NCBI GenBank assembly: GCA_033854175.1
Contig: JAWOKN010000056.1
Location: 3,736 to 67,735 of the forward strand
Origin: Bacteroidota bacterium
GTDB taxonomy: Bacteria; Bacteroidota; Ignavibacteria; UBA10030; SZUA-254
DNA: 64,000 bases
Direction of reading: 5' to 3'
The notes under the pieces: model-generated
The model's input: the letters and a program-made list of their open reading frames with translations, nothing else
What the model was told of the DNA's origin: nothing
Databases searched by the model: none
Part shown: positions 1-64,000 of the stretch, piece by piece
Position numbering within the stretch: the stretch's first letter is position 1
Layout: the number at the start of each line of letters is the position of its first letter
Program-made: the position numbers and the translations under genes

Positions 1-9
1 ACTAAGACC

Positions 10-255
10 ATGTTTCCTGCGGAATTGTTTGATTTGATCCCCTATAATGGCAACGCAACCCTGGTTCTGTGGAGATTTCACAGATCCATCGAAGGAGCGT
101 ACATGCACTCCATTACAGATTCAAAAATATATGGGGAGGATCCGGGCGCACGACTTGATCGAATCGACCTTCATAGTGAAGTTCCTGCAGTCAAGTCCTG
201 GAACCTTCAAGCAAAGAAAGCGGTGAGCCGTCAGTCCAAATTCGTGAGCGAGTAA
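10..255 (+). CDS. Hypothetical ORF. The frame is open to the window edge, so this may be the C-terminal part of an upstream gene.
   Basis: Six-frame ORF with no stop between position 1 and the ATG at 10. No recognisable motifs. Confidence 0.15.
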   Translation: MFPAELFDLIPYNGNATLVLWRFHRSIEGAYMHSITDSKIYGEDPGARLDRIDLHSEVPAVKSWNLQAKKAVSRQSKFVSE

Positions 256-434
256 ATGGTGTGAGAGAGGATCAAAGAAAAAGATTTCATGGACAAATAG
301 AAGCCTGGACAGGAATTTATAGCAGACATTGTAGAAGTTTTTCGCATACTGGATGTTATCCAAACATTGACAGATCATTGGCTTTTGAGAAACGGATCGA
401 TTATCTTGAATATGAAATCGGAAAGGTACCTGCT

Positions 435-1430
435 TTGACAAAGTATATTATCAGCATTCTTGTGGCTCTCTCCTCGATGAGCACTGACGAACGGGCCTAT
501 GCGAGCTGCGGAGCTGCGAGCTGCCCACTCAATTCATTCTCGCCGCTTCGTGGTGGCTGGCTGCAATTCGGTCTGGCGTATGAGTACATCAATCAGGATC
601 GCATATTTCTTGGATCGTCGGAATCGTACCCTGGAGCAATTCCGGAGGTTCATGACGAGCTCCGCACAATCAATCGGCGGACTCTTTTTCACGCACAGTA
701 CGGACTCTTCGATGGACTCGGCTTAGAAGTGCATGTCCCATTCATCAATCGTGAGCATAGCCACATTGCTCACGATGCAGAAGGCGACAAGGTGGAGTCA
801 TGGGCGTTTAGCGCAGTTGGCGATGTAATCATAAACGGGCAATATGCGCTACTCGTCCCACCAGAGGAGTTCGAGCCGTATCTCAGCGTGGTTGCCGGGA
901 TAAAGCTTCCGACCGGTGCGACTCATGAAGTGAATTCAGGTGGCGAAGAGGCAGAAGTTACAATTCAGCCCGGAACTGGGTCGACAGACGCATTCTTCGG
1001 ACTCAATTACCAACAAACTCTTGCGTCTCTTCCGATGCTCTCTGGTAAATACAGTGCACTGCCGATTATCGCGAATATAACCTTCCAGTTACCGGGACAT
1101 GGAACGCATGATTATCGATTCGGAAATTCTCTCCTTGCACATGTTGGAACCGCATACCGGTTCAGTAATTTTACCAGCATTCTCTTGCAGGTTAACGGAA
1201 AAGTTCAGGATTATGCTGATGTCGGGACGACCGGGGAACCGCGCGAGAACACCGGCGGAACATGGATTTTCCTTAGCCCGGGTCTCGGCCTCCACATATC
1301 CGATGCCTTTGTCGGCAACGCATACCTGCAAATTCCTTTATACCAGAACGTACACGGCATACAGCAAACAGCGGCATACAATTTGGCGTTCAACCTGACG
1401 TATTCGCTCAGTCTCGTTGGGGCCGATTGA
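435..1430 (+). CDS. Outer-membrane beta-barrel protein, transporter/'MetA-pathway of phenol degradation'-like family
   Basis: A hydrophobic signal-like N-terminus follows an in-frame TTG at 435 (…KYIISILVALSS…). The rest shows the alternating amphipathic pattern of beta strands with Gly/aromatic-rich turns and ends in an aromatic-containing C-terminus. Start is uncertain (ATG at 261 or 477 possible). Confidence 0.45.
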   Translation: MTKYIISILVALSSMSTDERAYASCGAASCPLNSFSPLRGGWLQFGLAYEYINQDRIFLGSSESYPGAIPEVHDELRTINRRTLFHAQYGLFDGLGLEVHVPFINREHSHIAHDAEGDKVESWAFSAVGDVIINGQYALLVPPEEFEPYLSVVAGIKLPTGATHEVNSGGEEAEVTIQPGTGSTDAFFGLNYQQTLASLPMLSGKYSALPIIANITFQLPGHGTHDYRFGNSLLAHVGTAYRFSNFTSILLQVNGKVQDYADVGTTGEPRENTGGTWIFLSPGLGLHISDAFVGNAYLQIPLYQNVHGIQQTAAYNLAFNLTYSLSLVGAD

Positions 1431-1669
1431 GAAATTCGCCGTTGGGAAATTAAATCCGGAATGGTTTCCGGACGCATGAATCTGCCAATAAAGGGACACG
1501 GCCATCATTGTGAGAGGTTTTTGTTCCATATGGCTGCCCGCATGTTCAAAAGGTGTGACGGACAAATGCTGGAGAGAGGGTAAAGGTGCACCGAGGGGTT
1601 ATTTACCCGGCGCCTATTTGATTACGTCGACTTTCTCGTGGCAGTCAGGCGTTCGTCACCGTCGGTTTG

Positions 1670-1948
1670 TCATCCCTCAATAATGTTCTGCACGGGAAAT
1701 ACTTTGGGTTCGACCGGAGTCACTCCTGCCTTATGAAGAACAGGTATCAAGGTCTTGCCAAATTCCTCAAGCAAGGCTTTCGATTCCCATATATCCGTCA
1801 CAACGATACTCCCGTCTTCCTGAAGGGAAGCGACATGGTACAAACGCCCTTTTGGCATTCCCTGGCCTGCGGCTTCCAATCCACGTATGGCTTTGTTGTA
1901 TTTTTCGGTATTCATGGTCGGCAGGTTAAACACGGTGATAACTGACAT
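1670..1948 (-). CDS. Small dimeric alpha+beta-barrel protein (ABM/Dabb-like)
   Basis: 92 aa. The pattern matches the antibiotic-biosynthesis-monooxygenase / stress-responsive A/B-barrel fold (…VVTDIWESKALLEEF…PVL…). Confidence 0.45.
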   Translation of the reverse strand: MSVITVFNLPTMNTEKYNKAIRGLEAAGQGMPKGRLYHVASLQEDGSIVVTDIWESKALLEEFGKTLIPVLHKAGVTPVEPKVFPVQNIIEG

Positions 1949-2351
1949 GGGTCTTTCCTTTCCTCATAGACCGCATAGAAGGCGATGCGGCACGCCGAAG
2001 CAAATGGAGTGAACCTGATTTACTGATCAGGAGTTAACTAAAAGAACGCCATGCGAACAGTCCCTATGCACGCATGTGTGCCCTTGATTGATCAAATGTA
2101 ACAATCCTTCAGAGAAAAAGCAACAGACAGGCAGTGTTGATACTGCCGGCTCGTTTTCGTCGTTTCCAGCCATTACACCTGGAAGTGGAGTTTGCCCACA
2201 AAAGAAGACAGGAAGTTAAGCCAGTGACGTTAGGAGATTTTCATATGCACTGGTGGTCTCAAACCGAGTGATGAGTGGCCGCTCGCACGTTTATAAAATA
2301 TTTTCAGATACCGACAAGATTTCGCCGGTGCACTTCCAATATCTGAAACCT

Positions 2352-2540
2352 CTACGGGAGAACATGTCGTTTCTTAAGCGTTGCAAAGAAGGATTCAGAC
2401 ATTGCGTTATCGAGGCAGTTTCCCGTGCTGCTCATATTCTGTACGATGCCATTAGTGGTCAGGATTTCTTTGACCCGAGCATCAACATATTGTTTCCCGC
2501 GATCACGGTGAAAAACAATCCTGAAGCGGTCTCTCGTCAG
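2352..2540 (-). pseudogene. IS3-family transposase fragment (C-terminal part of the integrase core; truncated and degenerate)
   Basis: The translation 'HRDRGKQYVD…GIVQNMSSTGNCLDNAMSESFFATLKKRHV' matches the IS3 OrfB hallmarks DRGSQY…GNCYDNAxxESFFxxLK. The ORF stops right after this. The upstream 100 aa of the same ORF (to 2855) are not transposase-like. Confidence 0.55.
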
Positions 2541-3344
2541 TGCAATGCCATCTGCAGTGCTTCGACGACTGCCTCGGCATGCATGTGAATTGGAAGGAAT
2601 GTGCGAACTTGCGACCGATAGGGACAGGTCCCCCCGCCAAGCTGCCGGTTTCCCGGCAGAATAATCTTTGGACAGGCTCCGACCATCATTCTGAATCCAG
2701 ATGGTGGCGGCCTGCGCCTCCTGCATGAAACGAGCCCTATCCTGTTCCGACGCCGAGAGATGGGCCGGAAGGAACTTCAGTGCGACGAACCATCTGAGCT
2801 TGAACCCTCGCGGCCTTATAGACCACTCCCATGCCCCCTTCGTCCAGCTTCTCAAGAACTTTATACCGTGACAGAGTTCGTCCGATCATGAACATCTCTT
2901 GATGAAATATTGCGATATTCGGCTATTGCGAGAGGCAGGTCGTGAATGAATACCAAATCATCCGCTCTCCGTGATCCTCCCCGGAAACGATTCCCCTAAT
3001 CCACCGAGCGGTGACATAAGTCACCCGGGAATTCCATGATCTTCCGGCAGGACCCTGACGATGTCGGAGTATCCGACCCTTCGGCCCGCCCGAGATGGAT
3101 GACACTGTTGTGCTCCCCCCACAGCCGCGTCATTCTTCCGGCGACCGGAACAAGAAATCAGACAAATGAGTATAGATCGAGTCGTAGCCGTATGATCCAA
3201 CACCCCGGTTTGCCGGCATGAAGAAAACGGGAAGATCTCTGAAGAACGGTGCACGGGGTGCGGCTCTTCACCCAAACAGGTCTCACACTTGAGAGATGTA
3301 GATCCCGATCCCCCCGGAAACCAATCGCACGGGGCAACAGAATA

Positions 3345-3360
3345 TGGTGCGCAATTTGCT
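3345..3360 (+). promoter_or_regulatory. Candidate sigma-54 (-24/-12) promoter for the multiheme cytochrome
   Basis: 'TGGTGCGCAATTTGCT' fits TGGYRYR-N4-TTGCW with GG-N10-GC spacing. It lies about 95 nt upstream of the ATG at 3454. Confidence 0.45.
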
Positions 3361-3453
3361 CGAACATATGCCGACAGAACCGCGTCCAGATCGGTCGCGG
3401 GTGCGGTCGAAATACCTCATAACATTGCGACCGGAGAGAGAAGGAGTGCGAGT

Positions 3454-5205
3454 ATGGACAAGAATACATATTTTCGCGGAGGCGCCTGTTTTTTTCTGTT
3501 ACCCATTGTTTTCATCCTTTCCCCAACCCACCTACGAGCCCAATCAGCGCTGCCATGCTACGCATGCCACAGCGGGGAGAACGACAACTGGCTGCTCGGC
3601 CGGCATGCAAACACCCAGAAGGACGTCGCAGGCGAGATCGCTGCTAACTGGCAGGGGCAGACGCCAGATTCCGTCATCCACGGCTCGGCTGCGGAGAACT
3701 GTGTAGCATGTCATTCCCCGCTTGCCGTCACGACAAACGGCGGGATGACCGAAACGCAGGTGATGGGACATTACTTCACCACGACCGGCGGTTTCTACAC
3801 TGATTCCACGCAGGCCGCGGATACGGCCAACTGGCCGCATGTCGGCTGCAACACCTGTCATGACGTTCCGTCGAACCATACGAGCCATGTGTTACCGACG
3901 CTTGCGATTTTCAATTCAACGACGGCACAATACGACTCGATGCCGACGACGGCCACGCTCTGCGGACAGTGTCACGGAACGCTGAGATTCGCGGAAACCG
4001 ACCATCGGATATTCGATGCGTGGAAACTCAGCCGGCACGGGCACAGGGGCCAATCGGACGTCGCGGGCGAGCTCGCCGGAAGCTGGGCGGGCAAAACACC
4101 CAATGACGTCATCAACGGGCCCGATGCGGAAAACTGCGTCGCCTGCCATGCTCCGACGGCGGTCGGTCAAAAATCCGGGGACACAACGGAGGTCATGGTC
4201 TTAAGCCGGTTCTTCACGACCTCGGGCGGGCAATTTACTGCAGGAACGGCCCCTTCCGACACGGCCCACTGGCCTGATGTCAGCTGCACCGCATGTCACG
4301 ACCCACATCGGCCGGACACACTTTCGTACTACAACACATCGACGAGGACGTACCAGGTCATGGCCTCATCAAACCAGTTATGCGGCCAATGCCACGGCAA
4401 CCTCAGGTTTGCCGGTACTGACCATTTAAGCTACAACGTGGAAGAAGCCATCGGTGGAGTCGGTGTGGCGGCCCAGGCGACCATGCCCGGCGCCGGGTGC
4501 ACGGATTGTCACATGCACAAGGGTGAAACGGACGGAACAAACTCACTCATGTACAAGGGGCACAGCTGGTCCATCTTCATCCACGAACCGGACAGCAGCA
4601 CAACCGCCTCCTGCACATCATGTCATGCGGGAATGAACGCCGATTCCTCCAAAACGGTCATCGCCGGCTGGAAGGCCGAATTTGCCTCGACGGACTCACT
4701 CGCCCAGTTACGGGTTGCCTCAGCAGACTCGGCGCTGCAGGGAATAACCGATTCCGTCAGGCAGGCATATCTTGCGGAAGCAAAGAGCAACCTGAGTCTT
4801 GCGGAATCGGACGAAAGCGGCGGATTCCACAACCACAAATACAGTATGGCGCTCCTGAACGACGCCATTGCGAAATCGGCACTCATCACCGGAGTAACGA
4901 TGCCGCAGGCGAATCTCCCGCTGCGGTTCGCGTTACATCAGAACTACCCGAATCCCTTCAATCCATCGACCATCATCCGGTATGAGATCCCCCTTGAAAG
5001 CAGAGTGGCCCTGAAGGTCTACAATGTTCTGGGACAGACCGTGGCAATACTGCGGGAGAACGTAGAATCAGCGGGGTACAAAATTGTAGAATGGACTGCG
5101 GCAGGCATGCCAAGCGGCATATACTTCTGTCAGCTCCAGGCAACGAGCACCTCGCATCCCGTCAAGGCCTACAGTCAGGTCATGAAGATGCTTCTTATTA
5201 GATAA
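3454..5205 (+). CDS. Secreted nonaheme cytochrome c with a C-terminal T9SS sorting domain
   Basis: An AAGGAG ribosome-binding site precedes the ATG at 3454, followed by a signal peptide (FFLLPIVFILSPTHLRA). There are nine CxxCH motifs (CYACH, CVACH, CNTCH, CGQCH, CVACH, CTACH, CGQCH, CTDCH, CTSCH). An internal ~150-aa tandem duplication is present (DVAGEIAANWQGQTPDSVIHGSAAENCVACH… vs DVAGELAGSWAGKTPNDVINGPDAENCVACH…). The C-terminus 'NYPNPFNPSTIIRYEIP…KVYNVLGQTVA' is a type-A T9SS CTD. Confidence 0.85.
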   Translation: MDKNTYFRGGACFFLLPIVFILSPTHLRAQSALPCYACHSGENDNWLLGRHANTQKDVAGEIAANWQGQTPDSVIHGSAAENCVACHSPLAVTTNGGMTETQVMGHYFTTTGGFYTDSTQAADTANWPHVGCNTCHDVPSNHTSHVLPTLAIFNSTTAQYDSMPTTATLCGQCHGTLRFAETDHRIFDAWKLSRHGHRGQSDVAGELAGSWAGKTPNDVINGPDAENCVACHAPTAVGQKSGDTTEVMVLSRFFTTSGGQFTAGTAPSDTAHWPDVSCTACHDPHRPDTLSYYNTSTRTYQVMASSNQLCGQCHGNLRFAGTDHLSYNVEEAIGGVGVAAQATMPGAGCTDCHMHKGETDGTNSLMYKGHSWSIFIHEPDSSTTASCTSCHAGMNADSSKTVIAGWKAEFASTDSLAQLRVASADSALQGITDSVRQAYLAEAKSNLSLAESDESGGFHNHKYSMALLNDAIAKSALITGVTMPQANLPLRFALHQNYPNPFNPSTIIRYEIPLESRVALKVYNVLGQTVAILRENVESAGYKIVEWTAAGMPSGIYFCQLQATSTSHPVKAYSQVMKMLLIR

Positions 5206-5240
5206 GACGGACACGGGAAAAAAGTCACATTGATATCGAA

Positions 5241-5268
5241 GCAGGCCGGTGCAACAACACCGGCCTGC
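5241..5268. terminator. GC-rich hairpin between convergent genes; possible bidirectional terminator
   Basis: GCAGGCCGGTG-caacaa-CACCGGCCTGC is a perfect 11-bp stem. It sits between the cytochrome stop (5205) and the stop of the minus-strand small gene (5288). The T/A runs are weak. Confidence 0.35.
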
Positions 5269-5287
5269 CTGTCATTCAGGAGACAAT

Positions 5288-5488
5288 TCAGAGCCGGTCA
5301 GGCTTCACCGGGCAGATCGACCGGTAGAAGCAGCCGGTGCATTCAAGCGCCTGGCGGGGAACCACGGTAGTACACCGGGGGCAACGTTCGACGAAAGGAT
5401 TCGTGACCTCGAGATGGCACTGCGGGCAGCGGCGGATTTCCGTGGCAAGTTTCTCCCGGAGGGCCATTTCCGATGCCTTCAGATCCAT
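5288..5488 (-). CDS. Small zinc-ribbon-like Cys-rich protein (CPQC…CPRC…CTGC)
   Basis: 66 aa counted from the internal Met (MDLKASEM…). It contains two CxxC pairs plus further Cys, and begins just downstream of the feoB stop. Function unknown. Confidence 0.35.
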   Translation of the reverse strand: MDLKASEMALREKLATEIRRCPQCHLEVTNPFVERCPRCTTVVPRQALECTGCFYRSICPVKPDRL

Positions 5489-5493
5489 ACCCG

Positions 5494-7386
5494 TTACATC
5501 ACAAAATGAGACACAACGCCGCCGACAAAAAAGGCCACGACCCAGGTACCGATCCAGATCACCATCCCCTCCCTCCAGCCCCTCTCTTTGAGCATCACCA
5601 TCAGTGAAGCGATGCACGGGACAAAGAGGGTAATGACGATAAGCGAAACGGCAATCTGCATCGGGTTGAGGGACATATGGTACAGACCGGCCGCGCCGAA
5701 ATCTCGGCGGACGACGCCCATAATAAATGCGACAGCGGCCTCCGGGGGCAGCTGGAGCCAGTGGACGACCAGGGGGGTAAGTTCGTGCTCGAGAAGATCC
5801 AGCAAACCGGTAAGCTGTGCGATACCGACCGCGAGTGCGCCCACAAAAAACCAGCCCGAGGCCTCCTTCATGAAATAATATGTCCGGACGGCGGTTTTCC
5901 TGAAGACATTTTCCATACGGGGCAATCTCATCGGCGGGAGATCCAGAAGAAGCGGGGCTGACGAGCCCGGCAGGACCCGGTCGAGCATCGTTCCGATAAG
6001 GACCAGAACGGCAAGGATCACCAGGACATAGACAGCGATCGGGCCCGGGCCCGCACCCGCAAGGAGCGCGGCGATGACGGCCATCTGGGCGGAGCAGGGG
6101 ATGACAAACTGAAGAATTGCGGTGGCAATCGTCTTCTCGCGTTCAGAGCCGAGGAGGCGTGTAGTAATCGTTGCGGAGGTCACGCAGCCGAAGCCGAGAA
6201 TCAGCGGAATGACGGCCCTTCCGTTCAGGCCGAGGTAGGTCAGAATGCGGTCCACCATCGTCGCCAGCCGCGGAAGGTACCCGCTATCCTCCATCAGAGA
6301 AAGAACGATATAGAACGAAATCACGAGCGGAAGCAGAAGAAAAAGAAGATACGTTGTGGTCATGGTCACAACGCCGTAAGGACCGACAAGGAGTGTATAC
6401 CACCATGATGAGGGAGAAATCAGGGTGGCGGTGATCGTGCGGATCCACGGTTCCCAGAGATTGTTACCGATCCGCTGCTCGGTAAAATTCACAACCAGCT
6501 GGGAAACAAACTTTCCGATAAAGAGATAGGCGACATACAATGCGGCGACAAGGATAGGGATCCCCGTGGAGGGCTTCAGGGCCCAGCGGCCGAGCCTGTC
6601 GGAAAACCGTCTTTTCGGGGAAGTATCCTGCATGACCTGGTTCACGAGATAATTCACCCGGTTGCGGCGGCTGATATAAATCTCATCGCGGAGCGTGCCG
6701 GGATTGACGCCGTGGCGCCGGGCGACAAACTGGTCCCCCTCGAGGACCAGCAGGGCCTCGGATTGTGAGCCGACCATGGAAAGGGTCTCATGGAGGTGGC
6801 CGTGGAGTTCCTCGCGCTGGGTCCCCTCGCGGGCGCCCAGGATGGCCTGATCGAGTTTTTCCAGCGTGACGCCGTTCACGGCGGTAACGGGAATGACACT
6901 GACGCCCAAAAAATTCGAAAGCTTCGGAATGTCGATACTGATATGAAAATCCCTCACCTCGTCCATAAAATTCAGCAGCACCGTAATCTTCTTCCCCATA
7001 TCGATCAGCTGCTGGGTCAGAAACAGGTCCCGTTCGAGGTGTGTCGCATCGACAACATTCAGAACAATATCCGCGTCGAGGATGATATCGCGGGCGGCTT
7101 TCTCCTCATCATTAAACGACGAGACCCCATAGATGCCGGGTGTATCGAAGACATCATAATCGCGGTAGGAACCGCAGACAAGTTCGACGGTAGTCCCCGG
7201 ATAATTCGAGACATCGACATTCATACCGGAAAGGGTATTAAAAATGATCGATTTCCCGACATTGGGATTGCCGGCAAGGACAATTTCCACGCGTCCGGTC
7301 TGTTTGCGGGGGGATCTCAGGCCGGGATGCTGGTGTCTATCCGAATGTTCCAGCGGGGGGCGGGATAAAGGATCATCTGGTGTCAT
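5494..7386 (-). CDS. feoB: Ferrous iron transport protein B
   Basis: Carries the N-terminal G-protein motifs (GNPNVGKS, DTPG, NFMD) and a long polytopic membrane domain. A GTG at 7290 would give the canonical 'MEIVLAGNPNVGKS' N-terminus, so the ATG at 7386 may be an over-extension. Confidence 0.9.
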   Translation of the reverse strand: MTPDDPLSRPPLEHSDRHQHPGLRSPRKQTGRVEIVLAGNPNVGKSIIFNTLSGMNVDVSNYPGTTVELVCGSYRDYDVFDTPGIYGVSSFNDEEKAARDIILDADIVLNVVDATHLERDLFLTQQLIDMGKKITVLLNFMDEVRDFHISIDIPKLSNFLGVSVIPVTAVNGVTLEKLDQAILGAREGTQREELHGHLHETLSMVGSQSEALLVLEGDQFVARRHGVNPGTLRDEIYISRRNRVNYLVNQVMQDTSPKRRFSDRLGRWALKPSTGIPILVAALYVAYLFIGKFVSQLVVNFTEQRIGNNLWEPWIRTITATLISPSSWWYTLLVGPYGVVTMTTTYLLFLLLPLVISFYIVLSLMEDSGYLPRLATMVDRILTYLGLNGRAVIPLILGFGCVTSATITTRLLGSEREKTIATAILQFVIPCSAQMAVIAALLAGAGPGPIAVYVLVILAVLVLIGTMLDRVLPGSSAPLLLDLPPMRLPRMENVFRKTAVRTYYFMKEASGWFFVGALAVGIAQLTGLLDLLEHELTPLVVHWLQLPPEAAVAFIMGVVRRDFGAAGLYHMSLNPMQIAVSLIVITLFVPCIASLMVMLKERGWREGMVIWIGTWVVAFFVGGVVSHFVM

Positions 7387-7678
7387 GGGGAACTTCGTCG
7401 ATGACCGTCACGAGAATACTCCGTGCAAGTGTGTGGCCGATAGCGATCTGCTGTCGGTTTTTCTGGAGAACGATGGTTCCGCCCGGGAGGCGTTCCAGGC
7501 ATTTGACGCGCTGCCCTTCATGGATCCCCAGCCGGACGAACTGGGGGTAATAATCGCCGCCGGGGACCGAATGAATCTTCAACAATTGACCGACCTTGGT
7601 TTCGCTCATAGAGACGGGTTTCTTGCGGCTCTTCTTGTCAGTCATGATATCATATCGATTAAATTCAAACATACTCAC
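7373..7678 (-). CDS. feoA: FeoA-family small protein
   Basis: SH3-like FeoA pattern (VGQLLKIHSV…GIHEGQRVKCLERLPGGTIVLQ…IAIG). The likely true start is the internal Met at 7609 (MSETKVGQ…). Confidence 0.75.
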   Translation of the reverse strand: MSMFEFNRYDIMTDKKSRKKPVSMSETKVGQLLKIHSVPGGDYYPQFVRLGIHEGQRVKCLERLPGGTIVLQKNRQQIAIGHTLARSILVTVIDEVPHDTR

Positions 7679-7703
7679 CTATTATCGGCAATTATTGTGC
7701 CAC

Positions 7704-7729
7704 AAATCGGATAAATCTATCCAATATTT
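7704..7729. promoter_or_regulatory. Operator-like motif upstream of feoAB, related to the palindrome that follows the Rrf2 gene
   Basis: 'AAATCGGATAAATCTATCCAATATTT' shares the core ATCGGATAAATCTATCCnATATT with 45231..45256. Confidence 0.4.
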
Positions 7730-7810
7730 CAGATAAGGATTCCGCAAATCCGCAGACGGGGGAGGGAATGCCTATCATCTTTGATAAAACGAAAATCACA
7801 CGGAAACCGA

Positions 7811-9085
7811 TCAGAGTAAAGAGAGTGCTTTCTGAAGATCATAAATGATATCCTCGGGATCCTCGAGGCCGATGGAAAGGCGCAGACCGCCCGGATCGAG
7901 TCCCCTTTCGAGCTGTTCGTCGAGCGGGAAAGCCGAATGCGTCATCGAGCTCGGATGTTCGACCAGAGTTCTGATCTGGCCGAGGCTGACTGCAAGGGTA
8001 ATCGTATAGGCATTATGGGCGAGGGCATTAATAAACCTTTCGCCCTGGTCGTGCCGTTCCTTCGGTGTAGAACCGTGGAGGACAAAATAGAGGAGTGTGC
8101 CGGGGGAGAAATTCCCCTTATAGTCGCGCATCTGTTTCCGGGCAAGTTTAAACTGCGGAAACGAGGGTAATCCGGGATACCGGACGAAGGCGACGCGGGG
8201 CTCCTTCCGCAGGAATTCAGCCACCCGGTAGGTGCTCTCGATCTGCTGGCGGATACGGGTTGAAAGACTCGGGAGGCCATAGACCAGTATAGGCCAGGCG
8301 CTCTTAGCTGACAGTGTGCCGCCGAAATCCTTCCGGTAAAGGAGGAGCCGGTCATAGGACCAGCGGGGACCGACAACGACGCCCCCCATATCGGTGCCGA
8401 AACCGCAGATCCCCTTTGTAAGAGAATCGACGACAAAATCGGCACCCAATGTCAGGGGACGCTGGCAGAAGGGGGTGGCGAAGGTATTATCGATGACCAG
8501 ATAGATCTTCCTTTCGGGGGATCTCCGGCGGTTCGCGCGGCGGATAATGCCGGCAATCGCGCCGATATCGATAAGATCCAGAGTCGGGTTCACGGGGGAC
8601 TCAAAATAGACGACGCGGGTGCGGTCGGTGATCTTCCGTTCAAGGTTTGCGGGTTTTCTCAGATCGACATAGGCCGTAGTGATCGTATACCGCGGGTACC
8701 AGTTAAGGAGAAGCGAATAGGTACAGCCGTACAAAACGGGGTGGGCGATAATTTCATCGGCGGTGCCGGTAAGTGTGCCGAGGACGGCCGAGATGGCTGC
8801 CATACCGGTCGCAAAAGTCACGGCCACCTCGCCCTGTTCGGCGTCGGCGAGGTTTTCCTCGAGGATCTCCTTATTCGGTTCGCCGAGGCGGTCATAGATA
8901 TAGATCGGGGCGCACGATGCAATCTTTCTGATTCCGTCGTGGTGGGCGAACTCTGCGAACCCCTGAGCGCCGCGCCGGGCGGTATCGAGGCGGAACGTCG
9001 AGGAGGAGGAAAGGGGCGGGACGACATGGTGGTTATAGTCCCACTTCTTGCTCGAGGCCTTTCCATAAATAAGGCGCGTCTGCAT
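7811..9085 (-). CDS. PLP-dependent Cys/Met-metabolism enzyme (methionine gamma-lyase / O-acetylhomoserine sulfhydrylase / cystathionine synthase-lyase family)
   Basis: Family fold with the PLP-lysine motif 'DSLTKGICGFGTDMGGVV' and a typical N-terminus 'MQTRLIYG…'. The ORF extends to 9139 and overlaps the upstream gene by 4 nt; the start at Met-19 (9085) is more typical. Confidence 0.75.
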   Translation of the reverse strand: MQTRLIYGKASSKKWDYNHHVVPPLSSSSTFRLDTARRGAQGFAEFAHHDGIRKIASCAPIYIYDRLGEPNKEILEENLADAEQGEVAVTFATGMAAISAVLGTLTGTADEIIAHPVLYGCTYSLLLNWYPRYTITTAYVDLRKPANLERKITDRTRVVYFESPVNPTLDLIDIGAIAGIIRRANRRRSPERKIYLVIDNTFATPFCQRPLTLGADFVVDSLTKGICGFGTDMGGVVVGPRWSYDRLLLYRKDFGGTLSAKSAWPILVYGLPSLSTRIRQQIESTYRVAEFLRKEPRVAFVRYPGLPSFPQFKLARKQMRDYKGNFSPGTLLYFVLHGSTPKERHDQGERFINALAHNAYTITLAVSLGQIRTLVEHPSSMTHSAFPLDEQLERGLDPGGLRLSIGLEDPEDIIYDLQKALSLL

Positions 9086-9135
9086 TGAATACGGGCGCGC
9101 CTGATGTTTTTTACCTTTCTTCGGGCGTAAGGATT

Positions 9136-10125
9136 TCATTTTTTCGTCTCATGTTGTTCCGGAACGGGATCTGACAGAAGCAGTTCCCTGACCGTAGGGC
9201 AGGAGAGAACCTCCGATCGGAGTTTGGCCAGAACCTCCGAGTTATACCAGATCTCCCTGAAATTATAATTATTCTCGCGGAGTTCGCCGCACGGGGTGCC
9301 GAGTGAGGCGCAGGGCTGGACCGAGCCTGTAGGCGAGATGAAGATAAAGCTCCTTCCGGCGAGGCACCAGTGGGTCCACTCGACGCGGACCTTATGATTC
9401 TCCTGTTCCCCGTTTCCCTCACCCGGTGCCGCAACATCATGGAGGCCGTATTTGATGCACTGGGGAGAAAAATACATCCCCTTCGGGCTCAGGCGTTTAA
9501 TCTGGGCGATCTTCGATATGAACTGGCCGATAAACTGGTCGGTATCGGCGTCCTGATCCTTCTCCGGAAGGAGGGCGGCGTCCCACGCCAGGTGGCAGTA
9601 GAGACCGTTTGCGGACTTCTGGAGTGCAAAGTCATGTTCAAAGGCCAGCTGGCGGGTATCGGGCTTATGGATACTGCTCCCGAGGTGGATTTCGTAGCCC
9701 GCCTTCTTGAGCCGCCGGATGCTGTTTTCCAGCGCCTGAAACTGCGTCGATTGCTTGAAACGGGTATCCATATCCTCGGTGATCGCGCCATCCAGGAGAA
9801 GGCGGAAAACCTTGGGGCCGAAGATGACATACTTCTCGATCATTTCGTCGGTCAGCTCCTGGGGTGCGACCTCGATAATCATCTTCAGGCCGAGGGCGAA
9901 CCCGTATTCGACAATCTGAAAAAGATCGGGGCGTTCGGCGACCTTTCTGCCGGTGAGGACGATAATCGGTTTTGCGATGCGGGCGATGCTGTCGATGATC
10001 AGGAGGCATTCATGGGTAGTAAGGACATCGGGCTCTCCGGGTGTTTTTTTCCTTGAAAGCTGCCAGACGATCATCCTGGGGAAAAAATCCTCTTCTTCGC
10101 GGTGGCTGTGTGCTGGACCCTGCAT
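9136..10125 (-). CDS. Radical-SAM/SPASM-fold protein lacking the CxxxCxxC cluster motif and GGE motif (pseudo-radical-SAM)
   Basis: Aligns along its length with PqqE/AhbD/NirJ-type radical SAM enzymes, but the cluster motif is replaced by 'QLSRKKTPGE', GGEP by GRKV, and TNG by EVA. The C-terminal SPASM-like Cys cluster is retained (CLAGRSFIFISPTGSVQPCASLGTPCGEL…C). No compensating frame contains the motifs. Confidence 0.6.
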   Translation of the reverse strand: MQGPAHSHREEEDFFPRMIVWQLSRKKTPGEPDVLTTHECLLIIDSIARIAKPIIVLTGRKVAERPDLFQIVEYGFALGLKMIIEVAPQELTDEMIEKYVIFGPKVFRLLLDGAITEDMDTRFKQSTQFQALENSIRRLKKAGYEIHLGSSIHKPDTRQLAFEHDFALQKSANGLYCHLAWDAALLPEKDQDADTDQFIGQFISKIAQIKRLSPKGMYFSPQCIKYGLHDVAAPGEGNGEQENHKVRVEWTHWCLAGRSFIFISPTGSVQPCASLGTPCGELRENNYNFREIWYNSEVLAKLRSEVLSCPTVRELLLSDPVPEQHETKK

Positions 10126-10146
10126 AAAAAATCTCCTAAGAACGAG

Positions 10147-10533
10147 TTATGATGAACGTGATCTGGAACGGCGTGAAGCATGATGAACCGCTTCGATAGT
10201 TTCGACGACAAGGGGAAAATAGCGTTCGAGGGCGCACTCCTCGTCCTCGCGCAGCTGGCAATGCCCCGAGGCGGACTGGAACGTGCATTCGGTGCAGACG
10301 ATCATATGCAGTTCGCGGAGATACCTCTCCATCGAATCCGCCTGCAGGTTTCCGACGATCTGGACGATGCGGGGAAGCTGGGTCTGGAGGGGGCAGTCGA
10401 ACTCGGCATCCAGCCGGCAGTTCCCGTGCCCGTCGCCGTCGAGGCAGACCCTGCAGACCTTCTCGCGGACGGCCTGCCAGTAGGCGTGTGCATCCTGGCG
10501 GGGGCGTTTTTCAGACCGCAATTTTCTTGCCAT
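10147..10533 (-). CDS. Cys-rich small protein B (8 conserved Cys; paralog of 10511..10852)
   Basis: Shared motif with its neighbour: W…CRvCLDGDGxGxCRL…CPL…LPxIVQ…VCxxCxFQ…C…ECALxRYFPLVVExIE. Its start overlaps the paralog's end by about 23 nt. Confidence 0.5.
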   Translation of the reverse strand: MARKLRSEKRPRQDAHAYWQAVREKVCRVCLDGDGHGNCRLDAEFDCPLQTQLPRIVQIVGNLQADSMERYLRELHMIVCTECTFQSASGHCQLREDEECALERYFPLVVETIEAVHHASRRSRSRSS

Positions 10534-10852
10534 TATTCTTCACCGTCTCGATAATTTCGACAACAAGGGGGAAGTAGCGGTCGAGGGCGCACTCCAGTTT
10601 ACTCCTCTTCCCGCAGAAAAGGTCGGGGGTCTGGAAATCGCAGTTTGCGCAGACAGTTTTCCTCAGGGCCGTGACATAGTCCCGGATATCGGGGGAATCG
10701 ACGGCAGTGACCGACTGGACAATCTCGGGTAAAAAGTGTTTCAGGGGACATTCCTCACCGGCGGGGAGGCGGCAAAGGCCCGTGCCGTCGCCGTCCACGC
10801 ACTTCCTGCAAATCCGGTTTTGGATCACCGGCCACAACTGATCGAGTTTCAT
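10511..10852 (-). CDS. Cys-rich small protein A (paralog of 10147..10533)
   Basis: 113 aa from the internal Met (MKLDQLWPVIQNRICRKCVDGDGTGLCRL…). Same 8-Cys architecture as protein B. The ORF is open to 10951. Confidence 0.5.
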   Translation of the reverse strand: MKLDQLWPVIQNRICRKCVDGDGTGLCRLPAGEECPLKHFLPEIVQSVTAVDSPDIRDYVTALRKTVCANCDFQTPDLFCGKRSKLECALDRYFPLVVEIIETVKNNGKKIAV

Positions 10853-10901
10853 ACGCACCACCTTTCGCAAAAACGTGATATAAGAACAATAACAGTGTGA
10901 A

Positions 10902-11171
10902 TTATGATTGTACATCGTCAAAACGGGCCCTGATCTGATCGAGGACCTCAAACTTGCCCCGCAGGGTTTCCTTAGTCTTCTCGAGCAGTTCGATCGACTT
11001 CTTCTTATTAATGATCAGCTCATTGAGGATAGCCTTGACATCGGGGTAGGTGCAAGCGTCGCGATAAAAGGCATACTGGAGGATCGCCTCCTTTTCCGTC
11101 GTACTTGCAAATTCCAGGGCATTGCACAACTCCCTGCATGATTGAACACAGTTCGGTTTTGTTTGCGGCAT
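10902..11171 (-). CDS. Small alpha-helical protein with N-terminal CxxSCxxLC, possibly ferritin/rubrerythrin-like
   Basis: An AGGAGG ribosome-binding site sits 6 nt upstream of the ATG at 11171 (MPQTKPNCVQSCRELCNALEFASTTEKEAILQYAFYRDA…). The gene is 11 nt downstream of the gamma-subunit stop. Confidence 0.4.
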   Translation of the reverse strand: MPQTKPNCVQSCRELCNALEFASTTEKEAILQYAFYRDACTYPDVKAILNELIINKKKSIELLEKTKETLRGKFEVLDQIRARFDDVQS

Positions 11172-11181
11172 AGTGATCCTC

Positions 11182-11739
11182 CTAGACAATAGGTGTAGCT
11201 GCTTCGATAACGAGTTTTTCACCGCAGGAGAGGGCGCGCCGGTTGACGTCGAGGAGATGGTGATACCGTTCCGGCAGGACGCTCTCGAGCGCCTTCATCA
11301 CGGAAGAAAGCTGGACGACCTGGCAGACATTCAAAAACGCGCCAAGCATGACCATATTCTTCACCTTGAGGTTCTTCAGCTTAATAGCCTCCTTCTCGAT
11401 ATCAACCGGAAGGACGGTGATATCGGTGCGGGTGGGGGGGATGATGACATTGGAGCTGTCATAAATCAGGATGCCGTTCGGTTTGATGGCCTTCTCGAAC
11501 TTGTCCACGGACGGCTGGTTCATCGCGACGACGGCATCATAGCGGGTAACGATCGGTGAACTGATCTCCTGGTTCGAAATGATGACGATACAATTGGCTG
11601 TGCCGCCCCGCATCTCGGGGCCATACGACGGCATCCATGAGACATGTTTTCCTTCAATCATCCCTGCATAGGTGAGGGTCATCCCCATCGAGAGAACCCC
11701 CTGCCCGCCAAAACCTGAGAACAAAATCTCGTGTGTCAT
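11182..11739 (-). CDS. 2-oxoacid:ferredoxin oxidoreductase, gamma subunit
   Basis: PorG/VorC/KorC-family sequence (FSGFGGQGVLSMG…GGTANCIVIIS…). Confidence 0.85.
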   Translation of the reverse strand: MTHEILFSGFGGQGVLSMGMTLTYAGMIEGKHVSWMPSYGPEMRGGTANCIVIISNQEISSPIVTRYDAVVAMNQPSVDKFEKAIKPNGILIYDSSNVIIPPTRTDITVLPVDIEKEAIKLKNLKVKNMVMLGAFLNVCQVVQLSSVMKALESVLPERYHHLLDVNRRALSCGEKLVIEAATPIV

Positions 11740-11790
11740 GTTCTGTTATCCTTTACGCTGTCAAAATGAATTACCCTGACCGATCGTTGC

Positions 11791-12576
11791 TTATTTATGT
11801 TCGACGACTTTTCCGTCAACCTTGAGATCCCCGAGAGGGAAAACCGGGAGCATATTCTGTTCAAGCCATTTATTCGCCTCGACGGGGGTCATCTTCCAGC
11901 CCGAGGGGCAATTCGAGACGACCTCGATGAGGCAATAGCCCTTCTTTTCCTTCTGTGCCTGGAGGGCCTTCGTGATGGATTTCTTCAGGTGCCGGATCGC
12001 ATTGGGTGTATGCACGGCCTGGCGGGTGACATAATAGGCGCCGGGGAGCATTGCGATAAGGTCTGTGACTTTTATCGGAAACCCGCAGTTGGCGACATCC
12101 CTCCCCTCGGGGGAGGTTGTGGTTTTCATGCCGAGGATAGTGGTGGGGGCCATCTGGCCTCCGGTCATGCCATAGATCGCGTTATTGATAAAAATCACGA
12201 GAATATTCTCGCCGCGGTTCGCTGCATGGATCGTCTCATTGGTGCCTATTGCCGCCAGGTCGCCGTCGCCCTGGTACGAGAAGACGATCTTATCGGGCCA
12301 CATCCGTTTAATGCCGGTGGCGACTGCGGAGGCGCGGCCGTGGGCCGCCTCCTGCATATCGACATCCAGGTAATGATAGGCGAAGACGGAGCACCCGACG
12401 GGAGCCACGCCGATCGTCTCGCTCTGGATGCCCATCTCCTGGACAACCTCCATCAGCACCTTATGGACGGCGCCGTGGCCGCAGCCCGGGCAATAGTGCA
12501 TCGGTGTATCGGTCAGAGTTGCCGGTTTCGACCAAACGATTTCCATACCTTCGATACTTGTCTGAACCTGGTTCAT
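11791..12576 (-). CDS. 2-oxoacid:ferredoxin oxidoreductase, beta (TPP-binding) subunit
   Basis: Carries 'CPGCGHG', a TPP motif 'GDGD…NNAIYGMTGGQ', and a start at MNQVQTS. Confidence 0.85.
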   Translation of the reverse strand: MNQVQTSIEGMEIVWSKPATLTDTPMHYCPGCGHGAVHKVLMEVVQEMGIQSETIGVAPVGCSVFAYHYLDVDMQEAAHGRASAVATGIKRMWPDKIVFSYQGDGDLAAIGTNETIHAANRGENILVIFINNAIYGMTGGQMAPTTILGMKTTTSPEGRDVANCGFPIKVTDLIAMLPGAYYVTRQAVHTPNAIRHLKKSITKALQAQKEKKGYCLIEVVSNCPSGWKMTPVEANKWLEQNMLPVFPLGDLKVDGKVVEHK

Positions 12577-12580
12577 CGCA

Positions 12581-13723
12581 TTATCTTTCAATGATTTCGG
12601 ATAATTCGGATTTCGCGCCCTCGCGCTGGTTTTCCCCCTTTGGAGCCGGTGACTGCGCGGCGGGTGTCTGGATGAGGTGAAGCATCTGCTCGAGGATCTC
12701 ATCCGGGGGAGGAATCATACCGCCCAGGCGTCCGTAAAAATTCACCGTAGTCTTACCTTCGACGGCCAGCCGGACATCCTCGACCATCTGTCCCGCATTG
12801 AGTTCAATAACCAGGATATTCCGCACCTTCGGAGCTAGTTCCCGGAGGATCTGGTAGGGATACGGAAACAGAGTAATCGGGCGGACGAGGCCGGCCTTGA
12901 TGCCGCGGTGGCGTGCCAGTTCGACGGCGCGGGCGCAGATCCTTGCGGCAAGTCCGTAGGCGACGAGGATCATATCGGCGTCGTCGCACGACGTAAGCTG
13001 ACAGCGGACCTCACTCTCGCGGACCTTCCGGTACTTCTCCTGGAGCTGTTTATTGATCCCCTCCATCTTTTCAGGCTGGATAAACAATGACGTGACGATA
13101 TTCCGTTCGCGGTCGGGGGTTTTGCCGGTGGTAGCCCACGGTTTATCGACCCTGTGCTTATTCGGGTCATACTCCCTGAAGGTGACAGCCTCCATCATCT
13201 GGCCGAGGGCACCGTCGGCGAGGATCATGACGGGATTGCGGTATTTGTCGGCGAGGTCGAAGCCGTCGAAGACAAAATCGGCCATCTCCTGGACGCTGTT
13301 GGGGGCAAGGACGATAAGGTGATAATCGCCGTGTCCGCCCCCCTTGGTCGCCTGGAAATAATCCCCCTGTGAGGGCTGGATCGTGCCGAGGCCCGGGCCG
13401 CCGCGGTTGACGTTGACCACGAGGCAGGGCAGCTGAGCCGATGCGATATAGGAAAGGCCCTCCTGCATGAGGCTGATACCGGGGCTTGAGGACGAGGTCA
13501 TTGCCCGTTTGCCTGCGCCTGCGGCGCCGTAGACCATATTGATGGCCGCAAGCTCGCTTTCCGACTGCATGACGACCATACCCCGTTTCCTCCCCTCCTC
13601 GGCCAGATACTCGATGACCTCAGACTGGGGGGTAATGGGATAACCGAAATACCCGTCGCAACCCGCCCGGATGGCGGCTTCCGCGAGGGCTTCGTTGCCC
13701 TTCATCAATTTCGCTTCGCTCAT
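12581..13723 (-). CDS. 2-oxoacid:ferredoxin oxidoreductase, alpha subunit
   Basis: PorA/VorB-family N-terminus (MKGNEALAEAAIRAGCDGYFGYPITPQSE…). Confidence 0.85.
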   Translation of the reverse strand: MSEAKLMKGNEALAEAAIRAGCDGYFGYPITPQSEVIEYLAEEGRKRGMVVMQSESELAAINMVYGAAGAGKRAMTSSSSPGISLMQEGLSYIASAQLPCLVVNVNRGGPGLGTIQPSQGDYFQATKGGGHGDYHLIVLAPNSVQEMADFVFDGFDLADKYRNPVMILADGALGQMMEAVTFREYDPNKHRVDKPWATTGKTPDRERNIVTSLFIQPEKMEGINKQLQEKYRKVRESEVRCQLTSCDDADMILVAYGLAARICARAVELARHRGIKAGLVRPITLFPYPYQILRELAPKVRNILVIELNAGQMVEDVRLAVEGKTTVNFYGRLGGMIPPPDEILEQMLHLIQTPAAQSPAPKGENQREGAKSELSEIIER

Positions 13724-14046
13724 ATATCTATTCCTCCTTGGGGTTGTTCATCGAGGACGACCCTGACATTGCTTTTCACGTTGGAGATAACGGCGACCGG
13801 TTCCTTCTTCGCGGCGCTCTTGCCGTCCTTGCGGGAGCGGTAGACGGTTATGACGGCATCGGGGCAGACAAGGGCGCAGTTGACGCAGCCGGTGCAGTTA
13901 TCCTGGACAAGCACGGCATAGTGATATCCTTTTGCGTTGATTTCCTTCGAAAGCGCCAGACTCTCCTGCGGGCACGAGTCGATACAGATCTCGCACCCCT
14001 TGCAGGTTTCCACCTGAATCTGGACAGTTCCATGGACTGTAGCCAT
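13720..14046 (-). CDS. 2-oxoacid:ferredoxin oxidoreductase, delta (2×[4Fe-4S] ferredoxin) subunit
   Basis: Two CxxCxxCxxxCP motifs (CKGCEICIDSCP; CTGCVNCALVCP). Confidence 0.8.
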   Translation of the reverse strand: MATVHGTVQIQVETCKGCEICIDSCPQESLALSKEINAKGYHYAVLVQDNCTGCVNCALVCPDAVITVYRSRKDGKSAAKKEPVAVISNVKSNVRVVLDEQPQGGIDI

Positions 14047-14057
14047 AGGTACTCCTT

Positions 14058-14372
14058 TTAAGTTGAAAACAAAACCTGATTACTCCCGGCCGACATCGCG
14101 ATCTGCAATTCCTCTTCGATCCACGTTTCGAACTCATACACGCTCGGTATCCTGCCGGCGGACTTGAGTTTCTCATTGACAAGTATCGTCGGAACCACGA
14201 GGGCCCCCATCGAGGCGATTTGCTGGATATCATTGATCCACTGGACGCGCGGTTTGGTTTCAAAGCGCGAGACCGAGGCGGTGGCATTCGTGACGGCATG
14301 ACGGACCTTAGCCGTCGGCAGGCCGATGATTTTGATTCGAACGGGATTAGGTCGCGGTTTCATTGCTGTCAA
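14058..14372 (-). CDS. Thioredoxin-fold protein of the 'redox-active disulfide protein 2' type, lacking the CxxC active site
   Basis: The family pattern is present (IKIIG…[28 protein letters not shown]…[13 protein letters not shown]), but the canonical G-x-G-C-x-x-C is 'GLPTAKV'. Translation from the DNA confirmed. The gene overlaps the maeB stop by 4 nt. Confidence 0.6.
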
Positions 14373-16669
14373 TTCACTTTCACTGGTTCTCTCAGCACCT
14401 GTTTGACTGTTTGGCCGGTCTGTGACTGCTGGGCTTCATGGACGGCCATGGCGGTAATATTGACGATATCGCTCACATCGTTCCCCGGCACCAGGAGGTA
14501 GACCGGTTTCCGGATCCCCATAAGGATCGGGCCGATGGCGGTTGCGCCGCCAAGGCGCCAGAGAAGCTTATAGGAAACGTTGGCCGATGTGAGGTCCGGG
14601 AAGATCAGCACATTTGCGCGGGTTTTGAGCGTATTGAACGGGTAAAGCTCGTTGAGGATCTCCGGAACTGTCGCCGTATCGGCCATCATCTCGCCGTCGA
14701 TCGTGAGGTCGGGCGCCTGTCGTTTCACGATTGCGACAGCTCGTGCGACCTTCTCCGAAAGCGGGTGGCGGGTGCTGCCGAAATTCGAGAACGAGAGCAT
14801 GGCCAGCCGCGGTTCGATATCAAACCGTTTCACCCGTTCCGCGGTCAGCATGGCAATCTCGGCCAGTTCCTCGGCTGATGGTTCGATATTCACCGTGGCG
14901 TCGGCGATAAAGACGGTCTGGTTCTTGAAGACCATCATATAGAGGCCGGCGATCCTGTTGACGCCGTCCTTCTTTCCGATGATCTGAAGTGCCGGTCTCA
15001 CGGTTTCGGGGTACTGCTGGGTAAGGCCGGAGATGAGGCCGTCGGCGTCCCCCTGGCGGACCATGAGCATGCCGAAGATATTATGAGTTTTCAGATGGCG
15101 TTCCGCGTCGAACTTCGTCACGCCGTGGCGCTGCCGGATGTTATAGAACGTGGTAATATACTCATCGAGCTTCGCCGATTTCGAGGGATTGATAATCTCG
15201 ATCCCCTCGAGGTCGAGGCCCAGGTCGGCGATCCGCTGCTGGATCAGGGTGCGGCTCCCCAGGAGTATTGGACGTGCGATCTTTTCGTCGACGATGATAT
15301 GGGCGGCGCGGAGAATCTTCTCCTCCTCGCCCTCCGGGAAGACGATGCGTTTGGGTTCGCTCTGCGCCTTATGGATAAAGAAGCGCATAATCTCGCGCGA
15401 CTTGCCCAACCGAGCCTCGAGCGAATCGCGGTAGGCCTCGATATCCTTGATCGGATTGCGGGCGACGCCGGAATCCATGGCGGCCTTGGCGACGGCGACG
15501 GCTTCCCACAAAAGAACGCGCGGATCGAACGGTTTCGGGATGATATATTCCCGGCCGAACTCAATCCTCTTGGCGCCATAGGCCTTGATGACGGAGTCGG
15601 GGACATCCTCCTTGGTCAGGCGTGCGAGTGCATTGGAAGCTGCGACCTTCATCTCGTCGTTGATCGCCATTGCGCGCACATCGAGGGCGCCGCGGAAGAT
15701 AAAGGGGAATCCGAGGACATTATTCACCTGGTTCGGGTAATCGGACCGGCCGGTGGCCATAATGACATCATCGCGGGCTGCGACGGCGTCGTTATAGGTA
15801 ATCTCGGGATCGGGGTTGGCCATAGCGAAGACGATCGGTTTGTCGGCCATCGAGCGGAGCATCTCCTTCGAGACAATATCCTTGGCGGAGACGCCGCAGA
15901 AAACATCGGCCCCCTTCATGGCATCGGCGAGAGTCCGTTTATCGGTTACGGCGGCAAAATACTCCTTATAGGGGTTCATCCCCTCGGTTCTCCCCTTATA
16001 GACGACGCCCTTGGTATCGACGAGGGTAATATTCTCCCGTTTCACGCCGAGGCGTTCATAGAACTTCGCGCAGGCGATCCCGGCCGCGCCGGCGCCGCTG
16101 AAGACCACCCGGACCTCGCCGATCTTCTTCTTCACCAGTTCAAGGGCGTTCATCAGGGCGGCGCCGCTGATGATGGCGGTACCGTGCTGGTCGTCGTGGA
16201 AGACGGGGATATTCATCGTCTTCTTGAGCGTCTCCTCGATATAGAAGCACTCGGGGGCCTTGATATCCTCCAGGTTGATCCCGCCGAATGTGGGTTCAAG
16301 CATCTGGACGGTCTTGATGATGGCGTCGGGGTCGTGGGAATTCAGTTCGATATCGAACACGTCGACATCGGCGAAGCGTTTGAAGAGGACCCCTTTCCCC
16401 TCCATGACCGGTTTACCGGCCAGAGCGCCGATATCGCCGAGACCCAAGACGGCGGTGCCGTTACTGACGACGGCGACGAGGTTGCCTTTGGCGGTATAGC
16501 GGTAGACATCCTCGGGGTTGGCTTCAATTTCCTTGCACGGGTCGGCGACGCCTGGCGTATAGGCCAGGGAAAGGTCGCGCTGAGTGGCGCACGGCTTCGT
16601 GGAGATGACTTCAATCTTGCCATGACGGCCTTGCGAATGATAATCGAGGGCTTCCTGTTTGCGTACCAT
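14369..16669 (-). CDS. maeB: NADP-dependent malic enzyme (malic enzyme fused to a phosphotransacetylase-like domain)
   Basis: N-terminal malic enzyme motifs (YTPGVA…[10 protein letters not shown]…) with a C-terminal PTA-like domain, 766 aa. Confidence 0.9.
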
Positions 16670-16727
16670 AATATTATCCCTTTCACATTGATACCTGACG
16701 AGCGGGGTATCAGATTTTTAGTCGAGT

Positions 16728-17156
16728 TTATCTACCGGGCACATCGCCGCCCTCATGCCTCAGGCGCCAGCAACCGACATCCGACGGTGGCGAGAGAAAC
16801 GGCCCGGTCAAATCAAGATGTTTGACGCTTCCCCAGGAGGGAAGAATGTCGTGAGTTAAGAACTTTTTCGTATAATCGGCCAGATCGAGATCATCCTCGA
16901 CATCCTCATCCACGCAGACATAGACATCGACGATGCCGTGTGTTCCCTGAATGGAGCGCGGGCAGAGGGCATAGGCAATAAACCCCGTATCGCGCCATTC
17001 GTAGGCCTTCAGGATATGGTCGTAGGTATTCGGGAGTTCCAGCAGCATATCGATCTCTTTATGCAGCTCCAGTTCGAGGACAAATTTTTCACAATACTTG
17101 CACCGCTGTTCCGCAGTTTGCATATCCTCCTCCTCTATGATTGGACGCTTGACCAT
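16728..17156 (-). CDS. Hypothetical protein
   Basis: ORF in an operon position between the CoA-transferase and maeB. It has CKYCEK near the N-terminus and no recognisable family. Confidence 0.3.
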   Translation of the reverse strand: MVKRPIIEEEDMQTAEQRCKYCEKFVLELELHKEIDMLLELPNTYDHILKAYEWRDTGFIAYALCPRSIQGTHGIVDVYVCVDEDVEDDLDLADYTKKFLTHDILPSWGSVKHLDLTGPFLSPPSDVGCWRLRHEGGDVPGR

Positions 17157-17159
17157 AGT

Positions 17160-18533
17160 TCAGGAATGAACTGCCGTAGTTAGGGTTTTACCATGCATCC
17201 GGCGGCCGGAGGCCGATGGACACAAAATCTTCTGCTGGCACGCATCGCGTTCGAGCCCCTCCTGGAACTTCGGGTGGGCGATATCGATCAGGGCGCGTGC
17301 GCGCTCGCGGACCGTTCTGCCGTAGAGATCGGCAACGCCGAACTCCGTGACGACAAAATGGACATCGCCGCGTGTGGTGGTAACGCCCGCACCTTCGGAG
17401 AGCGTGGCGACAATGCGCGAGCACTCCCCGTCCCTGGCGGTGGAGGGGAGGGCGATGATCGGTTTTCCACCCTTACTCTTCGCGGCGCCGCGGATAAAAT
17501 CGAGCTGACCGCCGAAACCGCTATAGAACCTCCGTCCGATCGAGTCCGCGCAGACCTGGCCGGTATAATCGACCTCGATTGCCGAATTGATCGCGACCAT
17601 ATTATCGTTCTTGGCGATAATAAACGGATCGTTCACATAATGCGAAGGATGGAATTCGATGAGCGGATTATTGTCGATAAAATTGAACAGCGGCCGGGTC
17701 GCAAGGACGAACGAGGCGATCATTTTCCCCGGATGGAGGGATTTCCTCTCGTTGGTGATCACGCCGTCGTCGACAAGCTTCATGACGCCGTCGGCGAACA
17801 TCTCGGTATGCATGCCGAGGTGTTTCTTCCCGTGGAGGTAATGGAGGACCGCGTCGGGGATAGCGCCGATGCCGAGCTGGAGAGTGGATCCGTCCTCGAT
17901 CAGTTCCGAGATATTCTTCCCGATCTTCTCAAAGACCTCGAGTTCGTCCTTCGAGATTTCCTTATTGACCTGGGGCAGCTCCTTCAGGGGGACATCGGTT
18001 TCGATGCAGTAGGTAAACTTATCGACATGAATAAAGCAATCCCCCAGTGTGCGGGGCATATTGGGATTCACCTGGGCGATGATGACCTTGGCGACCTCGG
18101 TCGCCGGTTTCGTGCACTCGACGCCGACGCCGAAGCTGCAGAAGCCGTGTTCGTCGGGCGGGGAGACATGAACGAGCGCGACATCGATCGGCAGGATACC
18201 GCGGTAAAAGAGATGGGGGATTTCAGAAAGAAAGATCGGAGTAAAATCGGCCTTCCCCTCGTTCACCGCCTGGCGGACATTCTTCCCCATAAAGAGAGCG
18301 TTATGCCTTATGTGCCCTTCCATCTCCGGATCGGAGTAGCGCGATTTGCCGACAGTCAGGAGATGGATCACCTCGACATCCTCCAGTTCGAAGGCCCTGT
18401 CGCACATTGCATCGACAAGGACAGCCGGGACGGCGCATCCCGGGTGAACATAGACGCGCTGACCCGACCCGATGATACTGACGGCCTCCTGGGGAGTCCG
18501 TAATTTCGATTTATACCGATCGATCCACACCAT
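17160..18533 (-). CDS. Acetyl-CoA hydrolase/transferase family protein (succinyl-/butyryl-CoA:acetate CoA-transferase-like)
   Basis: Family pattern (…SIIGSGQRVYVHPGCA…FIRGAA…GGKPIIALPST…) with a start at MVWIDRYKSK. Confidence 0.8.
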   Translation of the reverse strand: MVWIDRYKSKLRTPQEAVSIIGSGQRVYVHPGCAVPAVLVDAMCDRAFELEDVEVIHLLTVGKSRYSDPEMEGHIRHNALFMGKNVRQAVNEGKADFTPIFLSEIPHLFYRGILPIDVALVHVSPPDEHGFCSFGVGVECTKPATEVAKVIIAQVNPNMPRTLGDCFIHVDKFTYCIETDVPLKELPQVNKEISKDELEVFEKIGKNISELIEDGSTLQLGIGAIPDAVLHYLHGKKHLGMHTEMFADGVMKLVDDGVITNERKSLHPGKMIASFVLATRPLFNFIDNNPLIEFHPSHYVNDPFIIAKNDNMVAINSAIEVDYTGQVCADSIGRRFYSGFGGQLDFIRGAAKSKGGKPIIALPSTARDGECSRIVATLSEGAGVTTTRGDVHFVVTEFGVADLYGRTVRERARALIDIAHPKFQEGLERDACQQKILCPSASGRRMHGKTLTTAVHS

Positions 18534-18541
18534 GCTGGTTA

Positions 18542-19660
18542 TCAGGATAAGAGTTTTGAAACTTCGCACGCATTGACTTCAAACCTCCGGGCGATCTCCC
18601 CGCGGGTACACATCCCCTTGAACGTACAGACGCCCTTTGCGAGGCCGGCATTTTCCTGGAGCGCGCCGTCGACGCCCTTCAGTGTAATAAGCTGAAGGTA
18701 AGGCAGAAGGGCGTTGGTCAATCCATAGGTAGCGGTACGGGCGACATTGGCCGGCATATTCGGGACGCAGTAATGAATCACGTCATGCCAGACATAGGTC
18801 GGGGATTCAAGCGTCGTGGGCCGGCTCGTGGCGCAGCAGCCCCCCTGATCGATCGAAGCATCGATAATAATCGAGCCCGGTTTCATGGAAGCGACCATAT
18901 CCTCGCTGATGACATGTGGTGCCCGTTCGGCCTTAATGAGAATCGCGCCGATGACCACATCGGCAAACTGGAGCGCCTTCCGCAAGTTATACTCATTGGC
19001 AACATAGGTCACGACGCGGTAATTGAACCTGTTCTCGAGAGCGCGGAGCTTATTAATATCCTTATCCAGGACGATGACCTCGGCACCTGTGCCGAGGGCC
19101 ATACGGGCGGCGGCCTGGCCCACGGTACCGGCCCCGATGATGACGACAGTAGCGGGCGGGATACCGGTAATACCGCCCATGACAATACCGCGGCCGTTAT
19201 TATGGCTCTCGAGGAACCGTGCGGCGATATTCAGCGTCATCTGGCCCGCGATTTCGCCCATAATCTGGGAAATCGGGACATTGCCGGATTCATCCTCGAT
19301 GAGTTCATACCCGAAGGCGCAGATCCTTTTCTGGAGAAGCTGTTCGAAGACCCTGGTCGGTGAAACGGCCAGATGGAGAAAGCAAAAGACCGACTGACCG
19401 TCGACAAGTTTCTGGCAATCGTTTTCCGTCAGGGAAGAAATTTTCAGGAGAAGGTTGGAGCGGCCGAACACCTCGTCGTTTGAATAGACGATATGAGCGC
19501 CCACCGCCTGGTATTTCTCATCTGAAAAGTGTGACGCCTCGCCGGCATTCTTCTGGATAAACACCTGGTGGCCGCCGCTGGCAAGCGTCTGGACGCCTGC
19601 CGGAGTCAGAGCCACTCTCCGCTCACGCCGCGGATCTTCACTCAAAATGCCAATGTTCAT
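18542..19660 (-). CDS. ald: Alanine dehydrogenase
   Basis: N-terminus MNIGILSEDPRRERRVALTP… plus a Rossmann motif GAGTVGQAAARMALGTGAEV. Confidence 0.85.
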   Translation of the reverse strand: MNIGILSEDPRRERRVALTPAGVQTLASGGHQVFIQKNAGEASHFSDEKYQAVGAHIVYSNDEVFGRSNLLLKISSLTENDCQKLVDGQSVFCFLHLAVSPTRVFEQLLQKRICAFGYELIEDESGNVPISQIMGEIAGQMTLNIAARFLESHNNGRGIVMGGITGIPPATVVIIGAGTVGQAAARMALGTGAEVIVLDKDINKLRALENRFNYRVVTYVANEYNLRKALQFADVVIGAILIKAERAPHVISEDMVASMKPGSIIIDASIDQGGCCATSRPTTLESPTYVWHDVIHYCVPNMPANVARTATYGLTNALLPYLQLITLKGVDGALQENAGLAKGVCTFKGMCTRGEIARRFEVNACEVSKLLS

Positions 19661-20060
19661 GATCTTGAACGCCAATAAAATGATGAGTCCCAGTACCAGT
19701 TTGTGGGGCGTCAATTAACATGCCAGTTCTTTGAGGGTTTTAGGCTGGTTACAAATGAAATTTGAGGAAATGCGGGATTCAAGCTTTCAAGAGTGAGAAT
19801 CGCTCCTGACGGGGCTTTCAGCGGTGATAATCAAAAAACGGCATGAATCAGAAAGATCGGATATCACGCCGGAAGGGATGAAAGAAGGGGAAAAATCCGG
19901 ATACTGGACCTTGGGAAAATTTTCCCGGATGGAAACAAAACAGTGTCTTTCATCGTTTAAAAGTAACAAACCGAAGGATGAAATTTTCAACACCGGGTGT
20001 TTGGAAATGCATCAAAAAAAACAGTACATTGAAAAAATTCTGAACCAGGAGATCCACTAC

Positions 20061-20783
20061 ATGCACAGGGCAGACGCACCACGCACCATAGTCACGACAG
20101 CAATTCTCACACTCATCCTCCTCGTAACAGTGCCTGCGGCGGCACAACTGGGGAGTCCATACAGCATCAACATCTTCGCAGGCTTCTCGCTCCCGGTGGG
20201 AGACTATTCATCCACCTCCGCCAGCTCGGCAAATGATTTTCTCAACGCAAGCGGCAACACGCCCGGTTTCGCGCAACTGGGGTTCAACGGGGGGATAGAG
20301 TACACGCTCCGCATCCACTCGCCCTACGAGATAGGGATACTCGGCAGCGTCAGCGTCAACGGAACCGACGAGGGAGCATTGCGGCGGATATCCTCGGATG
20401 TCAGCTCGAACACCAGCGGCGGGACATGGTACCTTTACAGTGCCCTACTGAGCGGCGGTGTAGGGACCGATTTGACGCCCGAATTGGGCATCCACGGGAG
20501 GATCTACGCGGGATTCACGGGAGGAAGCTCGGCGGAATTCAGCTTCTACAATCTCAACGGGAGCGGCGGGTATGTGATCCAGAAATCGACCTGGGCATCC
20601 ACATTCGGATACGGCATAGGGACGGGGATAACATTGAGCAACTCCTGGGACATCAATCTCCGGTATCTGGCCTCGAATCCGGAATACACATCGAACTGGA
20701 CTGACGGGCGGCAGATCACCGACAAAAAATTCACGCAGCCATCCGGCATCCTGACACTCACGCTGGGATTGATTCTGAAATAG
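20061..20783 (+). CDS. Outer-membrane beta-barrel (porin-like) protein
   Basis: Signal peptide after the ATG at 20061 (MHRADAPRTIVTTAILTLILLVTVPAAAQ), followed by Gly/Ser/Thr/Tyr-rich alternating strands. Confidence 0.55.
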   Translation: MHRADAPRTIVTTAILTLILLVTVPAAAQLGSPYSINIFAGFSLPVGDYSSTSASSANDFLNASGNTPGFAQLGFNGGIEYTLRIHSPYEIGILGSVSVNGTDEGALRRISSDVSSNTSGGTWYLYSALLSGGVGTDLTPELGIHGRIYAGFTGGSSAEFSFYNLNGSGGYVIQKSTWASTFGYGIGTGITLSNSWDINLRYLASNPEYTSNWTDGRQITDKKFTQPSGILTLTLGLILK

Positions 20784-20844
20784 AGAGAAGGACACCCACC
20801 GCGTCTGACCTTCCCAAAACGCGGGGAAGGCGCCACACCTCATG

Positions 20845-23826
20845 TCAGGTCTTCCTGGCAGGTTTCAGTATCACGCCGGAATTCTTATGGCCGTTCATCT
20901 TCACCACAAGAGGATCCGGGAACTGCAGGTGCCGTGTAAACTTTTTCTCCTCGACGGCCGGCTGGGCGTGGATCCAATCCCAATCGATAAACCCCTTCCC
21001 GTCGTGCTCATTGACGGTAAAGTAACCGACCATAAAGGCGGTCAGGTTCTGGAAGAAATGCGACCCTTGAGAGGGGGCCACGATAAAATCCTTGAACCCC
21101 GTTTCGACGATCGTCTTCGCGCCGGAGATCTGGTCCCAGGCCACGGGGATGCCGAGCCATGGATCCAGCGTGCCCCATCGGCCCACGCCGATGAGAACAT
21201 ACTGACGGTTCTCCGCGACCAGGTGCGCATTAAACTCCCCCACTTCGCGGGCGACCTCATGGCTCTGCGAGCGGTCGAACCGGCGGATATCCACCACGAC
21301 AAGATCGCGCAAGTCCGCATACGATCCGTTCCCGAGCACCTGCGAGCTATGGCAGATCATCTCCTCCTGGCTGATCTTCTCGAGTGAGAGCTCATCGAAC
21401 TCCCGGCTCACGACGAGCGGGCGGATCTGGAGAATGCCGAACTGTTTCCGCACCTCGGGCGGCAGGGAGAGGTTCACGGCAAACTCCATCTCCACTGCGG
21501 TACCCATGCCGCCGCTCCCCAACGAAAGAAGGAGATCAAGAATTTCCGCAATAGGAAACAATTTATTCTTCAGAACCGGTGCAAACGTCACCAGGCGCAT
21601 CCCGTTACGGGAAATGCCGTCATAGACCGCATCATTCTCCGGCGAATAGGTCGAACCCACCACCGATAGGGTGCCATCGAGCTCCGAAACGCTCAGCGGG
21701 AAGCTCCGGGTGAGGACATCAAACGTCTCGGTCTTGGTATCGAACGAAGCGGACATATCGAGTGCAAAAAACTCGTGTTGGTTATTTGCCAGTGTATCGG
21801 AGATCGAGGAAAGCTGCTGGAGGTGGAGCGGATATTTCGGGCAGAACCTCACCGATGGCCCCCCGTCGACAACCATCTTGCCGAGACCAAGAGCAACCGA
21901 GACGATGCCGTCGGAGGAATTCTGCGGAGGCGAGGGATAAAAATTGTACGACTTTGCGACGCCGGAGATCTCGGGATAAAAACGGTCATGGTGGCGGGCC
22001 CCGATCATCTTCTGGATAATGACGGCCATCTTCTCCTCCTCCAGCCGGTAGGAGGTCGCCCTGATATAGTTCTTCGTCCGCTGGTAGAAGGTCGAGGCAT
22101 AGACGCGCCTGATGGCATCCAGGAGCTCCTCGAGCCTCGCGTGGTCGTTCGGATTGGAGTTCGGGACCATATAGGTCTCATAGACGCCGGCGAACGGCTG
22201 GTACTGGGAATCCTCCAAAAGGCTTGAGGAGCGGACCGCCAGGGGCTCGCGGATCAGGTCGAGGAACGTTTCAAGCTGGTGGCGGATATGCTGGGGGAAA
22301 TAGCCGGCATCGAGGAACTTCTGGGTAATCACCTTATCGTCGGTTTCCGAGAGGGCGATCTCGCGCAAGGAATTTTCGTCGAGAAACTGGTCGAAGACAT
22401 CGGTGCCGAGGACGACGCCTGCGGGGATAAAAATCTCCGTGCCGTCGAACTTCTCCCGCAGGTTGAAATCGTTGATCATCCGGTTAAAGAACCCGAGGCC
22501 GCGGGCCTTCCCGCCTATGGAGCCGCCGCCGATGCGGGCGAAGGAGGCAGCCGGGTCGAACGATTCCCGGTTATAATCGGTGATAAGGCCGCGCTGCTGT
22601 GAAAGCCTGTAGGTATGGAGTGCTGAAATGAGCGCCGACCGGAGTTCGTTCGTGGACGAAAAATCGGACACCTTCCTCGGGCGGAGCTGGTGGGCGAGCC
22701 AGAACTCCGTCCGGGCCTTCAGCCAGTTGGAGAAGTGATTCCGTTCGCCGTGGTAGAGGAGGCTTTCGGCCGGGACGACGAGGAGCTGTTCCTCGAGCGA
22801 CCGGAGGTCGGTGGCCCGGCCGACCTCGGTGCCGTCAGGTTTCCGGAAGACGAAATCGCCGAAGCTGAAATACTGGTTCATGAAATTCTGCACCTGGTGC
22901 AGCAGCAGCGGCGAATCCTTCACAACGAACGACACCCCGAGGTTTTCCGCCTTCCCGGCATTCTTCGCGATCGACGACTGGAGGAGGACCGGCATATCGG
23001 GGGCGATACCTCTTATATCATTTGTAAAATGGATGCCGGCTTCGGCGTCGGGCCTGCCATTGCGGAGGAAATCGACATCGGAGATGACACCGAGGATATG
23101 TTCCCGGTAGCGTTCGAAATACTCCCAGGCCTCCTCATAGCTCGTGCAGAGGAGAATTTTCGGGCGGGCCTTCATCCGGAGGTACCGGTGGGCGATATTG
23201 ACCCCCTCGGAGATAAGCCGCTGGGACTGTTTCAGAATCTCCGAATACATGAACGGAAGAAAGGAGGAATAAAACCGGATGTTGTCCTCGATGAGAAGGA
23301 TCGACTGGACGCCGAAGGTCATCGTGTCGTGTTCGACATTCTTCTTATCCTCGATCTGGTTGACCATGGCGATAATGAGGCGATAATCCCCCTGCCAGAT
23401 GAAGATGCGGTCAAAATCGGACGTATCGTGGCGGGAGATCAGGTCGGCGAGTTCGCGGTTATCGAACGCCAGAAGGACAATGGGTGTCGTAACGCCGCTT
23501 CGCCGGGCCTGCCGGGCGAATTCCAAGGGATGCATATCCTCGATATGCATCGTAGTCACGATCATGTCGAAGCGCCGCTCTTCTGTAACGAGGTCGATGG
23601 CGCCTTTTCCGCTCGAGACGCGCGTGAGTTCGGGTGAATGGGAGAGGTTGAGCCCCTGGTATTCGCTCCGGATCAGTTCATAAAGCCGTCCGTCCTCCTC
23701 GAAGATATACGAATCATAGAGGCTGGAGACGACAAGGATATCGCGGATCCGGAACTTCATGAGATTCTGAAATCCCTGGAAGCGGGTACTATCGGCCACT
23801 TCTAACGGGGGTTCATTATGCGGCAT
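20845..23826 (-). CDS. Response-regulator receiver domains fused to a PEP-utilising (PEP synthase / pyruvate-phosphate-dikinase N-terminal ATP-grasp-like) domain
   Basis: N-terminal 'MKFRIRDILVVSSLYDSYIFEEDG' and a second receiver-like region, then an 'IGGGSIGGKARGLGF' nucleotide-binding motif of PPDK_N/PEP-synthase type. Confidence 0.7.
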   Translation of the reverse strand: MPHNEPPLEVADSTRFQGFQNLMKFRIRDILVVSSLYDSYIFEEDGRLYELIRSEYQGLNLSHSPELTRVSSGKGAIDLVTEERRFDMIVTTMHIEDMHPLEFARQARRSGVTTPIVLLAFDNRELADLISRHDTSDFDRIFIWQGDYRLIIAMVNQIEDKKNVEHDTMTFGVQSILLIEDNIRFYSSFLPFMYSEILKQSQRLISEGVNIAHRYLRMKARPKILLCTSYEEAWEYFERYREHILGVISDVDFLRNGRPDAEAGIHFTNDIRGIAPDMPVLLQSSIAKNAGKAENLGVSFVVKDSPLLLHQVQNFMNQYFSFGDFVFRKPDGTEVGRATDLRSLEEQLLVVPAESLLYHGERNHFSNWLKARTEFWLAHQLRPRKVSDFSSTNELRSALISALHTYRLSQQRGLITDYNRESFDPAASFARIGGGSIGGKARGLGFFNRMINDFNLREKFDGTEIFIPAGVVLGTDVFDQFLDENSLREIALSETDDKVITQKFLDAGYFPQHIRHQLETFLDLIREPLAVRSSSLLEDSQYQPFAGVYETYMVPNSNPNDHARLEELLDAIRRVYASTFYQRTKNYIRATSYRLEEEKMAVIIQKMIGARHHDRFYPEISGVAKSYNFYPSPPQNSSDGIVSVALGLGKMVVDGGPSVRFCPKYPLHLQQLSSISDTLANNQHEFFALDMSASFDTKTETFDVLTRSFPLSVSELDGTLSVVGSTYSPENDAVYDGISRNGMRLVTFAPVLKNKLFPIAEILDLLLSLGSGGMGTAVEMEFAVNLSLPPEVRKQFGILQIRPLVVSREFDELSLEKISQEEMICHSSQVLGNGSYADLRDLVVVDIRRFDRSQSHEVAREVGEFNAHLVAENRQYVLIGVGRWGTLDPWLGIPVAWDQISGAKTIVETGFKDFIVAPSQGSHFFQNLTAFMVGYFTVNEHDGKGFIDWDWIHAQPAVEEKKFTRHLQFPDPLVVKMNGHKNSGVILKPARKT

Positions 23827-23936
23827 TGCAGAAACAGAGCATATTCAGACACGTGTGAATCAGGATTGATTCAATATACACGTTCGGCGGTAATAATTCC
23901 ATTAAGAAGGGGAGTACATAAAGCCGGGGCAGCGAG

Positions 23937-23972
23937 AAAAAAAATCGGAGCAACGTGTGAAACGTCACTCCG
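23937..23972 (-). terminator. Rho-independent terminator downstream of gdhA
   Basis: On the minus strand: hairpin CGGAGTGACGTTTCACACGTTGCTCCG followed by ATTTTTTTT. Confidence 0.45.
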
Positions 23973-24002
23973 ACTTTTAAACAGCTTCAGGGAACAGCGC
24001 GG

Positions 24003-25370
24003 CTAGACCAGGCCCTGATCCATCATAGCATCAGCGACCTTCAGGAAGCCGGCGATATTGGCACCGTTCACATAATTGCCCGGTGTGCCAAAGCGTTCGG
24101 CCGTCTCAAAGGCAGCCTTATGGATACTCTTCATGATGCCATGGAGGCGCTGATCGACCTCTTCGCGCGTCCAGGACAGGCGCATGCTGTTCTGGGACAT
24201 CTCCAGGCCGGATGTGGCAACACCGCCCGCATTGGCGGCCTTGCCCGGACCATAGAGGATCTTGGCATCGATGAACTGCTTCACGCCCTCGATCGTCGTC
24301 GGCATATTCGCGCCTTCGGCGACCACATAAACGCCGTTCTTCAGAAGATTCGCGGCATCCTTGCCGTTGATCTCATTCTGCGTGGCGCTGGGGAACGCGC
24401 AATCAGCCTTATGATTCCAGAGCGGGTTGTAATCGAGCTTCGGATCGACCGGAGTATAGGTGGAGCCTTTAAAGGCGTCGGTATATTCCTTGATCCTGCC
24501 GCGGCGAACATTCTTCAGGTCCATGATGAACTTCAGCTTCTTATCGTCGATACCTGCTTCATCGTAGATATAGCCTGCCGAATCCGACGCCGTGACGGCT
24601 TTTCCGCCGAGCTGGTTGATCTTCTGGATCGTATACTGCGCGACATTGCCGCTTCCGGAGACGAGGCATTTTTTACCCTGGAGGGTCTGCTTGCGCGTGG
24701 TGAGCATTTCCGCCGCGAAGTAGACCGCGCCGTAGCCCGTGGCCTCTGGCCGTATGAGGGAGCCGCCCCAGTTGAGGCCCTTGCCCGTAAGGACGCCGGT
24801 GAACTCGTTGCGGAGGCGTTTATACTGGCCGAACAGAAAACCTATCTCGCGGCCGCCGACGCCGATATCGCCTGCCGGAACATCGGTATCAGGGCCGATA
24901 TGGCGCTGCAGCTCGGTCATAAAGCTCTGGCAGAACCGCATGACCTCGGCATCGCTCTTGCCCTTGGGATCAAAATCGGAACCGCCCTTGCCGCCGCCCA
25001 TGGGAAGGGTGGTCAGGGAGTTTTTGAAAACCTGTTCGAACGCCAGAAACTTCAGGATGCCGAGATTCACCGATGGATGGAACCGCAGGCCGCCCTTATA
25101 CGGGCCGAGGGCGCTATTCATCTCGATACGGAAACCGCGGTTGACCTGGATCTCACCGCGATCATCCGACCAGGGAATGCGGAACATCAGAACGCGTTCC
25201 GGTTCGACGATACGTTCCATAATTTTCGCCGAACGATATTCCGGATACCGGTCGAAGACAAGCGACAACGACTCGACGACCTCCTCGACTGCCTGGAGGA
25301 ATTCCGGCTCGTTGGGATTTTTTGCTTTAACCATTGCCATGAGGTTCGCTGCATAACCTGACATGAACAT
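24003..25370 (-). CDS. gdhA: NADP-specific glutamate dehydrogenase
   Basis: Hexameric GDH motifs (GGGKGGSDFDPKGKSDAEVMRFCQSF…). Confidence 0.9.
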   Translation of the reverse strand: MFMSGYAANLMAMVKAKNPNEPEFLQAVEEVVESLSLVFDRYPEYRSAKIMERIVEPERVLMFRIPWSDDRGEIQVNRGFRIEMNSALGPYKGGLRFHPSVNLGILKFLAFEQVFKNSLTTLPMGGGKGGSDFDPKGKSDAEVMRFCQSFMTELQRHIGPDTDVPAGDIGVGGREIGFLFGQYKRLRNEFTGVLTGKGLNWGGSLIRPEATGYGAVYFAAEMLTTRKQTLQGKKCLVSGSGNVAQYTIQKINQLGGKAVTASDSAGYIYDEAGIDDKKLKFIMDLKNVRRGRIKEYTDAFKGSTYTPVDPKLDYNPLWNHKADCAFPSATQNEINGKDAANLLKNGVYVVAEGANMPTTIEGVKQFIDAKILYGPGKAANAGGVATSGLEMSQNSMRLSWTREEVDQRLHGIMKSIHKAAFETAERFGTPGNYVNGANIAGFLKVADAMMDQGLV

Positions 25371-25764
25371 AAACTTTCTCCTCTGTTGATGGTGAATTAA
25401 CTCTGTAATTTATTGCCGATGACAAACCCCCGACCAGAAAAACCGGAAAGACCTGATGAACTCCGGAACACACTTTCTCAACGGCAAGGTACAACCGATG
25501 ACGCGCAAATTCGATTCAACTTTTATGCCATGGGCCCCTTTGGAGGACTGATTTTAAACTTTACTTCCATGATACGGAATTTCCCCCACTCTCGAAAATG
25601 AGAAATCGGGGAAAGGCTCTTCTTATCTCTGAGAATGAAGATCAGGTGTAAATCCAACTATTGATGTATGTTATGTCAATGCCGGGCGACGGATACCCGC
25701 TACCCACTTCCCGGCGGGAAGACCGCTGAGAAGTCACCGGGAGCGTCAGAAGATCCGCGGTCAT

Positions 25765-25794
25765 TTGACACTGGCATGATTTTAGACGTTTAAT
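25765..25794 (+). promoter_or_regulatory. Sigma-70-like promoter upstream of the first OsmC-like gene
   Basis: TTGACA, an 18-nt spacer, then TTTAAT, about 25 nt upstream of the ATG at 25819. Confidence 0.3.
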
Positions 25795-25818
25795 CCCGGA
25801 AACCGAAAAGGACCAGAC

Positions 25819-26253
25819 ATGGAAACGAAACAGGCAACCATTGTCCAGCTTCAGGGACTCACGCTGGCTGCGCGGGCAACGACAAATCACTGGATCATGA
25901 TGGACGGGGAGGAAAAGTTCGGTGGGAGCGACGCGGCCTCGACGCCCAAGGAACTGCTTTTGATGGCGCTCGGGGGATGCACGGCGATGGACGTCATATC
26001 GCTCATGAAAAAGATGCATGTCCCCTATACGGGATTCGAAATCCACCTGAGCGGCACGGCACGAGACGAACACCCGAAAATCTTCACCGGGATCCAAGTC
26101 GAATACATCGTCCGCGGGGAGAACATCCGGAAAGACGATGTCGGGCGGGCAATAGAGTTATCCATGACAAAATACTGCGCCGTTTCGGCCATGCTCGGTG
26201 CAAGCGTCAAGATCACGCATACATTGCGGATCGAACCCTCCAAGGAGCGGTAA
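25819..26253 (+). CDS. OsmC/Ohr-family peroxiredoxin-like protein
   Basis: OsmC fold pattern (…LLLMALGGCTAMDV…KYCAVSAML…). A paralog sits at 47453. Confidence 0.8.
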   Translation: METKQATIVQLQGLTLAARATTNHWIMMDGEEKFGGSDAASTPKELLLMALGGCTAMDVISLMKKMHVPYTGFEIHLSGTARDEHPKIFTGIQVEYIVRGENIRKDDVGRAIELSMTKYCAVSAMLGASVKITHTLRIEPSKER

Positions 26254-26375
26254 CATCCCTGGTGCAACTCTCCCGGGAAATTAGTATCTTCACCCCCGGA
26301 CTCGGGTGCTCCCCCCCGGGGTGGGGGGGCACAGGTGTACACTCGTGGTATAAATAATACCGGAGTCAAAAGTAC

Positions 26376-27713
26376 ATGAACAACGCACTGACCATTGACC
26401 GTCTGCAGTTCGCCTTCACGGTCTCCTTCCACTATCTCTTCCCGCAGCTGACGATGGGGCTGGCGCTTTTCATCGTGATCCTGAAGTGGCTCGGTTTCAG
26501 GAACAACGACGAAACCTACGACAAGGCGGCAAGGTTCTGGGGGAAGATCTTCGCATTGAATTTCTTCGCCGGTGTCATCACCGGCATACCGATGGAATTC
26601 CAGTTCGGGACCAACTGGGCGCGGTTCTCGAAAATCACCGGCGGCGTGATCGGGCAGACGCTGGCGATGGAGGGGGTATTCTCCTTTTTCCTCGAATCGA
26701 GTTTCCTCGGGCTCTTCCTTTTCGGCGAGAAGAGGCTCGGACCAAGGAAGCACTTCCTCTCGGCGCTTCTCGTCTTCATCGGCTCGTGGTTATCGGGGTA
26801 CATGATCGTGCAGACAGACGCCTGGATGCAGCACCCCGTGGGGTACGAACTCACGGCTGACGGCACCATTCAGCTCACCGACTGGTTTGCCTTGCTCTTC
26901 AACCCGTGGGGATTGTGGCAGTACGCGCACACAATGGCCGGGGCGGTCGTGACTGCCTCGTTCGTGATGATGGCGGTGGGGGCTTATTACCTCTTATCGG
27001 AGAGGGAGAGCGGGCATGCCAGAATCTACCTGCGACACGGCGTCGTGGTGGGGATCGTGGCGTCGGTCATCCTCATTTTTCCGACGGGGGACCAGCAGGG
27101 GAAAAACGTGGCCTACAACCAGCCCGCGACTCTTGCCGCGATGGAATGCGTGTTCAAGTCGAAGGAGGGGGCGGAGCTGATCCTCATCGGGCAGCCCGAC
27201 ATGGAAAAGGAGCGGATGGACAACCCGCTGCACATACCGAAGATGCTCAGCTTCCTCACCTACAACAGGTGGAACGCACGCGTGGTGGGGCTGGACGAGA
27301 TACCGGCGGAGTTACGGCCCGACAACATACCGCTTCTCTATTACACCTATCACATCATGGTGGGGCTGGGGACAATCTTCGTGGCCATACTGGTAACGAG
27401 CATCCTTCTCTTATGGAAGAAAAAACTCTTCACCTCGCGATGGATGCAATGGATACTCCTCTTGAGCTTCCCGTTCCCCTACATTGCCAACACGGCGGGC
27501 TGGATGACGGCTGAACTGGGGCGGCAGCCGTGGCTGGTCTACAATCTCCTCAGGACGGCGGAAGGGACATCGCCGACCGTGGCGGCGGGGAACGCGCTCT
27601 TCACGCTCCTCGGGTTTCTGGGGATGTACCTTGTCGTGGGGGTCGTCTTCATCATGCTGGTCGTCAACATCATCAACGGGGGACCGGAAAAAGTGTCCCG
27701 GGCCGGATACTGA
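26376..27713 (+). CDS. cydA: Cytochrome bd ubiquinol oxidase subunit I
   Basis: N-terminus 'LTIDRLQFAFTVSFHYLFPQLTMGLA' and Q-loop features. Confidence 0.9.
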   Translation: MNNALTIDRLQFAFTVSFHYLFPQLTMGLALFIVILKWLGFRNNDETYDKAARFWGKIFALNFFAGVITGIPMEFQFGTNWARFSKITGGVIGQTLAMEGVFSFFLESSFLGLFLFGEKRLGPRKHFLSALLVFIGSWLSGYMIVQTDAWMQHPVGYELTADGTIQLTDWFALLFNPWGLWQYAHTMAGAVVTASFVMMAVGAYYLLSERESGHARIYLRHGVVVGIVASVILIFPTGDQQGKNVAYNQPATLAAMECVFKSKEGAELILIGQPDMEKERMDNPLHIPKMLSFLTYNRWNARVVGLDEIPAELRPDNIPLLYYTYHIMVGLGTIFVAILVTSILLLWKKKLFTSRWMQWILLLSFPFPYIANTAGWMTAELGRQPWLVYNLLRTAEGTSPTVAAGNALFTLLGFLGMYLVVGVVFIMLVVNIINGGPEKVSRAGY

Positions 27714-27732
27714 TCTTTCAAAGGAACTAGCC

Positions 27733-28767
27733 ATGGAAGCACTCTGGTTCTGGATCATCGCCCTGATGATCGTCGTCTACGTGATCCTGGACGGGTTCGA
27801 TCTCGGGATAGGGGTCATATACTTCCTGATAACCAAAAACGACAGCGAGCGGTCGCTGTTATTGAAGACCATCGCGCACGTATGGGACGGAAACGAAGTC
27901 TGGCTTCTGGCCGGGGGCGGCGTATTATTCCTGGCATTCCCGGCGGTCTATGCGGCATCGTTCAGCGGATTCTACCTCCCCCTGATGATCGTCCTATGGC
28001 TTCTGATGCTGCGCGGCGGAGGAATCGAACTCCGGCATTACGTCCATCATCCGCTCTGGAGAAAATTCTGGGACAGAACATTTTCCGTCTCGAGCCTTCT
28101 TCTGGCGATATTTCTGGGCGCCGCACTGGGTAATGTCGTACGGGGAGTCCCGCTGACACGTGAGGGATACTTCTTCGAGCCGCTCTGGACGACCTTCACG
28201 GTTGTGCCGGAGGCGGGGATACTCGACTGGTTCACGGTCATGATGGGACTGGTGGCGCTGGCGACGCTGACACTGCACGGGGCCGTCTATGTCAGCATGA
28301 AAACGACGGGAGAAATCCAGGCACGGGCGCGGACAATCGGACAGTGGGTCTGGTGGATTGCGTTATTCATGTCCGTCGACATGTTCATCGCGACCTGGAC
28401 CATTCACCCGGATCTCTGGGCGAACTACGCCGAGCATGCGGGGGGATTCATCCTCCCGGTGGGCGGGGTGGCGGGGATACTCGCGACCTATATCGCCATC
28501 GTGCGGAAAAAGGACACGGCTGCATTTTGTTTCTCGACGCTCTACATCATTTCCATGCTGGCGGCGACGGCATTTGCGGTCTATCCGAACCTGTTATTGG
28601 CATCCACGCAGAAGGAATACTCGCTCACGATCTACAACTCGGCCGCCCGGAGTTACGGACTGGGGGCAGCGCTCTACTGGTGGATACCGGGAATTCTGCT
28701 CGCCGCGCTCTACTTCACATATCTTTTCAGGACATTCCGGGGGAAGGTACAACCCTCGGAGGAATAA
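27733..28767 (+). CDS. cydB: Cytochrome bd ubiquinol oxidase subunit II
   Basis: An AAGGAA ribosome-binding site precedes the ATG at 27733 (MEALWFWIIALMIVVYVILDGFDLGIG…). Confidence 0.9.
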   Translation: MEALWFWIIALMIVVYVILDGFDLGIGVIYFLITKNDSERSLLLKTIAHVWDGNEVWLLAGGGVLFLAFPAVYAASFSGFYLPLMIVLWLLMLRGGGIELRHYVHHPLWRKFWDRTFSVSSLLLAIFLGAALGNVVRGVPLTREGYFFEPLWTTFTVVPEAGILDWFTVMMGLVALATLTLHGAVYVSMKTTGEIQARARTIGQWVWWIALFMSVDMFIATWTIHPDLWANYAEHAGGFILPVGGVAGILATYIAIVRKKDTAAFCFSTLYIISMLAATAFAVYPNLLLASTQKEYSLTIYNSAARSYGLGAALYWWIPGILLAALYFTYLFRTFRGKVQPSEE

Positions 28768-29090
28768 TCCCGGGAGAACAGGCATCAACATCCGGTGGCC
28801 GGCATGCCGGTGGGTGGTGCTTCTTACAAATGAGATTAAAAAATTCCCCTCTTTTCAGGCGTGATAGCTTCCCCGTGTAAATCAAAAAAAAGCGGGACAA
28901 TTTCCATGAATCAGACGACTGAAGGGTGGAATAGTTCTTGCAGATATCGTGGAATTGCGACACTGGCATCCGAGTGGGAACTTCAAAGAAGAAGCACCAT
29001 TCCCGCTCATCGTGGTTACGGATTGAAAACGAACAGATCCGCAGAAGCATAACAGACAGGCACCAAGATACAACAGTGAAGGAACATCGT

Positions 29091-29306
29091 ATGGATCATC
29101 GAATGAACGGGGAAATCGTGGAAATCTACATCAGGGACGGGTCGACGCTTGCGAAAGTGCGCGTGGACGGCACCTATTTTCACGTTCCGCTTCTTCTCCT
29201 GATGAACGCCCATGTGGGCGACCACATCATCATCGACGCCGGAATCGCATTAACAAGGATCGAACGGAAGGCAAAGAGCCGGCAGGCTGCAGAACCGGCG
29301 CTGTAG
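29091..29306 (+). CDS. HypC/HupF-like small beta-barrel protein lacking the conserved N-terminal Cys2
   Basis: 72 aa. 'GEIVEIYIRDGSTLAKVRVDGTYFHVPLLLLMNAHVGDHIIIDAGIAL' follows the HypC pattern (…VDFGGV.R.V.L.L…VGDYVLVHVGFAI), but the N-terminus is MDHRMNGE, not MC…. An AAGGAA ribosome-binding site precedes the ATG. Confidence 0.4.
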   Translation: MDHRMNGEIVEIYIRDGSTLAKVRVDGTYFHVPLLLLMNAHVGDHIIIDAGIALTRIERKAKSRQAAEPAL

Positions 29307-29526
29307 AAAGACGTCTGATCGACGGAGAGGATCCGGCAGGAGGCTGTTTCCGAACACCCGGGAAAGCATGAAGCTATCCCACCATCCAGAAGAGTAACCC
29401 CCCCTTGAGGATGCACACCCGTTTTTTTACCCTAAATTCCGGACAGATATTCACGCGGAGGCAGGCAGAGAAATCAGACAAAAAGCGCGAATTTGCGATT
29501 CGGCCGAATAATGGCTAATATGCTGC

Positions 29527-32202
29527 ATGATGATCGGCACGCTCATATCCCATTACAAAATACTTGAAAAACTCGGCGAGGGAGGAATGGGTGTGGTATA
29601 CAAGGCGCACGACACAAAGCTCGAGCGCGTGGTTGCGCTGAAATTCCCCCCTCAGGCGCTCACGGCCGACCCGGAGGAGAGGGAGCGGTTTTACCAGGAG
29701 GCCCGATCGGCATCGCAGCTTCTCCACCCGAACGTCTGCACGATCTTTGAGATCAACGAATCGGAGAAGCAAATCTATATTGCCATGGAGTATGTCGACG
29801 GCCCGACCCTCAAGAAACGGATTCAGGCAGACAATCCGATGCCCCTGGGAAAATCCCTTGACATCGCCATCCAGATCTGCAACGGGCTTGTTGCCGCCCA
29901 TGAAAAGGGGATCGTGCACCGGGACATCAAATCCGAGAACATACTGCTGACGGCCAGGGGGGAGGTAAAAATCACCGATTTCGGACTCGCCAAGCTCAAA
30001 GGTGCGGAGAAGCTCACGAAAACAGGAAGTACATTGGGCACTGCCGCCTACATGTCCCCCGAGCAGGCGCGTGGTGAGGATGTCGATGCGAGAAGCGACA
30101 TATTCTCCTGCGGGGTGGTACTGTATGAACTCTTCGCCGGCAGGCTTCCTTTCCGCGGAGAACACCAGGCTGCGATACTCTACTCACTGGTGAACGAAGA
30201 GCCCGCGCCCCTGGCGAGGTTCAATGAGCACGTGTCGCCGGACCTGCAGCATATTGTTTCAAAGGCGCTCGCCAAAGACAGGGAGGACCGTTATCAGCAT
30301 GCCGACGAAATGCTTGCCGACTTGAGGCGGGAACGCAAACGCATGGAGTACGCGCGAACCGGTGTAATCATACAGCCAAAAGTGGTTTCCTCCACGCAAG
30401 AAGTCCAAGCGCAGGAAGCCTCAGACCGTTCGGGAGGCACCAAGCGAGTGATATGGGGCGTCGCCGGTGCTGTCATTCTTCTTGTCGCAGCCGGTATTTA
30501 TCTCACGGTCTGGAAACCCGGACCCAATCAGAGCGCGACAAATTCCGCAATCAGCAAGATTGCGGTACTCCCATTCGAGAACATCGGACCATCCGACAAG
30601 GAATATTTTGCGGACGGTCTCACCGACGAGATACGGACAAAGCTCAGTGGGCTTTCGAATCTGGCCGTCATTGCCCGTGCAAGTTCGATGCAGTACAAAA
30701 AGACCACGAAATCCATCTCGGAAATCGGCACCGAACTCAGTGTCGGTTACCTGTTGCAGGGGACCATACGATGGGAGGAAGGAGGATCGTCCCAGAGTGC
30801 TGTTCACCTTTTGGTAAATCCTTCCCTGGTGAAAATCACCGACGGGACGCAGGTCTGGTCGCAGTCATTCGAAGGGACCCTGTCGAGCGTCTTTCAGATG
30901 CAATCCGACATCGCGCAGCAGGTCGCACGCGCGCTCGAGGTGGCATTGAATCCCAGCGACCAGCAAGTCATCACCTCGAGGCCGACCAACAACGCCGAAG
31001 CGTACGATTACTTTTTACAGGGGCAGCAAAAATTGTATTTGCCGACCTCGGCGGACATGAAAGAGGCGCTTCCGATGTTTGAGAAAGCGATCAAACTTGA
31101 TCCAAAATTTGTCGCCGCCTATGCGGATTTATCCCGTGCGTACGCTTTCGCGACATTTCAGGGAATGAGCCCTGACAGCCTCCTTGTGTTATCGAAGAAA
31201 TCGCTTGACAAGGTCAAAGAACTGGAACCAAATTCGTTTCTGGCAAACTGGTCGGAAGGCTACTACTATTATTACGGGTTCAGAGATTACGACCAGGCAT
31301 TACGGCACTTCACCACGGCACTGAATCTCCAGCCCAACAATGTGGACATCATATCCGCGATCGGGTATGTCAAGCGGAGGCAGGGAAAATTCCAGGAAAG
31401 CCGCGATCTCCTCGCCAGGAGCTGTGATCTTGACCCGCAGGCGTGGCGCAACTGGTTCGAGCTCGGCTATGTAGAGCTCGTCATGCGTCAATATCCTCTG
31501 GCGGACGAACACATGAAGCGGGCGCTCCTGGTTTTCGGCAAGGGAAATGTCGCGGTAGCGGCATATCATTCGCAGGCCATCTTCTCCATGAACGGCGACG
31601 TCAGGGGGGCGCAGGAACTCTTCGACCGGGAGGCCGGCGAAAACAGATCGTGGTTATACAAGATGAGGAGTGCTCAACTCCATCTTGCGGGCGGGAATGT
31701 CGGCGCCGCCATAAATGATCTTTCCCGTGCGGTGCTCTCGGAGCCGGACGTGGATTCCACGGTCTACTACATGTTCTCAGGGCTCCTGCATGAACAATCC
31801 GGGCCCCGTAGTGCAGGGCGTGCTTATTTCGATAGTGCAAGAATTCTCGCAGAAAGAACAGTACACAACGCCCCCAATCAGGCCGTGGCTCACATGAATC
31901 TGGGAATCATCCTGGCTCATCTCGGACAAAAAGCCCGTGCAATTGAGGAGGGGGAAAAGGGGGTACGACTGATGCCGCTGGAAAAGGACGCGCTTGATGA
32001 AGGGCCGAACGCACTCTATGAGTTAGCTCAGATTTACGCTCTCACGGGAGAATCTGACGCTGCAATCGACAAGCTTGAACAGATATTGAGCATTCCAAAC
32101 ATGTACTCGGTCTATTTTGTGCAATCCGATCAGGAGCTTGCATCACTTGCGACGCTGCCCCGGTTTCAGAAATTGCTGGAAAAGTACAAAACTGCGCGGT
32201 AA
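29527..32202 (+). CDS. Serine/threonine protein kinase with one transmembrane helix and an extracytoplasmic TPR-repeat domain
   Basis: Hanks kinase motifs (GEGGMGVVYKA, HRDIKSENILL, DFGLAK), a transmembrane helix (VIWGVAGAVILLVAAGIYLTVW), then TPR-like repeats. Confidence 0.8.
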   Translation: MMIGTLISHYKILEKLGEGGMGVVYKAHDTKLERVVALKFPPQALTADPEERERFYQEARSASQLLHPNVCTIFEINESEKQIYIAMEYVDGPTLKKRIQADNPMPLGKSLDIAIQICNGLVAAHEKGIVHRDIKSENILLTARGEVKITDFGLAKLKGAEKLTKTGSTLGTAAYMSPEQARGEDVDARSDIFSCGVVLYELFAGRLPFRGEHQAAILYSLVNEEPAPLARFNEHVSPDLQHIVSKALAKDREDRYQHADEMLADLRRERKRMEYARTGVIIQPKVVSSTQEVQAQEASDRSGGTKRVIWGVAGAVILLVAAGIYLTVWKPGPNQSATNSAISKIAVLPFENIGPSDKEYFADGLTDEIRTKLSGLSNLAVIARASSMQYKKTTKSISEIGTELSVGYLLQGTIRWEEGGSSQSAVHLLVNPSLVKITDGTQVWSQSFEGTLSSVFQMQSDIAQQVARALEVALNPSDQQVITSRPTNNAEAYDYFLQGQQKLYLPTSADMKEALPMFEKAIKLDPKFVAAYADLSRAYAFATFQGMSPDSLLVLSKKSLDKVKELEPNSFLANWSEGYYYYYGFRDYDQALRHFTTALNLQPNNVDIISAIGYVKRRQGKFQESRDLLARSCDLDPQAWRNWFELGYVELVMRQYPLADEHMKRALLVFGKGNVAVAAYHSQAIFSMNGDVRGAQELFDREAGENRSWLYKMRSAQLHLAGGNVGAAINDLSRAVLSEPDVDSTVYYMFSGLLHEQSGPRSAGRAYFDSARILAERTVHNAPNQAVAHMNLGIILAHLGQKARAIEEGEKGVRLMPLEKDALDEGPNALYELAQIYALTGESDAAIDKLEQILSIPNMYSVYFVQSDQELASLATLPRFQKLLEKYKTAR

Positions 32203-32362
32203 CACCGGACCTGAGGAAGATCCTCAGCCTCCTTCCTGATCATCCCTCCCCCTGGAACCCCCGCATGGGACAGATTCAAAGTCCTGCCTCAATTTTCGAA
32301 AAGAAATTCAAATGAGGCAACGAATCCCGCGATAAAAACCTTCATTTATGATGAAGAATTAT

Positions 32363-32381
32363 TCAACAGTACGTGTTGAAT
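32363..32381. promoter_or_regulatory. Palindrome in an AT-rich leader upstream of the GcvH-like/NrfCD-like cluster
   Basis: TTCAACA-gtacg-TGTTGAA (7-bp perfect arms). A weak sigma-54-like 'TGGCATgatatTTACA' lies at 32560..32575. Confidence 0.3.
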
Positions 32382-32619
32382 AAATAAACGCATTCATAAA
32401 TACTTGTTTTGAAATTATTTACACATCTTCAGCAGCCTTCGCCCGGTTTTCTGTAAAATAATTCATCAACTCTTCTTCATCTCAATCCTGAAAAAAAGTT
32501 TCACTCCCCCATCTTCTTACATATTCACCACTTAGCATCACGGTTTTTTCCATAGTTACTGGCATGATATTTACATAAGTGATGGGTGAATAAATAAGCA
32601 CGCAAGGACAGAAGGAGCA

Positions 32620-33303
32620 GTGAAAATGACAGTCATATTCGTAATAGCGACGATTATATTCTTCCTCACGCTTGATTGGGTTGTGAGGCGGATAAGGGCA
32701 AGAAAAGCAGCACCGGTAACTGCGGTACACCCGTCGGCATATCCGATACGTGTACCGGAGGGGATATTCTTCACCAGATCGCACACCTGGCTCAATCTTT
32801 TCCCCTCGGGGAAAGTACGGCTCGGAATCGATGATTTTGTGGGCCGCATGGTAGAAAACCCGCAGATCATTTTCCTCAAGAAAAGCGGCGAGAGTATCTC
32901 CCGTGGAGAGCCCCTGTTGACGATGAAGGAAGACGAGCATCTGCTGACCGTCAGATCGCCGATCGACGGGGAGATCGAATCGATCAACGAGGAACTCCCG
33001 CGGCATCCCGACCTTTTGAAGGACCTCCTTTTCAGTGACGGCTGGGCATACACGATCAAGCCGAGAAAGTTCTCTGAAATCAAGGGCTTACTTCTCGGGA
33101 CAGAGACGAGGGAATGGATGCGGGCGGAATTCGGCCGTCTGCGTGATTTCTTTGCGGGGATCTCTCACAACGGCACAATAGCCCCGGCCCTCCTGCAGGA
33201 CGGCGGGCCGCCGATGGCGGGCGTCATGAAAACGATGGACGACGCGGTGTGGCAGAATTTCGAGCATGAGTTCCTCACGATCGAAGAATCTGAAAGGGCA
33301 TAG
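32620..33303 (+). CDS. Membrane-anchored GcvH-fold (glycine-cleavage H-protein-like) protein with the lipoyl-lysine position substituted
   Basis: N-terminal transmembrane helix followed by RRIRARK, so the domain is cytoplasmic by the positive-inside rule. A gapless alignment to GcvH (…LPEVG…ESVKAASDIYAPVSGEI…GW.FKIK) places Glu at the lipoyl-Lys position, with a Lys 3 residues earlier. Confidence 0.5.
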   Translation: MKMTVIFVIATIIFFLTLDWVVRRIRARKAAPVTAVHPSAYPIRVPEGIFFTRSHTWLNLFPSGKVRLGIDDFVGRMVENPQIIFLKKSGESISRGEPLLTMKEDEHLLTVRSPIDGEIESINEELPRHPDLLKDLLFSDGWAYTIKPRKFSEIKGLLLGTETREWMRAEFGRLRDFFAGISHNGTIAPALLQDGGPPMAGVMKTMDDAVWQNFEHEFLTIEESERA

Positions 33304-33305
33304 CG

Positions 33306-34124
33306 ATGGCGAGTGCGAAGGCGATGTTAATCGACCTCACGATGTGCATCGGGTGCAATTCGTGTCAGGATGCCTGCAAGAAGGCAAACGGTTTACCCGA
33401 AGGGGAGGAACAGCAGTTATCGGCAACCGCCTATACGGCGCTCAATGAATACAACGGCGTCTATGTCCGGAGGATGTGTCAGCACTGCATCCAGCCGACC
33501 TGTGCATCGGTCTGTCCCGTTGGTGCGTTGAAAAAGACGCCCGAGGGGCCTGTCCTCTACGACGAATCGAAGTGTATCGGCTGCCGGTACTGCATGCAGG
33601 CATGTCCGTTCCAGGTGCCTAGGTACGAGTGGAGCAGCACCTATCCGAGAATCCAGAAATGCCGCTTCTGTGCGGAGAGGCTTGCGAAGGGGATGCCCAC
33701 GGCATGTTCGGAGGCATGTCCGACGGGTGCGACAAAATTCGGCGACCGGGACGAACTGGTGCGCGAGGCCTACCAGCGGATATCCGCGGAACCGGGGAAA
33801 TACATCGACAAGGTCTACGGCCTCCAGGAAGTCGGAGGGACGTCAATACTGTACCTCTCCTCGGTTCCGTTCGAGCAGCTGGGATTCAAGACCCAGCTGG
33901 AGTCCAACGCGCTGCCGCTCCTCACGTGGAACGTGCTGTCGAAGATTCCGAACGTGGTCAGTGTCGGCGGAGTGGCGCTCTTCGGCATCTGGTGGATCAC
34001 CAACCGCCGGATGGAACTCGAGAAAGAGCGAAAAAACGGCCGGGCAAACGGTACGGCGCCGGGGGATGACCATCATTCCCGGAAAGAACAAACCCAACAA
34101 ACCGAGAATGGAGAGAGAGTATGA
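33306..34124 (+). CDS. 4×[4Fe-4S] ferredoxin-type subunit of the NrfC/HybA/PsrB/DsrO family with a C-terminal transmembrane helix
   Basis: Four Cys clusters (CIGCNSCQDAC; CQHCIQPTCASVCP; CIGCRYCMQACP; CRFC…CSEACP). No Tat (RR) signal. C-terminal helix VVSVGGVALFGIWWI. Confidence 0.8.
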   Translation: MASAKAMLIDLTMCIGCNSCQDACKKANGLPEGEEQQLSATAYTALNEYNGVYVRRMCQHCIQPTCASVCPVGALKKTPEGPVLYDESKCIGCRYCMQACPFQVPRYEWSSTYPRIQKCRFCAERLAKGMPTACSEACPTGATKFGDRDELVREAYQRISAEPGKYIDKVYGLQEVGGTSILYLSSVPFEQLGFKTQLESNALPLLTWNVLSKIPNVVSVGGVALFGIWWITNRRMELEKERKNGRANGTAPGDDHHSRKEQTQQTENGERV

Positions 34125-35323
34125 AACGCAGACTTCAGCAACTGACACTCTGGAAGGTCGTCGCCGGGCTGATCATCCTCAGCGGCCTCATATCAACCTA
34201 CGTCCGTTTCGCAAAAGGGCTGGGGGCGGCGACGCACCTGAGCGATCAATTCCCGTGGGGATTATGGATCGGGTTTGACATCCTGTGCGGCGTGGGGCTT
34301 GCGGCCGGGGGGTTCACGCTGGCTGCGATCGTCTACATCTTCAACATCAGGCGGTTTGAAGCGATCATCCGGCCGACCATCTTGACGGCATTCCTCGGCT
34401 ATCTCCTTGTGATTGCCGCGCTGATGTTCGATCTCGGGCGGCCGCTGCAGATATGGCATGCGATCATCATGTGGAACCATCACTCGGTCATGTTCGAGGT
34501 CGCGTGGTGCGTCATGCTCTACACGACAGTTCTCGCCCTTGAATTTTCGCCGATGCTCTTTGAAAAATTCAGGATGAACAACACGCTGAAGACATTCCAC
34601 AAAATCAGCATACCGCTCATTATCCTCGGGGTGATCCTCTCGACGCTGCACCAGTCGTCGCTCGGCTCGCTCTACCTCATCGTGCCCGAGAAGCTCTACG
34701 GCCTCTGGTATTCCGCCTATCTGCCGGTATTCTTCTACGTCTCGGCGATCGCGGTCGGCTGTGCGATGGTCATCTTCGAATCCATCCTGAGTTCCCGGGC
34801 GTTCCGGAAGAGCCTGGAAACGAACCTCCTTGCGGAGCTGGCCCGCATCAGCGTCGTGGCGCTCGCCGTTTACGCCACGATGAAGATCGTCGACTTGAAG
34901 GACCGCGACGTCATCAGCCTCCTCTTCCTCCCCCGCGCCGAGACCTATTTTTACTGGGCTGAGATCACCGTCGGGGTCATCGCACCGATCATACTTTTCT
35001 CCATCAGAAAAGCCCGTGAGAGTCAGACGGGGTTATTCGCCGGGGCCACGATGATCATCACCGGGTTCATCATGAACCGTCTCAACATCAGTCTGACGGG
35101 GATGGAAGGCTGGGCCGGTCTTTCCTACTTCCCGTCATGGATGGAAATTTCCGTCACCCTCACCATCGTCACGGTGGGGTTCATTGCATTCCGGCTTGCG
35201 GCCAAATATCTGCCGGTGTTCAAGCCCGAACTGAACGTTCCCGAAAAGGAATTCGCACACCCGATCGTCGAGGATCTCCACAGCGTCTCATCGTCGCGGG
35301 AACGCTCGATGATACTGGAATAA
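34121..35323 (+). CDS. NrfD/HybB/PsrC/DsrP-family polytopic membrane subunit (quinone-interacting)
   Basis: About 10 predicted transmembrane helices with NrfD-family N-terminal helix signatures. The start overlaps the Fe-S subunit stop by 4 nt. Confidence 0.8.
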   Translation: MKRRLQQLTLWKVVAGLIILSGLISTYVRFAKGLGAATHLSDQFPWGLWIGFDILCGVGLAAGGFTLAAIVYIFNIRRFEAIIRPTILTAFLGYLLVIAALMFDLGRPLQIWHAIIMWNHHSVMFEVAWCVMLYTTVLALEFSPMLFEKFRMNNTLKTFHKISIPLIILGVILSTLHQSSLGSLYLIVPEKLYGLWYSAYLPVFFYVSAIAVGCAMVIFESILSSRAFRKSLETNLLAELARISVVALAVYATMKIVDLKDRDVISLLFLPRAETYFYWAEITVGVIAPIILFSIRKARESQTGLFAGATMIITGFIMNRLNISLTGMEGWAGLSYFPSWMEISVTLTIVTVGFIAFRLAAKYLPVFKPELNVPEKEFAHPIVEDLHSVSSSRERSMILE

Positions 35324-35328
35324 TTGTC

Positions 35329-36087
35329 ATGAACGAGAATCAAAAAAATTACACAATCATCCCTGAAGGAGACTCCCGGTGTGTCTGGATGTCGGCCGGG
35401 ATCCTCAGCTACCAGCTCTGCAACCGCGCATTCGACTGCGACGCATGTCCGCTCGACATGGCGATGCGGCAGCACTTCCCGCGACCCGAGGGGGAGAAGG
35501 ATGAGGCGGCGCCAGGCAGGGAGCGTGAGGAAACAGAACTCCGCGGCGCGTACAGTTACACGGCAACGCATTTCTGGGTAAAGTCGATCTCCACCTCGCT
35601 CTACCGTGTGGGACTTGAACCGGGGATAGCCCACGCATTATTCGTCCCGCGGACCATCGTCTTGCCCGCCTCGGGTGAAACGCTCCAGGCATCGCAGCCC
35701 TGTCTCTGGTTCGTGATGGAGGCCGCGACCGTCCCCTTCGACGCATTCGCCGACGGCGTGGTTGTGACGCAGAATGTGCTCTTGCCGGAGCGGCCCTACA
35801 AAGTCCATTACCATCCGTACGACCAGGGATGGCTCTTTGACATGAAGTTCGACGCAGCGGGGGGTGAGCCGGATCTCCTGACCGCGGTCCAGGCGGAGAA
35901 ACTCTACGGCAGGGACCAGAAACTCTTCCGTGACAGGCTCCGCGACACGCTACAGACCGCGCCGGCTGGAGCGACACTCCAGGACGGCGGACAGCTTTTG
36001 AAAAATCTCCCTGAAATGCTCGGACCGAAGAAATACTTCGATCTCATCGAGGAGATCTTTCTGAAAAGGGGTGTCACAAAAAAATAA
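35329..36087 (+). CDS. Cys4 N-terminal domain fused to a GcvH-fold domain with the lipoyl-lysine position substituted
   Basis: N-terminal 'CVWMSAGILSYQLCNRAFDCDACP', then 'YTATHFWVK…GLEPG…LPASGETLQASQPCLWFVMEAATVPFDAFADGVVV…PYDQGWLFDMKF'. A gapless GcvH alignment puts Ala at the lipoyl-Lys position. ATG at 35329. Confidence 0.5.
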   Translation: MNENQKNYTIIPEGDSRCVWMSAGILSYQLCNRAFDCDACPLDMAMRQHFPRPEGEKDEAAPGREREETELRGAYSYTATHFWVKSISTSLYRVGLEPGIAHALFVPRTIVLPASGETLQASQPCLWFVMEAATVPFDAFADGVVVTQNVLLPERPYKVHYHPYDQGWLFDMKFDAAGGEPDLLTAVQAEKLYGRDQKLFRDRLRDTLQTAPAGATLQDGGQLLKNLPEMLGPKKYFDLIEEIFLKRGVTKK

Positions 36088-36332
36088 CCCGCCGCGAACA
36101 GGCTGGACGGGGGTACCGCTCACCCGGGGGTGTACAGGGGTGGGCGGTAGTTATTCGGGGTGGGGGTGATCCGGTAAAACCACCTTTAACCATTTTGTGA
36201 TAAAATCCCCGAATTCATTTCAAATCTGATAACTCCGGGGGAAAAGACGGGCCGGAGAGAAGCCAAATCTCCGTTTTTCAGTATCATCTCAACCCCCTTT
36301 ATGGCACGAGAATTGACGATAACGGAAATGGT

Positions 36333-37982
36333 ATGAAGGCATTCCGTTCGCTCAGTGTGAGGGTATTTGCGGGGTCATTTCTCCTCCTTGTGACCCTCCT
36401 GGGGCTCTATTCCTATTTTGCGATAAAGTTTCACACCGAACAGATGATGGAGATCGTCCTGGGAAACGCAAGCCGCATCAGCGACATCATCAAGAACTCG
36501 ACCCACTACAGCATGCTCCTCAACAGGAAGGAGGACGTCTACCAGACGATCCTCACCATCGGCAAGGAAAAGGGGGTTGAAGGGATACGGATTTACAACA
36601 AGCGGGGAGAAATCATGGCCTCCTCCCGCACCGAAGAAAAACTGCAGATTGTCGACATGCATGCTGAAGCCTGTTACGTCTGCCATGAGAAGGGAAAACC
36701 CCTGGAATCGCTCGCATCGGACAACAGGATGCGGATCTACACCTCCCCGAAGGGGTACAGGGTACTGGGTTTGATCAACCCCATCCACAACGAGCCAAGC
36801 TGTTCGAATGCCGATTGCCATGCTCATCCGCCTGATAAAACCATACTCGGTGTACTCGACGTTCGGATGTCGCTGGAAAACGTCGACACGGCAATCGCCG
36901 AAGCGCACGCCAAGATGATCAGCTGGGCGGTCGGGGGAGTTCTCCTTGCATCGCTCCTCATCTCGGTCCTCCTCTACAGAACCGTGCATCGGCCCGTCAA
37001 GCGGCTCACGCTGGGGACGCATGAAGTCTCCTCCGGCAACCTCGATCTCCGGATACCCATACACTCGAAGGACGAACTGGGGCAGCTTGCCGAATCGTTC
37101 AATTCGATGACGACCTCATTGCGCAACCTCATTGAAGAGAAAAACACCTGGTCGCGCGAGCTGGAGGAGCGGGTCCGTGAAAAAACCGCCGAGTTGAAGC
37201 ACATTCACGAGCAGATCCTGCAGATTGAAAAGATGACATCGCTCGGGAAGCTCGCGGCGACCGTTGCGCACGAACTGAACAACCCCCTGGAAGGGATCCT
37301 GACCTACGCGAAGCTCCTGGCGAAGCAGCTCAGGAAAGCCGAATTCTCTGCGGACCGGTCAAAGGAATTTCTCGAGGAACTCAATCTCATCATCCAGGAA
37401 ACGGACCGGTGCGGAACGATCGTGAAGAACCTCCTCCTCTTTTCCCGGAAGCAGGTCGGCGAATTCGCGCTTGCGCCTGCGCGGCAGATCGTGGAGAAGG
37501 CCCAGCGTCTCGTGGATCACCACTTCCACATCTCCAACGTGAAATTCGAGGCCACGTACGCGCCTGAGGACGTGTCGCTCATGTGCGACGAAATGCAGAT
37601 CCAGCAGGCCTTGATTGCGCTCTTTGTCAACGCGGTTGAAGCCATGCCGGGGGGCGGCACACTGCGCGTCGATGTCTCGCAGCGTTCGAAGGATGACAAC
37701 ATCATCCTCCGCATTTCGGACACCGGTACGGGGATAGCGGAGGAGGATCTCCACAACATCTTCGAACCATTTTTCACAACAAAAAAGGAGGGTCAGGGTG
37801 TCGGCCTCGGCCTCTCGGTTGTCTACGGCATCGTCGTCCGTCACGGCGGCACGATCAGTGTGGAGTCGAGTCTCAACAAGGGAACGGCATTCACGCTGAC
37901 CTTCCCGGCGCTTGAGCGGAGCACCAAGGGAATCCCGGAGCCGGAGGCGAAAAAATCACCCATTGATCCACACTATGCATAA
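36333..37982 (+). CDS. Sensor histidine kinase with a periplasmic domain carrying heme-c-type motifs
   Basis: Transmembrane helix 1 (FAGSFLLLVTLLGLY), then a ~150-aa periplasmic domain containing 'CYVCH' and 'CSNADCH', then helix 2 and HAMP. The H-box is HELNNPL and the HATPase has a G-box (DTGTGI…GQGVGLGL). Confidence 0.8.
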   Translation: MKAFRSLSVRVFAGSFLLLVTLLGLYSYFAIKFHTEQMMEIVLGNASRISDIIKNSTHYSMLLNRKEDVYQTILTIGKEKGVEGIRIYNKRGEIMASSRTEEKLQIVDMHAEACYVCHEKGKPLESLASDNRMRIYTSPKGYRVLGLINPIHNEPSCSNADCHAHPPDKTILGVLDVRMSLENVDTAIAEAHAKMISWAVGGVLLASLLISVLLYRTVHRPVKRLTLGTHEVSSGNLDLRIPIHSKDELGQLAESFNSMTTSLRNLIEEKNTWSRELEERVREKTAELKHIHEQILQIEKMTSLGKLAATVAHELNNPLEGILTYAKLLAKQLRKAEFSADRSKEFLEELNLIIQETDRCGTIVKNLLLFSRKQVGEFALAPARQIVEKAQRLVDHHFHISNVKFEATYAPEDVSLMCDEMQIQQALIALFVNAVEAMPGGGTLRVDVSQRSKDDNIILRISDTGTGIAEEDLHNIFEPFFTTKKEGQGVGLGLSVVYGIVVRHGGTISVESSLNKGTAFTLTFPALERSTKGIPEPEAKKSPIDPHYA

Positions 37983-37997
37983 CCTCACAGAAAACGT

Positions 37998-39344
37998 ATG
38001 AACAACGATATATCCATACTCATTGTCGACGATGAAAAGGTCGTCCGCGAATCCCTCTCGAAGTGGTTCAAGGAAGACGACTTCATCGTGGGCGCATCAG
38101 AAAACGCGGCTGAAGCCCTGAAACAGCTCCAGGTGCGGAAATGGGACATCATTCTCCTCGACATCAAAATGCCGGGGATGGACGGGATGGAGTTACAGCA
38201 GCGAATCCGGGAGATCGACCCCGGAGCGACGATCATCTTCATCACGGCGCACGCCTCGGTCGACACGGCGGTCCAGGCCCTGAAGGCGGGGGCGTTCGAT
38301 TACATCGCGAAGCCGATCGACCCCGACTACCTGTCGCATCTGATCCAGAACGCCATCAAGCAGCGGATCCTGACGGGAGAAAACATCCGTCTGAAGGAGC
38401 AGATCACCGAATTCGCGAAAGTCGATGAGATCATCGGCGACTCCCCGCAGATGAAGAAGGTCTTCGAACTGATCGAAACGGTGGCAAAGACCGACACGAC
38501 GGTCATGATCCGGGGCGAAAGCGGAACGGGGAAGGAGCTCATCGCGCGGGCGATTCACGGCAACAGCGAACGGCGGTATTTTCCCATCGTCGCCATCAAC
38601 TGCGGGGCATTGCCGGAGGGAATACTGGAAAGCGAACTCTTCGGTCATGAGCGGGGTGCGTTTACCGGGGCGCAGTACAGGAGAAAGGGAAAAATCGAGC
38701 TGGCCGACGGCGGCACATTATTTCTTGACGAGGTCGGCAACATCGGGATGAAGACCCAGATGGACCTCCTCCGTGTAATCGAGACAAAGCAATTTTCGCG
38801 TGTCGGGGGAAACGAGCTGATCAAGGTGGACTTCAGGACCATCTGCGCGACAAACAGGGATCTCGAGAAGGCCGTTCAGGAGGGCACCTTCCGTGAAGAC
38901 CTCTATTACCGTCTCAACGTCTTCTCCGTCCTCGTCCCCCCCTTGCGCGAGCGGAAGTCGGACATCCCCCTGCTGGCAAATTACTTTTTGAAAAAATACT
39001 CGCGATCGATGGGGAAGCCGATCGTGACCATCTCCTCGGACGCGATGGATCTGATGGTCAAATACAACTGGCCCGGGAACATCCGCGAGCTGGAAAACGC
39101 GATAGAGCGGGCGATGGTGGTCGGAAAGCCCCCCTGCATCAAGGCGGTGGATCTGCCGATACAGTTCTCCGATCTCATTGCGGCACCTTCGCTCGGATCT
39201 CTGGCATCGATGGAAAAAAGCCACATCGCCGAGATCCTCCGGATGAACAACTGGAACATCTCCCGGTCCGCGGAAGTCCTGCAGATCGACCGGGTCACTC
39301 TCTACAACAAGATCGAAAAATATGGCCTGAAAAAGCCGCAGTGA
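37998..39344 (+). CDS. Sigma-54-dependent response regulator (NtrC family)
   Basis: Receiver domain (LIVDDE…D54-like 'ILLDIKMPGMDG') plus an AAA+ sigma-54 activator (GESGTGKE, 'ESELFGHERGAFTGA') and a C-terminal HTH. Confidence 0.9.
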   Translation: MNNDISILIVDDEKVVRESLSKWFKEDDFIVGASENAAEALKQLQVRKWDIILLDIKMPGMDGMELQQRIREIDPGATIIFITAHASVDTAVQALKAGAFDYIAKPIDPDYLSHLIQNAIKQRILTGENIRLKEQITEFAKVDEIIGDSPQMKKVFELIETVAKTDTTVMIRGESGTGKELIARAIHGNSERRYFPIVAINCGALPEGILESELFGHERGAFTGAQYRRKGKIELADGGTLFLDEVGNIGMKTQMDLLRVIETKQFSRVGGNELIKVDFRTICATNRDLEKAVQEGTFREDLYYRLNVFSVLVPPLRERKSDIPLLANYFLKKYSRSMGKPIVTISSDAMDLMVKYNWPGNIRELENAIERAMVVGKPPCIKAVDLPIQFSDLIAAPSLGSLASMEKSHIAEILRMNNWNISRSAEVLQIDRVTLYNKIEKYGLKKPQ

Positions 39345-39880
39345 CGACAGCCATCCACATCATGACGACGGCGTCGCACCCGGTAACCGATCTCGGACAC
39401 ATTTCACACACCATACAGAGGATATTCAGCCTACCGGTCGACGTGGTCAAGGGGAGTTTAAACCCGGAGCGTGCGTTCGACAGCTCCCGCCGTCAGTACA
39501 ATTCCACAGCACTCATTGCGCACATCCTCTCCTCCAACGGGGGTGACGGGAGGAAAATCCTCGGGCTTGTGGATGTCGATCTCTTCATCCCGATCCTCAC
39601 CTTTGTCTTCGGCGAGGCACAATTCACCGGCTGTGTTGCTGTCGTCTCCTCCTTCCGTCTTGCGAACCAGTTCTACGGGCTTGAACACGATCCGATCTTA
39701 CTCCGTGACCGGGTCGAAAAGGAAATCGTGCATGAGCTCGGCCACACATTCGGTCTCCACCACTGCAGGCATTTTGACTGTGTCATGCGCTCCTCGACCT
39801 ATGTGGAGGAGATCGACTTAAAAAAGGTGGAGATGTGCGGCACATGTTCGGAAAAACTCCAGCTCATCACCGCGCACTAG
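39341..39880 (+). CDS. amzA: Archaemetzincin-like zinc peptidase (M54)
   Basis: 'HELGHTFGLHHC…DCVM' plus C-terminal 'CGTCSEKL'. The gene overlaps the activator stop by 4 nt. Confidence 0.7.
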   Translation: MTTAIHIMTTASHPVTDLGHISHTIQRIFSLPVDVVKGSLNPERAFDSSRRQYNSTALIAHILSSNGGDGRKILGLVDVDLFIPILTFVFGEAQFTGCVAVVSSFRLANQFYGLEHDPILLRDRVEKEIVHELGHTFGLHHCRHFDCVMRSSTYVEEIDLKKVEMCGTCSEKLQLITAH

Positions 39881-40097
39881 ACGATGCGCGAGCGAGCGCG
39901 CGCGGGTGCGGAAAAACAGAGATTTCACCCCTGCAAAAATCACATTGCAGGCTTTCATTTTTGATAAAAACGCATCCGTTTTTTGAGGTTTCAGAGTTGA
40001 TTCGGCACATTTTGGCTTATGCCTCAATGGAATGATTCTTGCATTTTACTTTGCGGTTTACTTCAATCTTTTACTTTCTCGAAAGGACATTTGAGCC

Positions 40098-43000
40098 ATG
40101 CCAGATGTAGCGGCAGGAAGAACATTACGGCAGAAGGTCACGCTTGACGGCAACGAAGCGGCTGCCTTCTCCGCGCACAAATTAAACGAAGTCATAGCAA
40201 TCTACCCCATCACCCCCTCCTCCAACATGGGGGAATGGTCGGACGAATGGTCGTCGCTCGGGAGAAAAAACCTCTGGGGGACGGTACCTCTTGTCGTCGA
40301 AATGCAGAGTGAAGGGGGAGCTTCGGGGGCGGTCCACGGGGCGCTGCAGGCCGGCGCGCTCTCGACCACGTTCACATCGTCACAGGGACTCCTCCTGATG
40401 ATCCCGAACATGTTCAAGATCGCGGGCGAACTGACCTCGACCGTCTTCCACATCGCGGCGCGCACGGTAGCGACCCACGCCCTCTCCATATTCGGCGATC
40501 ACAGCGACGTCATGGCGGTCCGGTCGGCGGGCTGGGCGATGCTGGCTTCGAACTCGATACAGGAGATCATGGACTTTGCCCTGATTGCGACGGCGGCGAC
40601 GCTTGAATCGCGTGTTCCGTTTGTCCATTTCTTTGACGGATTCCGGTCATCGCACGAGGTGATGAAAATCGAACAGCTTTGCGAGGACGACTTCCGGGCG
40701 ATGATGGATGACAAGCTCATCTTCCAGCACCGGGCGCGGGGGCTCTCGCCGGAGCATCCCGTCATGCGCGGATCGGCGCAGAACCCCGACGTCTTCTTCC
40801 AGGCCCGGGAAACCGTGAACCCCTACTATCTCGCATGTCCCGCGATCGTCCAGAAAACGATGGACAAATTCGCGCGTGTTGTCGGCCGGAAATACGAGCT
40901 CTTCCAGTACGTCGGTGCGGCCGATGCTGAGCGGATCATCATCATGATGGGATCCGGTGCGGAAACCGCCGAGGAGACGGTGGAGTATTTGAACCGGAAA
41001 GGCGGCAAGGTGGGATTACTCAAGGTCCGGCTCTTCCGGCCCTTCTCCATCGAGCATTTTTTGAAGGCGCTCCCCTCCTCGACCAAGTCGATTGCGGTAC
41101 TCGACCGGACGAAGGAGCCGGGAAGCACAGGGGAACCGCTCTACCAGGACGTTACCACAGCATTAAGCGAAGCCTTTGCCGGCGGCACGTCGCCCCTCAC
41201 GTCGTTCCCGAAAATCATCGGCGGCCGATACGGCCTCTCGTCGAAAGAATTCACACCGGCGATGGTGAAAGCGGTCTACGACGAACTTCAGAAGCCGGCC
41301 CCCAAAAACCACTTCACCGTCGGGATCAAGGATGACGTCACCCACACGAGTCTGTCGTACGACGCGAGTTTCACGACCGAAGCGGACGATGTGATCCGGG
41401 CCATCTTCTACGGTCTCGGAGCGGACGGGACCGTGAGTGCGAACAAAAATTCAATCAAGATCATCGGCGAGGACACCGACAATTTTGCGCAGGGGTATTT
41501 CGTCTACGACTCCAAGAAATCCGGATCGACGACCGTCTCCCATCTGCGTTTCGGACCCCGTCCGATCCACTCGACCTATCTGATCTCGCAGGCAAATTTC
41601 GTCGCATGTCATCAGTGGTTCTTCCTCGAAAAATACGACGTTTTGCAGCCCGTCATCCAGGGCGGAACGTTCCTTCTGAACAGCTCGTTCGGGCCCCAGG
41701 AAGTCTGGGACAACCTGCCGGTCAACATCCAGAAGCACATCATCGAGAAGAAGCTCAAATTCTACGTCATCGACGCCTACAACGTGGCGAAAGAAACAGG
41801 GATGGGCGGAAGGATCAACACCATCATGCAGACATGTTTCTTCGCCATATCCGGTGTACTCCCCCGGGAGGACGCCATCAAGGCGATCAAGCACTCCGTC
41901 GAAAAGACCTACGGCAAGAAGGGGGAGGATGTTGTCAGGCAGAACTTCATGGCCATCGACAAGACGCTGGCCAACCTCTTCGAGGTCAAGGTACCCTCGA
42001 AGGTCACGAGCACGATAACGATGCCCGACACCGTATCACCGAAGGCGCCCAAATACATCCGGGAAGTCACGGCGGAAATCATCGCGGGTTTCGGTGACAG
42101 GCTCCCGGTGAGTTCGATGCCCGTCGACGGGACATTCCCGGTCGGATCGGCGCAGTGGGAAAAGCGAAACATTGCTTTGGAGATTCCGGTATGGGAACCC
42201 GAAATCTGCATACAGTGCAACAAGTGCATCCTGGTCTGTCCGCACGCAACCATACGGACCAAGGTCTTCGATCCGAAACTCCTTGGGGGCGCGCCCGCGA
42301 CATTCAAGTCGATCGACTTCAAGGGGATGGAATACAAGGGTATGAAATACTCCATCCAGGTCGCCCCGGAAGACTGTACGGGGTGCGGGCTCTGTGTGGA
42401 CATCTGTCCTGCGAAGAGCAAGACCATGACCAAGGTCAAGGCCATCAACATGAAACCGCAGCCACCGATACGCGAGGCCGAGCGTGACAACTACGACTAC
42501 TTCCTGTCGCTTCCGGAAGTCGACCGGCGGACCGTCAAGGTTGACAACATCAAAGGATCGCAGTTCCTGCAGCCGCTCTTTGAATACTCCGGGGCATGTT
42601 CGGGCTGTGGCGAGACACCCTACGTAAAACTCGTCAGCCAGCTTTTCGGCGACAGGTGTGTTGTAGCAAATGCGACCGGTTGTTCCTCCATCTACGGCGG
42701 CAACCTCCCGACCACACCATGGACGGCGAACAAGGACGGAAGGGGGCCGGCATGGTCGAATTCACTCTTTGAAGACAATGCGGAATTCGGGCTCGGCATG
42801 CGGCTGACCATTGACAAGCACACCGAGATGGCGCGGGAGCTCGTGAAAAAGCTCTCAACATCGATCGGTGAAAACCTTGCCACGGCGATCCTCAATGCCA
42901 ATCAATCCGACGAAGCCGGCATCCACGAGCAGCGCGAGCGGGTACAGTTCCTGAAGGACAAGCTGCGCGAGCTTGCCACCCCTGATGGCAACAATCTCCT

Positions 43001-43733
43001 CACCATCGCCGACAATCTTGTCAAGCGGAGCGTCTGGATCATGGGTGGGGACGGCTGGGCATATGACATCGGGTACGGCGGGTTGGATCACGTGCTTGCC
43101 TCGGGGCGGAACGTCAACATCCTCGTCCTCGACACGGAAGTCTACTCGAACACAGGCGGTCAGATGTCGAAGGCCACATTCCGGTCGGCGATTGCGAAAT
43201 TCGCGGCCGCAGGAAAACCGACGGCAAAGAAAGACCTGGCGATGCTCGCCATGACCTATGGAAACGTCTACGTGGCGAAGGTCGCGATGGGGAGCAACGA
43301 TCTGCAGACCGTCCGGGCATTTCTGGAAGCGGAAGCCTATGACGGACCCTCGATCATCATCGCCTACAGCCACTGCATCGCGCACGGGATCAACATGACA
43401 CGGGGAATGCAGAACCAGAAGCTTGCGGTTGAGAGCGGTTACTGGCCGATCTTCCGGTACAATCCGATGCTGGAGCGGGAAGGAAAGAACCCGTTCAAGC
43501 TCGACTCCAAGGCACCCCGGATACCACTGCAGGAATTCACGCAGCTGGAGACCCGGTTCAAGATGCTCGAGAAGAGCTATCCCGAACGCGCAAAGCAACT
43601 GAGCGCGCTTGCCCAGAAAGACGTCTATCTCCGCTGGAAAGTCTACGAGCATCTGGCAAAAGAAGACGGCGATGGTGCGGCGCCGGAGGGGCAGCAGACA
43701 AAGAAACCCACAACCATGGGAGAGACGGTCTAG
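40098..43733 (+). CDS. nifJ: Pyruvate:ferredoxin (flavodoxin) oxidoreductase, homodimeric type
   Basis: 1211 aa with PFOR domains I–VI, ferredoxin-like Cys clusters ([12 protein letters not shown]; [12 protein letters not shown]) and a TPP domain ([13 protein letters not shown]). Confidence 0.9.
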
Positions 43734-43768
43734 GCCGTCGTACCCCGACTGATCTCAAGGACAGACAC

Positions 43769-44758
43769 ATGGATCTCTCAACCACATACCTCGGACTCAA
43801 ACTCAAAAACCCGATCGTCCCGTCGGCCGGGCCGCTGTCGCGCTCGCTCGACAGCATGAGAAGGCTGGAGGAAGCGGGAGCCTCTGCGATTGTCATTCAC
43901 TCCCTCTTCGAGGAGCAGATCGCGCACGAGACGGCGGAATTGTACCACTACCTCTCGTACGGAACGGAAAGCTTTGCGGAAGCGCTGACCTATTTCCCCG
44001 AGCTGCAGCAATACGACCGGGGGCCGGAAGAATACGTCGAGTTCATCCACACGGCAAAGAACTCGCTGACGATTCCGGTGATCGGCAGTCTCAACGGGAT
44101 CTCGGTGGGCGGTTGGATCAAGTATGCGAGAAAGATCCAGGAGGCGGGAGCAGATGCGATCGAGCTGAACATCTATTACATCCCGACCGATCCCGAGCTG
44201 CGGGGGATCGATGTGGAGGACCGGTATCTCGAGGTCCTCTACGCGGTAAAGGAAACCGTGACAATCCCGGTGGCGGTCAAGCTCAGCCCGTTTTTCAGTT
44301 CGCTCGCGCATTTCGCGAAGCGGCTCGACCATGCGGGGGCGAACGGGCTCGTCCTCTTCAACCGGTTCTACCAGCCCGACATCGACCTCGAATCACTTGA
44401 AGTAACGCCCAACGTCATCCTCAGCACCCCCCATGCACTGCGGCTTCCCATGCGGTGGATAGCGATACTCTCGGGGAACATCAAGGCGAGTCTTGCCGCG
44501 ACGAGCGGGATCCACACGGCGGAGGACGTCCTCAAGATGCTCCTTGTCGGGGCCGATGTGACCATGATGTGTTCGGCCCTCTTAAAAAACGGGCCGTCGT
44601 ACCTGGCCGATGTCCTCCAGAGCGTGGAACGGTGGATGATCGAGCGGGAATACCTCTCCCTGCAGCAGATGAAGGGAAGCATGAACCAGCGGTCCATTGC
44701 AGATCCCTCGGCCTTTGAACGCGCCAATTACATGAAAGCACTCCACAGTTACAAATAA
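43769..44758 (+). CDS. Dihydroorotate-dehydrogenase-family (class 1-like) FMN TIM-barrel oxidoreductase
   Basis: DHOD-like pattern (…NPIVPSAGP…IGSLNG…ELNIYY…VAVKLSPF…GLVLFNR…). It sits immediately after PFOR. Confidence 0.65.
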
Positions 44759-44772
44759 CCAATGGAAAATCT

Positions 44773-45228
44773 ATGAGCATATTTTTTAGCCGTCAATGCG
44801 AGTACGCCCTTCAGGCGGTCATGTACATCGCCCTCAAACCGGAGAACGAGATGAGTTCGATCCGCGAGCTGTCGCGGACGCTCGGCATCCCGTATCATTT
44901 CCTTGCAAAAATCCTCCAGGACCTCACGCGGAAAGGATTGCTGACATCCCTGAAAGGTTCCACCGGCGGGTACATGCTTGCGATGCCGAAGGAAACCATC
45001 ACACCGTTCCACATCGTCGATGCCATTGACGGATCAAGTTTTCTGAACAATTGTCTCCTCGGTTTTTCATCCTGCTCAAGCGAAAAACCGTGCGCGTTGC
45101 ATTCCCAATGGGAGGGTATGCGGGAGAAACTCAATACCATGCTGAAATCGACCAACATCTATGAGGCGGCGCTCAGCATGAAGAAACCGCAATATCTCCA
45201 TAATCAACCCGGGCCAAGCACCACCTGA
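44773..45228 (+). CDS. Rrf2-family transcriptional regulator, IscR/NsrR/RirA-like with Cys ligands
   Basis: N-terminal HTH (…ALQAVMYIAL…SSIRELSRTLGIPYHFLAKILQDLTRKGLL…KGSTGGY) and a 'CLLGFSSCSSEKPC' three-Cys cluster. Confidence 0.85.
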   Translation: MSIFFSRQCEYALQAVMYIALKPENEMSSIRELSRTLGIPYHFLAKILQDLTRKGLLTSLKGSTGGYMLAMPKETITPFHIVDAIDGSSFLNNCLLGFSSCSSEKPCALHSQWEGMREKLNTMLKSTNIYEAALSMKKPQYLHNQPGPSTT

Positions 45229-45230
45229 TG

Positions 45231-45256
45231 AATATCGGATAAATCTATCCGATATT
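45231..45256. promoter_or_regulatory. Perfect 11-bp inverted repeat operator-like site immediately after the Rrf2 gene stop
   Basis: AATATCGGATA-AATC-TATCCGATATT. The core recurs upstream of feoAB at 7704..7729. Confidence 0.45.
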
Positions 45257-45522
45257 GGCACAGATGTTGCACTACTAGAGCTGAAGAAATACAAAGGCCG
45301 GTTCTTCCCTCTGTATTAGAGACCTTTTTGATCATCAGAAGAATCCCTTTTTTAAGAATGAGAAATCAGCAGTTTACGGCTATAAGAAGTGACACCGTGC
45401 CCCCTCCTTCCGCTGCATTTGCCGTTGCACCGCAAAATGGACTATCCCCGTATAAAGCCGAAGGCGCCAGGTCCGGGCGTCTGAGTATAAAAAAGCTCTC
45501 ACCCGCGCTCCGCAAACCGAAA

Positions 45523-46578
45523 ATGGGTTACCGGAACGAAACAGGCATACGCCGAATCCTCCTGAGGCTCAGGGAAGATTCACAGTTCCTCCGTTCGGTC
45601 ATACAGACAGCGTTCCTGCTGCTTTGCATCTGGATCGGGATAGAGTTCTATTTATTCGTGAAATGGGGTGCCTCGGGAGGTGTGGAGGCCTATCATATGC
45701 GGCCTCCCGGTGTGGAAGGATTTCTGCCGATCAGCGCTCTGATCAGCCTGAAATATTTCCTGCAGACCGGCATCATCAACAGCGTCCATCCCTCGGGATT
45801 ATTCATCTTCGCAGCGATTCTGGTAATAGGATTTTTCTTTAAAAAAGCCTTCTGCAGCTGGCTCTGTCCGATCGGCACAATAAGTGAATCCCTCTGGACC
45901 TTCGGCCGGAAACTCTTCGGGAAAAATATCGTCCTACCCCGATGGCTCGATTATCCGCTCCGTTCCATCAAATACCTGCTCCTGTTGTTTTTTGCCTACA
46001 TCATCTGGAGCATGAGCATCGATGGCCTCCAGTTTTTCATACAAAGCCCGTACAACCAGGTAGCAGACGTCAAGATGTACTACTTTTTCGCACGGATCAG
46101 CACCTTTGCCCTCTGGACCATCATCATCCTTGCGATCCTGTCGGTCTTCATCAAAAACTTCTGGTGCCGGTATCTCTGTCCCTACGGAGCGCTCCTGGGC
46201 ATCACCGGATTATTCAGTCCGTTAAAGATCACGCGGAATACGACAACATGCATCGACTGCGAACTCTGCACGAAAGTCTGTCCGGCCAGCATCAGGGTCC
46301 ACGCGCTGAAGAAGGTGAGAAGTGATGAATGCATGAGCTGTCTTGAATGCGTGCAGATCTGTCCGGTAAAAAACACACTTGAAGTTCAGCCCCCCGCGGG
46401 GAACGCGAAAGTCCCCGGATGGATCTTCGGGCTTCTCGTCGCCGGGGTATTCGTCGGGATCACCGGTCTTGCGATGCTCGCCGGGCACTGGCAGAATTCA
46501 ATCACAAAGGCAGAATACCTGAACCACTTCCGGAACATCGAATCCCACGTCTATTCCCATGAAGACGCGATCCGATAA
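45523..46578 (+). CDS. NapH/MauN/NosR-like polytopic membrane protein with ferredoxin-type and CxxCP motifs
   Basis: 'FCSWLCPIGT', 'WCRYLCPYGALLG', 'CIDCELCTKVCP' and 'CMSCLECVQICP'. The start was taken at the ATG at 45523; the ORF is open from 45328. Confidence 0.65.
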   Translation: MGYRNETGIRRILLRLREDSQFLRSVIQTAFLLLCIWIGIEFYLFVKWGASGGVEAYHMRPPGVEGFLPISALISLKYFLQTGIINSVHPSGLFIFAAILVIGFFFKKAFCSWLCPIGTISESLWTFGRKLFGKNIVLPRWLDYPLRSIKYLLLLFFAYIIWSMSIDGLQFFIQSPYNQVADVKMYYFFARISTFALWTIIILAILSVFIKNFWCRYLCPYGALLGITGLFSPLKITRNTTTCIDCELCTKVCPASIRVHALKKVRSDECMSCLECVQICPVKNTLEVQPPAGNAKVPGWIFGLLVAGVFVGITGLAMLAGHWQNSITKAEYLNHFRNIESHVYSHEDAIR

Positions 46579-47365
46579 ATCTCTCCGGGCGTTTTACGAC
46601 ACTCTGGCGCCGGACTACGACCTGATGACGGCATTCAACGATCGCGTCGCGAGAGAGGAGGAATTCTTCCGTTTCCTTGCAAAAAAATATCACATTCGCA
46701 CCGCAATCGATGCAGGCTGCGGGACGGGAGTTCACTCGATACTTCTTGCCAGGCTGGGCGTGAAGGTCACTGCTGTGGACATATCGCGGAAAATGATCAC
46801 GGCGACGAGAGCCAATGCACAAAAATTTCACCTCCCGATAAGAGGAGTAGAATCGTCATTCGGTGAAATGGCAAAAAAATTGGATACCGTCGCCGACGCC
46901 CTCTTTTGCATGGGAAATTCCCTGGCGCACATGCTGACGGAGGAGGAATTACTCGACAGCCTGGCAAATTTCCGTGCACTCCTCAGGCCGAAGGGACTTT
47001 TGGTACTCCAGCTGGGAAATTACGACCGAATACTCAAAGAGAGGGCACGTCTGCAGCATGTGAGGGATTCCGGAGGAAAAAGCTTCGTGCGATCGTACTG
47101 CTACCTTCAATCTTTAATATCCTTCAGTATAGATATCAAGACTTCAGCCAGGGGGAGAACATTGAAGAACATCAGAATAAAGCTGAACCCAATCCGCAGC
47201 GGATATCTTCAAAGGCTCCTCATCCGGTCAGGATTCACAGTGATGGCAGAATACGGAAGCCTGCAAAAGGAGCCATTTTCGAAGGGTAGGTCGCGCGATG
47301 TAATCATCCTGGCCAAAAAGGCATACATGCGAATCTTTTCCTCATTTCCTGCATCATATAGATGA
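46559..47365 (+). CDS. Class I SAM-dependent methyltransferase
   Basis: Motif I 'IDAGCGTGVHSILLA' plus motif II/III context. Confidence 0.75.
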   Translation: MKTRSDKSLRAFYDTLAPDYDLMTAFNDRVAREEEFFRFLAKKYHIRTAIDAGCGTGVHSILLARLGVKVTAVDISRKMITATRANAQKFHLPIRGVESSFGEMAKKLDTVADALFCMGNSLAHMLTEEELLDSLANFRALLRPKGLLVLQLGNYDRILKERARLQHVRDSGGKSFVRSYCYLQSLISFSIDIKTSARGRTLKNIRIKLNPIRSGYLQRLLIRSGFTVMAEYGSLQKEPFSKGRSRDVIILAKKAYMRIFSSFPASYR

Positions 47366-47452
47366 ATGGGCAGAGTATTTTCCCGAAACGGCGATGAAGT
47401 GAAAAATCGGGCAATTAGACACCAGACATGAAATGAAACGGAGCAAGTAATC

Positions 47453-47917
47453 ATGAGCACAAAGCAGGCAACAATACATCAGCTTCAGGGAACAACGCTT
47501 CTGGCAAAAAGCGATTCAAATCACTGGGTTGTCATGGACGGGTCTCCGACCTTCGGGGGAAGCAGTGCCGGATCGAGTCCCAAGGAATTACTTCTCATGG
47601 CACTCGGGGGTTGCACTGCCAACGACGTGATCCCGATTCTGAAGAAAAAGCGTGTCCCCCTTCAAAAACTTGAAATACGGGTAACAGGAAACACGCGGGA
47701 CGAACACCCGCAGATCTTCACCAACATCAACATCGAATATATATTTTACGGTAATGGCCTGGACACAGAAGCGCTCGAACGGGCGATAGAACTCTCAACG
47801 ACAAAATACTGTTCAATTTCCGCGATGCTCCGGAGCTCAGTAGAAATAACGCATTCATACCGGCAGGTCGGTGTGCAGGAAGAAGCACCCGCCGAAATGC
47901 TCGTGGAGAACAACTGA
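47453..47917 (+). CDS. OsmC/Ohr-family protein (paralog of 25819..26253)
   Basis: 'MSTKQATIHQLQGTTLLAKSDSNHWVVMDG…LLLMALGGCTANDV…KYCSISAML'. Confidence 0.8.
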   Translation: MSTKQATIHQLQGTTLLAKSDSNHWVVMDGSPTFGGSSAGSSPKELLLMALGGCTANDVIPILKKKRVPLQKLEIRVTGNTRDEHPQIFTNINIEYIFYGNGLDTEALERAIELSTTKYCSISAMLRSSVEITHSYRQVGVQEEAPAEMLVENN

Positions 47918-48006
47918 TACCTGAGGGATCTCACAAATCCCTGAGCGTGAGATGGACAACAACCACAGGAATACACCACAAACACAGAACGGAGCTGCAT
48001 CACCCT

Positions 48007-48240
48007 ATGCCTATTTTTGAATACCGCTGCACGCACTGCGATCAAGTCTTCGATATCCTCCACAAAGGCCGTGAAATTACCGCCGACGTCATCTGTCCGT
48101 CGTGCGGATCGACGGAGTACAAAAAACTCATCTCCGCTCCATCGGTTTCCGTGGGGCAGTCATCGGGAACCGATTCCTTTTCCGGGCCTTCATGCGGAGC
48201 CGACGGAGGATGTTGCGGAGGCTCATGCCAGGTAAATTAA
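48007..48240 (+). CDS. FmdB-family zinc-ribbon protein
   Basis: 'MPIFEYRCTHCDQVFDIL…VICPSCGSTEYKKLISAPS' with a Gly/Cys-rich tail. Confidence 0.6.
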   Translation: MPIFEYRCTHCDQVFDILHKGREITADVICPSCGSTEYKKLISAPSVSVGQSSGTDSFSGPSCGADGGCCGGSCQVN

Positions 48241-48256
48241 CCGGCCAGGAAACAGT

Positions 48257-48634
48257 ATGAGCCCCACACTTCTTATCATCCTATCAGTCATCGCATTATT
48301 CCTGGTTTTCAGAATCCGCCGATGGTTCGTCCAGCGGTCGGTAAAGCAATATACACCGGCGGAGGCGCAGCAATCCCCGAATAAAATATTTCTCGACGTC
48401 CGGACGGGTGCGGAGCGGGCCCAGGGGTCGATCAGGGGATCGATCCACATTCCGCTCCACGAACTCTCCCGTCGGATCAACGAACTGCGGCCACACATGA
48501 ACCGAGAAATCATCTGTTACTGTCAATCGGGGAGCAGAAGCATCGCAGCCTCGTCGATTCTCCAGCGTCACGGATACACTGTGGCAAACCTCAAAGGAGG
48601 GATAGCCGAATGGAATTTCCAAAACCTCCGGTAA
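48257..48634 (+). CDS. Rhodanese-domain sulfurtransferase with an N-terminal transmembrane anchor
   Basis: Active-site loop 'CQSGSRS', plus 'IFLDVRTGAERAQGSIRGSIHIP'. Confidence 0.8.
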   Translation: MSPTLLIILSVIALFLVFRIRRWFVQRSVKQYTPAEAQQSPNKIFLDVRTGAERAQGSIRGSIHIPLHELSRRINELRPHMNREIICYCQSGSRSIAASSILQRHGYTVANLKGGIAEWNFQNLR

Positions 48635-48837
48635 TTTTAATAAAATCAGCCGCCCCGATCGTCGGCGGGATCATGGGTTTCGCGTACTACAAATTTGTCG
48701 GATGCACAACGGGAGCCTGTCCGATAACGGGTAACCCGTTTATCAGCACACTCTATGGGGCGCTTCTCGGGTATCTCATCGGATCCCAGTTTACCAGAAC
48801 ATCACCACCGGACAGCAAACAAACGGACACTTTATGA
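48610..48837 (+). CDS. Small membrane protein with a 'GCTTGACP' motif (YgaP/DUF-type often found beside rhodanese)
   Basis: 75 aa, two hydrophobic segments and CxxGxCP. The start may lie at an internal Met. Confidence 0.4.
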   Translation: MEFPKPPVILIKSAAPIVGGIMGFAYYKFVGCTTGACPITGNPFISTLYGALLGYLIGSQFTRTSPPDSKQTDTL

Positions 48838-49217
48838 ACTACGGAATCTCAAAAACGGTCCACCTGTCGTACGACCAGGCAGTTGCAAAAGTAACTGAAA
48901 CCTTACAGAAGGAAGGTTTTGGCATCCTCACATCGATCGACGTCAAAGAAACCCTCAAAAAGAAACTGAACGTTGATTTCAAGCGGTACGTCATCCTGGG
49001 AGCCTGCAACCCGCACTTTGCCCATCAGACCCTTCAGATGGAAGAAAACATCGGGCTACTCCTCCCCTGCAACGTCATCGTGTACGAGAAGGACAATGCC
49101 ACAGTTGTGGCTGCATTCAATCCGATGGCCATGACGGAGCTGATCGGGAACCGGTCGCTCGAAAAAATTGCCCGGGAGGTAGCCGACCGGCTTGAGCGGG
49201 CAATTAACGCCGTATAA
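48834..49217 (+). CDS. DUF302-domain protein
   Basis: Typical DUF302 pattern (…GFGILTSIDVKETLKKKL…YVILGACNP…LLPCNVIVYE…). Confidence 0.7.
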   Translation: MNYGISKTVHLSYDQAVAKVTETLQKEGFGILTSIDVKETLKKKLNVDFKRYVILGACNPHFAHQTLQMEENIGLLLPCNVIVYEKDNATVVAAFNPMAMTELIGNRSLEKIAREVADRLERAINAV

Positions 49218-49558
49218 TCCCCGGAAGAGAAAACTTTTCCCGTGTCTCCGGGTGTGAGAAGACAAACCATCCCCATCTCCCGGCGGAGACAATCCACGCA
49301 ATCCGGCTGAGTCTCAGAAAATTGACCCAGAACGTCACTCGAGACTAAAACCAAGTACTGGAAGAATAGTTACATCACCTCCCCCGGATCGAGCGGTGAC
49401 TTCAGAGTTTCCGCAGAATGAAACCCCGAACGATGCGCTGAAATTCTTAATCTTCTTCACTTCCCACACACTAGTCTATAAATATTCATCGGCATGGAAA
49501 GCAACACCGCTCCTGCAATCAAATGTGAAACAGCAGGTGGCAAACCATGTTGCCCGGC

Positions 49559-50110
49559 CTATCTCAGTACGCCACACTGCAGACTGAACAGCATGGCGAC
49601 ATATGATCGATCTCTATTAAGGTTCGCCGGAATATCTACACCGAGACCGAAGTATGGAAGGGGTGTCCAAAAAAACTGCCCGTCCAGGGCAAGACCCACC
49701 GTACGATAGGTGAGCTTTTCATATTCGGCCGAGCTATAGAAGTACCGGCCACGAAGGATCACGCCGACAAAACTGACGCCTGCGGATATTGAGGCAAGAT
49801 CCGTCTGTGTCTTCTTGAGGATGAGCCCATAAAGAGCACCGAGGTCCCTGACGGATTCGGGGGGATCGGGACCCATGATGCGCATTTCCTCATTATACAC
49901 AAAACGGATCGAAACGACATGCATACCGGTTTGATAGGAAACGTTTACGCCGGCAGATCCGCCGGCTGAACCGAGTCCAATTCCCCCATTGATCCAATAA
50001 TGATTTCCCGCGGCATCGCCCGAACTATCCCCGGGCGGAGAGGGAACCATTCCGGACGTTATTGTCAAAGAAAGAAGACAAACGATAAATATGAAATTCA
50101 ATCGAACCAT
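49559..50110 (-). CDS. Secreted/outer-membrane hypothetical protein
   Basis: Signal-peptide-like start (MVRLNFIFIVCLLSLTITSG) followed by Gly-rich beta-like segments. Confidence 0.4.
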   Translation of the reverse strand: MVRLNFIFIVCLLSLTITSGMVPSPPGDSSGDAAGNHYWINGGIGLGSAGGSAGVNVSYQTGMHVVSIRFVYNEEMRIMGPDPPESVRDLGALYGLILKKTQTDLASISAGVSFVGVILRGRYFYSSAEYEKLTYRTVGLALDGQFFWTPLPYFGLGVDIPANLNRDRSYVAMLFSLQCGVLR

Positions 50111-50130
50111 TTCGCCCAGACGCATTGACT

Positions 50131-50700
50131 CTATGATGACGGCCGTTTCGATTTCAACTTCGGTTGAATGACATAATCCACCTGCCGCTGGAAAGAGTGC
50201 TTATTTTCATTAAAGACAGATTTGTACATCACACTTTTCTCATCGATCGCACGGTCGACTGCAAGTATCCCGTCAAGATGGTCGATCTCATGCTGCAGGA
50301 GTTCAGACCGGGCACGACCGAGTTTCTCCCATTTCCGGATATTGCCTGATTCATCCCGGAAGGTCAAACTGATCGAAGTACAGCGTCTGACCTTCACCAG
50401 GAGGTCGGGAAATGACATGCAGTCATCCCAGAGGGTGAATGTTTCCTTCGAATGCCAGGTAATGAGCGGATTGACGACCATGAACGGACCATTTCCAAGG
50501 TTCAGGGCAATGAAACGTTTATTGATGCCGATCTGGGGAGCAGCGATCCCCCGGCCGAATCCCATCTCCCGTCTGAATCTTTCGAGTGCACTCTTCAAGG
50601 AACTCATTTCCCTGTGTAACTGCGGATCCTTGAAATCCTTTACTTCCCGGGATATCTTTCGCAGACGCGGATCACCGAGTAACAAGACCTTCTTCAACAT
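50131..50700 (-). CDS. def: Peptide deformylase
   Basis: Three motifs: 'GIAAPQIG', 'EGCLS'-like 'DDCMSFP', and 'HEIDHLDG'. Confidence 0.85.
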   Translation of the reverse strand: MLKKVLLLGDPRLRKISREVKDFKDPQLHREMSSLKSALERFRREMGFGRGIAAPQIGINKRFIALNLGNGPFMVVNPLITWHSKETFTLWDDCMSFPDLLVKVRRCTSISLTFRDESGNIRKWEKLGRARSELLQHEIDHLDGILAVDRAIDEKSVMYKSVFNENKHSFQRQVDYVIQPKLKSKRPSS

Positions 50701-50900
50701 AGTGACAGTCCATCAATGGTTATCGACAGGCAGCTGCACAAAGGTAATAATCTTTGGCAGGAGGTGCAATACAGTATCCCTTCCGGTAATCTGATAAGGA
50801 CCGGGTAAAGGCCCTCCGACCATCAAATCTTCGTACAATCCATTTTGCGCACTGGCTTTTCACGATCATGATTATTACATTCTGCTGAATTTTCAACCTC

Positions 50901-52562
50901 GTGAGGTTGCTTGATATGTCAGGTCCGGGAATATCCCTGTTTTTTAAAAAAGCGCATCTCATTGTAGAGATCCTCCTCCTCCACCTAGTCGGGTATCCCG
51001 CATTAGCTGGTCCTCAGCAGAAGACAGAGTACAACACCGGCATCCGGCCGTTCCATGTAAGTTACTACCGGCTCAATCTGCGAATTGCCACCTCACCAAA
51101 CAGAATACACGGGCAGGTTCTCGCAAAGATCGTCGGCACAGGAGACAGCCTGCGCACCATCAAGCTTGATCTCATCCGCTCCACAATGCTCATCGACTCA
51201 GTCACTGTCGCCGGCCGAAAGTCCACGTTTGTCCAGGACTCGGCAACATTCACGATCATGCTCGACAGAGTCTATCATCGTGGTGAGGCGGTCACAACCG
51301 GGATTTTCTATCATAACACGTATGATGGCCGGCGTTTTGGTGATTTCGTCTTTGCGACCTTCGGAACCGATAATCCTTGGATCTGGAGTACAAGTGAAAC
51401 CGAGATGGCGCGATTCTGGTGGCCCTGCAATGACCATCCCTCGGATAAAGCTGACTCAGTCGACATGATTGTCACCGTCGACCGGAACCTCAAGGTAGGC
51501 TCAAACGGAATACTTGTATCGGTCACCGACAATCCGGACCGCACCCGGACATATCACTGGCACGAAAGCTATCCCATCGCGACATATCTCGTCTCTGTGG
51601 CCATAGCCGATTATGCAGCGTACTCGGACTGGTGGAAGTACACCGACCGCGATTCGATGGAGATACTCAACTATGTATTTCCTGCGGATCTGGAGGATGC
51701 AAAGGAAAATTTTAGTTGTGTGCGTGATGGACTCACCATCTTTTCAAGATTATTTGGCCGTTATCCGTTCGCAAAGGAAAAATACGGCGTTGCTGAATGC
51801 GGTGCCGGTCTGGAAAACCAGACCATGATCTCCTTGGCATTGCGTCATTGGAGCGAGAGAAACATCATCCACGAGCTCGCACATCAATGGTTCGGTGATA
51901 TGATCACCTGCAGAACGTGGAGCGAACTTTGGCTCAACGAGGGATTTACGGAATATTGCAATGCCCTTTACCTCGAACAGAAGCACGGGGCGTCAGAATA
52001 CCGGGCATTCATCAATGATCACATGGCTCAAGCTCGGAACGCATCCGGATCGCTCCATCTCACAGATACAACGGATCCGGCAAAGATGTTCGAAGGACCC
52101 CTTGTTTATTTCAAGGGTGCATCGGTGCTCCACATGCTCAGGCGCATTCTCGGTGACAGCTTGTTCTTCAAAGTACTGTATGAATACGCAAACGATCCTC
52201 ATCTGAAATATGCCACAGCAACAACCGAAGACTTCCGCGCTGTCTGTGAGCGCACATCGGGCAAAGACCTCGGATATTTCTTCGATGAATGGGTCTATGG
52301 GGAGGGCCACCCTACGTATAAATATTCCTGGACCTCGGAGCATTCCGGAAACGGAGAGAGCCTGACCGTTCGAATACGCCAGTTCAATTACCACTCAAAA
52401 CCCGATTATTTTATCATGCCGGTAGATTTGAAGATCTGGGCTGGCGGGAAGGACAGCATCATCACACTTTGGAACGACAAACCCGATCAAATATTCCAAA
52501 TTCAATGGCATCGCAAACCGAGCTTGATGATTCTCGATCCCGGGAACTGGATATTGAAATAG
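50901..52562 (+). CDS. M1-family zinc aminopeptidase
   Basis: 'HELAHQWFGD' plus 'WLNEGFTEY' (HEXXH-18-E). A GTG at 50901 or the ATG at 50916 is the start. Confidence 0.8.
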   Translation: MRLLDMSGPGISLFFKKAHLIVEILLLHLVGYPALAGPQQKTEYNTGIRPFHVSYYRLNLRIATSPNRIHGQVLAKIVGTGDSLRTIKLDLIRSTMLIDSVTVAGRKSTFVQDSATFTIMLDRVYHRGEAVTTGIFYHNTYDGRRFGDFVFATFGTDNPWIWSTSETEMARFWWPCNDHPSDKADSVDMIVTVDRNLKVGSNGILVSVTDNPDRTRTYHWHESYPIATYLVSVAIADYAAYSDWWKYTDRDSMEILNYVFPADLEDAKENFSCVRDGLTIFSRLFGRYPFAKEKYGVAECGAGLENQTMISLALRHWSERNIIHELAHQWFGDMITCRTWSELWLNEGFTEYCNALYLEQKHGASEYRAFINDHMAQARNASGSLHLTDTTDPAKMFEGPLVYFKGASVLHMLRRILGDSLFFKVLYEYANDPHLKYATATTEDFRAVCERTSGKDLGYFFDEWVYGEGHPTYKYSWTSEHSGNGESLTVRIRQFNYHSKPDYFIMPVDLKIWAGGKDSIITLWNDKPDQIFQIQWHRKPSLMILDPGNWILK

Positions 52563-52648
52563 CCGCGGTTTTATCCGGAAATGACGGGAGATCGATTCCA
52601 TCAATGTCCCGTACTCTGCGGTTGTTAGTAGGGTAGTACTCGACGGAT

Positions 52649-53068
52649 CTATCCGAGTGAGCGGAATTTTTCCCTAAGAGAAGCAATCCGTTCGCGATGA
52701 CCGCAATAAGGACGGGCATACCTCTCGAAATCACCTGCCGGCAAGTTCGCACAGATATCTGGAACCTCATCCCACTGCAACTGGGCCCTCTCCAGAAGCG
52801 GGCACGATTCCACCGGACACTCCCCGCAATTCTTGAGGCCCTTCTCAAGGCAGCACCGGCGCGCGGTGCACCGGATGCTCGTATGGAACACCTGATCATC
52901 GGGACTCAGGCATCCTCCGCAGGATATGTTGGCAGTTTTCTCATCGAGTCCATAGATTCTCCGCCAGGCCTCGGCGACCTCCTGCTGAAACGATGACCCC
53001 TTCGAGGCAGCACGATACGCCCCGCATTTGGAGCATATCACTCCGCAGGCTGACACCACATCATTCAT
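52649..53068 (-). CDS. DUF3795-family Cys-rich protein
   Basis: N-terminal 'ACGVICSKCGAYRA' and further Cys pairs. A paralog is immediately upstream. Confidence 0.55.
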   Translation of the reverse strand: MNDVVSACGVICSKCGAYRAASKGSSFQQEVAEAWRRIYGLDEKTANISCGGCLSPDDQVFHTSIRCTARRCCLEKGLKNCGECPVESCPLLERAQLQWDEVPDICANLPAGDFERYARPYCGHRERIASLREKFRSLG

Positions 53069-53105
53069 AAAGATTCCTTCAAGTCATTCTGCCACATATC
53101 CGGAT

Positions 53106-53561
53106 TCAGGATTGTTCCTGCCGGTTCTTCCAATCGGTCACATGATCACACGTGTAGCACATCCTGTTGTGGACGCTCACAACATCCTTTCCGCATCTTC
53201 GGCAAAGGAACCGCTGTGTTTGCTTCCGGAGAAACACCTCCAGACCGACTTCCTGAATCTGTCTGAGGTTTTCGATGAAGCTTATCCGATATGTTGTCCG
53301 ATAGCGCCTGTCGATGTTTTCCAGATGTTTGCATGGAAAGACGGGGCATTCATAACAGAATGTCACCCGGCCTTTGGAGAGCCGCTGGCACTGACCCTTG
53401 ATATAGGCGCAGTTCTTGGGGCGGATACGGCAGCCGGAGCAATGCGAGATTTTACCCCGTTTCCTCTGGATGCCGTGGGAATACGCCAGAAATGCACTGC
53501 AGACTCCGCAGTTCATTCCGCATGGTGCAATCTGATCCTGTGTGAAGACATTTACTGACAT
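53106..53561 (-). CDS. DUF3795-family Cys-rich protein (paralog)
   Basis: 'APCGMNCGVCSAF…CSGC…CYECPVFPC'. The start was taken at MSVNVF; the ORF is open to 53600. Confidence 0.55.
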   Translation of the reverse strand: MSVNVFTQDQIAPCGMNCGVCSAFLAYSHGIQRKRGKISHCSGCRIRPKNCAYIKGQCQRLSKGRVTFCYECPVFPCKHLENIDRRYRTTYRISFIENLRQIQEVGLEVFLRKQTQRFLCRRCGKDVVSVHNRMCYTCDHVTDWKNRQEQS

Positions 53562-53617
53562 CGGCAACCCTTCCAAAAATCGGACGACAGCGGTCCGCAA
53601 TAGTCAACGATACAACA

Positions 53618-54436
53618 TCACATAAACCATTTTTTCTGATTATGCACCGCGTCGCCGAACTCGCGCATGAACGCCATATCCTCCGCATCCAGCGGACCCT
53701 TGTGCACCGCGGCGATATTCTCCCGCAGCTGGCGTTCGTTTCTTGGGGCCGTCAGGACAACCTGAACGTTCGGGTTCGAGAGAACAAACCGATAGCACTC
53801 CCCTGCCGTCGGAACGCGCCCGTCCTTCGGCCAGGATTTCGGGCGCCTCAGGAGATAAGTCCAGCGCGTGGCCGTATAGCTGATCACACCCGGATTGTGC
53901 GGCGCAAGATGAGGAAAGATATCCCGTTCGGCACCGCGATGGGCTGCATTATAGCGCAGCATCAATGCATCAACGGAGCCGTTGGCGGCAAGCGTGCCGA
54001 GCAACACCCGATTATGGCTTGAAAGCCCTACAGCCCGAACCTTCCCTTCCTCCTTGAGTTTCAGCAGGTCCTCATGGACTTTCGGTGTAAACTCGGCCGG
54101 TTTCATCACCCCCAGAAAGAGAAAGACATCGATGTAATCCGTCTTAAACTGGCGCAATCGCTTCTCCAGTGCCGACCGGACATTCTGTGACCACCAGATA
54201 TAATTATACGCCCCGGTCACCAGGACGAACTTATCGCGTCGGGGAGGTATCAGCTTCCGGAGCGCCCTTGTCATCTGCAGATCAATCCCGAATCCGAAGA
54301 AGAGGTTGATGCCCTCCTCCACTGCGGCATAGACAGTTTTCTGGCCCGGGTAATAGGAGGCTGAGGCACCGAGCGGGGTTACACTGATGCCTGTATTACC
54401 GAAGGATCGAAGCTGAAAAGACGTCGACATAGGCAC
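53618..54436 (-). CDS. Aldo/keto reductase
   Basis: AKR pattern (…IDVFLFLG…VRAVGLSSHN…). Confidence 0.75.
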   Translation of the reverse strand: MPMSTSFQLRSFGNTGISVTPLGASASYYPGQKTVYAAVEEGINLFFGFGIDLQMTRALRKLIPPRRDKFVLVTGAYNYIWWSQNVRSALEKRLRQFKTDYIDVFLFLGVMKPAEFTPKVHEDLLKLKEEGKVRAVGLSSHNRVLLGTLAANGSVDALMLRYNAAHRGAERDIFPHLAPHNPGVISYTATRWTYLLRRPKSWPKDGRVPTAGECYRFVLSNPNVQVVLTAPRNERQLRENIAAVHKGPLDAEDMAFMREFGDAVHNQKKWFM

Positions 54437-54511
54437 CTCTCCTAATCTTGTAGACTATGAAAAAACCAGGTTCATCGGTATTATATCCGTTATGGGGTAC
54501 AATCTTCATTC

Positions 54512-55588
54512 TCATTCCAAAGGTTTTCTCTTTCGCACCTCTTTCAGGGCAGCCTTGACCATTTTACCAAACTGCTTATCCTTCCTACGCCGTTCGGCAT
54601 AGGACATCTGATAAAACGCCGACTCCTTCATCAATTTGAGATAATTCTGGTATCGTTCTTTATCCAGCGCCCCCTCTTCGACAGCCTTAAGAACTGCGCA
54701 GCCGGCTTCCCTCGTATGCGTGCAATCCCTGTATTTGCAGTTCGCGGCGAGTTCGCTTATTTCAGAGAAGCTCGAATCGATGCCCGCGTCGGCTGCCATC
54801 ACGCCCAATTCGCGCATCCCGGGAGTATCGATGAGAAGGGCGCCGGTATCAAGTACGCTGAGCTGGCGCCGGGCGGTGGTATGCCTTCCCCTCCCGTCCT
54901 TCTCGCGGACGGGATGAGTTTCAAACTCATCACGGCCCAGCAGATGGTTCAAAAGTGTCGTTTTGCCGACCCCTGAGGAGCCAAGCATACAATAGGTCCT
55001 TGACCGCTCGAGCAATTCCCGGATCGTCCCCAGCCCGTCGCCCGTGGTGTTACTAAATGCAATAACCGGGGCACTGATATGAGCGTTCTTGATCTCCAGA
55101 GCATATTGTTCCAGTTCTCCGGCCTGAACGAGATCCGATTTACTCAAGAGAATCACCGGTCTGATCCGGCCTTCATGAACCATGACAAGATACCGTTCCA
55201 TCCGCCGGACATTAAAATTTGCATCACACGATTGCATGATAAACGCAACGTCGATATTCGAAGCAATCATCTGATATTCAACTTTTTTCCCGGCCGCTTT
55301 CCGGCGCAGGAAAGACTTCCTCGGCAACACTTCATGGATGATTGCGAGTGAATCCTCATTATAATAATCCGCAAGCACCCAATCCCCCACACACGGGAGG
55401 TCCTGGCCCGAGTCCGCCGAAAAAAGAAGATTCCCCGTCACCTCCGCCTGAACCTCCGATCGTTCGTTCAGGACAAGGTACCGATCACGGTCGACCCTCG
55501 TTACGCGCGCAACATGTAAATCAGGCTTCTTCAGCGCATCCCTTCGCTCCCGAAACCAGCCATCAAATCCGAGTTCAGACAGTTTCAT
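54512..55588 (-). CDS. rsgA: Ribosome small-subunit-dependent GTPase A
   Basis: OB domain, circularly permuted GTPase motifs ('LGSSGVGKTTLLNHL', 'DTPG'), and a C-terminal zinc motif 'CKYRDCTHTREAGCAV'. Confidence 0.85.
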   Translation of the reverse strand: MKLSELGFDGWFRERRDALKKPDLHVARVTRVDRDRYLVLNERSEVQAEVTGNLLFSADSGQDLPCVGDWVLADYYNEDSLAIIHEVLPRKSFLRRKAAGKKVEYQMIASNIDVAFIMQSCDANFNVRRMERYLVMVHEGRIRPVILLSKSDLVQAGELEQYALEIKNAHISAPVIAFSNTTGDGLGTIRELLERSRTYCMLGSSGVGKTTLLNHLLGRDEFETHPVREKDGRGRHTTARRQLSVLDTGALLIDTPGMRELGVMAADAGIDSSFSEISELAANCKYRDCTHTREAGCAVLKAVEEGALDKERYQNYLKLMKESAFYQMSYAERRRKDKQFGKMVKAALKEVRKRKPLE

Positions 55589-55653
55589 AGGTTGTTCTCA
55601 CGATCGGACCAAAGAATATACGGTGCACATACTTGCCGGGGCAAGATGCTATA

Positions 55654-56076
55654 TCAGAAATACTTGACTTTGAAATCGAGGACCTCCAACCGCGAAGGAC
55701 GTCCCCTGTTGTTTCGAGCATTTTCCATTTCCCGGGAAAAGAAATCCTTATCGAGGCCATTCTTCTCAACTATGGATATCAGCCATTGCTCTTCATCCGC
55801 ATGGATTACTTCATGATCGACGAAAGCGAGATGGAGCCCGTCCTTGACAAACTTGACAGCCAATTCCTTCGAAGAGAACGCCGGCGGTGCATCCTCGATA
55901 TAGGGATTGTCAAGAATCTCATGGATGGCATTGTCGCAAAACTCCTTTTCGAAACCGAGGGATTTGCCGATGCTTTTCATCAGATCGATCTCAGGCTGAG
56001 TGATTTGCCGGTCCTTTCTTATGAGTAAGAGAAGACCTCTGAAATAATTACTCGCGTCAATAATATCAAGTTTCAT
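55654..56076 (-). CDS. Hypothetical protein (TerB/DjlA-N-like helical domain)
   Basis: ORF with a helical composition; family assignment is weak. Confidence 0.35.
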   Translation of the reverse strand: MKLDIIDASNYFRGLLLLIRKDRQITQPEIDLMKSIGKSLGFEKEFCDNAIHEILDNPYIEDAPPAFSSKELAVKFVKDGLHLAFVDHEVIHADEEQWLISIVEKNGLDKDFFSREMENARNNRGRPSRLEVLDFKVKYF

Positions 56077-56381
56077 TGCGCACCCGACCCACGGAATTGA
56101 CGGTCACCGGTCTTTTCACCTGCAATACCAGACACCTTTCGAAAACTTTAACGTCATCCCGATCGTCTCAGTTATGATTCCGGGAAATTAGATACATGGA
56201 AAGAACGCCCGCCCCCGATGATAGGCTAATTTACAAAATCGTTAAGGGAAAAGAAACCCCGGATCAGGCATAAAGACATCCCGGGCAGAGATAAGTATCT
56301 GTTGTTCTACGATATGCGCGGTAACGATATTGATGAAAATAAGGGTGTAAATCATTATCCTCCCGGCGAGGAAAATCCATA

Positions 56382-58490
56382 TTATTTCACGAGCAGCATT
56401 GTTTCTGTCTTCGTATACTCTCCCGCCTGCAAGCGGTAGAAATAAGGTCCACTCGGCAACTCCGCGGCACTGAATGTTCTCGCATAGACCCCGGCCGCCA
56501 ACCTCTCCCTGTCGATCATCGTCCCCACCAGCTGACCCAGCAGATTAAACACCTTCAACGTAACGACCGATTGTTTCGGAAGGCCAAACGCAATTGTGGT
56601 TGATGGGTTAAAGGGATTGGGATAATTTCGCGACAGATAAAATCGCGCTGGCAGGGGATCGTGGGCGGGTTCAATCCCCGTCATCATCTCCGACAATGGA
56701 CGTCTCCACACCCCGCTCGTCACCGTTCCTGCGAAAAGGTTTCCATTATTCACAGCAAAAGCATAAACCGTCGTATTCGGCATTCCCAGATTGACCTGGG
56801 TCCAGTACACCCCGTCGTTCGTCGAAAGAAAAATCCCGCTGTCACTTCCCGCAAAGATATTCAACACGCCCCCTCCCTGAATCGTCAAGAGCGACCTTAT
56901 GTTGAAATTTGTCAGGCCTGAATCGGCAGGAACCCAGCTCCCACCGTTATTCGTTGAACAAAAAACCCCCCCGCCCAGTGTGCCGGCAAAAAGGCGTGTT
57001 TCGGTACCGGCAAGAGCGCGCACGTCCAGATTCGACAGATTTGAACTGACATCGGTCCAGCTCGTTCCATTATTTGTGGAGAGGAAAACGCCACCGCCGG
57101 ATGTCCCTGTAAACAAATTTGTCCCCCCGCCCCCGTCGGGGACAACGGCAAACGAGCGTATTATGGAATTCGTCAGGCCAGAATCGGCCGCACTCCAGCT
57201 CGTTCCATTATTCGTCGAGAGAAACACGCCGCCTCCGGAGCTACCCGCAAAGACAGTGCCACCGCTCACAGCGAGGGAACTGAAGAGGGGATAGATCAGG
57301 CCCGAATCAACAGGGATCCATTCCGTCCCATTATTGGTGGAGAGAAAAACCCCGCTGCGCGCTGCGGCAAAGAGATTCGTACCGCTCGACGCAAGGGCGG
57401 AGATATACACGTCGTACAGTCCGGAACTCGCCGGGGACCAGTTCAACCCGCCGTCGGTGGTGCGAAATACGCCGTTACCGGATGTTCCCGCGAAAACATT
57501 TATTCCATCGGAGGAAAGAGCCCTCACCGAGGTATTCGTCAGACCTGAGCTGGCAGAGCTCCAGCTTGTCCCATCATCCGTGGAAAGATAGACCCCACCG
57601 CCATACGTGCCGGCAAAAAGATTCGTTCCGTTGACGGCAATCGAATAGACCGAACCGTTGATCAAACCCGAATCCACCGACACCCAGTTTTTCCCGCTGT
57701 TTGTTGACCGGAAGACGCCAGTACCGCCGCCTGCGTACAACGCCGTCCCTTTTGAAGCAAGAGTTCTAACATACGGATTCCATAAATCTGAATCGGCGCG
57801 GGTCCAATTTTGACCGTTATTGGTGGAAACACATACACCGCCGCCCCAGGTACCGGCAAAAAGATATGAACCGCTGACGGTCAGGGTACCCACTTGGGAA
57901 TTTGTCAGTCCGGAGTTAACAGCAGTCCAGGCGGATCCGTTGTTCGTAGAACGAAAAACCCCATTGTTCATCGTCCCGGCAAATATGTTCACCCCGTTGA
58001 CACCGAGGGCAAGAATGGATGAATCGGTCAATCCTCCGCTCGCAGACGTCCAGGTAAGCCCATTATTGGTCGACCGGAAGACTCCGCTCCCGGATGTTCC
58101 CGCGAAGATACTCGTTCCATTCACAGCCAGGGACGATACAAACATGTTCCAGAGGCCGGAATTCCGTCCGGTCCATGTCGCCCCGTTATCCGTGGAAAGA
58201 AAAACACCGCCTCCGCGGGTACCCGCAAAGATATTCGTGCCGCTCAGGGCGAATGAATAGACATACATACTGCTCAGACCAGAGGGAGTCCACGTCGAGC
58301 CGGTATTTGTGGAATGAAAAATCCCGTTATCAGTCCCCGCGAAAAGATCTGCACCATTAACGGCTATGGCATACACATCGCCGCCAAAGGGACCGTTCGT
58401 CTGCACCCATTGAGCTTCAAGCTGATTCACCACAAAAGAGAATAAACACAGAAATGATACCATTCGCAGCATAAACCCTCCTTGCACCAT
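56382..58490 (-). CDS. BNR/Asp-box repeat protein (Ycf48/sortilin-like beta-propeller repeats) with a C-terminal T9SS sorting domain
   Basis: Signal peptide, then ≥14 tandem ~40-aa repeats 'GTNLFAGT.GGGVF.STNNG.SW…SGL.N'. 'S-T-N-N-G-T-S-W' is an Asp-box variant. The C-terminus 'RNYPNPFNPSTTIAFGLP…KVFNLLGQLV' is a T9SS CTD. Confidence 0.75.
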   Translation of the reverse strand: MVQGGFMLRMVSFLCLFSFVVNQLEAQWVQTNGPFGGDVYAIAVNGADLFAGTDNGIFHSTNTGSTWTPSGLSSMYVYSFALSGTNIFAGTRGGGVFLSTDNGATWTGRNSGLWNMFVSSLAVNGTSIFAGTSGSGVFRSTNNGLTWTSASGGLTDSSILALGVNGVNIFAGTMNNGVFRSTNNGSAWTAVNSGLTNSQVGTLTVSGSYLFAGTWGGGVCVSTNNGQNWTRADSDLWNPYVRTLASKGTALYAGGGTGVFRSTNSGKNWVSVDSGLINGSVYSIAVNGTNLFAGTYGGGVYLSTDDGTSWSSASSGLTNTSVRALSSDGINVFAGTSGNGVFRTTDGGLNWSPASSGLYDVYISALASSGTNLFAAARSGVFLSTNNGTEWIPVDSGLIYPLFSSLAVSGGTVFAGSSGGGVFLSTNNGTSWSAADSGLTNSIIRSFAVVPDGGGGTNLFTGTSGGGVFLSTNNGTSWTDVSSNLSNLDVRALAGTETRLFAGTLGGGVFCSTNNGGSWVPADSGLTNFNIRSLLTIQGGGVLNIFAGSDSGIFLSTNDGVYWTQVNLGMPNTTVYAFAVNNGNLFAGTVTSGVWRRPLSEMMTGIEPAHDPLPARFYLSRNYPNPFNPSTTIAFGLPKQSVVTLKVFNLLGQLVGTMIDRERLAAGVYARTFSAAELPSGPYFYRLQAGEYTKTETMLLVK

Positions 58491-58665
58491 GCATTTGACC
58501 CATGAGATCGGAAATAAACAGTAACCCCTCTGCCCCCGGGAATTTACATCTGCAATCCACCATTATACTACGGGACGAACATGGAAGTTCCACGGATAGG
58601 AAAATATTTTTCACGCCCATGAAGCTTTGATAAAAGGCACGCCTGCCGCCTCTCAGGCGTATGTG

Positions 58666-59586
58666 TCAGTGGGAAACTATCTTTAATCCCAGCAGCTCGA
58701 CATCCCTGCGGATCCTATGCTCCTCACCCCAATCGCTCCAGAAGACATCGCCCACCTCGAGGACATAAAAATCCCTCTTGATGCGTTCCAGAAACGCAAG
58801 AGAAAAGTTCACCGAGGGAATCATCCTAAATATCCGCTGAAGGACGGCAGTCTCGTCCGGGGTTCCGAGGGCGGATTTCAGTTCAAAGAACGCTTCATAA
58901 ATGTCGGGGAGTAAAATTTCAAAATGCTGGAGAAACGTTCCGACGTTCCCGACGAGCACCATACTATTCCAGAGATGGCCCTTTTCGTGCAGGCGACCGA
59001 CAACATCAATGGAAGGCTTCTCGATAAAATCCCTGACATGGAAGAGGTTTTTATTCCTATGGGTGGCGATTTTTTCCCCCTTCTCGATCCACCCGTAATT
59101 TTCGTCGGGGTACTGCGGAGCAATACCAAGCGCGATCAGGTGATGAGGAAACCTCGCCGCATGCTGCAGGGCATATTCGATATAGCCCATAAAGCGGACC
59201 TCCTCGAGAATAAAATGGTCTGAGGGAAATATCACGACAAACGCATCCGGATCACGGTTATAGACAGCCAGAAGCGGCAAAAGAATACCGGGGCCGGTTT
59301 CCCGGCAGCACGGCTGAATGATGAGAGTTGACGGAGGCTGGTCGCACAAATCACCCTTCACATAGGGAACATGTGCCTGATCGATAATCGTAAGAATCTG
59401 GTTTACGGGAAAAAGAAGGCGCACGCGGTCCAGGGTATGTCGCAGCATCGACCGCTTTCCGATGATGGTGGCAAACTGTTTCGGGCGGTCGTCGCCGTGC
59501 AACGCGCGGATAAAGCCCTTCAGCCTGCGTCCCTCGCCCCCGGCAAGAATGATTGCCCATGAACGTGTGGTATCACTCACTGACAA
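58666..59586 (-). CDS. Sugar-phosphate nucleotidyltransferase (mannose-1-phosphate guanylyltransferase-like)
   Basis: 'WAIILAGGEGRRL' N-terminal NTP-transferase motif. Confidence 0.7.
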   Translation of the reverse strand: MSVSDTTRSWAIILAGGEGRRLKGFIRALHGDDRPKQFATIIGKRSMLRHTLDRVRLLFPVNQILTIIDQAHVPYVKGDLCDQPPSTLIIQPCCRETGPGILLPLLAVYNRDPDAFVVIFPSDHFILEEVRFMGYIEYALQHAARFPHHLIALGIAPQYPDENYGWIEKGEKIATHRNKNLFHVRDFIEKPSIDVVGRLHEKGHLWNSMVLVGNVGTFLQHFEILLPDIYEAFFELKSALGTPDETAVLQRIFRMIPSVNFSLAFLERIKRDFYVLEVGDVFWSDWGEEHRIRRDVELLGLKIVSH

Positions 59587-59728
59587 TGTTCCCTGATTAT
59601 GTTACGGCAACGTTAACCAACCCCCGATCAAACTGCCATTACCCCTTATGCGAGTAAAATATACCATCGCATGCCGAATTTTGCAACTCCCGGGTGAGGA
59701 ACAGCACGGCGTCAACCGCCGAATCCGC

Positions 59729-59760
59729 AAAAAAATAGCCGGTTCAGACATGAACCGGCC
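59729..59760 (-). terminator. Rho-independent terminator downstream of the radical SAM gene
   Basis: On the minus strand: GCCGGTTCA-TGTC-TGAACCGGC (9-bp stem) followed by TATTTTTTT. It lies about 30 nt after the stop at 59792. Confidence 0.5.
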
Positions 59761-59791
59761 AAGGCGGGGGTTTAGCCCCGGGGGGGACAAC

Positions 59792-61033
59792 CTAGAGAGT
59801 GCTATTCCCGTTCCCCTTCGGGACGCACTGAACCCAGCATCCGAAATTCTTCAATTCCTCAAGGCGGCACGACCAGACAATCTCATTATTCCAGACGGTG
59901 ACATCGGGGCAGCCGTCGCACATATTCTGGCCGCCGTTCGGCATGAAGTCAATAGGCTGGATAATCATGACAGACTGATAGTGGAGACCGCGGAAGAGGA
60001 TTGCAGGACTGGTGAATAATTTCCTGAAAAACCGGCCGGTAATCCTCCGCACGCCCTCATCAAACGGGGAAAGAAGCATCATCGCGCGTCCCCGCCGGGT
60101 ATCCTTCGGTCCGGAATAGGCCAGATAGCGCCCTTTGATCAAATGATGTCCGGTCTGGATAATCTCCATAAACTTCGGGCCGACATAGCCGAGGATGCCG
60201 TCCTTCTTCGTACCGACGCGGCCCGTCAGCAGCCACTTGAACGAATCGGGTTTCTCGGTCCCGTTAAGATACGCGCAGGGGTCGAATTCCGGAAACTTCT
60301 CCCGGATGGTTTTCACCACCTCAGGAGACTGAAGCGCGATATTCCGGGCGGAAGTTTCGGTATAGACCAGTTTCTGCACATCGATTTTCTTGCCCCCGGC
60401 ATACCAGTCAAACGGAAGGGCAGGGATAGCGGCGCGGTAGAGGATAAAGACGATGACATTGACGATATCGATATGCTCCTCGGCCCACTTCACCATTTCC
60501 GGAACATACTGGAGGGTATCCTCATACACGGTCGAATTAAACGCGCAGGAGAAACCGCCCACCTCGGCGAGCATTTCGGCAAGCTGCAGGCGGAATTCAT
60601 TGAGCTCGAGTTCATTCTTATTCTTCCATTTCGGGCGACCCTGTTTGCTGTCGATATGGAAGGTAAAGCCGAACGCCCCGGCGCGTTTCAGATCCAGCAG
60701 GAGCTCCTTCGTCAGCAGCTGACCGTTTGTATTCACAATCGGCTTCATCCCCATCTCGGCGACCATCTCGACGATATCGAGGATCTGGGGATGCATCAGG
60801 GGATCGCCGCCGGCGATCGAAACACCGTCCGCGGTACGGAGGCGGCGGAACGTCTTCAGCTCCTCGCGGACCTCATTGAGCGTCTTGTGGCTGTTCGGTA
60901 CATTCTCCCGGTAGCACCCGTCGCACGCAAGATTGCATGCGGATGTCGGTTCCAGCCAAACGATGGCGTTATCCGGCAGGGTCCAGGGCAAACGGTACAG
61001 GTACCGGTGATCGATAACCGATGGTTCAGTCAT
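59792..61033 (-). CDS. Radical SAM protein with an intact cluster motif and a Cys-rich C-terminal extension (HpnH/DUF3463-like architecture)
   Basis: 'CNLACDGCY' (Cx3Cx2C), 'IAGGDP' in place of GGEP, and a C-terminal 'CDGCPD…C…C' cluster. Confidence 0.75.
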   Translation of the reverse strand: MTEPSVIDHRYLYRLPWTLPDNAIVWLEPTSACNLACDGCYRENVPNSHKTLNEVREELKTFRRLRTADGVSIAGGDPLMHPQILDIVEMVAEMGMKPIVNTNGQLLTKELLLDLKRAGAFGFTFHIDSKQGRPKWKNKNELELNEFRLQLAEMLAEVGGFSCAFNSTVYEDTLQYVPEMVKWAEEHIDIVNVIVFILYRAAIPALPFDWYAGGKKIDVQKLVYTETSARNIALQSPEVVKTIREKFPEFDPCAYLNGTEKPDSFKWLLTGRVGTKKDGILGYVGPKFMEIIQTGHHLIKGRYLAYSGPKDTRRGRAMMLLSPFDEGVRRITGRFFRKLFTSPAILFRGLHYQSVMIIQPIDFMPNGGQNMCDGCPDVTVWNNEIVWSCRLEELKNFGCWVQCVPKGNGNSTL

Positions 61034-61077
61034 GACAACCCCCTTGAAAAAGAATCAGACATACATGATACGAACGC

Positions 61078-61998
61078 TTAATTCATCTGAAGCTGATTAT
61101 GTTCCGCCATGATAATGCCGAGTGCCACTGAGAGGAGCTTTGCATCGGACTTATCCGCCCGTGACGGAATAAGAACGGGAACCCTGCCGCCCACGATAAC
61201 ATGGGCGAGCCGGAGGCCCGCAAAAAACGTAGTACTTTTGGCCAGGCTGTTGGCCGATTCAATATTCGCCGCGATAAGAATCTCCGCGTGGCCGGCGACA
61301 GGTGAATTGATCCTCTTCTCGGCGGCAGCCTCCTCCGAGATCGCGTTATCGAGCGCAAAAGGCCCGTCCACGATGCATCCCTTGATCTGCCCGCGTTCGT
61401 TCATCTTCGAGAGAGCGGCCGCATCAAGCGTCGACGGAAGGTTCGGAAGAACGAACTCCGTAGCCGACAACACGGCCACCTTGGGATTTTCGTTTCCGAG
61501 GGCGTGGGCGACCTCGACGGCGTTGGCGATCAGCTCCATCTTGTTCTTCAGGTCGGGGGCAAGCGTCATACCGCCGTCAGTAATCATAATGAACTTGTTA
61601 TCCCTGCGGGCGGGATACTCCATGATAAAAATATCCGAAAGGAGGCGGCCGGTACGCAGACCCGCATCCTCGTGCAGGACAGCCTTCATCATCGTCGAGG
61701 TATCGATCCCCCCCTTCATCAAGATATCCCCTTTACCGCCCCGGACCAGGTCGACTGTTTTCAGAAGAGCCTCGGACGGATCCGCGGCGGGGACAATCTC
61801 CACGGACCCCTCTCCGTTCAGACCCGCGGAAATCCCGTAGGGGTCACCCACAAGGACAAGATCGGCAAGATGGAGATTCAGGACATCGCGGAGGGCTGCA
61901 AACGTCTCCTCGTTATTCGGATGAACGACAACGACCTTCTTCCGGTCAAGTGTCAGGGCCTTTTTGAGCAGGTCATCAAAATTCTTAATCATCGGCAT
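61078..61998 (-). CDS. ptb: Phosphate butyryltransferase / phosphate acetyltransferase family
   Basis: Pta/Ptb fold (…VAVLSATEF…GPFALDNAIS…). Start taken at MPMIKNF; the ORF is open to 62067. Confidence 0.8.
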   Translation of the reverse strand: MPMIKNFDDLLKKALTLDRKKVVVVHPNNEETFAALRDVLNLHLADLVLVGDPYGISAGLNGEGSVEIVPAADPSEALLKTVDLVRGGKGDILMKGGIDTSTMMKAVLHEDAGLRTGRLLSDIFIMEYPARRDNKFIMITDGGMTLAPDLKNKMELIANAVEVAHALGNENPKVAVLSATEFVLPNLPSTLDAAALSKMNERGQIKGCIVDGPFALDNAISEEAAAEKRINSPVAGHAEILIAANIESANSLAKSTTFFAGLRLAHVIVGGRVPVLIPSRADKSDAKLLSVALGIIMAEHNQLQMN

Positions 61999-63061
61999 AC
62001 TCCTTCGCCTTCTCCTCCCCCCGGAGAACCCGCAGGGCCCCGTCGGCGAGAGCCTGCAGTTCATCATTACCCGTCTGGACGAGAACCGGCGCTATAAACT
62101 TCACCCGATCCTCTATCCACGAGGTAAGCAGTTTTGAGTTCGCGATACCCCCGGTGAGGATAATTGCATCGACAGATCCCGACAGGACAGTGGACATGGC
62201 GCCGATCTCCTTGGAAATCTGGTACGCCATCGCGCGCAGCACCTCTTCCGCCCGGGGATCATCCTGGCCGATTCGCCGTTCGATATCGAGGACGGAATTC
62301 GTGCCGAGGTAGGCGGCGAGGCCGCCCTCGCCCATGATCATCCGGCGGACCTCCCCCTCGGAATACTTACCCGAGAAGCAGAGGCGCAGGAAAGGCTGAA
62401 GCGGGAGACCGCCGGTACGTTCGGGGGAAAACGGACCATCGCTTGCTGCATCGTTGACGTCGATAATCCAGCCTGCGAGGACGGGAGCGATGGAAATACC
62501 GCCGCCCAGGTGGCAGACGATAAACGAGGTGGAGGCGATGGGACGTTGAAACGCCCGGGCAGCCCTATAGGCGGCCGCATGGATGCTCAGGGCATGTGAA
62601 AGGCTGCTCCGCCGGATAAGAGGGTGGCCGGAATAGAAGGAGAGCGGTTCAAACTCATCGGTGGAGACAGGGTCGACCACAAACGACGGGCAGGAAAATT
62701 CCCTGCCGAGGTGATGCGCCAGTGCGCAGCCAAGGTTTGAGGCATGTTCCCCCTGAATATTCTTCCTGGCATCTGTGAGCATAGATTCGGAAACCCTATA
62801 GGTCCCTCCCGGGACAGGGCGAAGAAGGCCGCCCAGGGAAACGACAGCGGAGCAGGCCCGGGCATGTTTTTTTGCCCAGGCAGTGCAGAGGGCAAGCCGG
62901 TCCGCGAACTGGCCCCAGACAGAATCATACTTCTTCAGAAAAGCGGCGTCATGGGAAAAAGTCTCCTTTTCCGTGATGACGCCATTTGCACACAGGGCGA
63001 TCTTTGTCGAGGTAGAACCAGGGTTGACGACCAGGACTATGAGCGCTTCCGCAGGTTCCAT
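61985..63061 (-). CDS. buk: Butyrate kinase
   Basis: N-terminal 'LVVNPGSTSTKIAL' acetate/butyrate kinase motif plus 'ILTGGIANS'. Start at MEPAEALIVLV. Confidence 0.85.
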   Translation of the reverse strand: MEPAEALIVLVVNPGSTSTKIALCANGVITEKETFSHDAAFLKKYDSVWGQFADRLALCTAWAKKHARACSAVVSLGGLLRPVPGGTYRVSESMLTDARKNIQGEHASNLGCALAHHLGREFSCPSFVVDPVSTDEFEPLSFYSGHPLIRRSSLSHALSIHAAAYRAARAFQRPIASTSFIVCHLGGGISIAPVLAGWIIDVNDAASDGPFSPERTGGLPLQPFLRLCFSGKYSEGEVRRMIMGEGGLAAYLGTNSVLDIERRIGQDDPRAEEVLRAMAYQISKEIGAMSTVLSGSVDAIILTGGIANSKLLTSWIEDRVKFIAPVLVQTGNDELQALADGALRVLRGEEKAKEYADD

Positions 63062-63068
63062 AAGAATT

Positions 63069-64000
63069 TCAGGCCACGCTGTTGACGGGCTCAAAAACTT
63101 TTTGTGTTTCCTTCAGATCCTTCGACTGCAGGTACTTATGAATCGCAGCGGCTGCCGTCTTGCCGTCGCGCATGGCAAGGATAACCGTAGCACCGCCACG
63201 GGAAAGGTCACCGCCGGCGAAAATACCCTCTCGGCTCGTACCCTGTTCCTCATTGATCACGACCGTGCCCCGTTTGCTCGTTTCGAGGCCGGGGGTGGTG
63301 GCCTGGATAATGGGATTCGGTTTCTGGCCGACCGCCTCGATGACGGTCTGGACCTGGATGACATACTCCGAACCCTTGATGGGGACGGGGCGTCTGCGGC
63401 CGGATTCATCCGGTTCCCCGAGTTCCATCTTCTGGCATTCCATACCGCACACCCAGTTATTCTTATCCGCGAGGATGCGGGTAGGATTCGTGAGGAGGAC
63501 AAACTCGACCCCTTCCTCCTCGGCGTGATGAATCTCCTCATCACGTGCGGGCATTTCCTCGCGGGAGCGGCGATAGACCAGATAGGCCTTCTTGGCGCCG
63601 AGGCGGAGAGAGGTTCTCACGGCATCCATGGCGGTATTACCGCCGCCGATGACGGCGACCTCCCTGCCGAATTTGATCGGCGTATCGAACTTCGGAAACT
63701 CATACGCCTTCATCAGGTTGACGCGGGTAAGAAACTCATTGGCTGAATAGACCCCGCTCAGGCTCTCGCCGGGGATACCCATAAAGGTGGGGGTACCGGC
63801 GCCCGTGCCGAGGAAGATCGCGTTAAAGCCCCATTCATCAAAGAACTCATCAATCGTGGCAGTACGGCCGACCACGAAGTTTGTATAAATCTTCACGCCC
63901 AGCGCCTTGATCCGGTCCGTTTCCAGGTCCAGGATCGTGCGTGGAAGGCGGAATTCGGGAATACCATAGCGCAGCACCCCTCCCACGGCGTGCAGCGCTT
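63069..64000 (-). CDS. NADPH-dependent glutamate synthase small subunit / sulfide-dehydrogenase SudA-like FAD/NAD oxidoreductase (partial; N-terminus beyond the window)
   Basis: GltD-family Rossmann motifs (VAVIGGGNTAMD…, GIFAGGD). The ORF runs to the window edge. Confidence 0.75.
   Translation of the reverse strand, partial: ALHAVGGVLRYGIPEFRLPRTILDLETDRIKALGVKIYTNFVVGRTATIDEFFDEWGFNAIFLGTGAGTPTFMGIPGESLSGVYSANEFLTRVNLMKAYEFPKFDTPIKFGREVAVIGGGNTAMDAVRTSLRLGAKKAYLVYRRSREEMPARDEEIHHAEEEGVEFVLLTNPTRILADKNNWVCGMECQKMELGEPDESGRRRPVPIKGSEYVIQVQTVIEAVGQKPNPIIQATTPGLETSKRGTVVINEEQGTSREGIFAGGDLSRGGATVILAMRDGKTAAAAIHKYLQSKDLKETQKVFEPVNSVA

Follow-up and report, generated by a model that had tools for sequence, protein, structure and literature searches.

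The stretch of DNA that we analyzed (64,000 nucleotides; hereafter, the window) carries a gene for a 583-aa nonaheme c-type cytochrome that ends in a C-terminal domain (CTD) of the type 9 secretion system (T9SS). The gene is real, and a protein identical to its product is recorded as NCBI entry P0001 (75,701-nt contig). The gene stands alone at its locus, in an uncultured, Ignavibacteriales-like member of the FCB group; Table 1 collects the features of the locus. Alignments of the homologs begin at the same Met as the ATG chosen here, and the TTG at 3289, the mechanical start of the open reading frame, was rejected in favor of this ATG, which has a Shine-Dalgarno sequence ahead of it. The preliminary description had let the gene span begin at 3345, where only a putative promoter lies. 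The predicted N-terminus is Sec-like, with a basic n-region (MDKNTYFR), a hydrophobic core and a cleavage region LRAQS/A; the AQS is conserved in an alignment of 34 homologs, and residues 3-22 are helical in the AlphaFold model. Both the n/h/c regions and the conserved AQS agree with the cleavable signal peptide proposed earlier.

Table 1. Features of the cytochrome locus and other elements of the window discussed in the text (positions are those of the window)
Feature	Position	Strand	Remarks
Sigma-54-like -24/-12 element TGGTGCGCAATTTGCT	3345..3360	+	109 nt upstream of the ATG
Shine-Dalgarno GAAGGAG	3440..3446	+	7 nt 5' of the ATG; read from the sequence
Cytochrome CDS	3454..5205	+	Start ATG 3454; stop included
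Sec-type signal peptide, aa 1-31	3454..3546	+	Predicted cleavage after AQS; n/h/c regions read from the sequence
Heme 1 CYACH, aa 35-39	3556..3570	+	Invariant W46 and H51 behind it; aligns with OcwA heme 1
Triheme unit 1, aa 44-184	3583..4005	+	Hemes 2-4 (CVACH, CNTCH, CGQCH); self-alignment and conservation
Triheme unit 2, aa 188-324	4015..4425	+	Hemes 5-7 (CVACH, CTACH, CGQCH); self-alignment
C-terminal module, aa 325-480	4426..4893	+	Hemes 8-9 (CTDCH-M, CTSCH); predicted three-helix bundle
Type-A T9SS CTD, aa 498-583	4945..5202	+	NYPNPFNP near its start, KMLLIR at the C-terminus
Perfect 11-bp inverted repeat GCAGGCCGGTG / CACCGGCCTGC	5241..5268	.	6-nt loop; separates the cytochrome gene from convergent feoAB
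feoA and feoB	5494..7678		Convergent, directly downstream of the cytochrome gene
Upstream ORF	261..1430		Considered as porin partner; unassigned
Cytochrome bd oxidase	26376..28767		
NtrC-type activator	37998..39344		About 34 kb from the gene
Perfect sigma-54 consensus site	45256		
Second CTD cargo	56382..58490		

Exactly nine CxxCH motifs were counted in the open reading frame, the number reported before, and the 583-aa protein contains no CxxCK, CxxxCH or CxxxxCH variant. Along the protein the hemes are laid out as 1+3+3+2. The leading heme can be aligned, if weakly, to heme 1 in cytochrome c554. It is followed by two triheme units, which end in an invariant T-D-H184 and an invariant T-D-H324, respectively, and by a C-terminal module that aligns to OcwA, NrfA and ONR. 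The predicted three-helix bundle of this module (helices 396-427, 434-451 and 461-479) carries an invariant DESGGxHNH motif.

The two triheme units are tandem copies of each other: they share 50% identity over 143 columns (score 376, versus 38 ± 6.7 for shuffled sequences) and are 65% identical in DNA. This self-alignment supports the tandem unit of about 150 aa that had been noted, but each unit holds three CxxCH motifs and not four. The duplication was also taken to be recent, which the homologs contradict. The repeat is present in 167 of 167 nine-heme homologs, and one unit is less similar to the other inside a protein (52% identical) than to its equivalent across species (62%). Judged from these comparisons, the triheme duplication is ancient, older than the split of these phyla. 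The unit occurs in two, three or four copies, with other lineages reaching 12 or 15 hemes through three or four of them, and this variation fits what is expected of an extendable heme wire. Similarly, the ‘nanowire’ c7 polymers of Geobacter (e.g., GSU1996; TIGR04257) reach 9, 12 or 15 hemes with tandem three-heme units. However, the Geobacter unit has about 75 aa, whereas the one described here has about 138 and is flanked by c554- and NrfA-like ends; matches to Cytochrome_C7 and nanowire_3heme were weak, with TIGR04257 scoring 15.2 against a cut-off of 40.

The nearest solved relative of the cytochrome is OcwA (TherJR_2595 from Thermincola potens; PDB 6I5B), followed by NrfA and the octaheme nitrite reductases. 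A profile of the family reached OcwA in the PDB, and the similarity to 6I5B is significant; a single-sequence phmmer search against the PDB returned nothing. The two proteins have in common nine CxxCH motifs, an N-terminal part resembling c554, a C-terminal part that resembles NrfA and contains a three-helix bundle, and a predicted extracytoplasmic or surface location. OcwA has an undecaheme relative, OmhA (6QVM). Their identity is only about 20%, and the match lies mainly in heme 1 and in the last 215 residues, a region that also aligns to NrfA. The profile matches of the N-terminal module to c554 were weak (E 0.05). The AlphaFold model, which is heme-free and of moderate confidence (pLDDT 79.6), has a TM-score to OcwA of 0.34-0.39. 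Moreover, the tandem triheme duplication with its variable copy number is obvious here and was not seen for OcwA in the parts of the OcwA reports available to us. OcwA is located in the wall of a Gram-positive and lacks a T9SS tag, whereas the present host is a diderm and its protein carries a CTD.

OcwA reduces iron oxides at the cell surface, and of its nine hemes, numbers 2 and 5 are pentacoordinate under His-His motifs (PMC6703420; PMC9250108). In our alignment D323-H324 coincides with an OcwA ‘HH’, which is probably H380/H381, the distal pair of heme 5 (PMC6703420). Its repeat twin is D183-H184; in both, the second His is 100% conserved and the first position is Asp, so that the distal pair is Asp-His here and His-His in OcwA. 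Seven further conserved His residues are present for the seven remaining hemes. Homology to OcwA makes it probable that the distal sites of hemes 2 and 5, the first heme in each triheme unit, are open or weakly occupied under these invariant Asp-His pairs, an assignment of ligands read from the alignment.

Putatively open hemes of this kind would also suit a reductase of soluble substrates. The protein could then be an enzyme of the NrfA, ONR or MccA kind, acting on nitrite, hydroxylamine, sulfite or another sulfur oxyanion, with a CTD that only brings it to the outer membrane or beyond, or is not used. The cytochrome c552 model PF02335 matches with 49.8 bits against a cut-off of 24.1, several homologs carry the NrfA name in NCBI and JGI, and a rhodanese-domain gene adjoins the homolog in five loci. 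In addition, OcwA slowly reduces nitrite and hydroxylamine in vitro, although its kcat for nitrite, about 1 per minute, is far below that of a true NrfA (PMC6703420). NrfA identity itself was rejected: the NrfA equivalog model NF008339 fell far short of its cut-off (12.4 versus 595 bits), the NrfB models failed as well, the CxxCK heme is absent and there are nine hemes rather than five or eight. Neither nrfH nor nrfBCD partners are adjacent to the gene, and, unlike NrfA or ONR (TvNiR), the protein has a secretion tag, which is kept in 151 of the 167 homologs and is hard to square with a periplasmic enzyme. We regard a soluble-substrate reductase as distinctly unlikely.

A match of PF22113 to the heme-rich stretches raised the possibility that the protein belongs with MtrC, a membership that we rejected on architecture and fold. 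The role proposed here is also that of the decaheme MtrC and OmcA of Shewanella, multiheme terminal reductases exposed beyond the outer membrane. However, the present protein has nine hemes instead of ten and no lipobox, the beta-barrel domains that alternate with two pentaheme domains in MtrC are not apparent in its predicted secondary structure, and MtrC is absent from its structural matches. MtrC and OmcA are exported by type II secretion (T2SS), while the predicted route here is the T9SS and no MtrAB-like partner is nearby.

The evidence for this route lies in the C-terminal domain. TIGR04183, which had been set beforehand as the model that ought to recognize the domain if it were a T9SS signal, does so at residues 498-567 with 33.7 bits (cut-off 23), and PF18962 matches the same residues with 29.2 bits (cut-off 27). 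The type-A CTD assigned in the preliminary description is thus recognized above the curated cut-offs of both models. In the predicted structure, the CTD forms a beta-sandwich that superposes on solved T9SS CTDs, one of which was captured in a T9SS complex. The motif, with NYPNPFNP at its start and a K, three hydrophobic residues and a K/R at its end, is kept in 151 of the 167 unique nine-heme homologs, which span several FCB phyla. The organism probably uses the T9SS, since the window encodes another CTD cargo as well.

It is also conceivable that the CTD has become a relic without function, or that its beta-sandwich misleads, in which case the protein would be an electron carrier of the usual periplasmic kind. 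The Pfam score is barely over its cut-off, no component of the T9SS machinery (SprA/Sov, PorV, PorU or GldK/L/M/N) was found among the scanned ORFs of the 64-kb window, and homologs from other phyla have no CTD. However, TIGR04183 is clearly over its cut-off, the signature start and C-terminus persist across several FCB phyla, and the homologs that have no CTD carry a different tether rather than none. Taken together, we consider a relic CTD most improbable.

This last point emerges from the wider family. The cytochrome has thousands of homologs, one of which, P0119, comes from a Melioribacteraceae isolate. Those from the FCB group carry the T9SS tag, whereas those from outside it have no CTD and instead have an N-terminal lipobox with a Pro/Thr-rich linker, which suggests that a single core has been combined with lineage-specific devices for envelope targeting or tethering. 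The replacement of the CTD by lipobox and linker argues that envelope tethering has been under selection in this family, although in diderms a lipobox alone does not prove surface exposure.

The known cargo of the T9SS comprises hydrolases, adhesins and motility proteins. The type-A cargo gingipains, mirolase, NucA and ChiA have the same arrangement of a Sec signal peptide and a C-terminal beta-sandwich, but in our case the cargo would be a covalently heme-loaded redox protein, and there was no such cargo in the literature searched. Nor did that search find a paper linking the T9SS to multiheme cytochromes; such a link is likewise not mentioned in the genome papers on Melioribacter and Caldithrix or in a bioanode metagenome paper. 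The route was called unusual in the earlier description, which holds for the literature searched but not for genomes, where thousands of homologs exist. Beyond the present family, CTD-bearing multiheme cytochromes form at least 50 other clusters.

We clustered the genomic context of 80 loci in search of an operon and found no universal partner. The neighborhood is not conserved, so context yields no consistent functional signal. In five relatives the gene sits within a multi-cytochrome cluster encoding 9-, 12- and 6-heme proteins, and relatives' cytochrome loci are also flanked by CTD proteins. Only a minority of the 80 loci show the context of several cytochromes with a rhodanese, and the same holds for a context of a two-component system with an RND pump. 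The upstream ORF was considered as a porin partner but left unassigned, as neither Pfam nor NCBIfam matches it and an IS3 remnant lies between it and the gene. Cytochrome-maturation genes, a porin-cytochrome conduit and any other multiheme cytochrome were all absent from the 64-kb window, so that no electron supply to a surface protein is apparent there.

The closest neighbors, feoA and feoB, raise the possibility that the protein reduces metals at the surface for the sake of metal homeostasis and not of respiration. It could act in iron acquisition, producing Fe(II) for FeoAB, or in the detoxification of redox metals under metal-sensing two-component control and beside an RND efflux pump. In about 13 relatives, indeed, the gene is found between a two-component system and a CusA/CzcA-like RND pump (TIGR00914, 692.8 bits against a cut-off of 701), with the kinase and regulator best matching the heavy-metal families TIGR01386 and TIGR01387. 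However, these two-component and RND matches fall under the curated cut-offs. The adjacency to feoAB occurs only in the window, in convergent orientation, and is absent in the closest relative, while most loci have neither context. A nine-heme wire would also be elaborate for assimilatory reduction. A role in metal homeostasis seems unlikely to us.

Expression of the gene had been attributed to a sigma-54 promoter. The candidate element, TGGTGCGCAATTTGCT, matches 9 of 11 positions of TGGCAC-N5-TTGCW (two mismatches) with the correct GG-N10-GC spacing. Across the window, two-mismatch sites are at chance level (19 observed versus 22 expected); within the local 300 nt, the P value from shuffling was 0.019. 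Sites with at least 9 of 11 positions and the right spacing within 300 nt upstream were found in 5 of 11 sequences, namely the window and four of its ten closest relatives, but the site is absent or weak at most of 80 more distant loci. The similar sites in close relatives favor the proposed promoter, whereas its chance-level frequency in the window and its absence from most distant loci speak against it. The window also encodes an NtrC-type activator and contains a perfect sigma-54 consensus site elsewhere, and no rpoN was seen in its 64 kb. A scan for sigma-70 promoters and terminators gave nothing over background near the gene, and an Rfam search of positions 1900-5600 found no regulatory RNA. 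The inverted repeat GCAGGCCGGTG / CACCGGCCTGC is possibly a bidirectional terminator; it has no T-run directly after it, which is why the consensus terminator scan missed it.

With these alternatives weighed, the reading that we favor, and to which we give slightly better than an even chance, is that this nonaheme cytochrome of the OcwA/NrfA superfamily leaves the periplasm through the T9SS and passes electrons to extracellular acceptors. The analysis shows the gene, its motifs, the CTD, the repeat, the homology and the exchange of targeting devices between lineages, whereas the export, the heme ligation, the origin of the electrons that would cross the outer membrane and the acceptor used in the living cell are inferred. 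The precursor would be exported by Sec and its signal peptide removed, as the N-terminal sequence suggests. Following general cytochrome c maturation, the nine hemes would be attached in the periplasm, where the protein would fold. By analogy with other cargo, the T9SS would then recognize the beta-sandwich CTD, the folded holo-protein would cross the outer membrane and the CTD would be cleaved, after which the protein may be anchored to the surface or released. Outside, the nine hemes would form a chain that starts with the leading heme, runs through both triheme repeats and finishes in an NrfA-like end of two hemes with a three-helix bundle, and substrate could bind at the putatively open distal sites of hemes 2 and 5. 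The most likely job of the protein is to hand electrons, respiratory or reductive, on to acceptors outside the cell, for example minerals of Fe(III) or Mn(IV), humics, metals or electrodes. In line with this, OcwA reduces acceptors of the extracellular type in vitro (PMC6703420), and Ignavibacteria are known to reduce Fe(III), to colonize anodes and to have porin-cytochrome genes (PMC7399161).

Electrons could also flow the other way, with the protein acting as a surface oxidase that brings them into the cell from an outside donor, be it Fe(II), a reduced humic, a cathode or a syntrophic partner. As a rule, multiheme wires can work in both directions. OcwA both reduces and oxidizes hydroxylamine (PMC6703420). 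With a cytochrome bd oxidase encoded in the window, a high-potential acceptor is probably within the organism's reach. However, nothing specific favors this direction: no iron-oxidation genes of the Cyc2 or MtoA type were found in the window or in related loci, and what can be seen of the metabolism (PFOR, OFOR and phosphotransacetylase/acetate-kinase-family genes) is that of a fermenter or organotroph. We consider such reverse flow very unlikely.

Mechanisms of extracellular electron transfer are known mainly from Shewanella and Geobacter, with a little from Gram-positives, and Shewanella exports its outer cytochromes through the type II system. Sediments, aquifers, bioreactors and anode biofilms are rich in Ignavibacteria and other FCB lineages, some of which reduce Fe(III). 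A conserved T9SS tag on an OcwA-like cytochrome and on many other multiheme proteins suggests a concrete and testable route by which the cytochromes of these lineages could reach the outside. It is tempting to speculate, with the odds evenly balanced in our judgment, that the T9SS exports multiheme cytochromes generally, and so far unrecognized, throughout the FCB superphylum, including Ignavibacteria, Bacteroidota, Calditrichota, Chlorobiota, Marinimicrobia, Zixibacteria, Gemmatimonadota and others. In this scenario the OcwA-like family would be the commonest cargo, next to the 50 or more additional clusters (defined at 50% identity, with 4-18 hemes). If so, folded proteins with nine or more covalent hemes would pass the SprA/Sov translocon and become fixed at the surface, the cargo range of the T9SS would widen to large cofactor-loaded redox proteins, and the extracellular electron-transfer apparatus of the FCB group would be assembled unlike the T2SS-dependent Mtr/Omc systems. 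Moreover, the triheme unit would be an evolvable module for wire extension, from 9 to 12 to 15 hemes, and the CTD, or the lipobox with its linker in other phyla, could mark surface-exposed cytochromes for prediction. Finally, the NrfA names given to several homologs by NCBI and JGI, such as ‘ammonia-forming cytochrome c nitrite reductase subunit c552’, belong to a wider set of ‘nitrite reductase c552’ labels on many such proteins, which can inflate predictions of DNRA in metagenome studies.

The window encodes a nonaheme c-type cytochrome of 583 aa (3454-5205, plus strand), best described as an OcwA-like cytochrome adapted to export by type IX secretion (T9SS). Its CxxCH motifs number exactly nine, as previously counted (aa 35, 83, 132, 170, 228, 278, 310, 349 and 387), and no CxxCK or spaced heme-motif variant occurs in the protein. 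The N-terminus reads as a signal peptide of Sec type, in which MDKNTYFR leads into a hydrophobic core and LRAQS stands just before A, and the AQS preceding the predicted cleavage site is kept across the family. At the other end, aa 498-567 are recognized as a type-A T9SS C-terminal domain (CTD) by both curated models, TIGR04183 (33.7 bits, cut-off 23) and PF18962 (29.2 bits, cut-off 27). Thus, the preliminary description was largely right in what it observed, and its main interpretation, which it had made dependent on recognition by TIGR04183, survives that test; the amendments are three hemes per repeat unit, an ancient duplication, a coding sequence starting at 3454 and a promoter that is no more than suggestive. 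The mechanical ORF spans 3289-5205, with no in-frame start between TTG 3289 and ATG 3454. This ATG lies 7 nt 3' of GAAGGAG (3440-3446), every homologue alignment starts from its Met, and the gene begins here and not at 3345, as first marked.

Among 5.8 billion proteins searched for homologues, more than 3,000 matched. The best 120 are mostly 560-600 aa long with 50-70% identity, and most carry PF18962; they are named 'T9SS type A sorting domain-containing protein' or 'ammonia-forming cytochrome c nitrite reductase subunit c552', and their host labels include Bacteroidota, Ignavibacteriaceae, Chlorobi, Calditrichaeota, Caldithrix and Melioribacteraceae. A single-sequence search of the PDB with the window cytochrome gave no match; the family profile placed OcwA of Thermincola potens first (6I5B, E 4.9e-16), followed by NrfA (1.8e-6) and then octaheme nitrite reductase. 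Identity with NrfA was rejected (equivalog model 12.4 against a cut-off of 595), the CxxCK heme of NrfA being absent here, and identity with MtrC was likewise rejected. OcwA is a nonaheme terminal reductase at the cell surface whose N-terminal half resembles c554 and whose C-terminal half, which includes three helices, resembles NrfA; it acts on iron oxides and, slowly, on nitrite and hydroxylamine (PMC6703420; PMC9250108). We infer, with good motivation, that the window protein would serve in electron transfer at the surface.

The reported tandem duplication is borne out by self-alignment of aa 44-184 with 188-324 (50% identity over 143 columns; score 376 against 38 +/- 6.7 in shuffled sequence). 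Each unit holds three CxxCH (CVACH, C[NT][TA]CH, CGQCH), not four as described, with an invariant T-D-H at its end, and the heme layout is 1+3+3+2. The duplication had also been called recent, but it is old: the units share 65% DNA identity, units inside one protein average 52% identity against 62% for the equivalent unit across species, and both are present in all 167 unique nine-heme homologues. The triheme unit is still evolutionarily mobile, with three copies (12 CxxCH) in the CTD-less homologues P0065 and P0116 and four (15 CxxCH) in P0002 and P0004, also CTD-less; two units of P0002 are 99% identical.

By virtue of this duplication, hemes 2 and 5 are copies of each other. In cytochrome c554, heme 2 is the pentacoordinate one. 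The N-terminal profile matches this protein weakly (E 0.05), across hemes 1-2 and a 'DHR' after a CxxCHG, and c554 has a pentacoordinate heme within this N-terminal module (PMC9250108). Hemes 2 and 5 of OcwA are described as pentacoordinate, each beneath a His-His pair, in environments that its authors consider near-identical (PMC6703420); hemes alike in environment there are duplication copies here. Opposite the OcwA 'HH' after heme 7, probably the H380/H381 that lies above heme 5, the profile alignment places the family-invariant D323-H324, whose counterpart in the other unit is D183-H184. Thus, the window family has Asp-His at the position aligned with His-His in OcwA. Besides H184 and H324, seven non-motif His are conserved, together with invariant M344 and M354. 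H51, H195, H370 and H459 are invariant and H285 is 94% conserved; in a 34-sequence alignment H142 is invariant and H461 nearly so, each falling below 93% in the 167-sequence set. Since these seven could make the other seven hemes six-coordinate, and given the OcwA alignment, hemes 2 and 5 stand a roughly even chance of having open distal sites, the structure model being one built without hemes.

Across 185,579 species genomes, 127 loci encode a relative. In metagenome-assembled genomes (MAGs) with FCB-phylum labels (Bacteroidota, Ignavibacteria, Calditrichota, Chlorobiota, Kryptoniota, Marinimicrobia, Zixibacteria and Gemmatimonadota), the match extends to residue 583 and therefore takes in the CTD, which also occurs in a few MAGs with other labels (e.g. 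Chloroflexota L002, Actinomycetota L051 and a number of 'Deferribacteres'). In MAGs of Anaerolineae/Chloroflexota, Nitrospirota, Spirochaetota, Hydrogenedentota, Phycisphaerae and Acidobacteriota, the match ends at about residue 478. Most of these CTD-less relatives have an N-terminal lipobox (e.g. LGGC, LGAC, LVGC) and usually continue into a linker rich in Pro, Thr and Ser, some 10-60 residues long; a few have a plain signal peptide or membrane anchor and no lipobox. Some CTD-less nine-heme homologues (P0124, P0126 and the one at L079, 7896-9488) end in a different conserved tail of ~50 aa (...SWTG.GTLQ...GPW.D...FYRLRP) that may be a further lineage-specific sorting or anchoring domain. The same redox core has thus been fitted with different envelope-targeting or tethering devices in different phyla, and this swapping is our strongest argument that the extracytoplasmic, probably surface, location of the family would be functional.

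HMMER, run in full against 1.84 billion cluster representatives, returned 226 at E <= 1e-30. Among the best 147 of these, four or more CxxCH occur in 69, of which 50 also end in a T9SS CTD motif. Because these 50 range from 4 to 18 hemes and show several distinct architectures, T9SS-tagged multiheme cytochromes form a broad class beyond this window. Members of other multiheme families (P0185, P0173, P0157, P0178 and P0168; 670-1060 aa, 9-18 hemes, N-terminal Ig-like or beta-rich regions) have in common with the window protein only the C-terminal heme pair, a helix motif (D-G-S-H-G-[IV]-H-N) and the CTD, and look like a sister set. No paper linking T9SS to multiheme cytochromes or extracellular electron transfer was found in open-access full text, and the link goes unmentioned in the Melioribacter and Caldithrix genome papers and in a metagenome study of bioanodes. 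The OcwA-like T9SS-tagged class is large, mis-annotated and apparently undiscussed.

The window gene is a stand-alone transcription unit, as an inverted repeat and convergent feoBA follow it and ~600 nt of non-coding DNA separate it from an IS3 remnant upstream. This remnant hints at earlier rearrangement or transfer here, consistent with the non-conserved neighbours. The closest relative (70% identity) is also solitary, adjoining another CTD protein. At about 13 loci, the homologue has upstream of it a divergently oriented two-component system of OmpR type, best matching heavy-metal sensor families under their cut-offs, and a CusA/CzcA-like RND pump downstream. At five loci (L042, L043, L048, L052 and L056, from MAGs with a Deferribacteres or Calditrichota label and, in one case, from an unclassified bacterium), it lies inside a multi-cytochrome cluster (e.g. 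L043, 5002-11882) ordered as TPR protein, 9-heme cytochrome, double-rhodanese protein, homologue, unassigned ~400-420-aa protein and 12-heme cytochrome, with a 6-heme cytochrome following in L052 and L056. The ~400-420-aa protein could be the outer-membrane porin of a porin-cytochrome conduit. Because neighbourhoods vary and FeoAB adjoins the homologue in the window only, context fixes neither the substrate nor the route of electrons across the outer membrane.

The proposed sigma-54 promoter, TGGTGCGCAATTTGCT (3345-3360), departs from TGGCAC-N5-TTGCW at two positions. Such two-mismatch sites number 19 across the window against 22 expected, and the GG-N10-GC element is entirely absent upstream in 43 of 80 homologous loci. 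In its favour, when 300 nt upstream of the window gene and its ten closest relatives (59-70% identity) were searched for at least 9 of 11 positions with correct spacing, five of the eleven had a site: the window (-109), L081 (TGGCACCATAATTGCC, -71), L083 (TGGCATGGAAATTGCG, -102), L084 (TGGCATTCTTCTTGCT, -187) and L089 (-297), each with a per-sequence shuffle P <= 0.02. The window further holds a perfect consensus site (45256) and an activator gene. Sigma-54 control is not family-wide, and for the cytochrome in this sub-clade it is plausible, at roughly even odds. Similar sites precede the PFOR, NrfCD-like and feoA genes, and sigma-54 may be widely used in the organism.

Features of the window around and beyond the cytochrome gene
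Feature	Position	Strand	Remarks
ORF, 389 aa	261-1430	+	hydrophobic N-terminal segment; beta-rich, Gly/aromatic-rich; no Pfam/NCBIfam match
Truncated IS3-family transposase	2352-2855	-	matches C-terminal 50 residues of integrase core only
Perfect inverted repeat, 11 bp	5241-5268		between cytochrome gene and convergent feoB, feoA
Small ORF over feoB 3' end	5288-5617	-	paired CxxC (CPQCH...CPRC...C..C), zinc-ribbon-like; no family match
SPASM-domain protein	9136-10125	-	best matches AhbD, NirJ, far under cut-offs
Two overlapping paralogous small Cys-rich ORFs	10147-10533, 10511-10951		after SPASM gene; no family match
NrfC-like 4Fe-4S protein	33306-34124	+	within module 32620-36087
NrfD-like membrane protein	34121-35323	+	within module 32620-36087
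NtrC-type sigma-54 activator	37998-39344		accompanied by histidine kinase
Sigma-54 perfect consensus, TGGCACAGATGTTGCA	45256-45271	+	57 nt before ferredoxin-like gene at 45328
Further sigma-54-like sites	40028-40043 (+), 32560-32575 (+), 36302-36317 (+), 7687-7702 (-)		close upstream of gene starts
BNR/sortilin-repeat protein, 702 aa	56382-58490	-	second T9SS cargo; Por_Secre_tail at end, 33 bits (cut-off 27)

RsgA encoded in the window shares 67-68% identity with proteins whose names come from Ignavibacteriales MAGs. The second CTD protein indicates that T9SS would serve several proteins in this organism. The window also encodes PFOR, 2-oxoacid:ferredoxin oxidoreductase and cytochrome bd oxidase; no second multiheme cytochrome, T9SS machinery or heme-maturation genes were found within its 64 kb. 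The NrfCD-like pair has glycine-cleavage-H-like (lipoyl-carrier-like) domain proteins on either side, then the histidine kinase and sigma-54 activator, and belongs to an unusual quinol-oxidoreductase module on the plus strand. Feeding of periplasmic cytochromes has been proposed for the Melioribacter roseus NrfCD cluster, and by analogy this module could do the same. AhbD and NirJ are heme b and heme d1 radical-SAM enzymes, respectively. As its N-terminus apparently lacks the CxxxCxxC cluster motif, the SPASM-domain protein may be a pseudo-radical-SAM protein. The CPQCH of the ORF over feoB is a coincidental CxxCH, the encoded protein showing no evident signal peptide, and the features of the 389-aa ORF are suggestive of an outer-membrane barrel.

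Follow-up and report, generated by a model that had tools for sequence, protein, structure and literature searches.

How should a protein be understood when it keeps the fold of a disulfide-carrying family but lacks the disulfide? This question is raised by a small gene in the 64,000-nucleotide stretch of Bacteroidota DNA analysed here, which we call the window. A first-pass annotation had described the gene product as a homolog of 'redox-active disulfide protein 2' with the segment GLPTAKV at the active-site position, had placed the gene between porD and maeB, and had suggested that the protein might be a structural or binding pseudo-enzyme. It had also noted two other homologs of Cys-dependent proteins in the window whose key Cys residues are replaced. 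We refer to the protein as Trx3*, and examine in turn its sequence and fold, its relatives, its gene context, and its possible roles.

A Cys-free protein of the thioredoxin fold

The gene and its former active site are located as follows.

14058..14363, minus strand: Trx3*, a Cys-free thioredoxin-fold protein of 101 aa counted from the ATG, characterized by PF13192, AlphaFold2, orthologs, and dN/dS
14304..14324, minus strand: the GLPTAKV segment (G14-L-P-T17-A-K-V20) at the N-terminal end of helix 1, read directly from the DNA

The longest reading of the open reading frame spans 14058..14372 on the minus strand, and uses a TTG start at 14372 that adds MTA before the ATG at 14363. Because all database orthologs begin at MK or MR (length 98-101 aa), as does the NCBI protein P0001, which is identical to the window protein and begins MKPR, the ATG at 14363 is the likely start. 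With this start, a 5-nt gap lies between the stop codon of maeB and Trx3*, and the same 5-nt gap is present in the related loci L004, L015, and L016. The position of the gene between porD and maeB is therefore as originally described, but the 4-nt overlap that had been reported with it exists only with the TTG start.

On the minus strand, from position 14339 downward, the DNA reads CGA ATC AAA ATC ATC GGC CTG CCG ACG GCT AAG GTC CGT. The two Cys positions of a CxxC motif are thus filled by T17 (ACG, 14313..14315) and V20 (GTC, 14304..14306). When a profile of close orthologs is aligned to the solved structure of MTH895 (1ILO), C-A-N-C lies opposite T-A-K-V, so that both the DNA reading and this alignment bear out GLPTAKV as the segment at the active-site position. 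The whole window protein contains zero Cys residues. To become a Cys codon, ACG and GTC would each need two or more base changes, and reading of the DNA reveals no in-frame TGA in the gene; the Cys-less reading is therefore explained neither by a base-calling error nor by selenocysteine.

Membership of Trx3* in Pfam PF13192 (Thioredoxin_3) is established by a score of 35.9 bits against a curated gathering cut-off of 24.8, with residues 12-86 matching profile positions 2-76 of 76. Besides this family, a Pfam scan of the protein returned only a weak match to ArsD. Against NCBIfam TIGR00412 ('MTH895/ArsE family thioredoxin-like protein'), the score of 40.6 bits falls below the cut-off of 62. One feature of TIGR00412, the CxxC at the N-terminus of helix 1, is absent, its place being taken by T17 and V20. 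Another feature, the minimal thioredoxin/glutaredoxin-like fold with a cis-Pro loop, is present, as judged by an AlphaFold2 model, the match of this model to 1ILO, and Pro58. The model has a mean pLDDT of 88.6 and the order beta-alpha-beta-alpha-beta-beta-alpha, with helix 1 formed by residues 18-31. In a Foldseek search with the model, 1ILO and thioredoxins are the best structural matches, and the target-normalised TM for 1ILO is 0.71. The two checks proposed in the first-pass annotation, namely alignment to family members and structure prediction, accordingly agree on a PF13192 protein of thioredoxin topology in which TxxV replaces the CxxC of MTH895.

Trx3* thus belongs to PF13192 by sequence and fold, but functionally it is not a 'redox-active disulfide protein 2', since it is missing the defining feature. 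A protein without any cysteine cannot perform thiol-disulfide chemistry, and disulfide reductase activity is, going by the sequence, chemically excluded.

A clade that has lost the active-site disulfide

A word-indexed search found 19 homologs with 60-100% identity to Trx3*, and all 19 carry I-I-G-L-P-T-x-[KR]-V. To extend this set, we searched 1.84 billion cluster representatives exhaustively with HMMER and then ran a profile search. One high-ranking match was rejected on inspection: P0021, a protein of 4551 aa that came third in the exhaustive search with ten weak stretches, is repetitive and adhesin-like, and is a false positive arising from repeat bias rather than a thioredoxin-domain protein.

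The clade consists of 87 cluster representatives with the site aligned. None of them has Cys at the second Cys position, which is occupied by T (43 members), V (34), I (4), A (3), S (2), or M (1). At the first Cys position, G (38 members), T (21), C (17), S (10), and R (1) occur, and 59 of the 87 members have no Cys anywhere. Among 30 more distant matches, 27 have a canonical CxxC. We propose that the subclade be recognized by the motif G-[LFW]-P-[GTCS]-x-[KR]-[TV] in place of G-x-G-C-x-x-C. The window protein fits this description by its motif, GLPTAKV, and by its place between a malic-enzyme gene and porD. Position 19 is K or R in every listed clade member, Pro58 is invariant, and Arg71 is nearly so. 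We also considered the GR[IV]PS loop and the cis-Pro as a clade-specific binding site, but dropped this candidate; these motifs are common to canonical CxxC members, and therefore do not by themselves amount to a new binding site.

In a neighbor-joining tree calculated from approximately 80 columns, which is without support values and serves only as a rough guide, the clade is a single group nested among CxxC relatives. In this rough tree, forms with CxxT/V are spread over several deeper branches of the clade, and the TxxV group that includes the window protein is a derived branch. Because the CxxT/V forms are scattered on deeper branches of a nested clade, the tree suggests that the second Cys was lost once, at the origin of the clade, and that losses of the first Cys followed repeatedly. 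A Cys-less pair with SxxD at the site, P0043 and P0123, falls outside the clade in the tree, and the locus of P0043, the readable one of the two, is not of the malic-enzyme/por type.

One pair of clade members bears on the remaining thiol. P0120 and the protein encoded in L026 (L026 6001..6261) differ solely by Cys to Arg at the surviving first-Cys position, a comparison of sequences suggesting that the thiol is dispensable even where it is retained. This difference has the appearance of a natural polymorphism where the active site used to be.

Comparison of Trx3* with close orthologs gives dN/dS values of 0.05-0.11, which indicate purifying selection; we restricted this calculation to close pairs, given that distant pairs are unreliable from dS saturation. 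The first-pass annotation had named two findings that would count against it, orthologs carrying the CxxC and a base-calling error at the two Cys codons. Neither was encountered: no clade member has the CxxC, the codons are too far from Cys codons, and the motif recurs in dozens of assemblies. The annotation had further asked whether the Cys-less form is conserved in orthologous operons, and it is, in a conserved context and under purifying selection. The Cys-less state is therefore not an error or a local mutation, but a property of a distinct and so far unnamed subclade.

All clade members with a named source are 'Bacteroidota bacterium' MAGs, that is, uncultured and metagenome-assembled. 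A scan of contigs with a narrower alignment, which is not a census of the clade, yielded two Bacteroidota MAGs and one canonical WOR-3 member. Our literature search found no paper on a Cys-less PF13192 clade, and none linking a thioredoxin-like gene to malic enzyme or to the oxidoreductase. The clade is thus previously undescribed, although redox-dead thioredoxin folds themselves are well known. Members of the clade are annotated as 'thioredoxin family protein', 'DsbA family dithiol-disulfide isomerase', or 'small redox-active disulfide protein 2', and such names mislead when applied to proteins that have no disulfide.

The conserved gene cluster and other Cys-replaced homologs

Trx3* is encoded within a larger group of genes on the same strand.

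16728..17156, minus strand: 142-aa protein that matches no Pfam family, encoded between maeB and the acetyl-CoA hydrolase/transferase gene
14369..16669, minus strand: maeB, hybrid malic enzyme of 766 aa whose C-terminal domain is phosphotransacetylase-like (Pfam malic, Malic_M, and PTA_PTB), directly upstream of Trx3*
13720..14046, minus strand: porD, delta subunit of a four-subunit 2-oxoacid:ferredoxin oxidoreductase, with two [4Fe-4S] (Fer4_7 and related Pfam families)
12581..13723, minus strand: porA, alpha subunit (Pfam POR_N and PFOR_II), syntenic in all loci
11791..12576, minus strand: porB, thiamine-pyrophosphate-binding beta subunit (Pfam TPP_enzyme_C and ortholog lengths), its start set at an internal ATG to fit orthologs of 262-263 aa
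11182..11739, minus strand: porG, gamma subunit (Pfam POR, 131.6 bits)
10902..11168, minus strand: conserved 88-aa protein after porG, with only weak matches, to Rubrerythrin (E = 0.025) and DUF5741
10147..10533 and 10511..10852, minus strand: two small tandem paralogs (44% identity, E = 3e-33) that match no Pfam family
9136..10125, minus strand: radical-SAM/SPASM-like protein without CxxxCxxC, in the same conserved cluster as Trx3*
7811..9139, minus strand: gene for a Cys/Met-metabolism PLP enzyme, with a 4-nt overlap with the radical-SAM/SPASM-like gene

An Rfam scan of the window gave no match.

The wider cluster, which holds further pyruvate-related genes, keeps largely the same order among related loci: pyruvate phosphate dikinase, alanine dehydrogenase, acetyl-CoA hydrolase/transferase, a 141-aa protein, maeB, Trx3*, porDABG, an 86-89-aa protein, Cys-rich small proteins, the radical-SAM/SPASM-like protein, the Cys/Met-metabolism PLP enzyme, and FeoAB. 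The 141/142-aa protein upstream of maeB is kept in many of these loci at 36-73% identity. Every locus that reaches far enough has, after porG, a gene for a protein of 85-89 aa (50-88% identity), which may be a further accessory component of the por operon.

We collected the contexts of Trx3* by exact-protein look-ups, a genome scan, and a metagenome scan, scored them by tblastn with the window proteins, and measured the intergenic gaps; the counts that follow refer to 24 distinct protein sequences. In 22 of the 22 distinct loci that have upstream DNA, the gene directly upstream encodes a malic enzyme; the gap ranges from -4 to 53 nt, and its median is 15.5. Directly downstream, porD is found in 16 of 17 distinct loci, at a distance of 11-155 nt (median 35). 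In the window, the start of porD is 11 nt past the Trx3* stop codon, with AAGGAG in the spacer. This flanking arrangement is maintained down to approximately 35% identity to the window protein.

Two exceptions vary one flank each. In L028, and probably in L027 and L033, 3.1 kb is inserted between Trx3* and porD, and Trx3* is 33 nt from maeB. In L014, Trx3* is 44 nt from porD, and the malic enzyme upstream of it is a short protein of another type, with 485 aa, 39% identity, and no PTA domain. Given these exceptions, gene order ties Trx3* to the pair of enzymes without singling out one of them as its partner. The insert itself (L028 6470..9378, also in L027 and L033) encodes a 626-aa fusion resembling aminodeoxychorismate synthase/lyase and a 237-aa protein that has a hydrophobic N-terminus and looks secreted.

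Among the genes of the operon, Trx3* evolves fastest: by tblastn, its identities are 35-83%, versus 72-90% for maeB. In the divergent locus L012, identity is 35% for Trx3*, 74% for maeB, 73% for porA, 75% for porB, 60% for porD, and 65% for porG. The L012 operon is flanked (1..860 and 9809..11734) by genes for a single-chain PFOR of 1222 aa, rubrerythrin, an Rrf2 regulator, hemerythrin, and a cytochrome-c-like protein, and these neighbors hint at an oxygen-stress setting.

Further downstream, the tandem small proteins lie between the gene for the 88-aa protein and the radical-SAM/SPASM-like gene. Each has eight Cys residues in the arrangement CxxC...C...C / CxxC...C...C, and the pair is kept in L001 and L004, where the two genes encode 114 aa and 120-121 aa. 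Possible roles for the pair are as partners or as substrates of the SPASM protein.

The radical-SAM/SPASM-like protein is one of the two other Cys-replaced homologs. It scores 18.2 bits for Radical_SAM, below the cut-off of 29.5, and 23.6 bits for SPASM, above the cut-off of 21.5. Its best NCBIfam match is AhbD (heme b synthase), at 101 bits versus a cut-off of 500, and it also weakly matches the NCBIfam 'pseudo-SAM/SPASM' family TIGR04347. An alignment of six orthologs contains no CxxxCxxC, in agreement with the earlier description of a radical-SAM-fold protein lacking its cluster Cys. Seven Cys residues are nevertheless invariant across the six (C40, C177, C223, C254, C272, C279, and C309), most of them in the SPASM half. 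From this pattern of residues, the SAM cluster has probably been lost, and auxiliary clusters may still be bound. The gene and that of the PLP enzyme form a pair that is conserved across the cluster, and feoA and feoB follow.

The other homolog is encoded elsewhere in the window.

29091..29306, plus strand: HypC-like protein of 71 aa with Asp for Cys2 (Pfam HupF_HypC, 31.7 bits; cut-off 28.5), downstream of cydAB

All nine homologs of this protein begin MD, with Asp at position 2, so that its description as a HypC-like protein lacking Cys2 holds throughout. The order cydA-cydB-HypC-like is found both in the window and in a relative, L036 (HypC-like gene at L036 5001..5216), and no hydrogenase genes are present in the stretches read (window 26.5-32.5 kb and the L036 stretch). 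In L036, the HypC-like gene precedes a module of GCV_H-domain, 4Fe-4S, and NrfD-like genes. After the HypC-like gene, the window carries an inserted Ser/Thr kinase gene (891 aa, 29527..32202), and ORFs of 272 and 400 aa at 33306..35323 have lengths matching those in the L036 module.

The first-pass annotation had grouped Trx3* with these two proteins as a recurring Cys-less pattern. All three replacements hold up and are conserved within their respective lineages; two of them, those of Trx3* and the radical-SAM-like protein, belong to one conserved cluster. As a single phenomenon, the pattern fares less well, because the radical-SAM-like protein keeps its seven invariant Cys and the HypC-like gene is 15 kb from Trx3*, next to cydAB in a separate conserved context. 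Since we found no evidence of a shared cause, the pattern stands as an observation only.

Candidate roles and relation to known systems

On the basis of the observed fold, absence of Cys, purifying selection, clade structure, and synteny, we lean modestly toward the view that Trx3* has no redox function and serves the malate/pyruvate/acetyl-CoA enzyme module as an accessory or binding protein of thioredoxin fold. Trx3* comes from a subclade of the MTH895/PF13192 lineage that lost the redox-active disulfide; under this proposal, the thioredoxin scaffold would now be used as a binding module, making Trx3* a noncatalytic accessory protein or adaptor. Its presumed binding partner would be one enzyme of the operon, either the malic enzyme or the oxidoreductase; the protein binding, the partner, and the effect are all parts that we infer. 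Because Trx3* evolves fastest in its operon, an accessory protein fits better than a catalytic core subunit. The earlier suggestion of a structural or binding pseudo-enzyme is thus upheld as regards the pseudo-enzyme, by the complete loss of the second Cys, purifying selection, and conserved context, whereas binding is a conjecture.

A different role, which we consider unlikely, is that of a fifth, structural subunit of the four-subunit pyruvate:ferredoxin oxidoreductase, for example, one that caps or stabilizes the oxygen-sensitive enzyme. In favor of this role, Trx3* stays close to porD in 16 of the 17 loci, including L014, where it still adjoins porD even though the malic enzyme has been swapped for another type. 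The rubrerythrin, hemerythrin, and Rrf2 genes near the L012 operon also accord with protection of an oxygen-sensitive enzyme. However, Trx3* stays with maeB in L028, where unrelated genes precede porD, and it evolves much faster than porA, porB, porD, and porG. Moreover, the extra (delta) subunit of five-subunit 2-oxoacid:ferredoxin oxidoreductases of Aquificae, which has been suggested to cap or stabilize the oxygen-sensitive enzyme, is a protein of 21-28 kDa that resembles the CODH/ACS epsilon subunit and does not have a thioredoxin fold (PMC10052474; bioRxiv 10.64898/2026.09.02.748891).

We regard as quite unlikely the idea that Trx3* keeps a Cys-independent chemical or ligand role, such as binding of CoA, acetyl-CoA, or a metabolite, or a holdase-type chaperone function in Fe-S enzyme maturation. 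In its favor are the Lys or Arg at position 19, the nearly invariant Arg71, and the presence of FeoAB and a SPASM-domain protein in the same cluster. On the other hand, no ligand-binding family was matched: the ArsD score of 16.1 bits is below 27, and the metal-binding Cys residues are missing. Arg71 and the GR[IV]PS loop, furthermore, are present in canonical redox members too.

A more ambitious form of the preferred accessory-protein reading is that Trx3* physically couples the hybrid malic enzyme to the oxidoreductase in a malate-to-acetyl-CoA channelling complex, or shields the oxidoreductase in microaerophilic Bacteroidota. We consider this a long shot; if true, it would define a new class of accessory subunits for 2-oxoacid:ferredoxin oxidoreductases.

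It is very improbable that Trx3* is a passenger gene, functionally unconnected to its neighbors and held in place by operon inertia. As the least conserved gene of the cluster it might suggest as much, and the separate Cys-less pair P0043/P0123 exists outside this context; yet its position is kept at approximately 35% identity and despite rearranged flanking genes, and selection on it is strongly purifying. Finally, although PF13192 includes selenoprotein members according to the literature, an artefact (sequencing error, strain-specific mutation, decaying pseudogene, or misread selenoprotein) is refuted by the codons, the lack of an in-frame TGA, the same motif in dozens of independent assemblies, and the low dN/dS.

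Should Trx3*, as an accessory protein, bind the malic enzyme or the oxidoreductase, an accessory component would be added at the well-studied pyruvate node. The clade would then also represent a natural stepwise conversion of a redox scaffold into a binding module, from CxxC through CxxT/V to no Cys. The immediate impact is limited, because the clade has so far been seen only in uncultured Bacteroidota.

Several known systems invite comparison. The five-subunit enzymes of Aquificae are similar in that a small extra gene product is encoded with por or for subunit genes (PMC10052474). Trx3* does not belong to their extra-subunit class, as its Pfam matches are confined to Thioredoxin_3 and the weak one to ArsD, and the converse idea, that PorE/ForE of the five-subunit Hydrogenobacter/Aquifex enzymes are thioredoxin-like, was ruled out by the resemblance to CODH/ACS epsilon given in the literature.

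The closest comparison is with MTH895 itself, the 'small redox-active disulfide protein 2' of 1ILO. At 25% identity, the two proteins share the same minimal fold of about 80 aa, and both the cis-Pro loop and the GR[IV]PS loop are retained in Trx3*. They differ in the change of CxxC to TxxV, the absence of Cys, and the TIGR00412 score below the cut-off, as well as in an acidic C-terminal helix extension that is found in Trx3*. Their contexts differ also: Trx3* is encoded with malic enzyme and porDABG, whereas the single canonical CxxC member examined (L008, a CPRC protein in a WOR-3 genome) is encoded between an ArsR-like gene and a permease-like gene.

The ArsD metallochaperone (PF06953) resembles Trx3* in having a thioredoxin-like fold without a canonical CxxC, and the two match weakly (E = 0.015). 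Trx3* is not an ArsD, with 16.1 bits for PF06953 versus a cut-off of 27 and 13.3 bits for NF033727 versus 90, and no ars genes are nearby. ArsD binds As(III) through Cys12, Cys13, and Cys18, which can have no counterpart in a Cys-free protein.

Redox-inactive thioredoxin folds serve as binding modules in Dim1/U5-15kD, KaiB, the N-domain of SasA, the b/b' domains of PDI, and thioredoxin z, the PAP10 subunit of the plastid RNA polymerase. These modules have no specific sequence relationship to Trx3* and are analogous in principle only; unlike them, the lineage of Trx3* derives from the MTH895 branch.

Follow-up and report, generated by a model that had tools for sequence, protein, structure and literature searches.

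Among the described systems closest to the gene unit analysed here are the HybA/HybB pair of E. coli hydrogenase-2 (group 1c [NiFe]) and the Hmc system of Desulfovibrio. In HybA/HybB, a tail-anchored Fe–S protein with four cluster motifs is combined with a cofactor-less NrfD-type subunit of ten predicted transmembrane (TM) helices, and the same combination is found in the products of two adjacent genes, here called g2 and g3, with an equal predicted orientation and with five of the six quinone-site residues and most of the proton-channel residues shared. However, g2 carries no Tat signal, no hybO or hybC lies nearby, and the pair is flanked by two genes for GcvH-fold proteins (g1 and g4) and by a two-component system. 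In the case of Hmc, HmcB and HmcC are the best named NCBIfam models for g2 and g3 (254.3 and 341.8 bits), followed by HybA and HybB (198.7 and 299.4 bits), although all four scores fall under the respective equivalog cut-offs (420, 550, 263, and 450 bits). Described modules made of Fe–S, HybB-like, and cytochrome c proteins (PMC10924467) can be counted with HmcB/HmcC among the close systems. In Desulfovibrio, the response regulator gene rrf1 and rrf2 follow hmc, and an Rrf2 gene is present downstream in the window (that is, the whole 64-kb stretch of DNA analysed); in addition, a 13-haem HmcA/TmcA-like cytochrome is encoded after the NrfD gene, only in the paralogous sets of the related loci L011, L020, L021, and L024. 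On the other hand, HmcA, D, E, and F are absent from the window, which therefore offers neither a transmembrane haem wire nor an HdrD-like cytoplasmic subunit.

Other close systems share some features with the unit. Among solved structures, the nearest to g2 is FdnH, the β subunit of formate dehydrogenase-N (1kqf_B, E = 1.3e-28), which is also tail-anchored and devoid of a signal peptide of its own (PMC10924467); nevertheless, the Tat-bearing FdnG encoded beside it is exported together with it, and g2 has no such partner gene. Another example is SoeABC, with an NrfC/NrfD-type pair for which a lack of Tat export has been proposed (PMC8076601), but inversion, which is expected of SoeC, is not seen in g3, and the unit contains no molybdopterin subunit SoeA. 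Regarding the flanking proteins, the H protein and the LbpA of sHdr systems share their fold and align through the hairpin without gaps. In contrast with these carriers, the g1/g4 family lacks the lipoyl lysine and shows receiver and kinase fusions in relatives, g1 adds an N-terminal membrane helix and g4 a Cys4 motif, both end in a C-terminal extension with LQDGG, and neither gcvT/gcvP nor sHdr genes accompany the unit. The first-pass annotation of this DNA had supposed that the combination of a quinone module with GcvH-fold proteins was undescribed, and the literature search agrees, since no paper on it was found.

Gene layout and conservation of the island

The four genes lie on the plus strand. 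g1 (32620–33303 from a GTG start, although the ATG at 32626 is more likely) encodes a membrane-tethered GcvH-fold protein; g2 (33306–34124), the Fe–S protein; g3 (34121–35323), the NrfD subunit; and g4 (35329–36087), a soluble protein that joins a Cys4 motif, a GcvH-fold domain, and the LQDGG extension. For g4, all homologues agree with the ATG at 35329 and not with the 35137 start given in the open reading frame list. The gene content and tight packing proposed by the first-pass annotation are upheld by this layout and by Pfam and NCBIfam profile searches. Its 4-nt overlap between g2 and g3 is also correct, whereas its gaps of 3 and 6 nt are each one too long, the real ones being 2 nt (g1/g2) and 5 nt (g3/g4).

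The genes g1–g4 constitute the first half of a conserved eight-gene island; behind them come a kinase with two haem-c motifs, a σ54 response regulator, and an archaemetzincin. Some 30 loci preserve the unit, far beyond chance and with g4 identity falling as low as 33–39%, in MAGs labelled Ignavibacteria/Bacteroidota and in those of Eisenbacteria and Acidobacteriota. The g1 orthologue ends at most 44 nt upstream of the signal-less Fe–S gene in each of the 18 loci with that position examinable, and an extra g1-like gene is present in many relatives. Paralogous sets again bring together Fe–S, NrfD, kinase, and GcvH-fold genes; in L022 and L025, g4 directly adjoins GcvH-fold genes, and Fe–S or NrfD genes do not intervene. 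The kinase and the regulator follow g4 in every locus with downstream sequence, although in L028 and L035 the two are encoded on the other strand, and with this 100% synteny the suspected tie to the neighbouring σ54 two-component system is supported.

The Fe–S and NrfD-type subunits

The product of g2 is assigned to Fer4_11 by Pfam and reads as 16 cysteines arranged in four ferredoxin-type cluster motifs. Its single C-terminal hydrophobic helix is followed by a conserved charged tail starting with NRR, resembling the VRRNTKND of HybA. The absence of a Tat signal, already claimed by the first-pass annotation, has been verified: only four codons separate the upstream in-frame stop from the g2 ATG, too few for a signal peptide to fit. 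A signal is missing from 20 of the 24 related Fe–S genes scanned, and neither a signal peptide nor room for one exists in g2 and 19 other lineages; conversely, a clear RRxF[VL]K Tat signal is present on the Fe–S subunit in seven orthologous clusters in all.

The product of g3 belongs to NrfD (Pfam), with 10 TM helices predicted from the family profile and a canonical N-in orientation. Its loops contain 19 Lys/Arg on the N-terminal side versus 7 on the other, much as E. coli HybB (18 versus 5) and the NrfD partners of Tat-bearing Fe–S subunits (19.5 versus 6.8). Of the quinone-site residues of the periplasmic side and the channel residues of HybB, taken from published lists (PMC8076601), D58, D109, S129, E133, S190, R89, Y99, E148, H184, E291, and R329 are conserved in g3. 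An ordinary orientation is consequently predicted for g3, with the quinone site and the Fe–S docking face on the periplasmic side. Judged from these sequence comparisons, g2 and g3 are shown to be a tail-anchored Fe–S protein of the HybA/HmcB type and a quinone-binding membrane subunit of the HybB/HmcC type with proton-channel residues. The first-pass annotation had considered g2 to face the cytoplasm, which is unlikely because of the HybB-like bias and quinone-site residues of g3, the charges around the g2 helix, including the NRR after it, which predict the Fe–S domain to be outside, and the Tat signal of the orthologous Fe–S subunits. Nonetheless, a periplasmic g2 has to be proposed against a real difficulty, since it lacks a signal peptide and no gene for a Tat-bearing partner lies nearby; in fact, no protein with a Tat signal was found in the 64-kb window.

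A catalytic partner was searched for in the same surroundings. No catalytic subunit turned up either in the window or in the surrounding ±10 kb at some 30 related loci, as the first-pass annotation had stated for the adjacent genes. Neither hydrogenase nor molybdopterin proteins were found in the window, E. coli HybO and HybC (tblastn) gave no match in the window or in L001–L038, and the only multihaem gene of the window is 27 kb away (3289–5205). Hydrogenase maturation genes, however, are recurrent neighbours. In L003, L036, and L038, a genuine hypE (TIGR02124, 462–478 bits) directly precedes the island, hypF-C-D-E are upstream of it in L009 and L013, hypE is present in L024, and a HypC-like gene occurs in the window and in L001. 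The copy in the window is a paralogue of the HupF/HypC-like hydrogenase chaperone (29091–29306, plus strand; Pfam HupF_HypC, E = 6.7e-7; gene call in L031), and in relatives this paralogue lies directly upstream of a [NiFe] small-subunit gene (HybO-like; L047 and L048). The idea that a catalytic subunit encoded elsewhere would make the pair an ordinary HybAB-type anchor is thus borne out by half, in that maturation genes recur nearby but hydrogenase structural genes were not found in the regions searched; because of these neighbours, a hydrogenase partner encoded elsewhere is possible.

GcvH-fold proteins and the haem-motif kinase

Both flanking proteins match Pfam GCV_H (E = 6e-13 for g1 and 6e-9 for g4) and align to E. 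coli GcvH without gaps through the lipoyl hairpin. The column of Lys64 is occupied by Glu in g1 and by Ala in g4, and the column at K-7 by Cys in g4, exactly as the first-pass annotation had read for the lipoyl position. The loss extends to the whole family: among more than 60 GcvH-fold members, no Lys is conserved at the hairpin tip, with Lys/Arg interchange in the g1b paralogues. By this alignment, g1 and g4 are shown to be proteins that could not be lipoylated at the canonical position. In the AlphaFold model of g4, the GcvH core has a pLDDT above 90 and the N-terminal Cys4 region is of low confidence; the model matches solved H proteins of the PDB (Foldseek) with E about 1e-9 and target-normalised TM of 0.8–0.9. 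The Cys4 motif is C-x11-C-x5-C-x2-C-P, and its four cysteines are invariant in 112 family representatives. The protein g1 is composed of an N-terminal membrane helix (N-out, C-in), the GcvH-fold domain, and the C-terminal helical extension, and homologues sharing this helix carry a receiver domain, which is necessarily cytoplasmic. The positive-inside rule and this homology place both g1 and g4 in the cytoplasm.

The first-pass annotation regarded these proteins as H-protein-like carriers, a role that is not supported. g1 contains neither a conserved Cys or Lys nor any cofactor motif able to carry electrons, no haem subunit linking the periplasmic clusters to the cytoplasm was found, and in homologues, though not in the source genome, GcvH-fold domains are fused to receivers and kinases. 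Examples are fusions of Response_reg with GCV_H (Pfam E = 3.9e-25 and 3.1e-14) and of a TM segment with both domains (E = 1.1e-29 and 1.1e-17); receiver–GCV_H genes lie directly after a paralogous kinase in L011, L020, L021, L022, and L024. Another example is P0208, found in two independent samples, in which Cys4, GcvH, and LQDGG extension are joined to HisKA and HATPase_c. These fusions point to a role in signalling, and the GcvH-fold proteins look like signalling modules rather than redox carriers. The kinase next to g4 (36333–37982, plus strand) has, between two TM helices, a periplasmic domain of about 165 aa in which the haem-c motifs CxxCH and Cx4CH are invariant, and then HAMP, HisKA, and HATPase domains. 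It is followed by the NtrC/AtoC-type σ54-dependent response regulator (37998–39344, plus strand).

Proposed reading, alternatives, and downstream genes

Our preferred but tentative reading, which we hold to be plausible if somewhat short of probable, is that the island encodes a sensory unit linked to the respiratory chain, in which a periplasm-facing quinone module is coupled to GcvH-fold signalling adaptors, and not a carrier-dependent oxidoreductase. The g2/g3 pair would link the menaquinone pool by electron exchange to redox partners in the periplasm, for which the candidates are cytochromes, perhaps a hydrogenase, and perhaps the haems of the kinase itself. g1 would be held beside the complex by its membrane helix, and the Cys4 of g4 would provide a putative metal or Fe–S site; both proteins might then act as cytoplasmic adaptors that inform the adjacent kinase of the state of the module or of the redox state of the cytoplasm. 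From the kinase, the signal would reach transcription by way of the σ54 regulator, the likely targets being PFOR/OFOR and genes nearby.

A somewhat unlikely alternative is an ordinary electron-transfer anchor with its catalytic partner encoded elsewhere, g2/g3 being a quinone-reducing arm like HybA/HybB that serves either a cytochrome network or a periplasmic [NiFe] hydrogenase. In this view, g2 would be exported without a signal of its own by hitchhiking with the Tat-bearing partner, g1/g4 would be assembly or structural accessories, and the two-component system would merely regulate expression. The rank of HybA and HybB as second-best named models, the hyp genes near the island, the position of FdnH as nearest solved relative of g2, and the 13-haem cytochrome of the paralogous sets agree with it, as do known signal-less tail-anchored hitchhikers, namely FdnH and an Fe–S/HybB-like pair beside a Tat-bearing [FeFe] hydrogenase (PMC10924467). 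In those cases, however, the carrier gene is adjacent, and the search of the window and of ±10 kb at some 30 loci gave no HybO/HybC-like gene. Moreover, none of the hydrogenase operons found by HypF search adjoins the island, and in L058, the only one with its downstream gene checked, the large subunit is followed by a cytochrome b anchor; this alternative would also leave unexplained why members of the GcvH-fold family are fused to receivers and kinases. A very improbable alternative, which was the model of the first-pass annotation, is that a cytoplasm-facing Fe–S subunit passes electrons between the quinone pool and non-lipoylated H-protein-like carriers, or ferredoxin from the neighbouring PFOR. 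The lack of signal peptides in 20 lineages including that of g2, the cytoplasmic g1 and g4, the frequent proximity of PFOR/OFOR, and the precedent of SoeABC for an NrfD complex facing the cytoplasm (PMC8076601) fit this model, but g3 has the Lys/Arg bias of HybB rather than an inverted one, the periplasmic quinone-site residues are kept, the charges flanking the g2 helix predict an outside Fe–S domain, orthologous clusters are exported by Tat, and g1 lacks any conserved Cys, Lys, or cofactor motif with which to carry electrons.

It is also conceivable, though decidedly unlikely, that two independent functions share one operon, with g2/g3 as a stand-alone quinol-linked module and g1/g4 solely as split sensor and partner of the two-component system. 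This would accord with g4 being the gene most tightly linked to kinase and regulator, with the arrangement of L022 and L025, and with the fusion of the g4 architecture to a kinase core in P0208. Against such independence stand the translational coupling of the four genes in the window, the constant proximity of g1 to the signal-less Fe–S gene (18/18 loci), the membrane helix on g1, and the regrouping of the same genes in the paralogous sets, and we prefer the sensory unit.

Concerning the regulatory output of this proposed sensory unit, a promoter-like site of σ54 type (TGGCAT-N5-TTACA, 32560–32575, plus strand) lies 45–50 nt upstream of g1, although it is weak and uncertain. Its −24 element is kept in L001 (TGGCAC) with a degenerate −12, and most other loci have no site; control of the g1–g4 operon by the adjacent regulator is therefore unproven. 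A second σ54-like site (TGGAAT-N5-TTGCA, 40028–40043, plus strand) precedes the gene for pyruvate:ferredoxin oxidoreductase (PFOR; 40098–43733, plus strand), a frequent neighbour of the island: PFOR or a four-subunit OFOR follows it in many loci, with L033, L034, L035, and L037 as exceptions. A precedent for a por operon under a σ54 regulator is LurR/DVU3023 of Desulfovibrio (PMC6456213). Finally, the archaemetzincin gene (39341–39880, plus strand) encodes a peptidase M54 (Pfam E = 3e-23; NCBIfam archmetzin, 162 bits versus a cut-off of 145), and as listed its reading frame overlaps the regulator gene by 4 nt, whereas the public gene call starts 21 nt further downstream.

A four-gene unit and its conserved neighbourhood

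Four plus-strand genes at 32620-36087 of the window form a unit whose observation in the first-pass annotation has been confirmed. They encode a membrane-tethered GcvH-fold protein (g1, 32620-33303, with an ATG at 32626 better placed behind AGGAG), a HybA/HmcB-type Fe-S protein (g2, 33306-34124), a HybB/HmcC-type NrfD protein (g3, 34121-35323) and a Cys4 plus GcvH-fold protein (g4, 35329-36087). The tight packing described earlier stands, but the gap lengths were off by one: g1 and g2 are 2 nt apart, g2 and g3 overlap by 4 nt, and 5 nt separate g3 from g4. Profile searches of all four proteins returned GCV_H in g1 (E = 6e-13) and g4 (E = 6e-9) with Pfam, Fer4_11 in g2 and NrfD in g3. The best named NCBIfam models were HmcB (254 bits) and HybA (199 bits) for g2, and HmcC (342 bits) and HybB (299 bits) for g3, all under the curated equivalog cut-offs. 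Four ferredoxin-type motifs with 16 Cys and a single C-terminal hydrophobic helix make up g2, whose nearest solved relatives are FdnH and PsrB; the g3 sequence found no match in the PDB. The usual reading takes an NrfD-type module for the anchor of a catalytic enzyme and an H-protein fold for a lipoyl carrier; in this unit neither is accompanied by its customary partners.

The unit is conserved in about 30 loci, in the order one to three g1-like genes, Fe-S, NrfD, g4, sensor kinase, σ54 regulator and archaemetzincin (hereafter the island), and the kinase/σ54 pair comes after g4 wherever downstream sequence is available. In the window the archaemetzincin (peptidase M54) gene spans 39341-39880, its listed ORF sharing 4 nt with the σ54 regulator gene; with few exceptions, the loci have this gene behind the regulator. 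A frequent next neighbour is a PFOR, or a four-subunit OFOR with Rrf2, though not in L033, L034, L035 and L037. A word-indexed search had made the g4 family appear very rare (19 clusters), a view overturned by an exhaustive profile search, which returned 751 representatives at 50% identity with E ≤ 1e-30 and the Cys4 motif in 118 of the 148 top ones. All clusters are nameless, hypothetical or automatically named "glycine cleavage system H protein", a label that is very probably a misannotation. Among GTDB representatives the family occurs in 24 species, all of them MAGs, and MAG labels are Ignavibacteria/Bacteroidota, Eisenbacteria or Acidobacteriota. Literature searches turned up nothing relevant on NrfD with GcvH, GcvH-like proteins with response regulators, H-protein with HybA/HybB, or archaemetzincin with σ54, and the suggestion that the combination is undescribed holds in that no paper describing it was found.

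Orientation and export of the Fe-S protein

The first-pass annotation had placed the Fe-S subunit on the cytoplasmic side, and several lines of evidence speak against this. For the charge bias of the membrane subunit, 24 NrfD homologues were aligned with E. coli HybB, ten transmembrane (TM) helices were defined and Lys/Arg residues were counted per loop. The protein g3 carries 19 on the N-terminal-side loops vs 7 on the other side; the same count gives 18 vs 5 for HybB and 19.5 vs 6.8 for NrfD partners of Tat-bearing Fe-S proteins, and by this measure g3 is predicted not to be inverted. From the residues listed for HybB by Calisto and Pereira (PMC8076601), g3 retains five of the six at the quinone site and most of those in the channel. 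In seven orthologous clusters with the same gene context (L010, L011, L020, L021, L024, L027 and L029) the Fe-S protein bears a textbook RRxF[VL]K signal. In addition, NRR follows the C-terminal helix of g2, like the VRRNTKND of HybA. Since a cytoplasmic Fe-S domain would lie on the wrong side of the conserved periplasmic-side quinone site, g2 is taken to face the periplasm, which we regard as probable.

Export is a separate matter. An in-frame stop lies just four codons upstream of the g2 ATG, so that a signal peptide is physically impossible. The Fe-S protein has no signal in twenty lineages. In the known cases, an Fe-S protein that is tail-anchored but signal-less is exported by hitchhiking with a Tat-bearing partner encoded next to it (PMC10924467). 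Scanning the window for Tat motifs gave false positives only, with no Tat-bearing protein encoded. A stricter scan of the related loci found no adjacent carrier, a weak result since that scan also missed known Tat-bearing Fe-S genes. In the signal-less type, loss of the signal goes together with a longer, conserved cytoplasmic C-tail, and a g1 orthologue ends ≤44 nt upstream of the Fe-S gene in 18/18 loci where its position could be examined. The unit poses a problem of biogenesis: the Fe-S protein is tail-anchored and signal-less, yet its membrane partner requires it to be in the periplasm.

A proposed role for GcvH folds in two-component signalling

The lipoyl hairpin aligns gaplessly with that of E. 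coli GcvH, and the column of Lys64 holds Glu in g1 and Ala in g4; the lipoyl lysine is thus missing from both folds, as had been proposed. The AlphaFold model of g4 has a mean pLDDT of 76, with core residues 70-215 mostly above 90, and reaches a target-normalised TM of 0.8-0.9 against solved H proteins. In related loci, over 60 family members were compared and show no conserved Lys at the hairpin tip; g4 homologues usually show [DE]GGT[LF]. One paralogue group (g1b) has a Lys one position past the lipoyl column, which was considered as a shifted lipoyl site. It was rejected because orthologues have Arg instead, and a basic residue that alternates in this way rules out lipoylation. The proteins g1 and g4 are paralogues with a common C-terminal helical extension bearing a nearly invariant LQDGG motif. 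Protein g4 has an additional N-terminal motif, C-x11-C-x5-C-x2-C-P, and all 112 representatives compared (50% identity) keep its four Cys; tandem copies occur in some relatives, for example four Cys-rich motifs ahead of a single GcvH fold in the family protein P0206. The Cys at K-7 of E. coli GcvH is retained in g4 as Cys125 (about 35701-35703). Among the homologues considered (L014, L019, L025, L027, L028), those of Eisenbacteria type have His in this column (QAHLW, ATHFW), and Cys/His exchanges of this kind are typical of metal ligands.

Relatives of these folds are fused to signalling domains. A paralogous set in L011, L020, L021 (1823-6961) and L024 comprises Fe-S, NrfD, a 13-haem HmcA/TmcA-like cytochrome, a kinase, a receiver-GCV_H fusion and a second such fusion preceded by a TM helix; the short contig L022 shows just the two fusions. 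In P0208 (505 aa; L080 528-2045; two independent samples) the complete g4 architecture is fused to HisKA and HATPase_c. Together with the kinase/σ54 synteny, the receiver and kinase fusions indicate that the family belongs to two-component signalling, and on sequence grounds they place its members in putative input, output and adaptor roles. Because a receiver domain must be cytoplasmic, the TM-tethered GcvH-fold proteins, including g1, should face the cytoplasm, in agreement with the RRIRARK stretch following the g1 helix. In the island's sensor kinase (36333-37982), two TM helices flank a periplasmic domain in which CxxCH and Cx4CH are invariant and which is predicted to carry two c-type haems. 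The kinase of the paralogous set has the same two haem motifs, and a paralogous kinase retains both in L011, L021, L024 and L028.

Competing readings, regulation and genomic setting

The reading tentatively preferred here, at somewhat less than an even chance, is that of a HybA/HybB-like quinone module that faces the periplasm and is linked at its cytoplasmic side, through GcvH-fold signalling adaptors, to a haem-sensing kinase and the σ54 regulator. That g2/g3 instead anchor a partner, hydrogenase or cytochrome, whose genes lie elsewhere is rather unlikely. L003, L036 and L038 carry a genuine hypE (TIGR02124, 462-478 bits) immediately before the island; other hyp genes on the upstream side are hypF-C-D-E in L009 and L013 and hypE in L024. 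A HypC-like gene is found upstream in the window and L001; in the window it is an orphan HupF/HypC-like gene (28927-29306 together with its σ54-like site), and in relatives (L047 and L048) this paralogue stands immediately before the [NiFe] small-subunit gene. However, with E. coli HybO, HybC, HybD, HybE and HypA as tblastn queries, no hydrogenase structural gene appeared in the ±10 kb around the islands. When HypF served as query against metagenomes, 41 loci were recovered, some with HybO/HybC-like genes and none with the island; in L058, the one operon checked, a cytochrome b anchor gene follows the HybO/HybC-like genes. The tie between island and hydrogenase is indirect, and these results neither establish nor exclude a conserved catalytic partner, which would refute the first-pass view.

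The first-pass annotation was partly supported overall, its non-lipoylated folds being borne out; its model of a cytoplasm-facing quinone module using H-protein-like carriers is nevertheless improbable. A carrier role is not supported: neither Cys nor Lys is conserved in g1, and there is no haem subunit able to carry electrons across the membrane. Two independent functions within one operon would also be unlikely, if less so. The conservation of g2/g3 with non-lipoylatable H-protein folds that have receiver- and kinase-fused relatives suggests a new signalling domain family, and a means by which cells might wire respiratory-chain state into σ54-dependent control of central metabolism (PFOR/OFOR). 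Extending the preferred coupling to a full mechanism is more doubtful. The GcvH fold would then be an unrecognised two-component module with input (Cys4-GcvH plus kinase core), output (receiver-GcvH) and membrane-tethered adaptor forms, physically coupling the HybB-type quinone/proton module to the kinase with two haem-c motifs. The whole respiratory-type complex would act as receptor for quinone-pool state or periplasmic redox, and g2 would arrive on the periplasmic side with neither a Tat signal of its own nor an adjacent carrier, perhaps helped by the co-occurring g1.

Control of a por operon by a σ54 regulator is known in Desulfovibrio (PMC6456213). In the window, σ54-like sites lie upstream of the HypC-like gene (28927, TGGAAT-N5-TTGCA), of g1 (32560, weak) and of PFOR (40028), and they also precede OFOR genes in several loci. 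A conserved promoter before g1 was rejected, as L008 is the one locus besides the window that has the site, and L001 keeps half of it. A perfect site, TGGCAC-N5-TTGCA (45256-45271), precedes by about 70 nt the gene for a NapH/MauN-like membrane ferredoxin (45328-46578, Fer4_5), whose L001 orthologue is preceded by a similar site.

The stretch from the HypC-like gene to g1 also encodes a Ser/Thr protein kinase (29527-32202) whose sequence includes a TM segment as well as a long TPR region; it is absent at the corresponding position in L001, the closest relative. The 638-aa multihaem cytochrome encoded at 3289-5205 has 9 CxxCH and MtrC/MtrF-like domains, together with a C-terminal sorting domain for type IX secretion, and may take part in extracellular electron transfer. 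Finally, 11791-20783 and 61078-63094 are dense in fermentative and central-carbon genes, encoding a second OFOR, a malic enzyme-PTA fusion, acetyl-CoA hydrolase/transferase, alanine dehydrogenase, PPDK, glutamate dehydrogenase, cytochrome bd, and PTA with acetate kinase.
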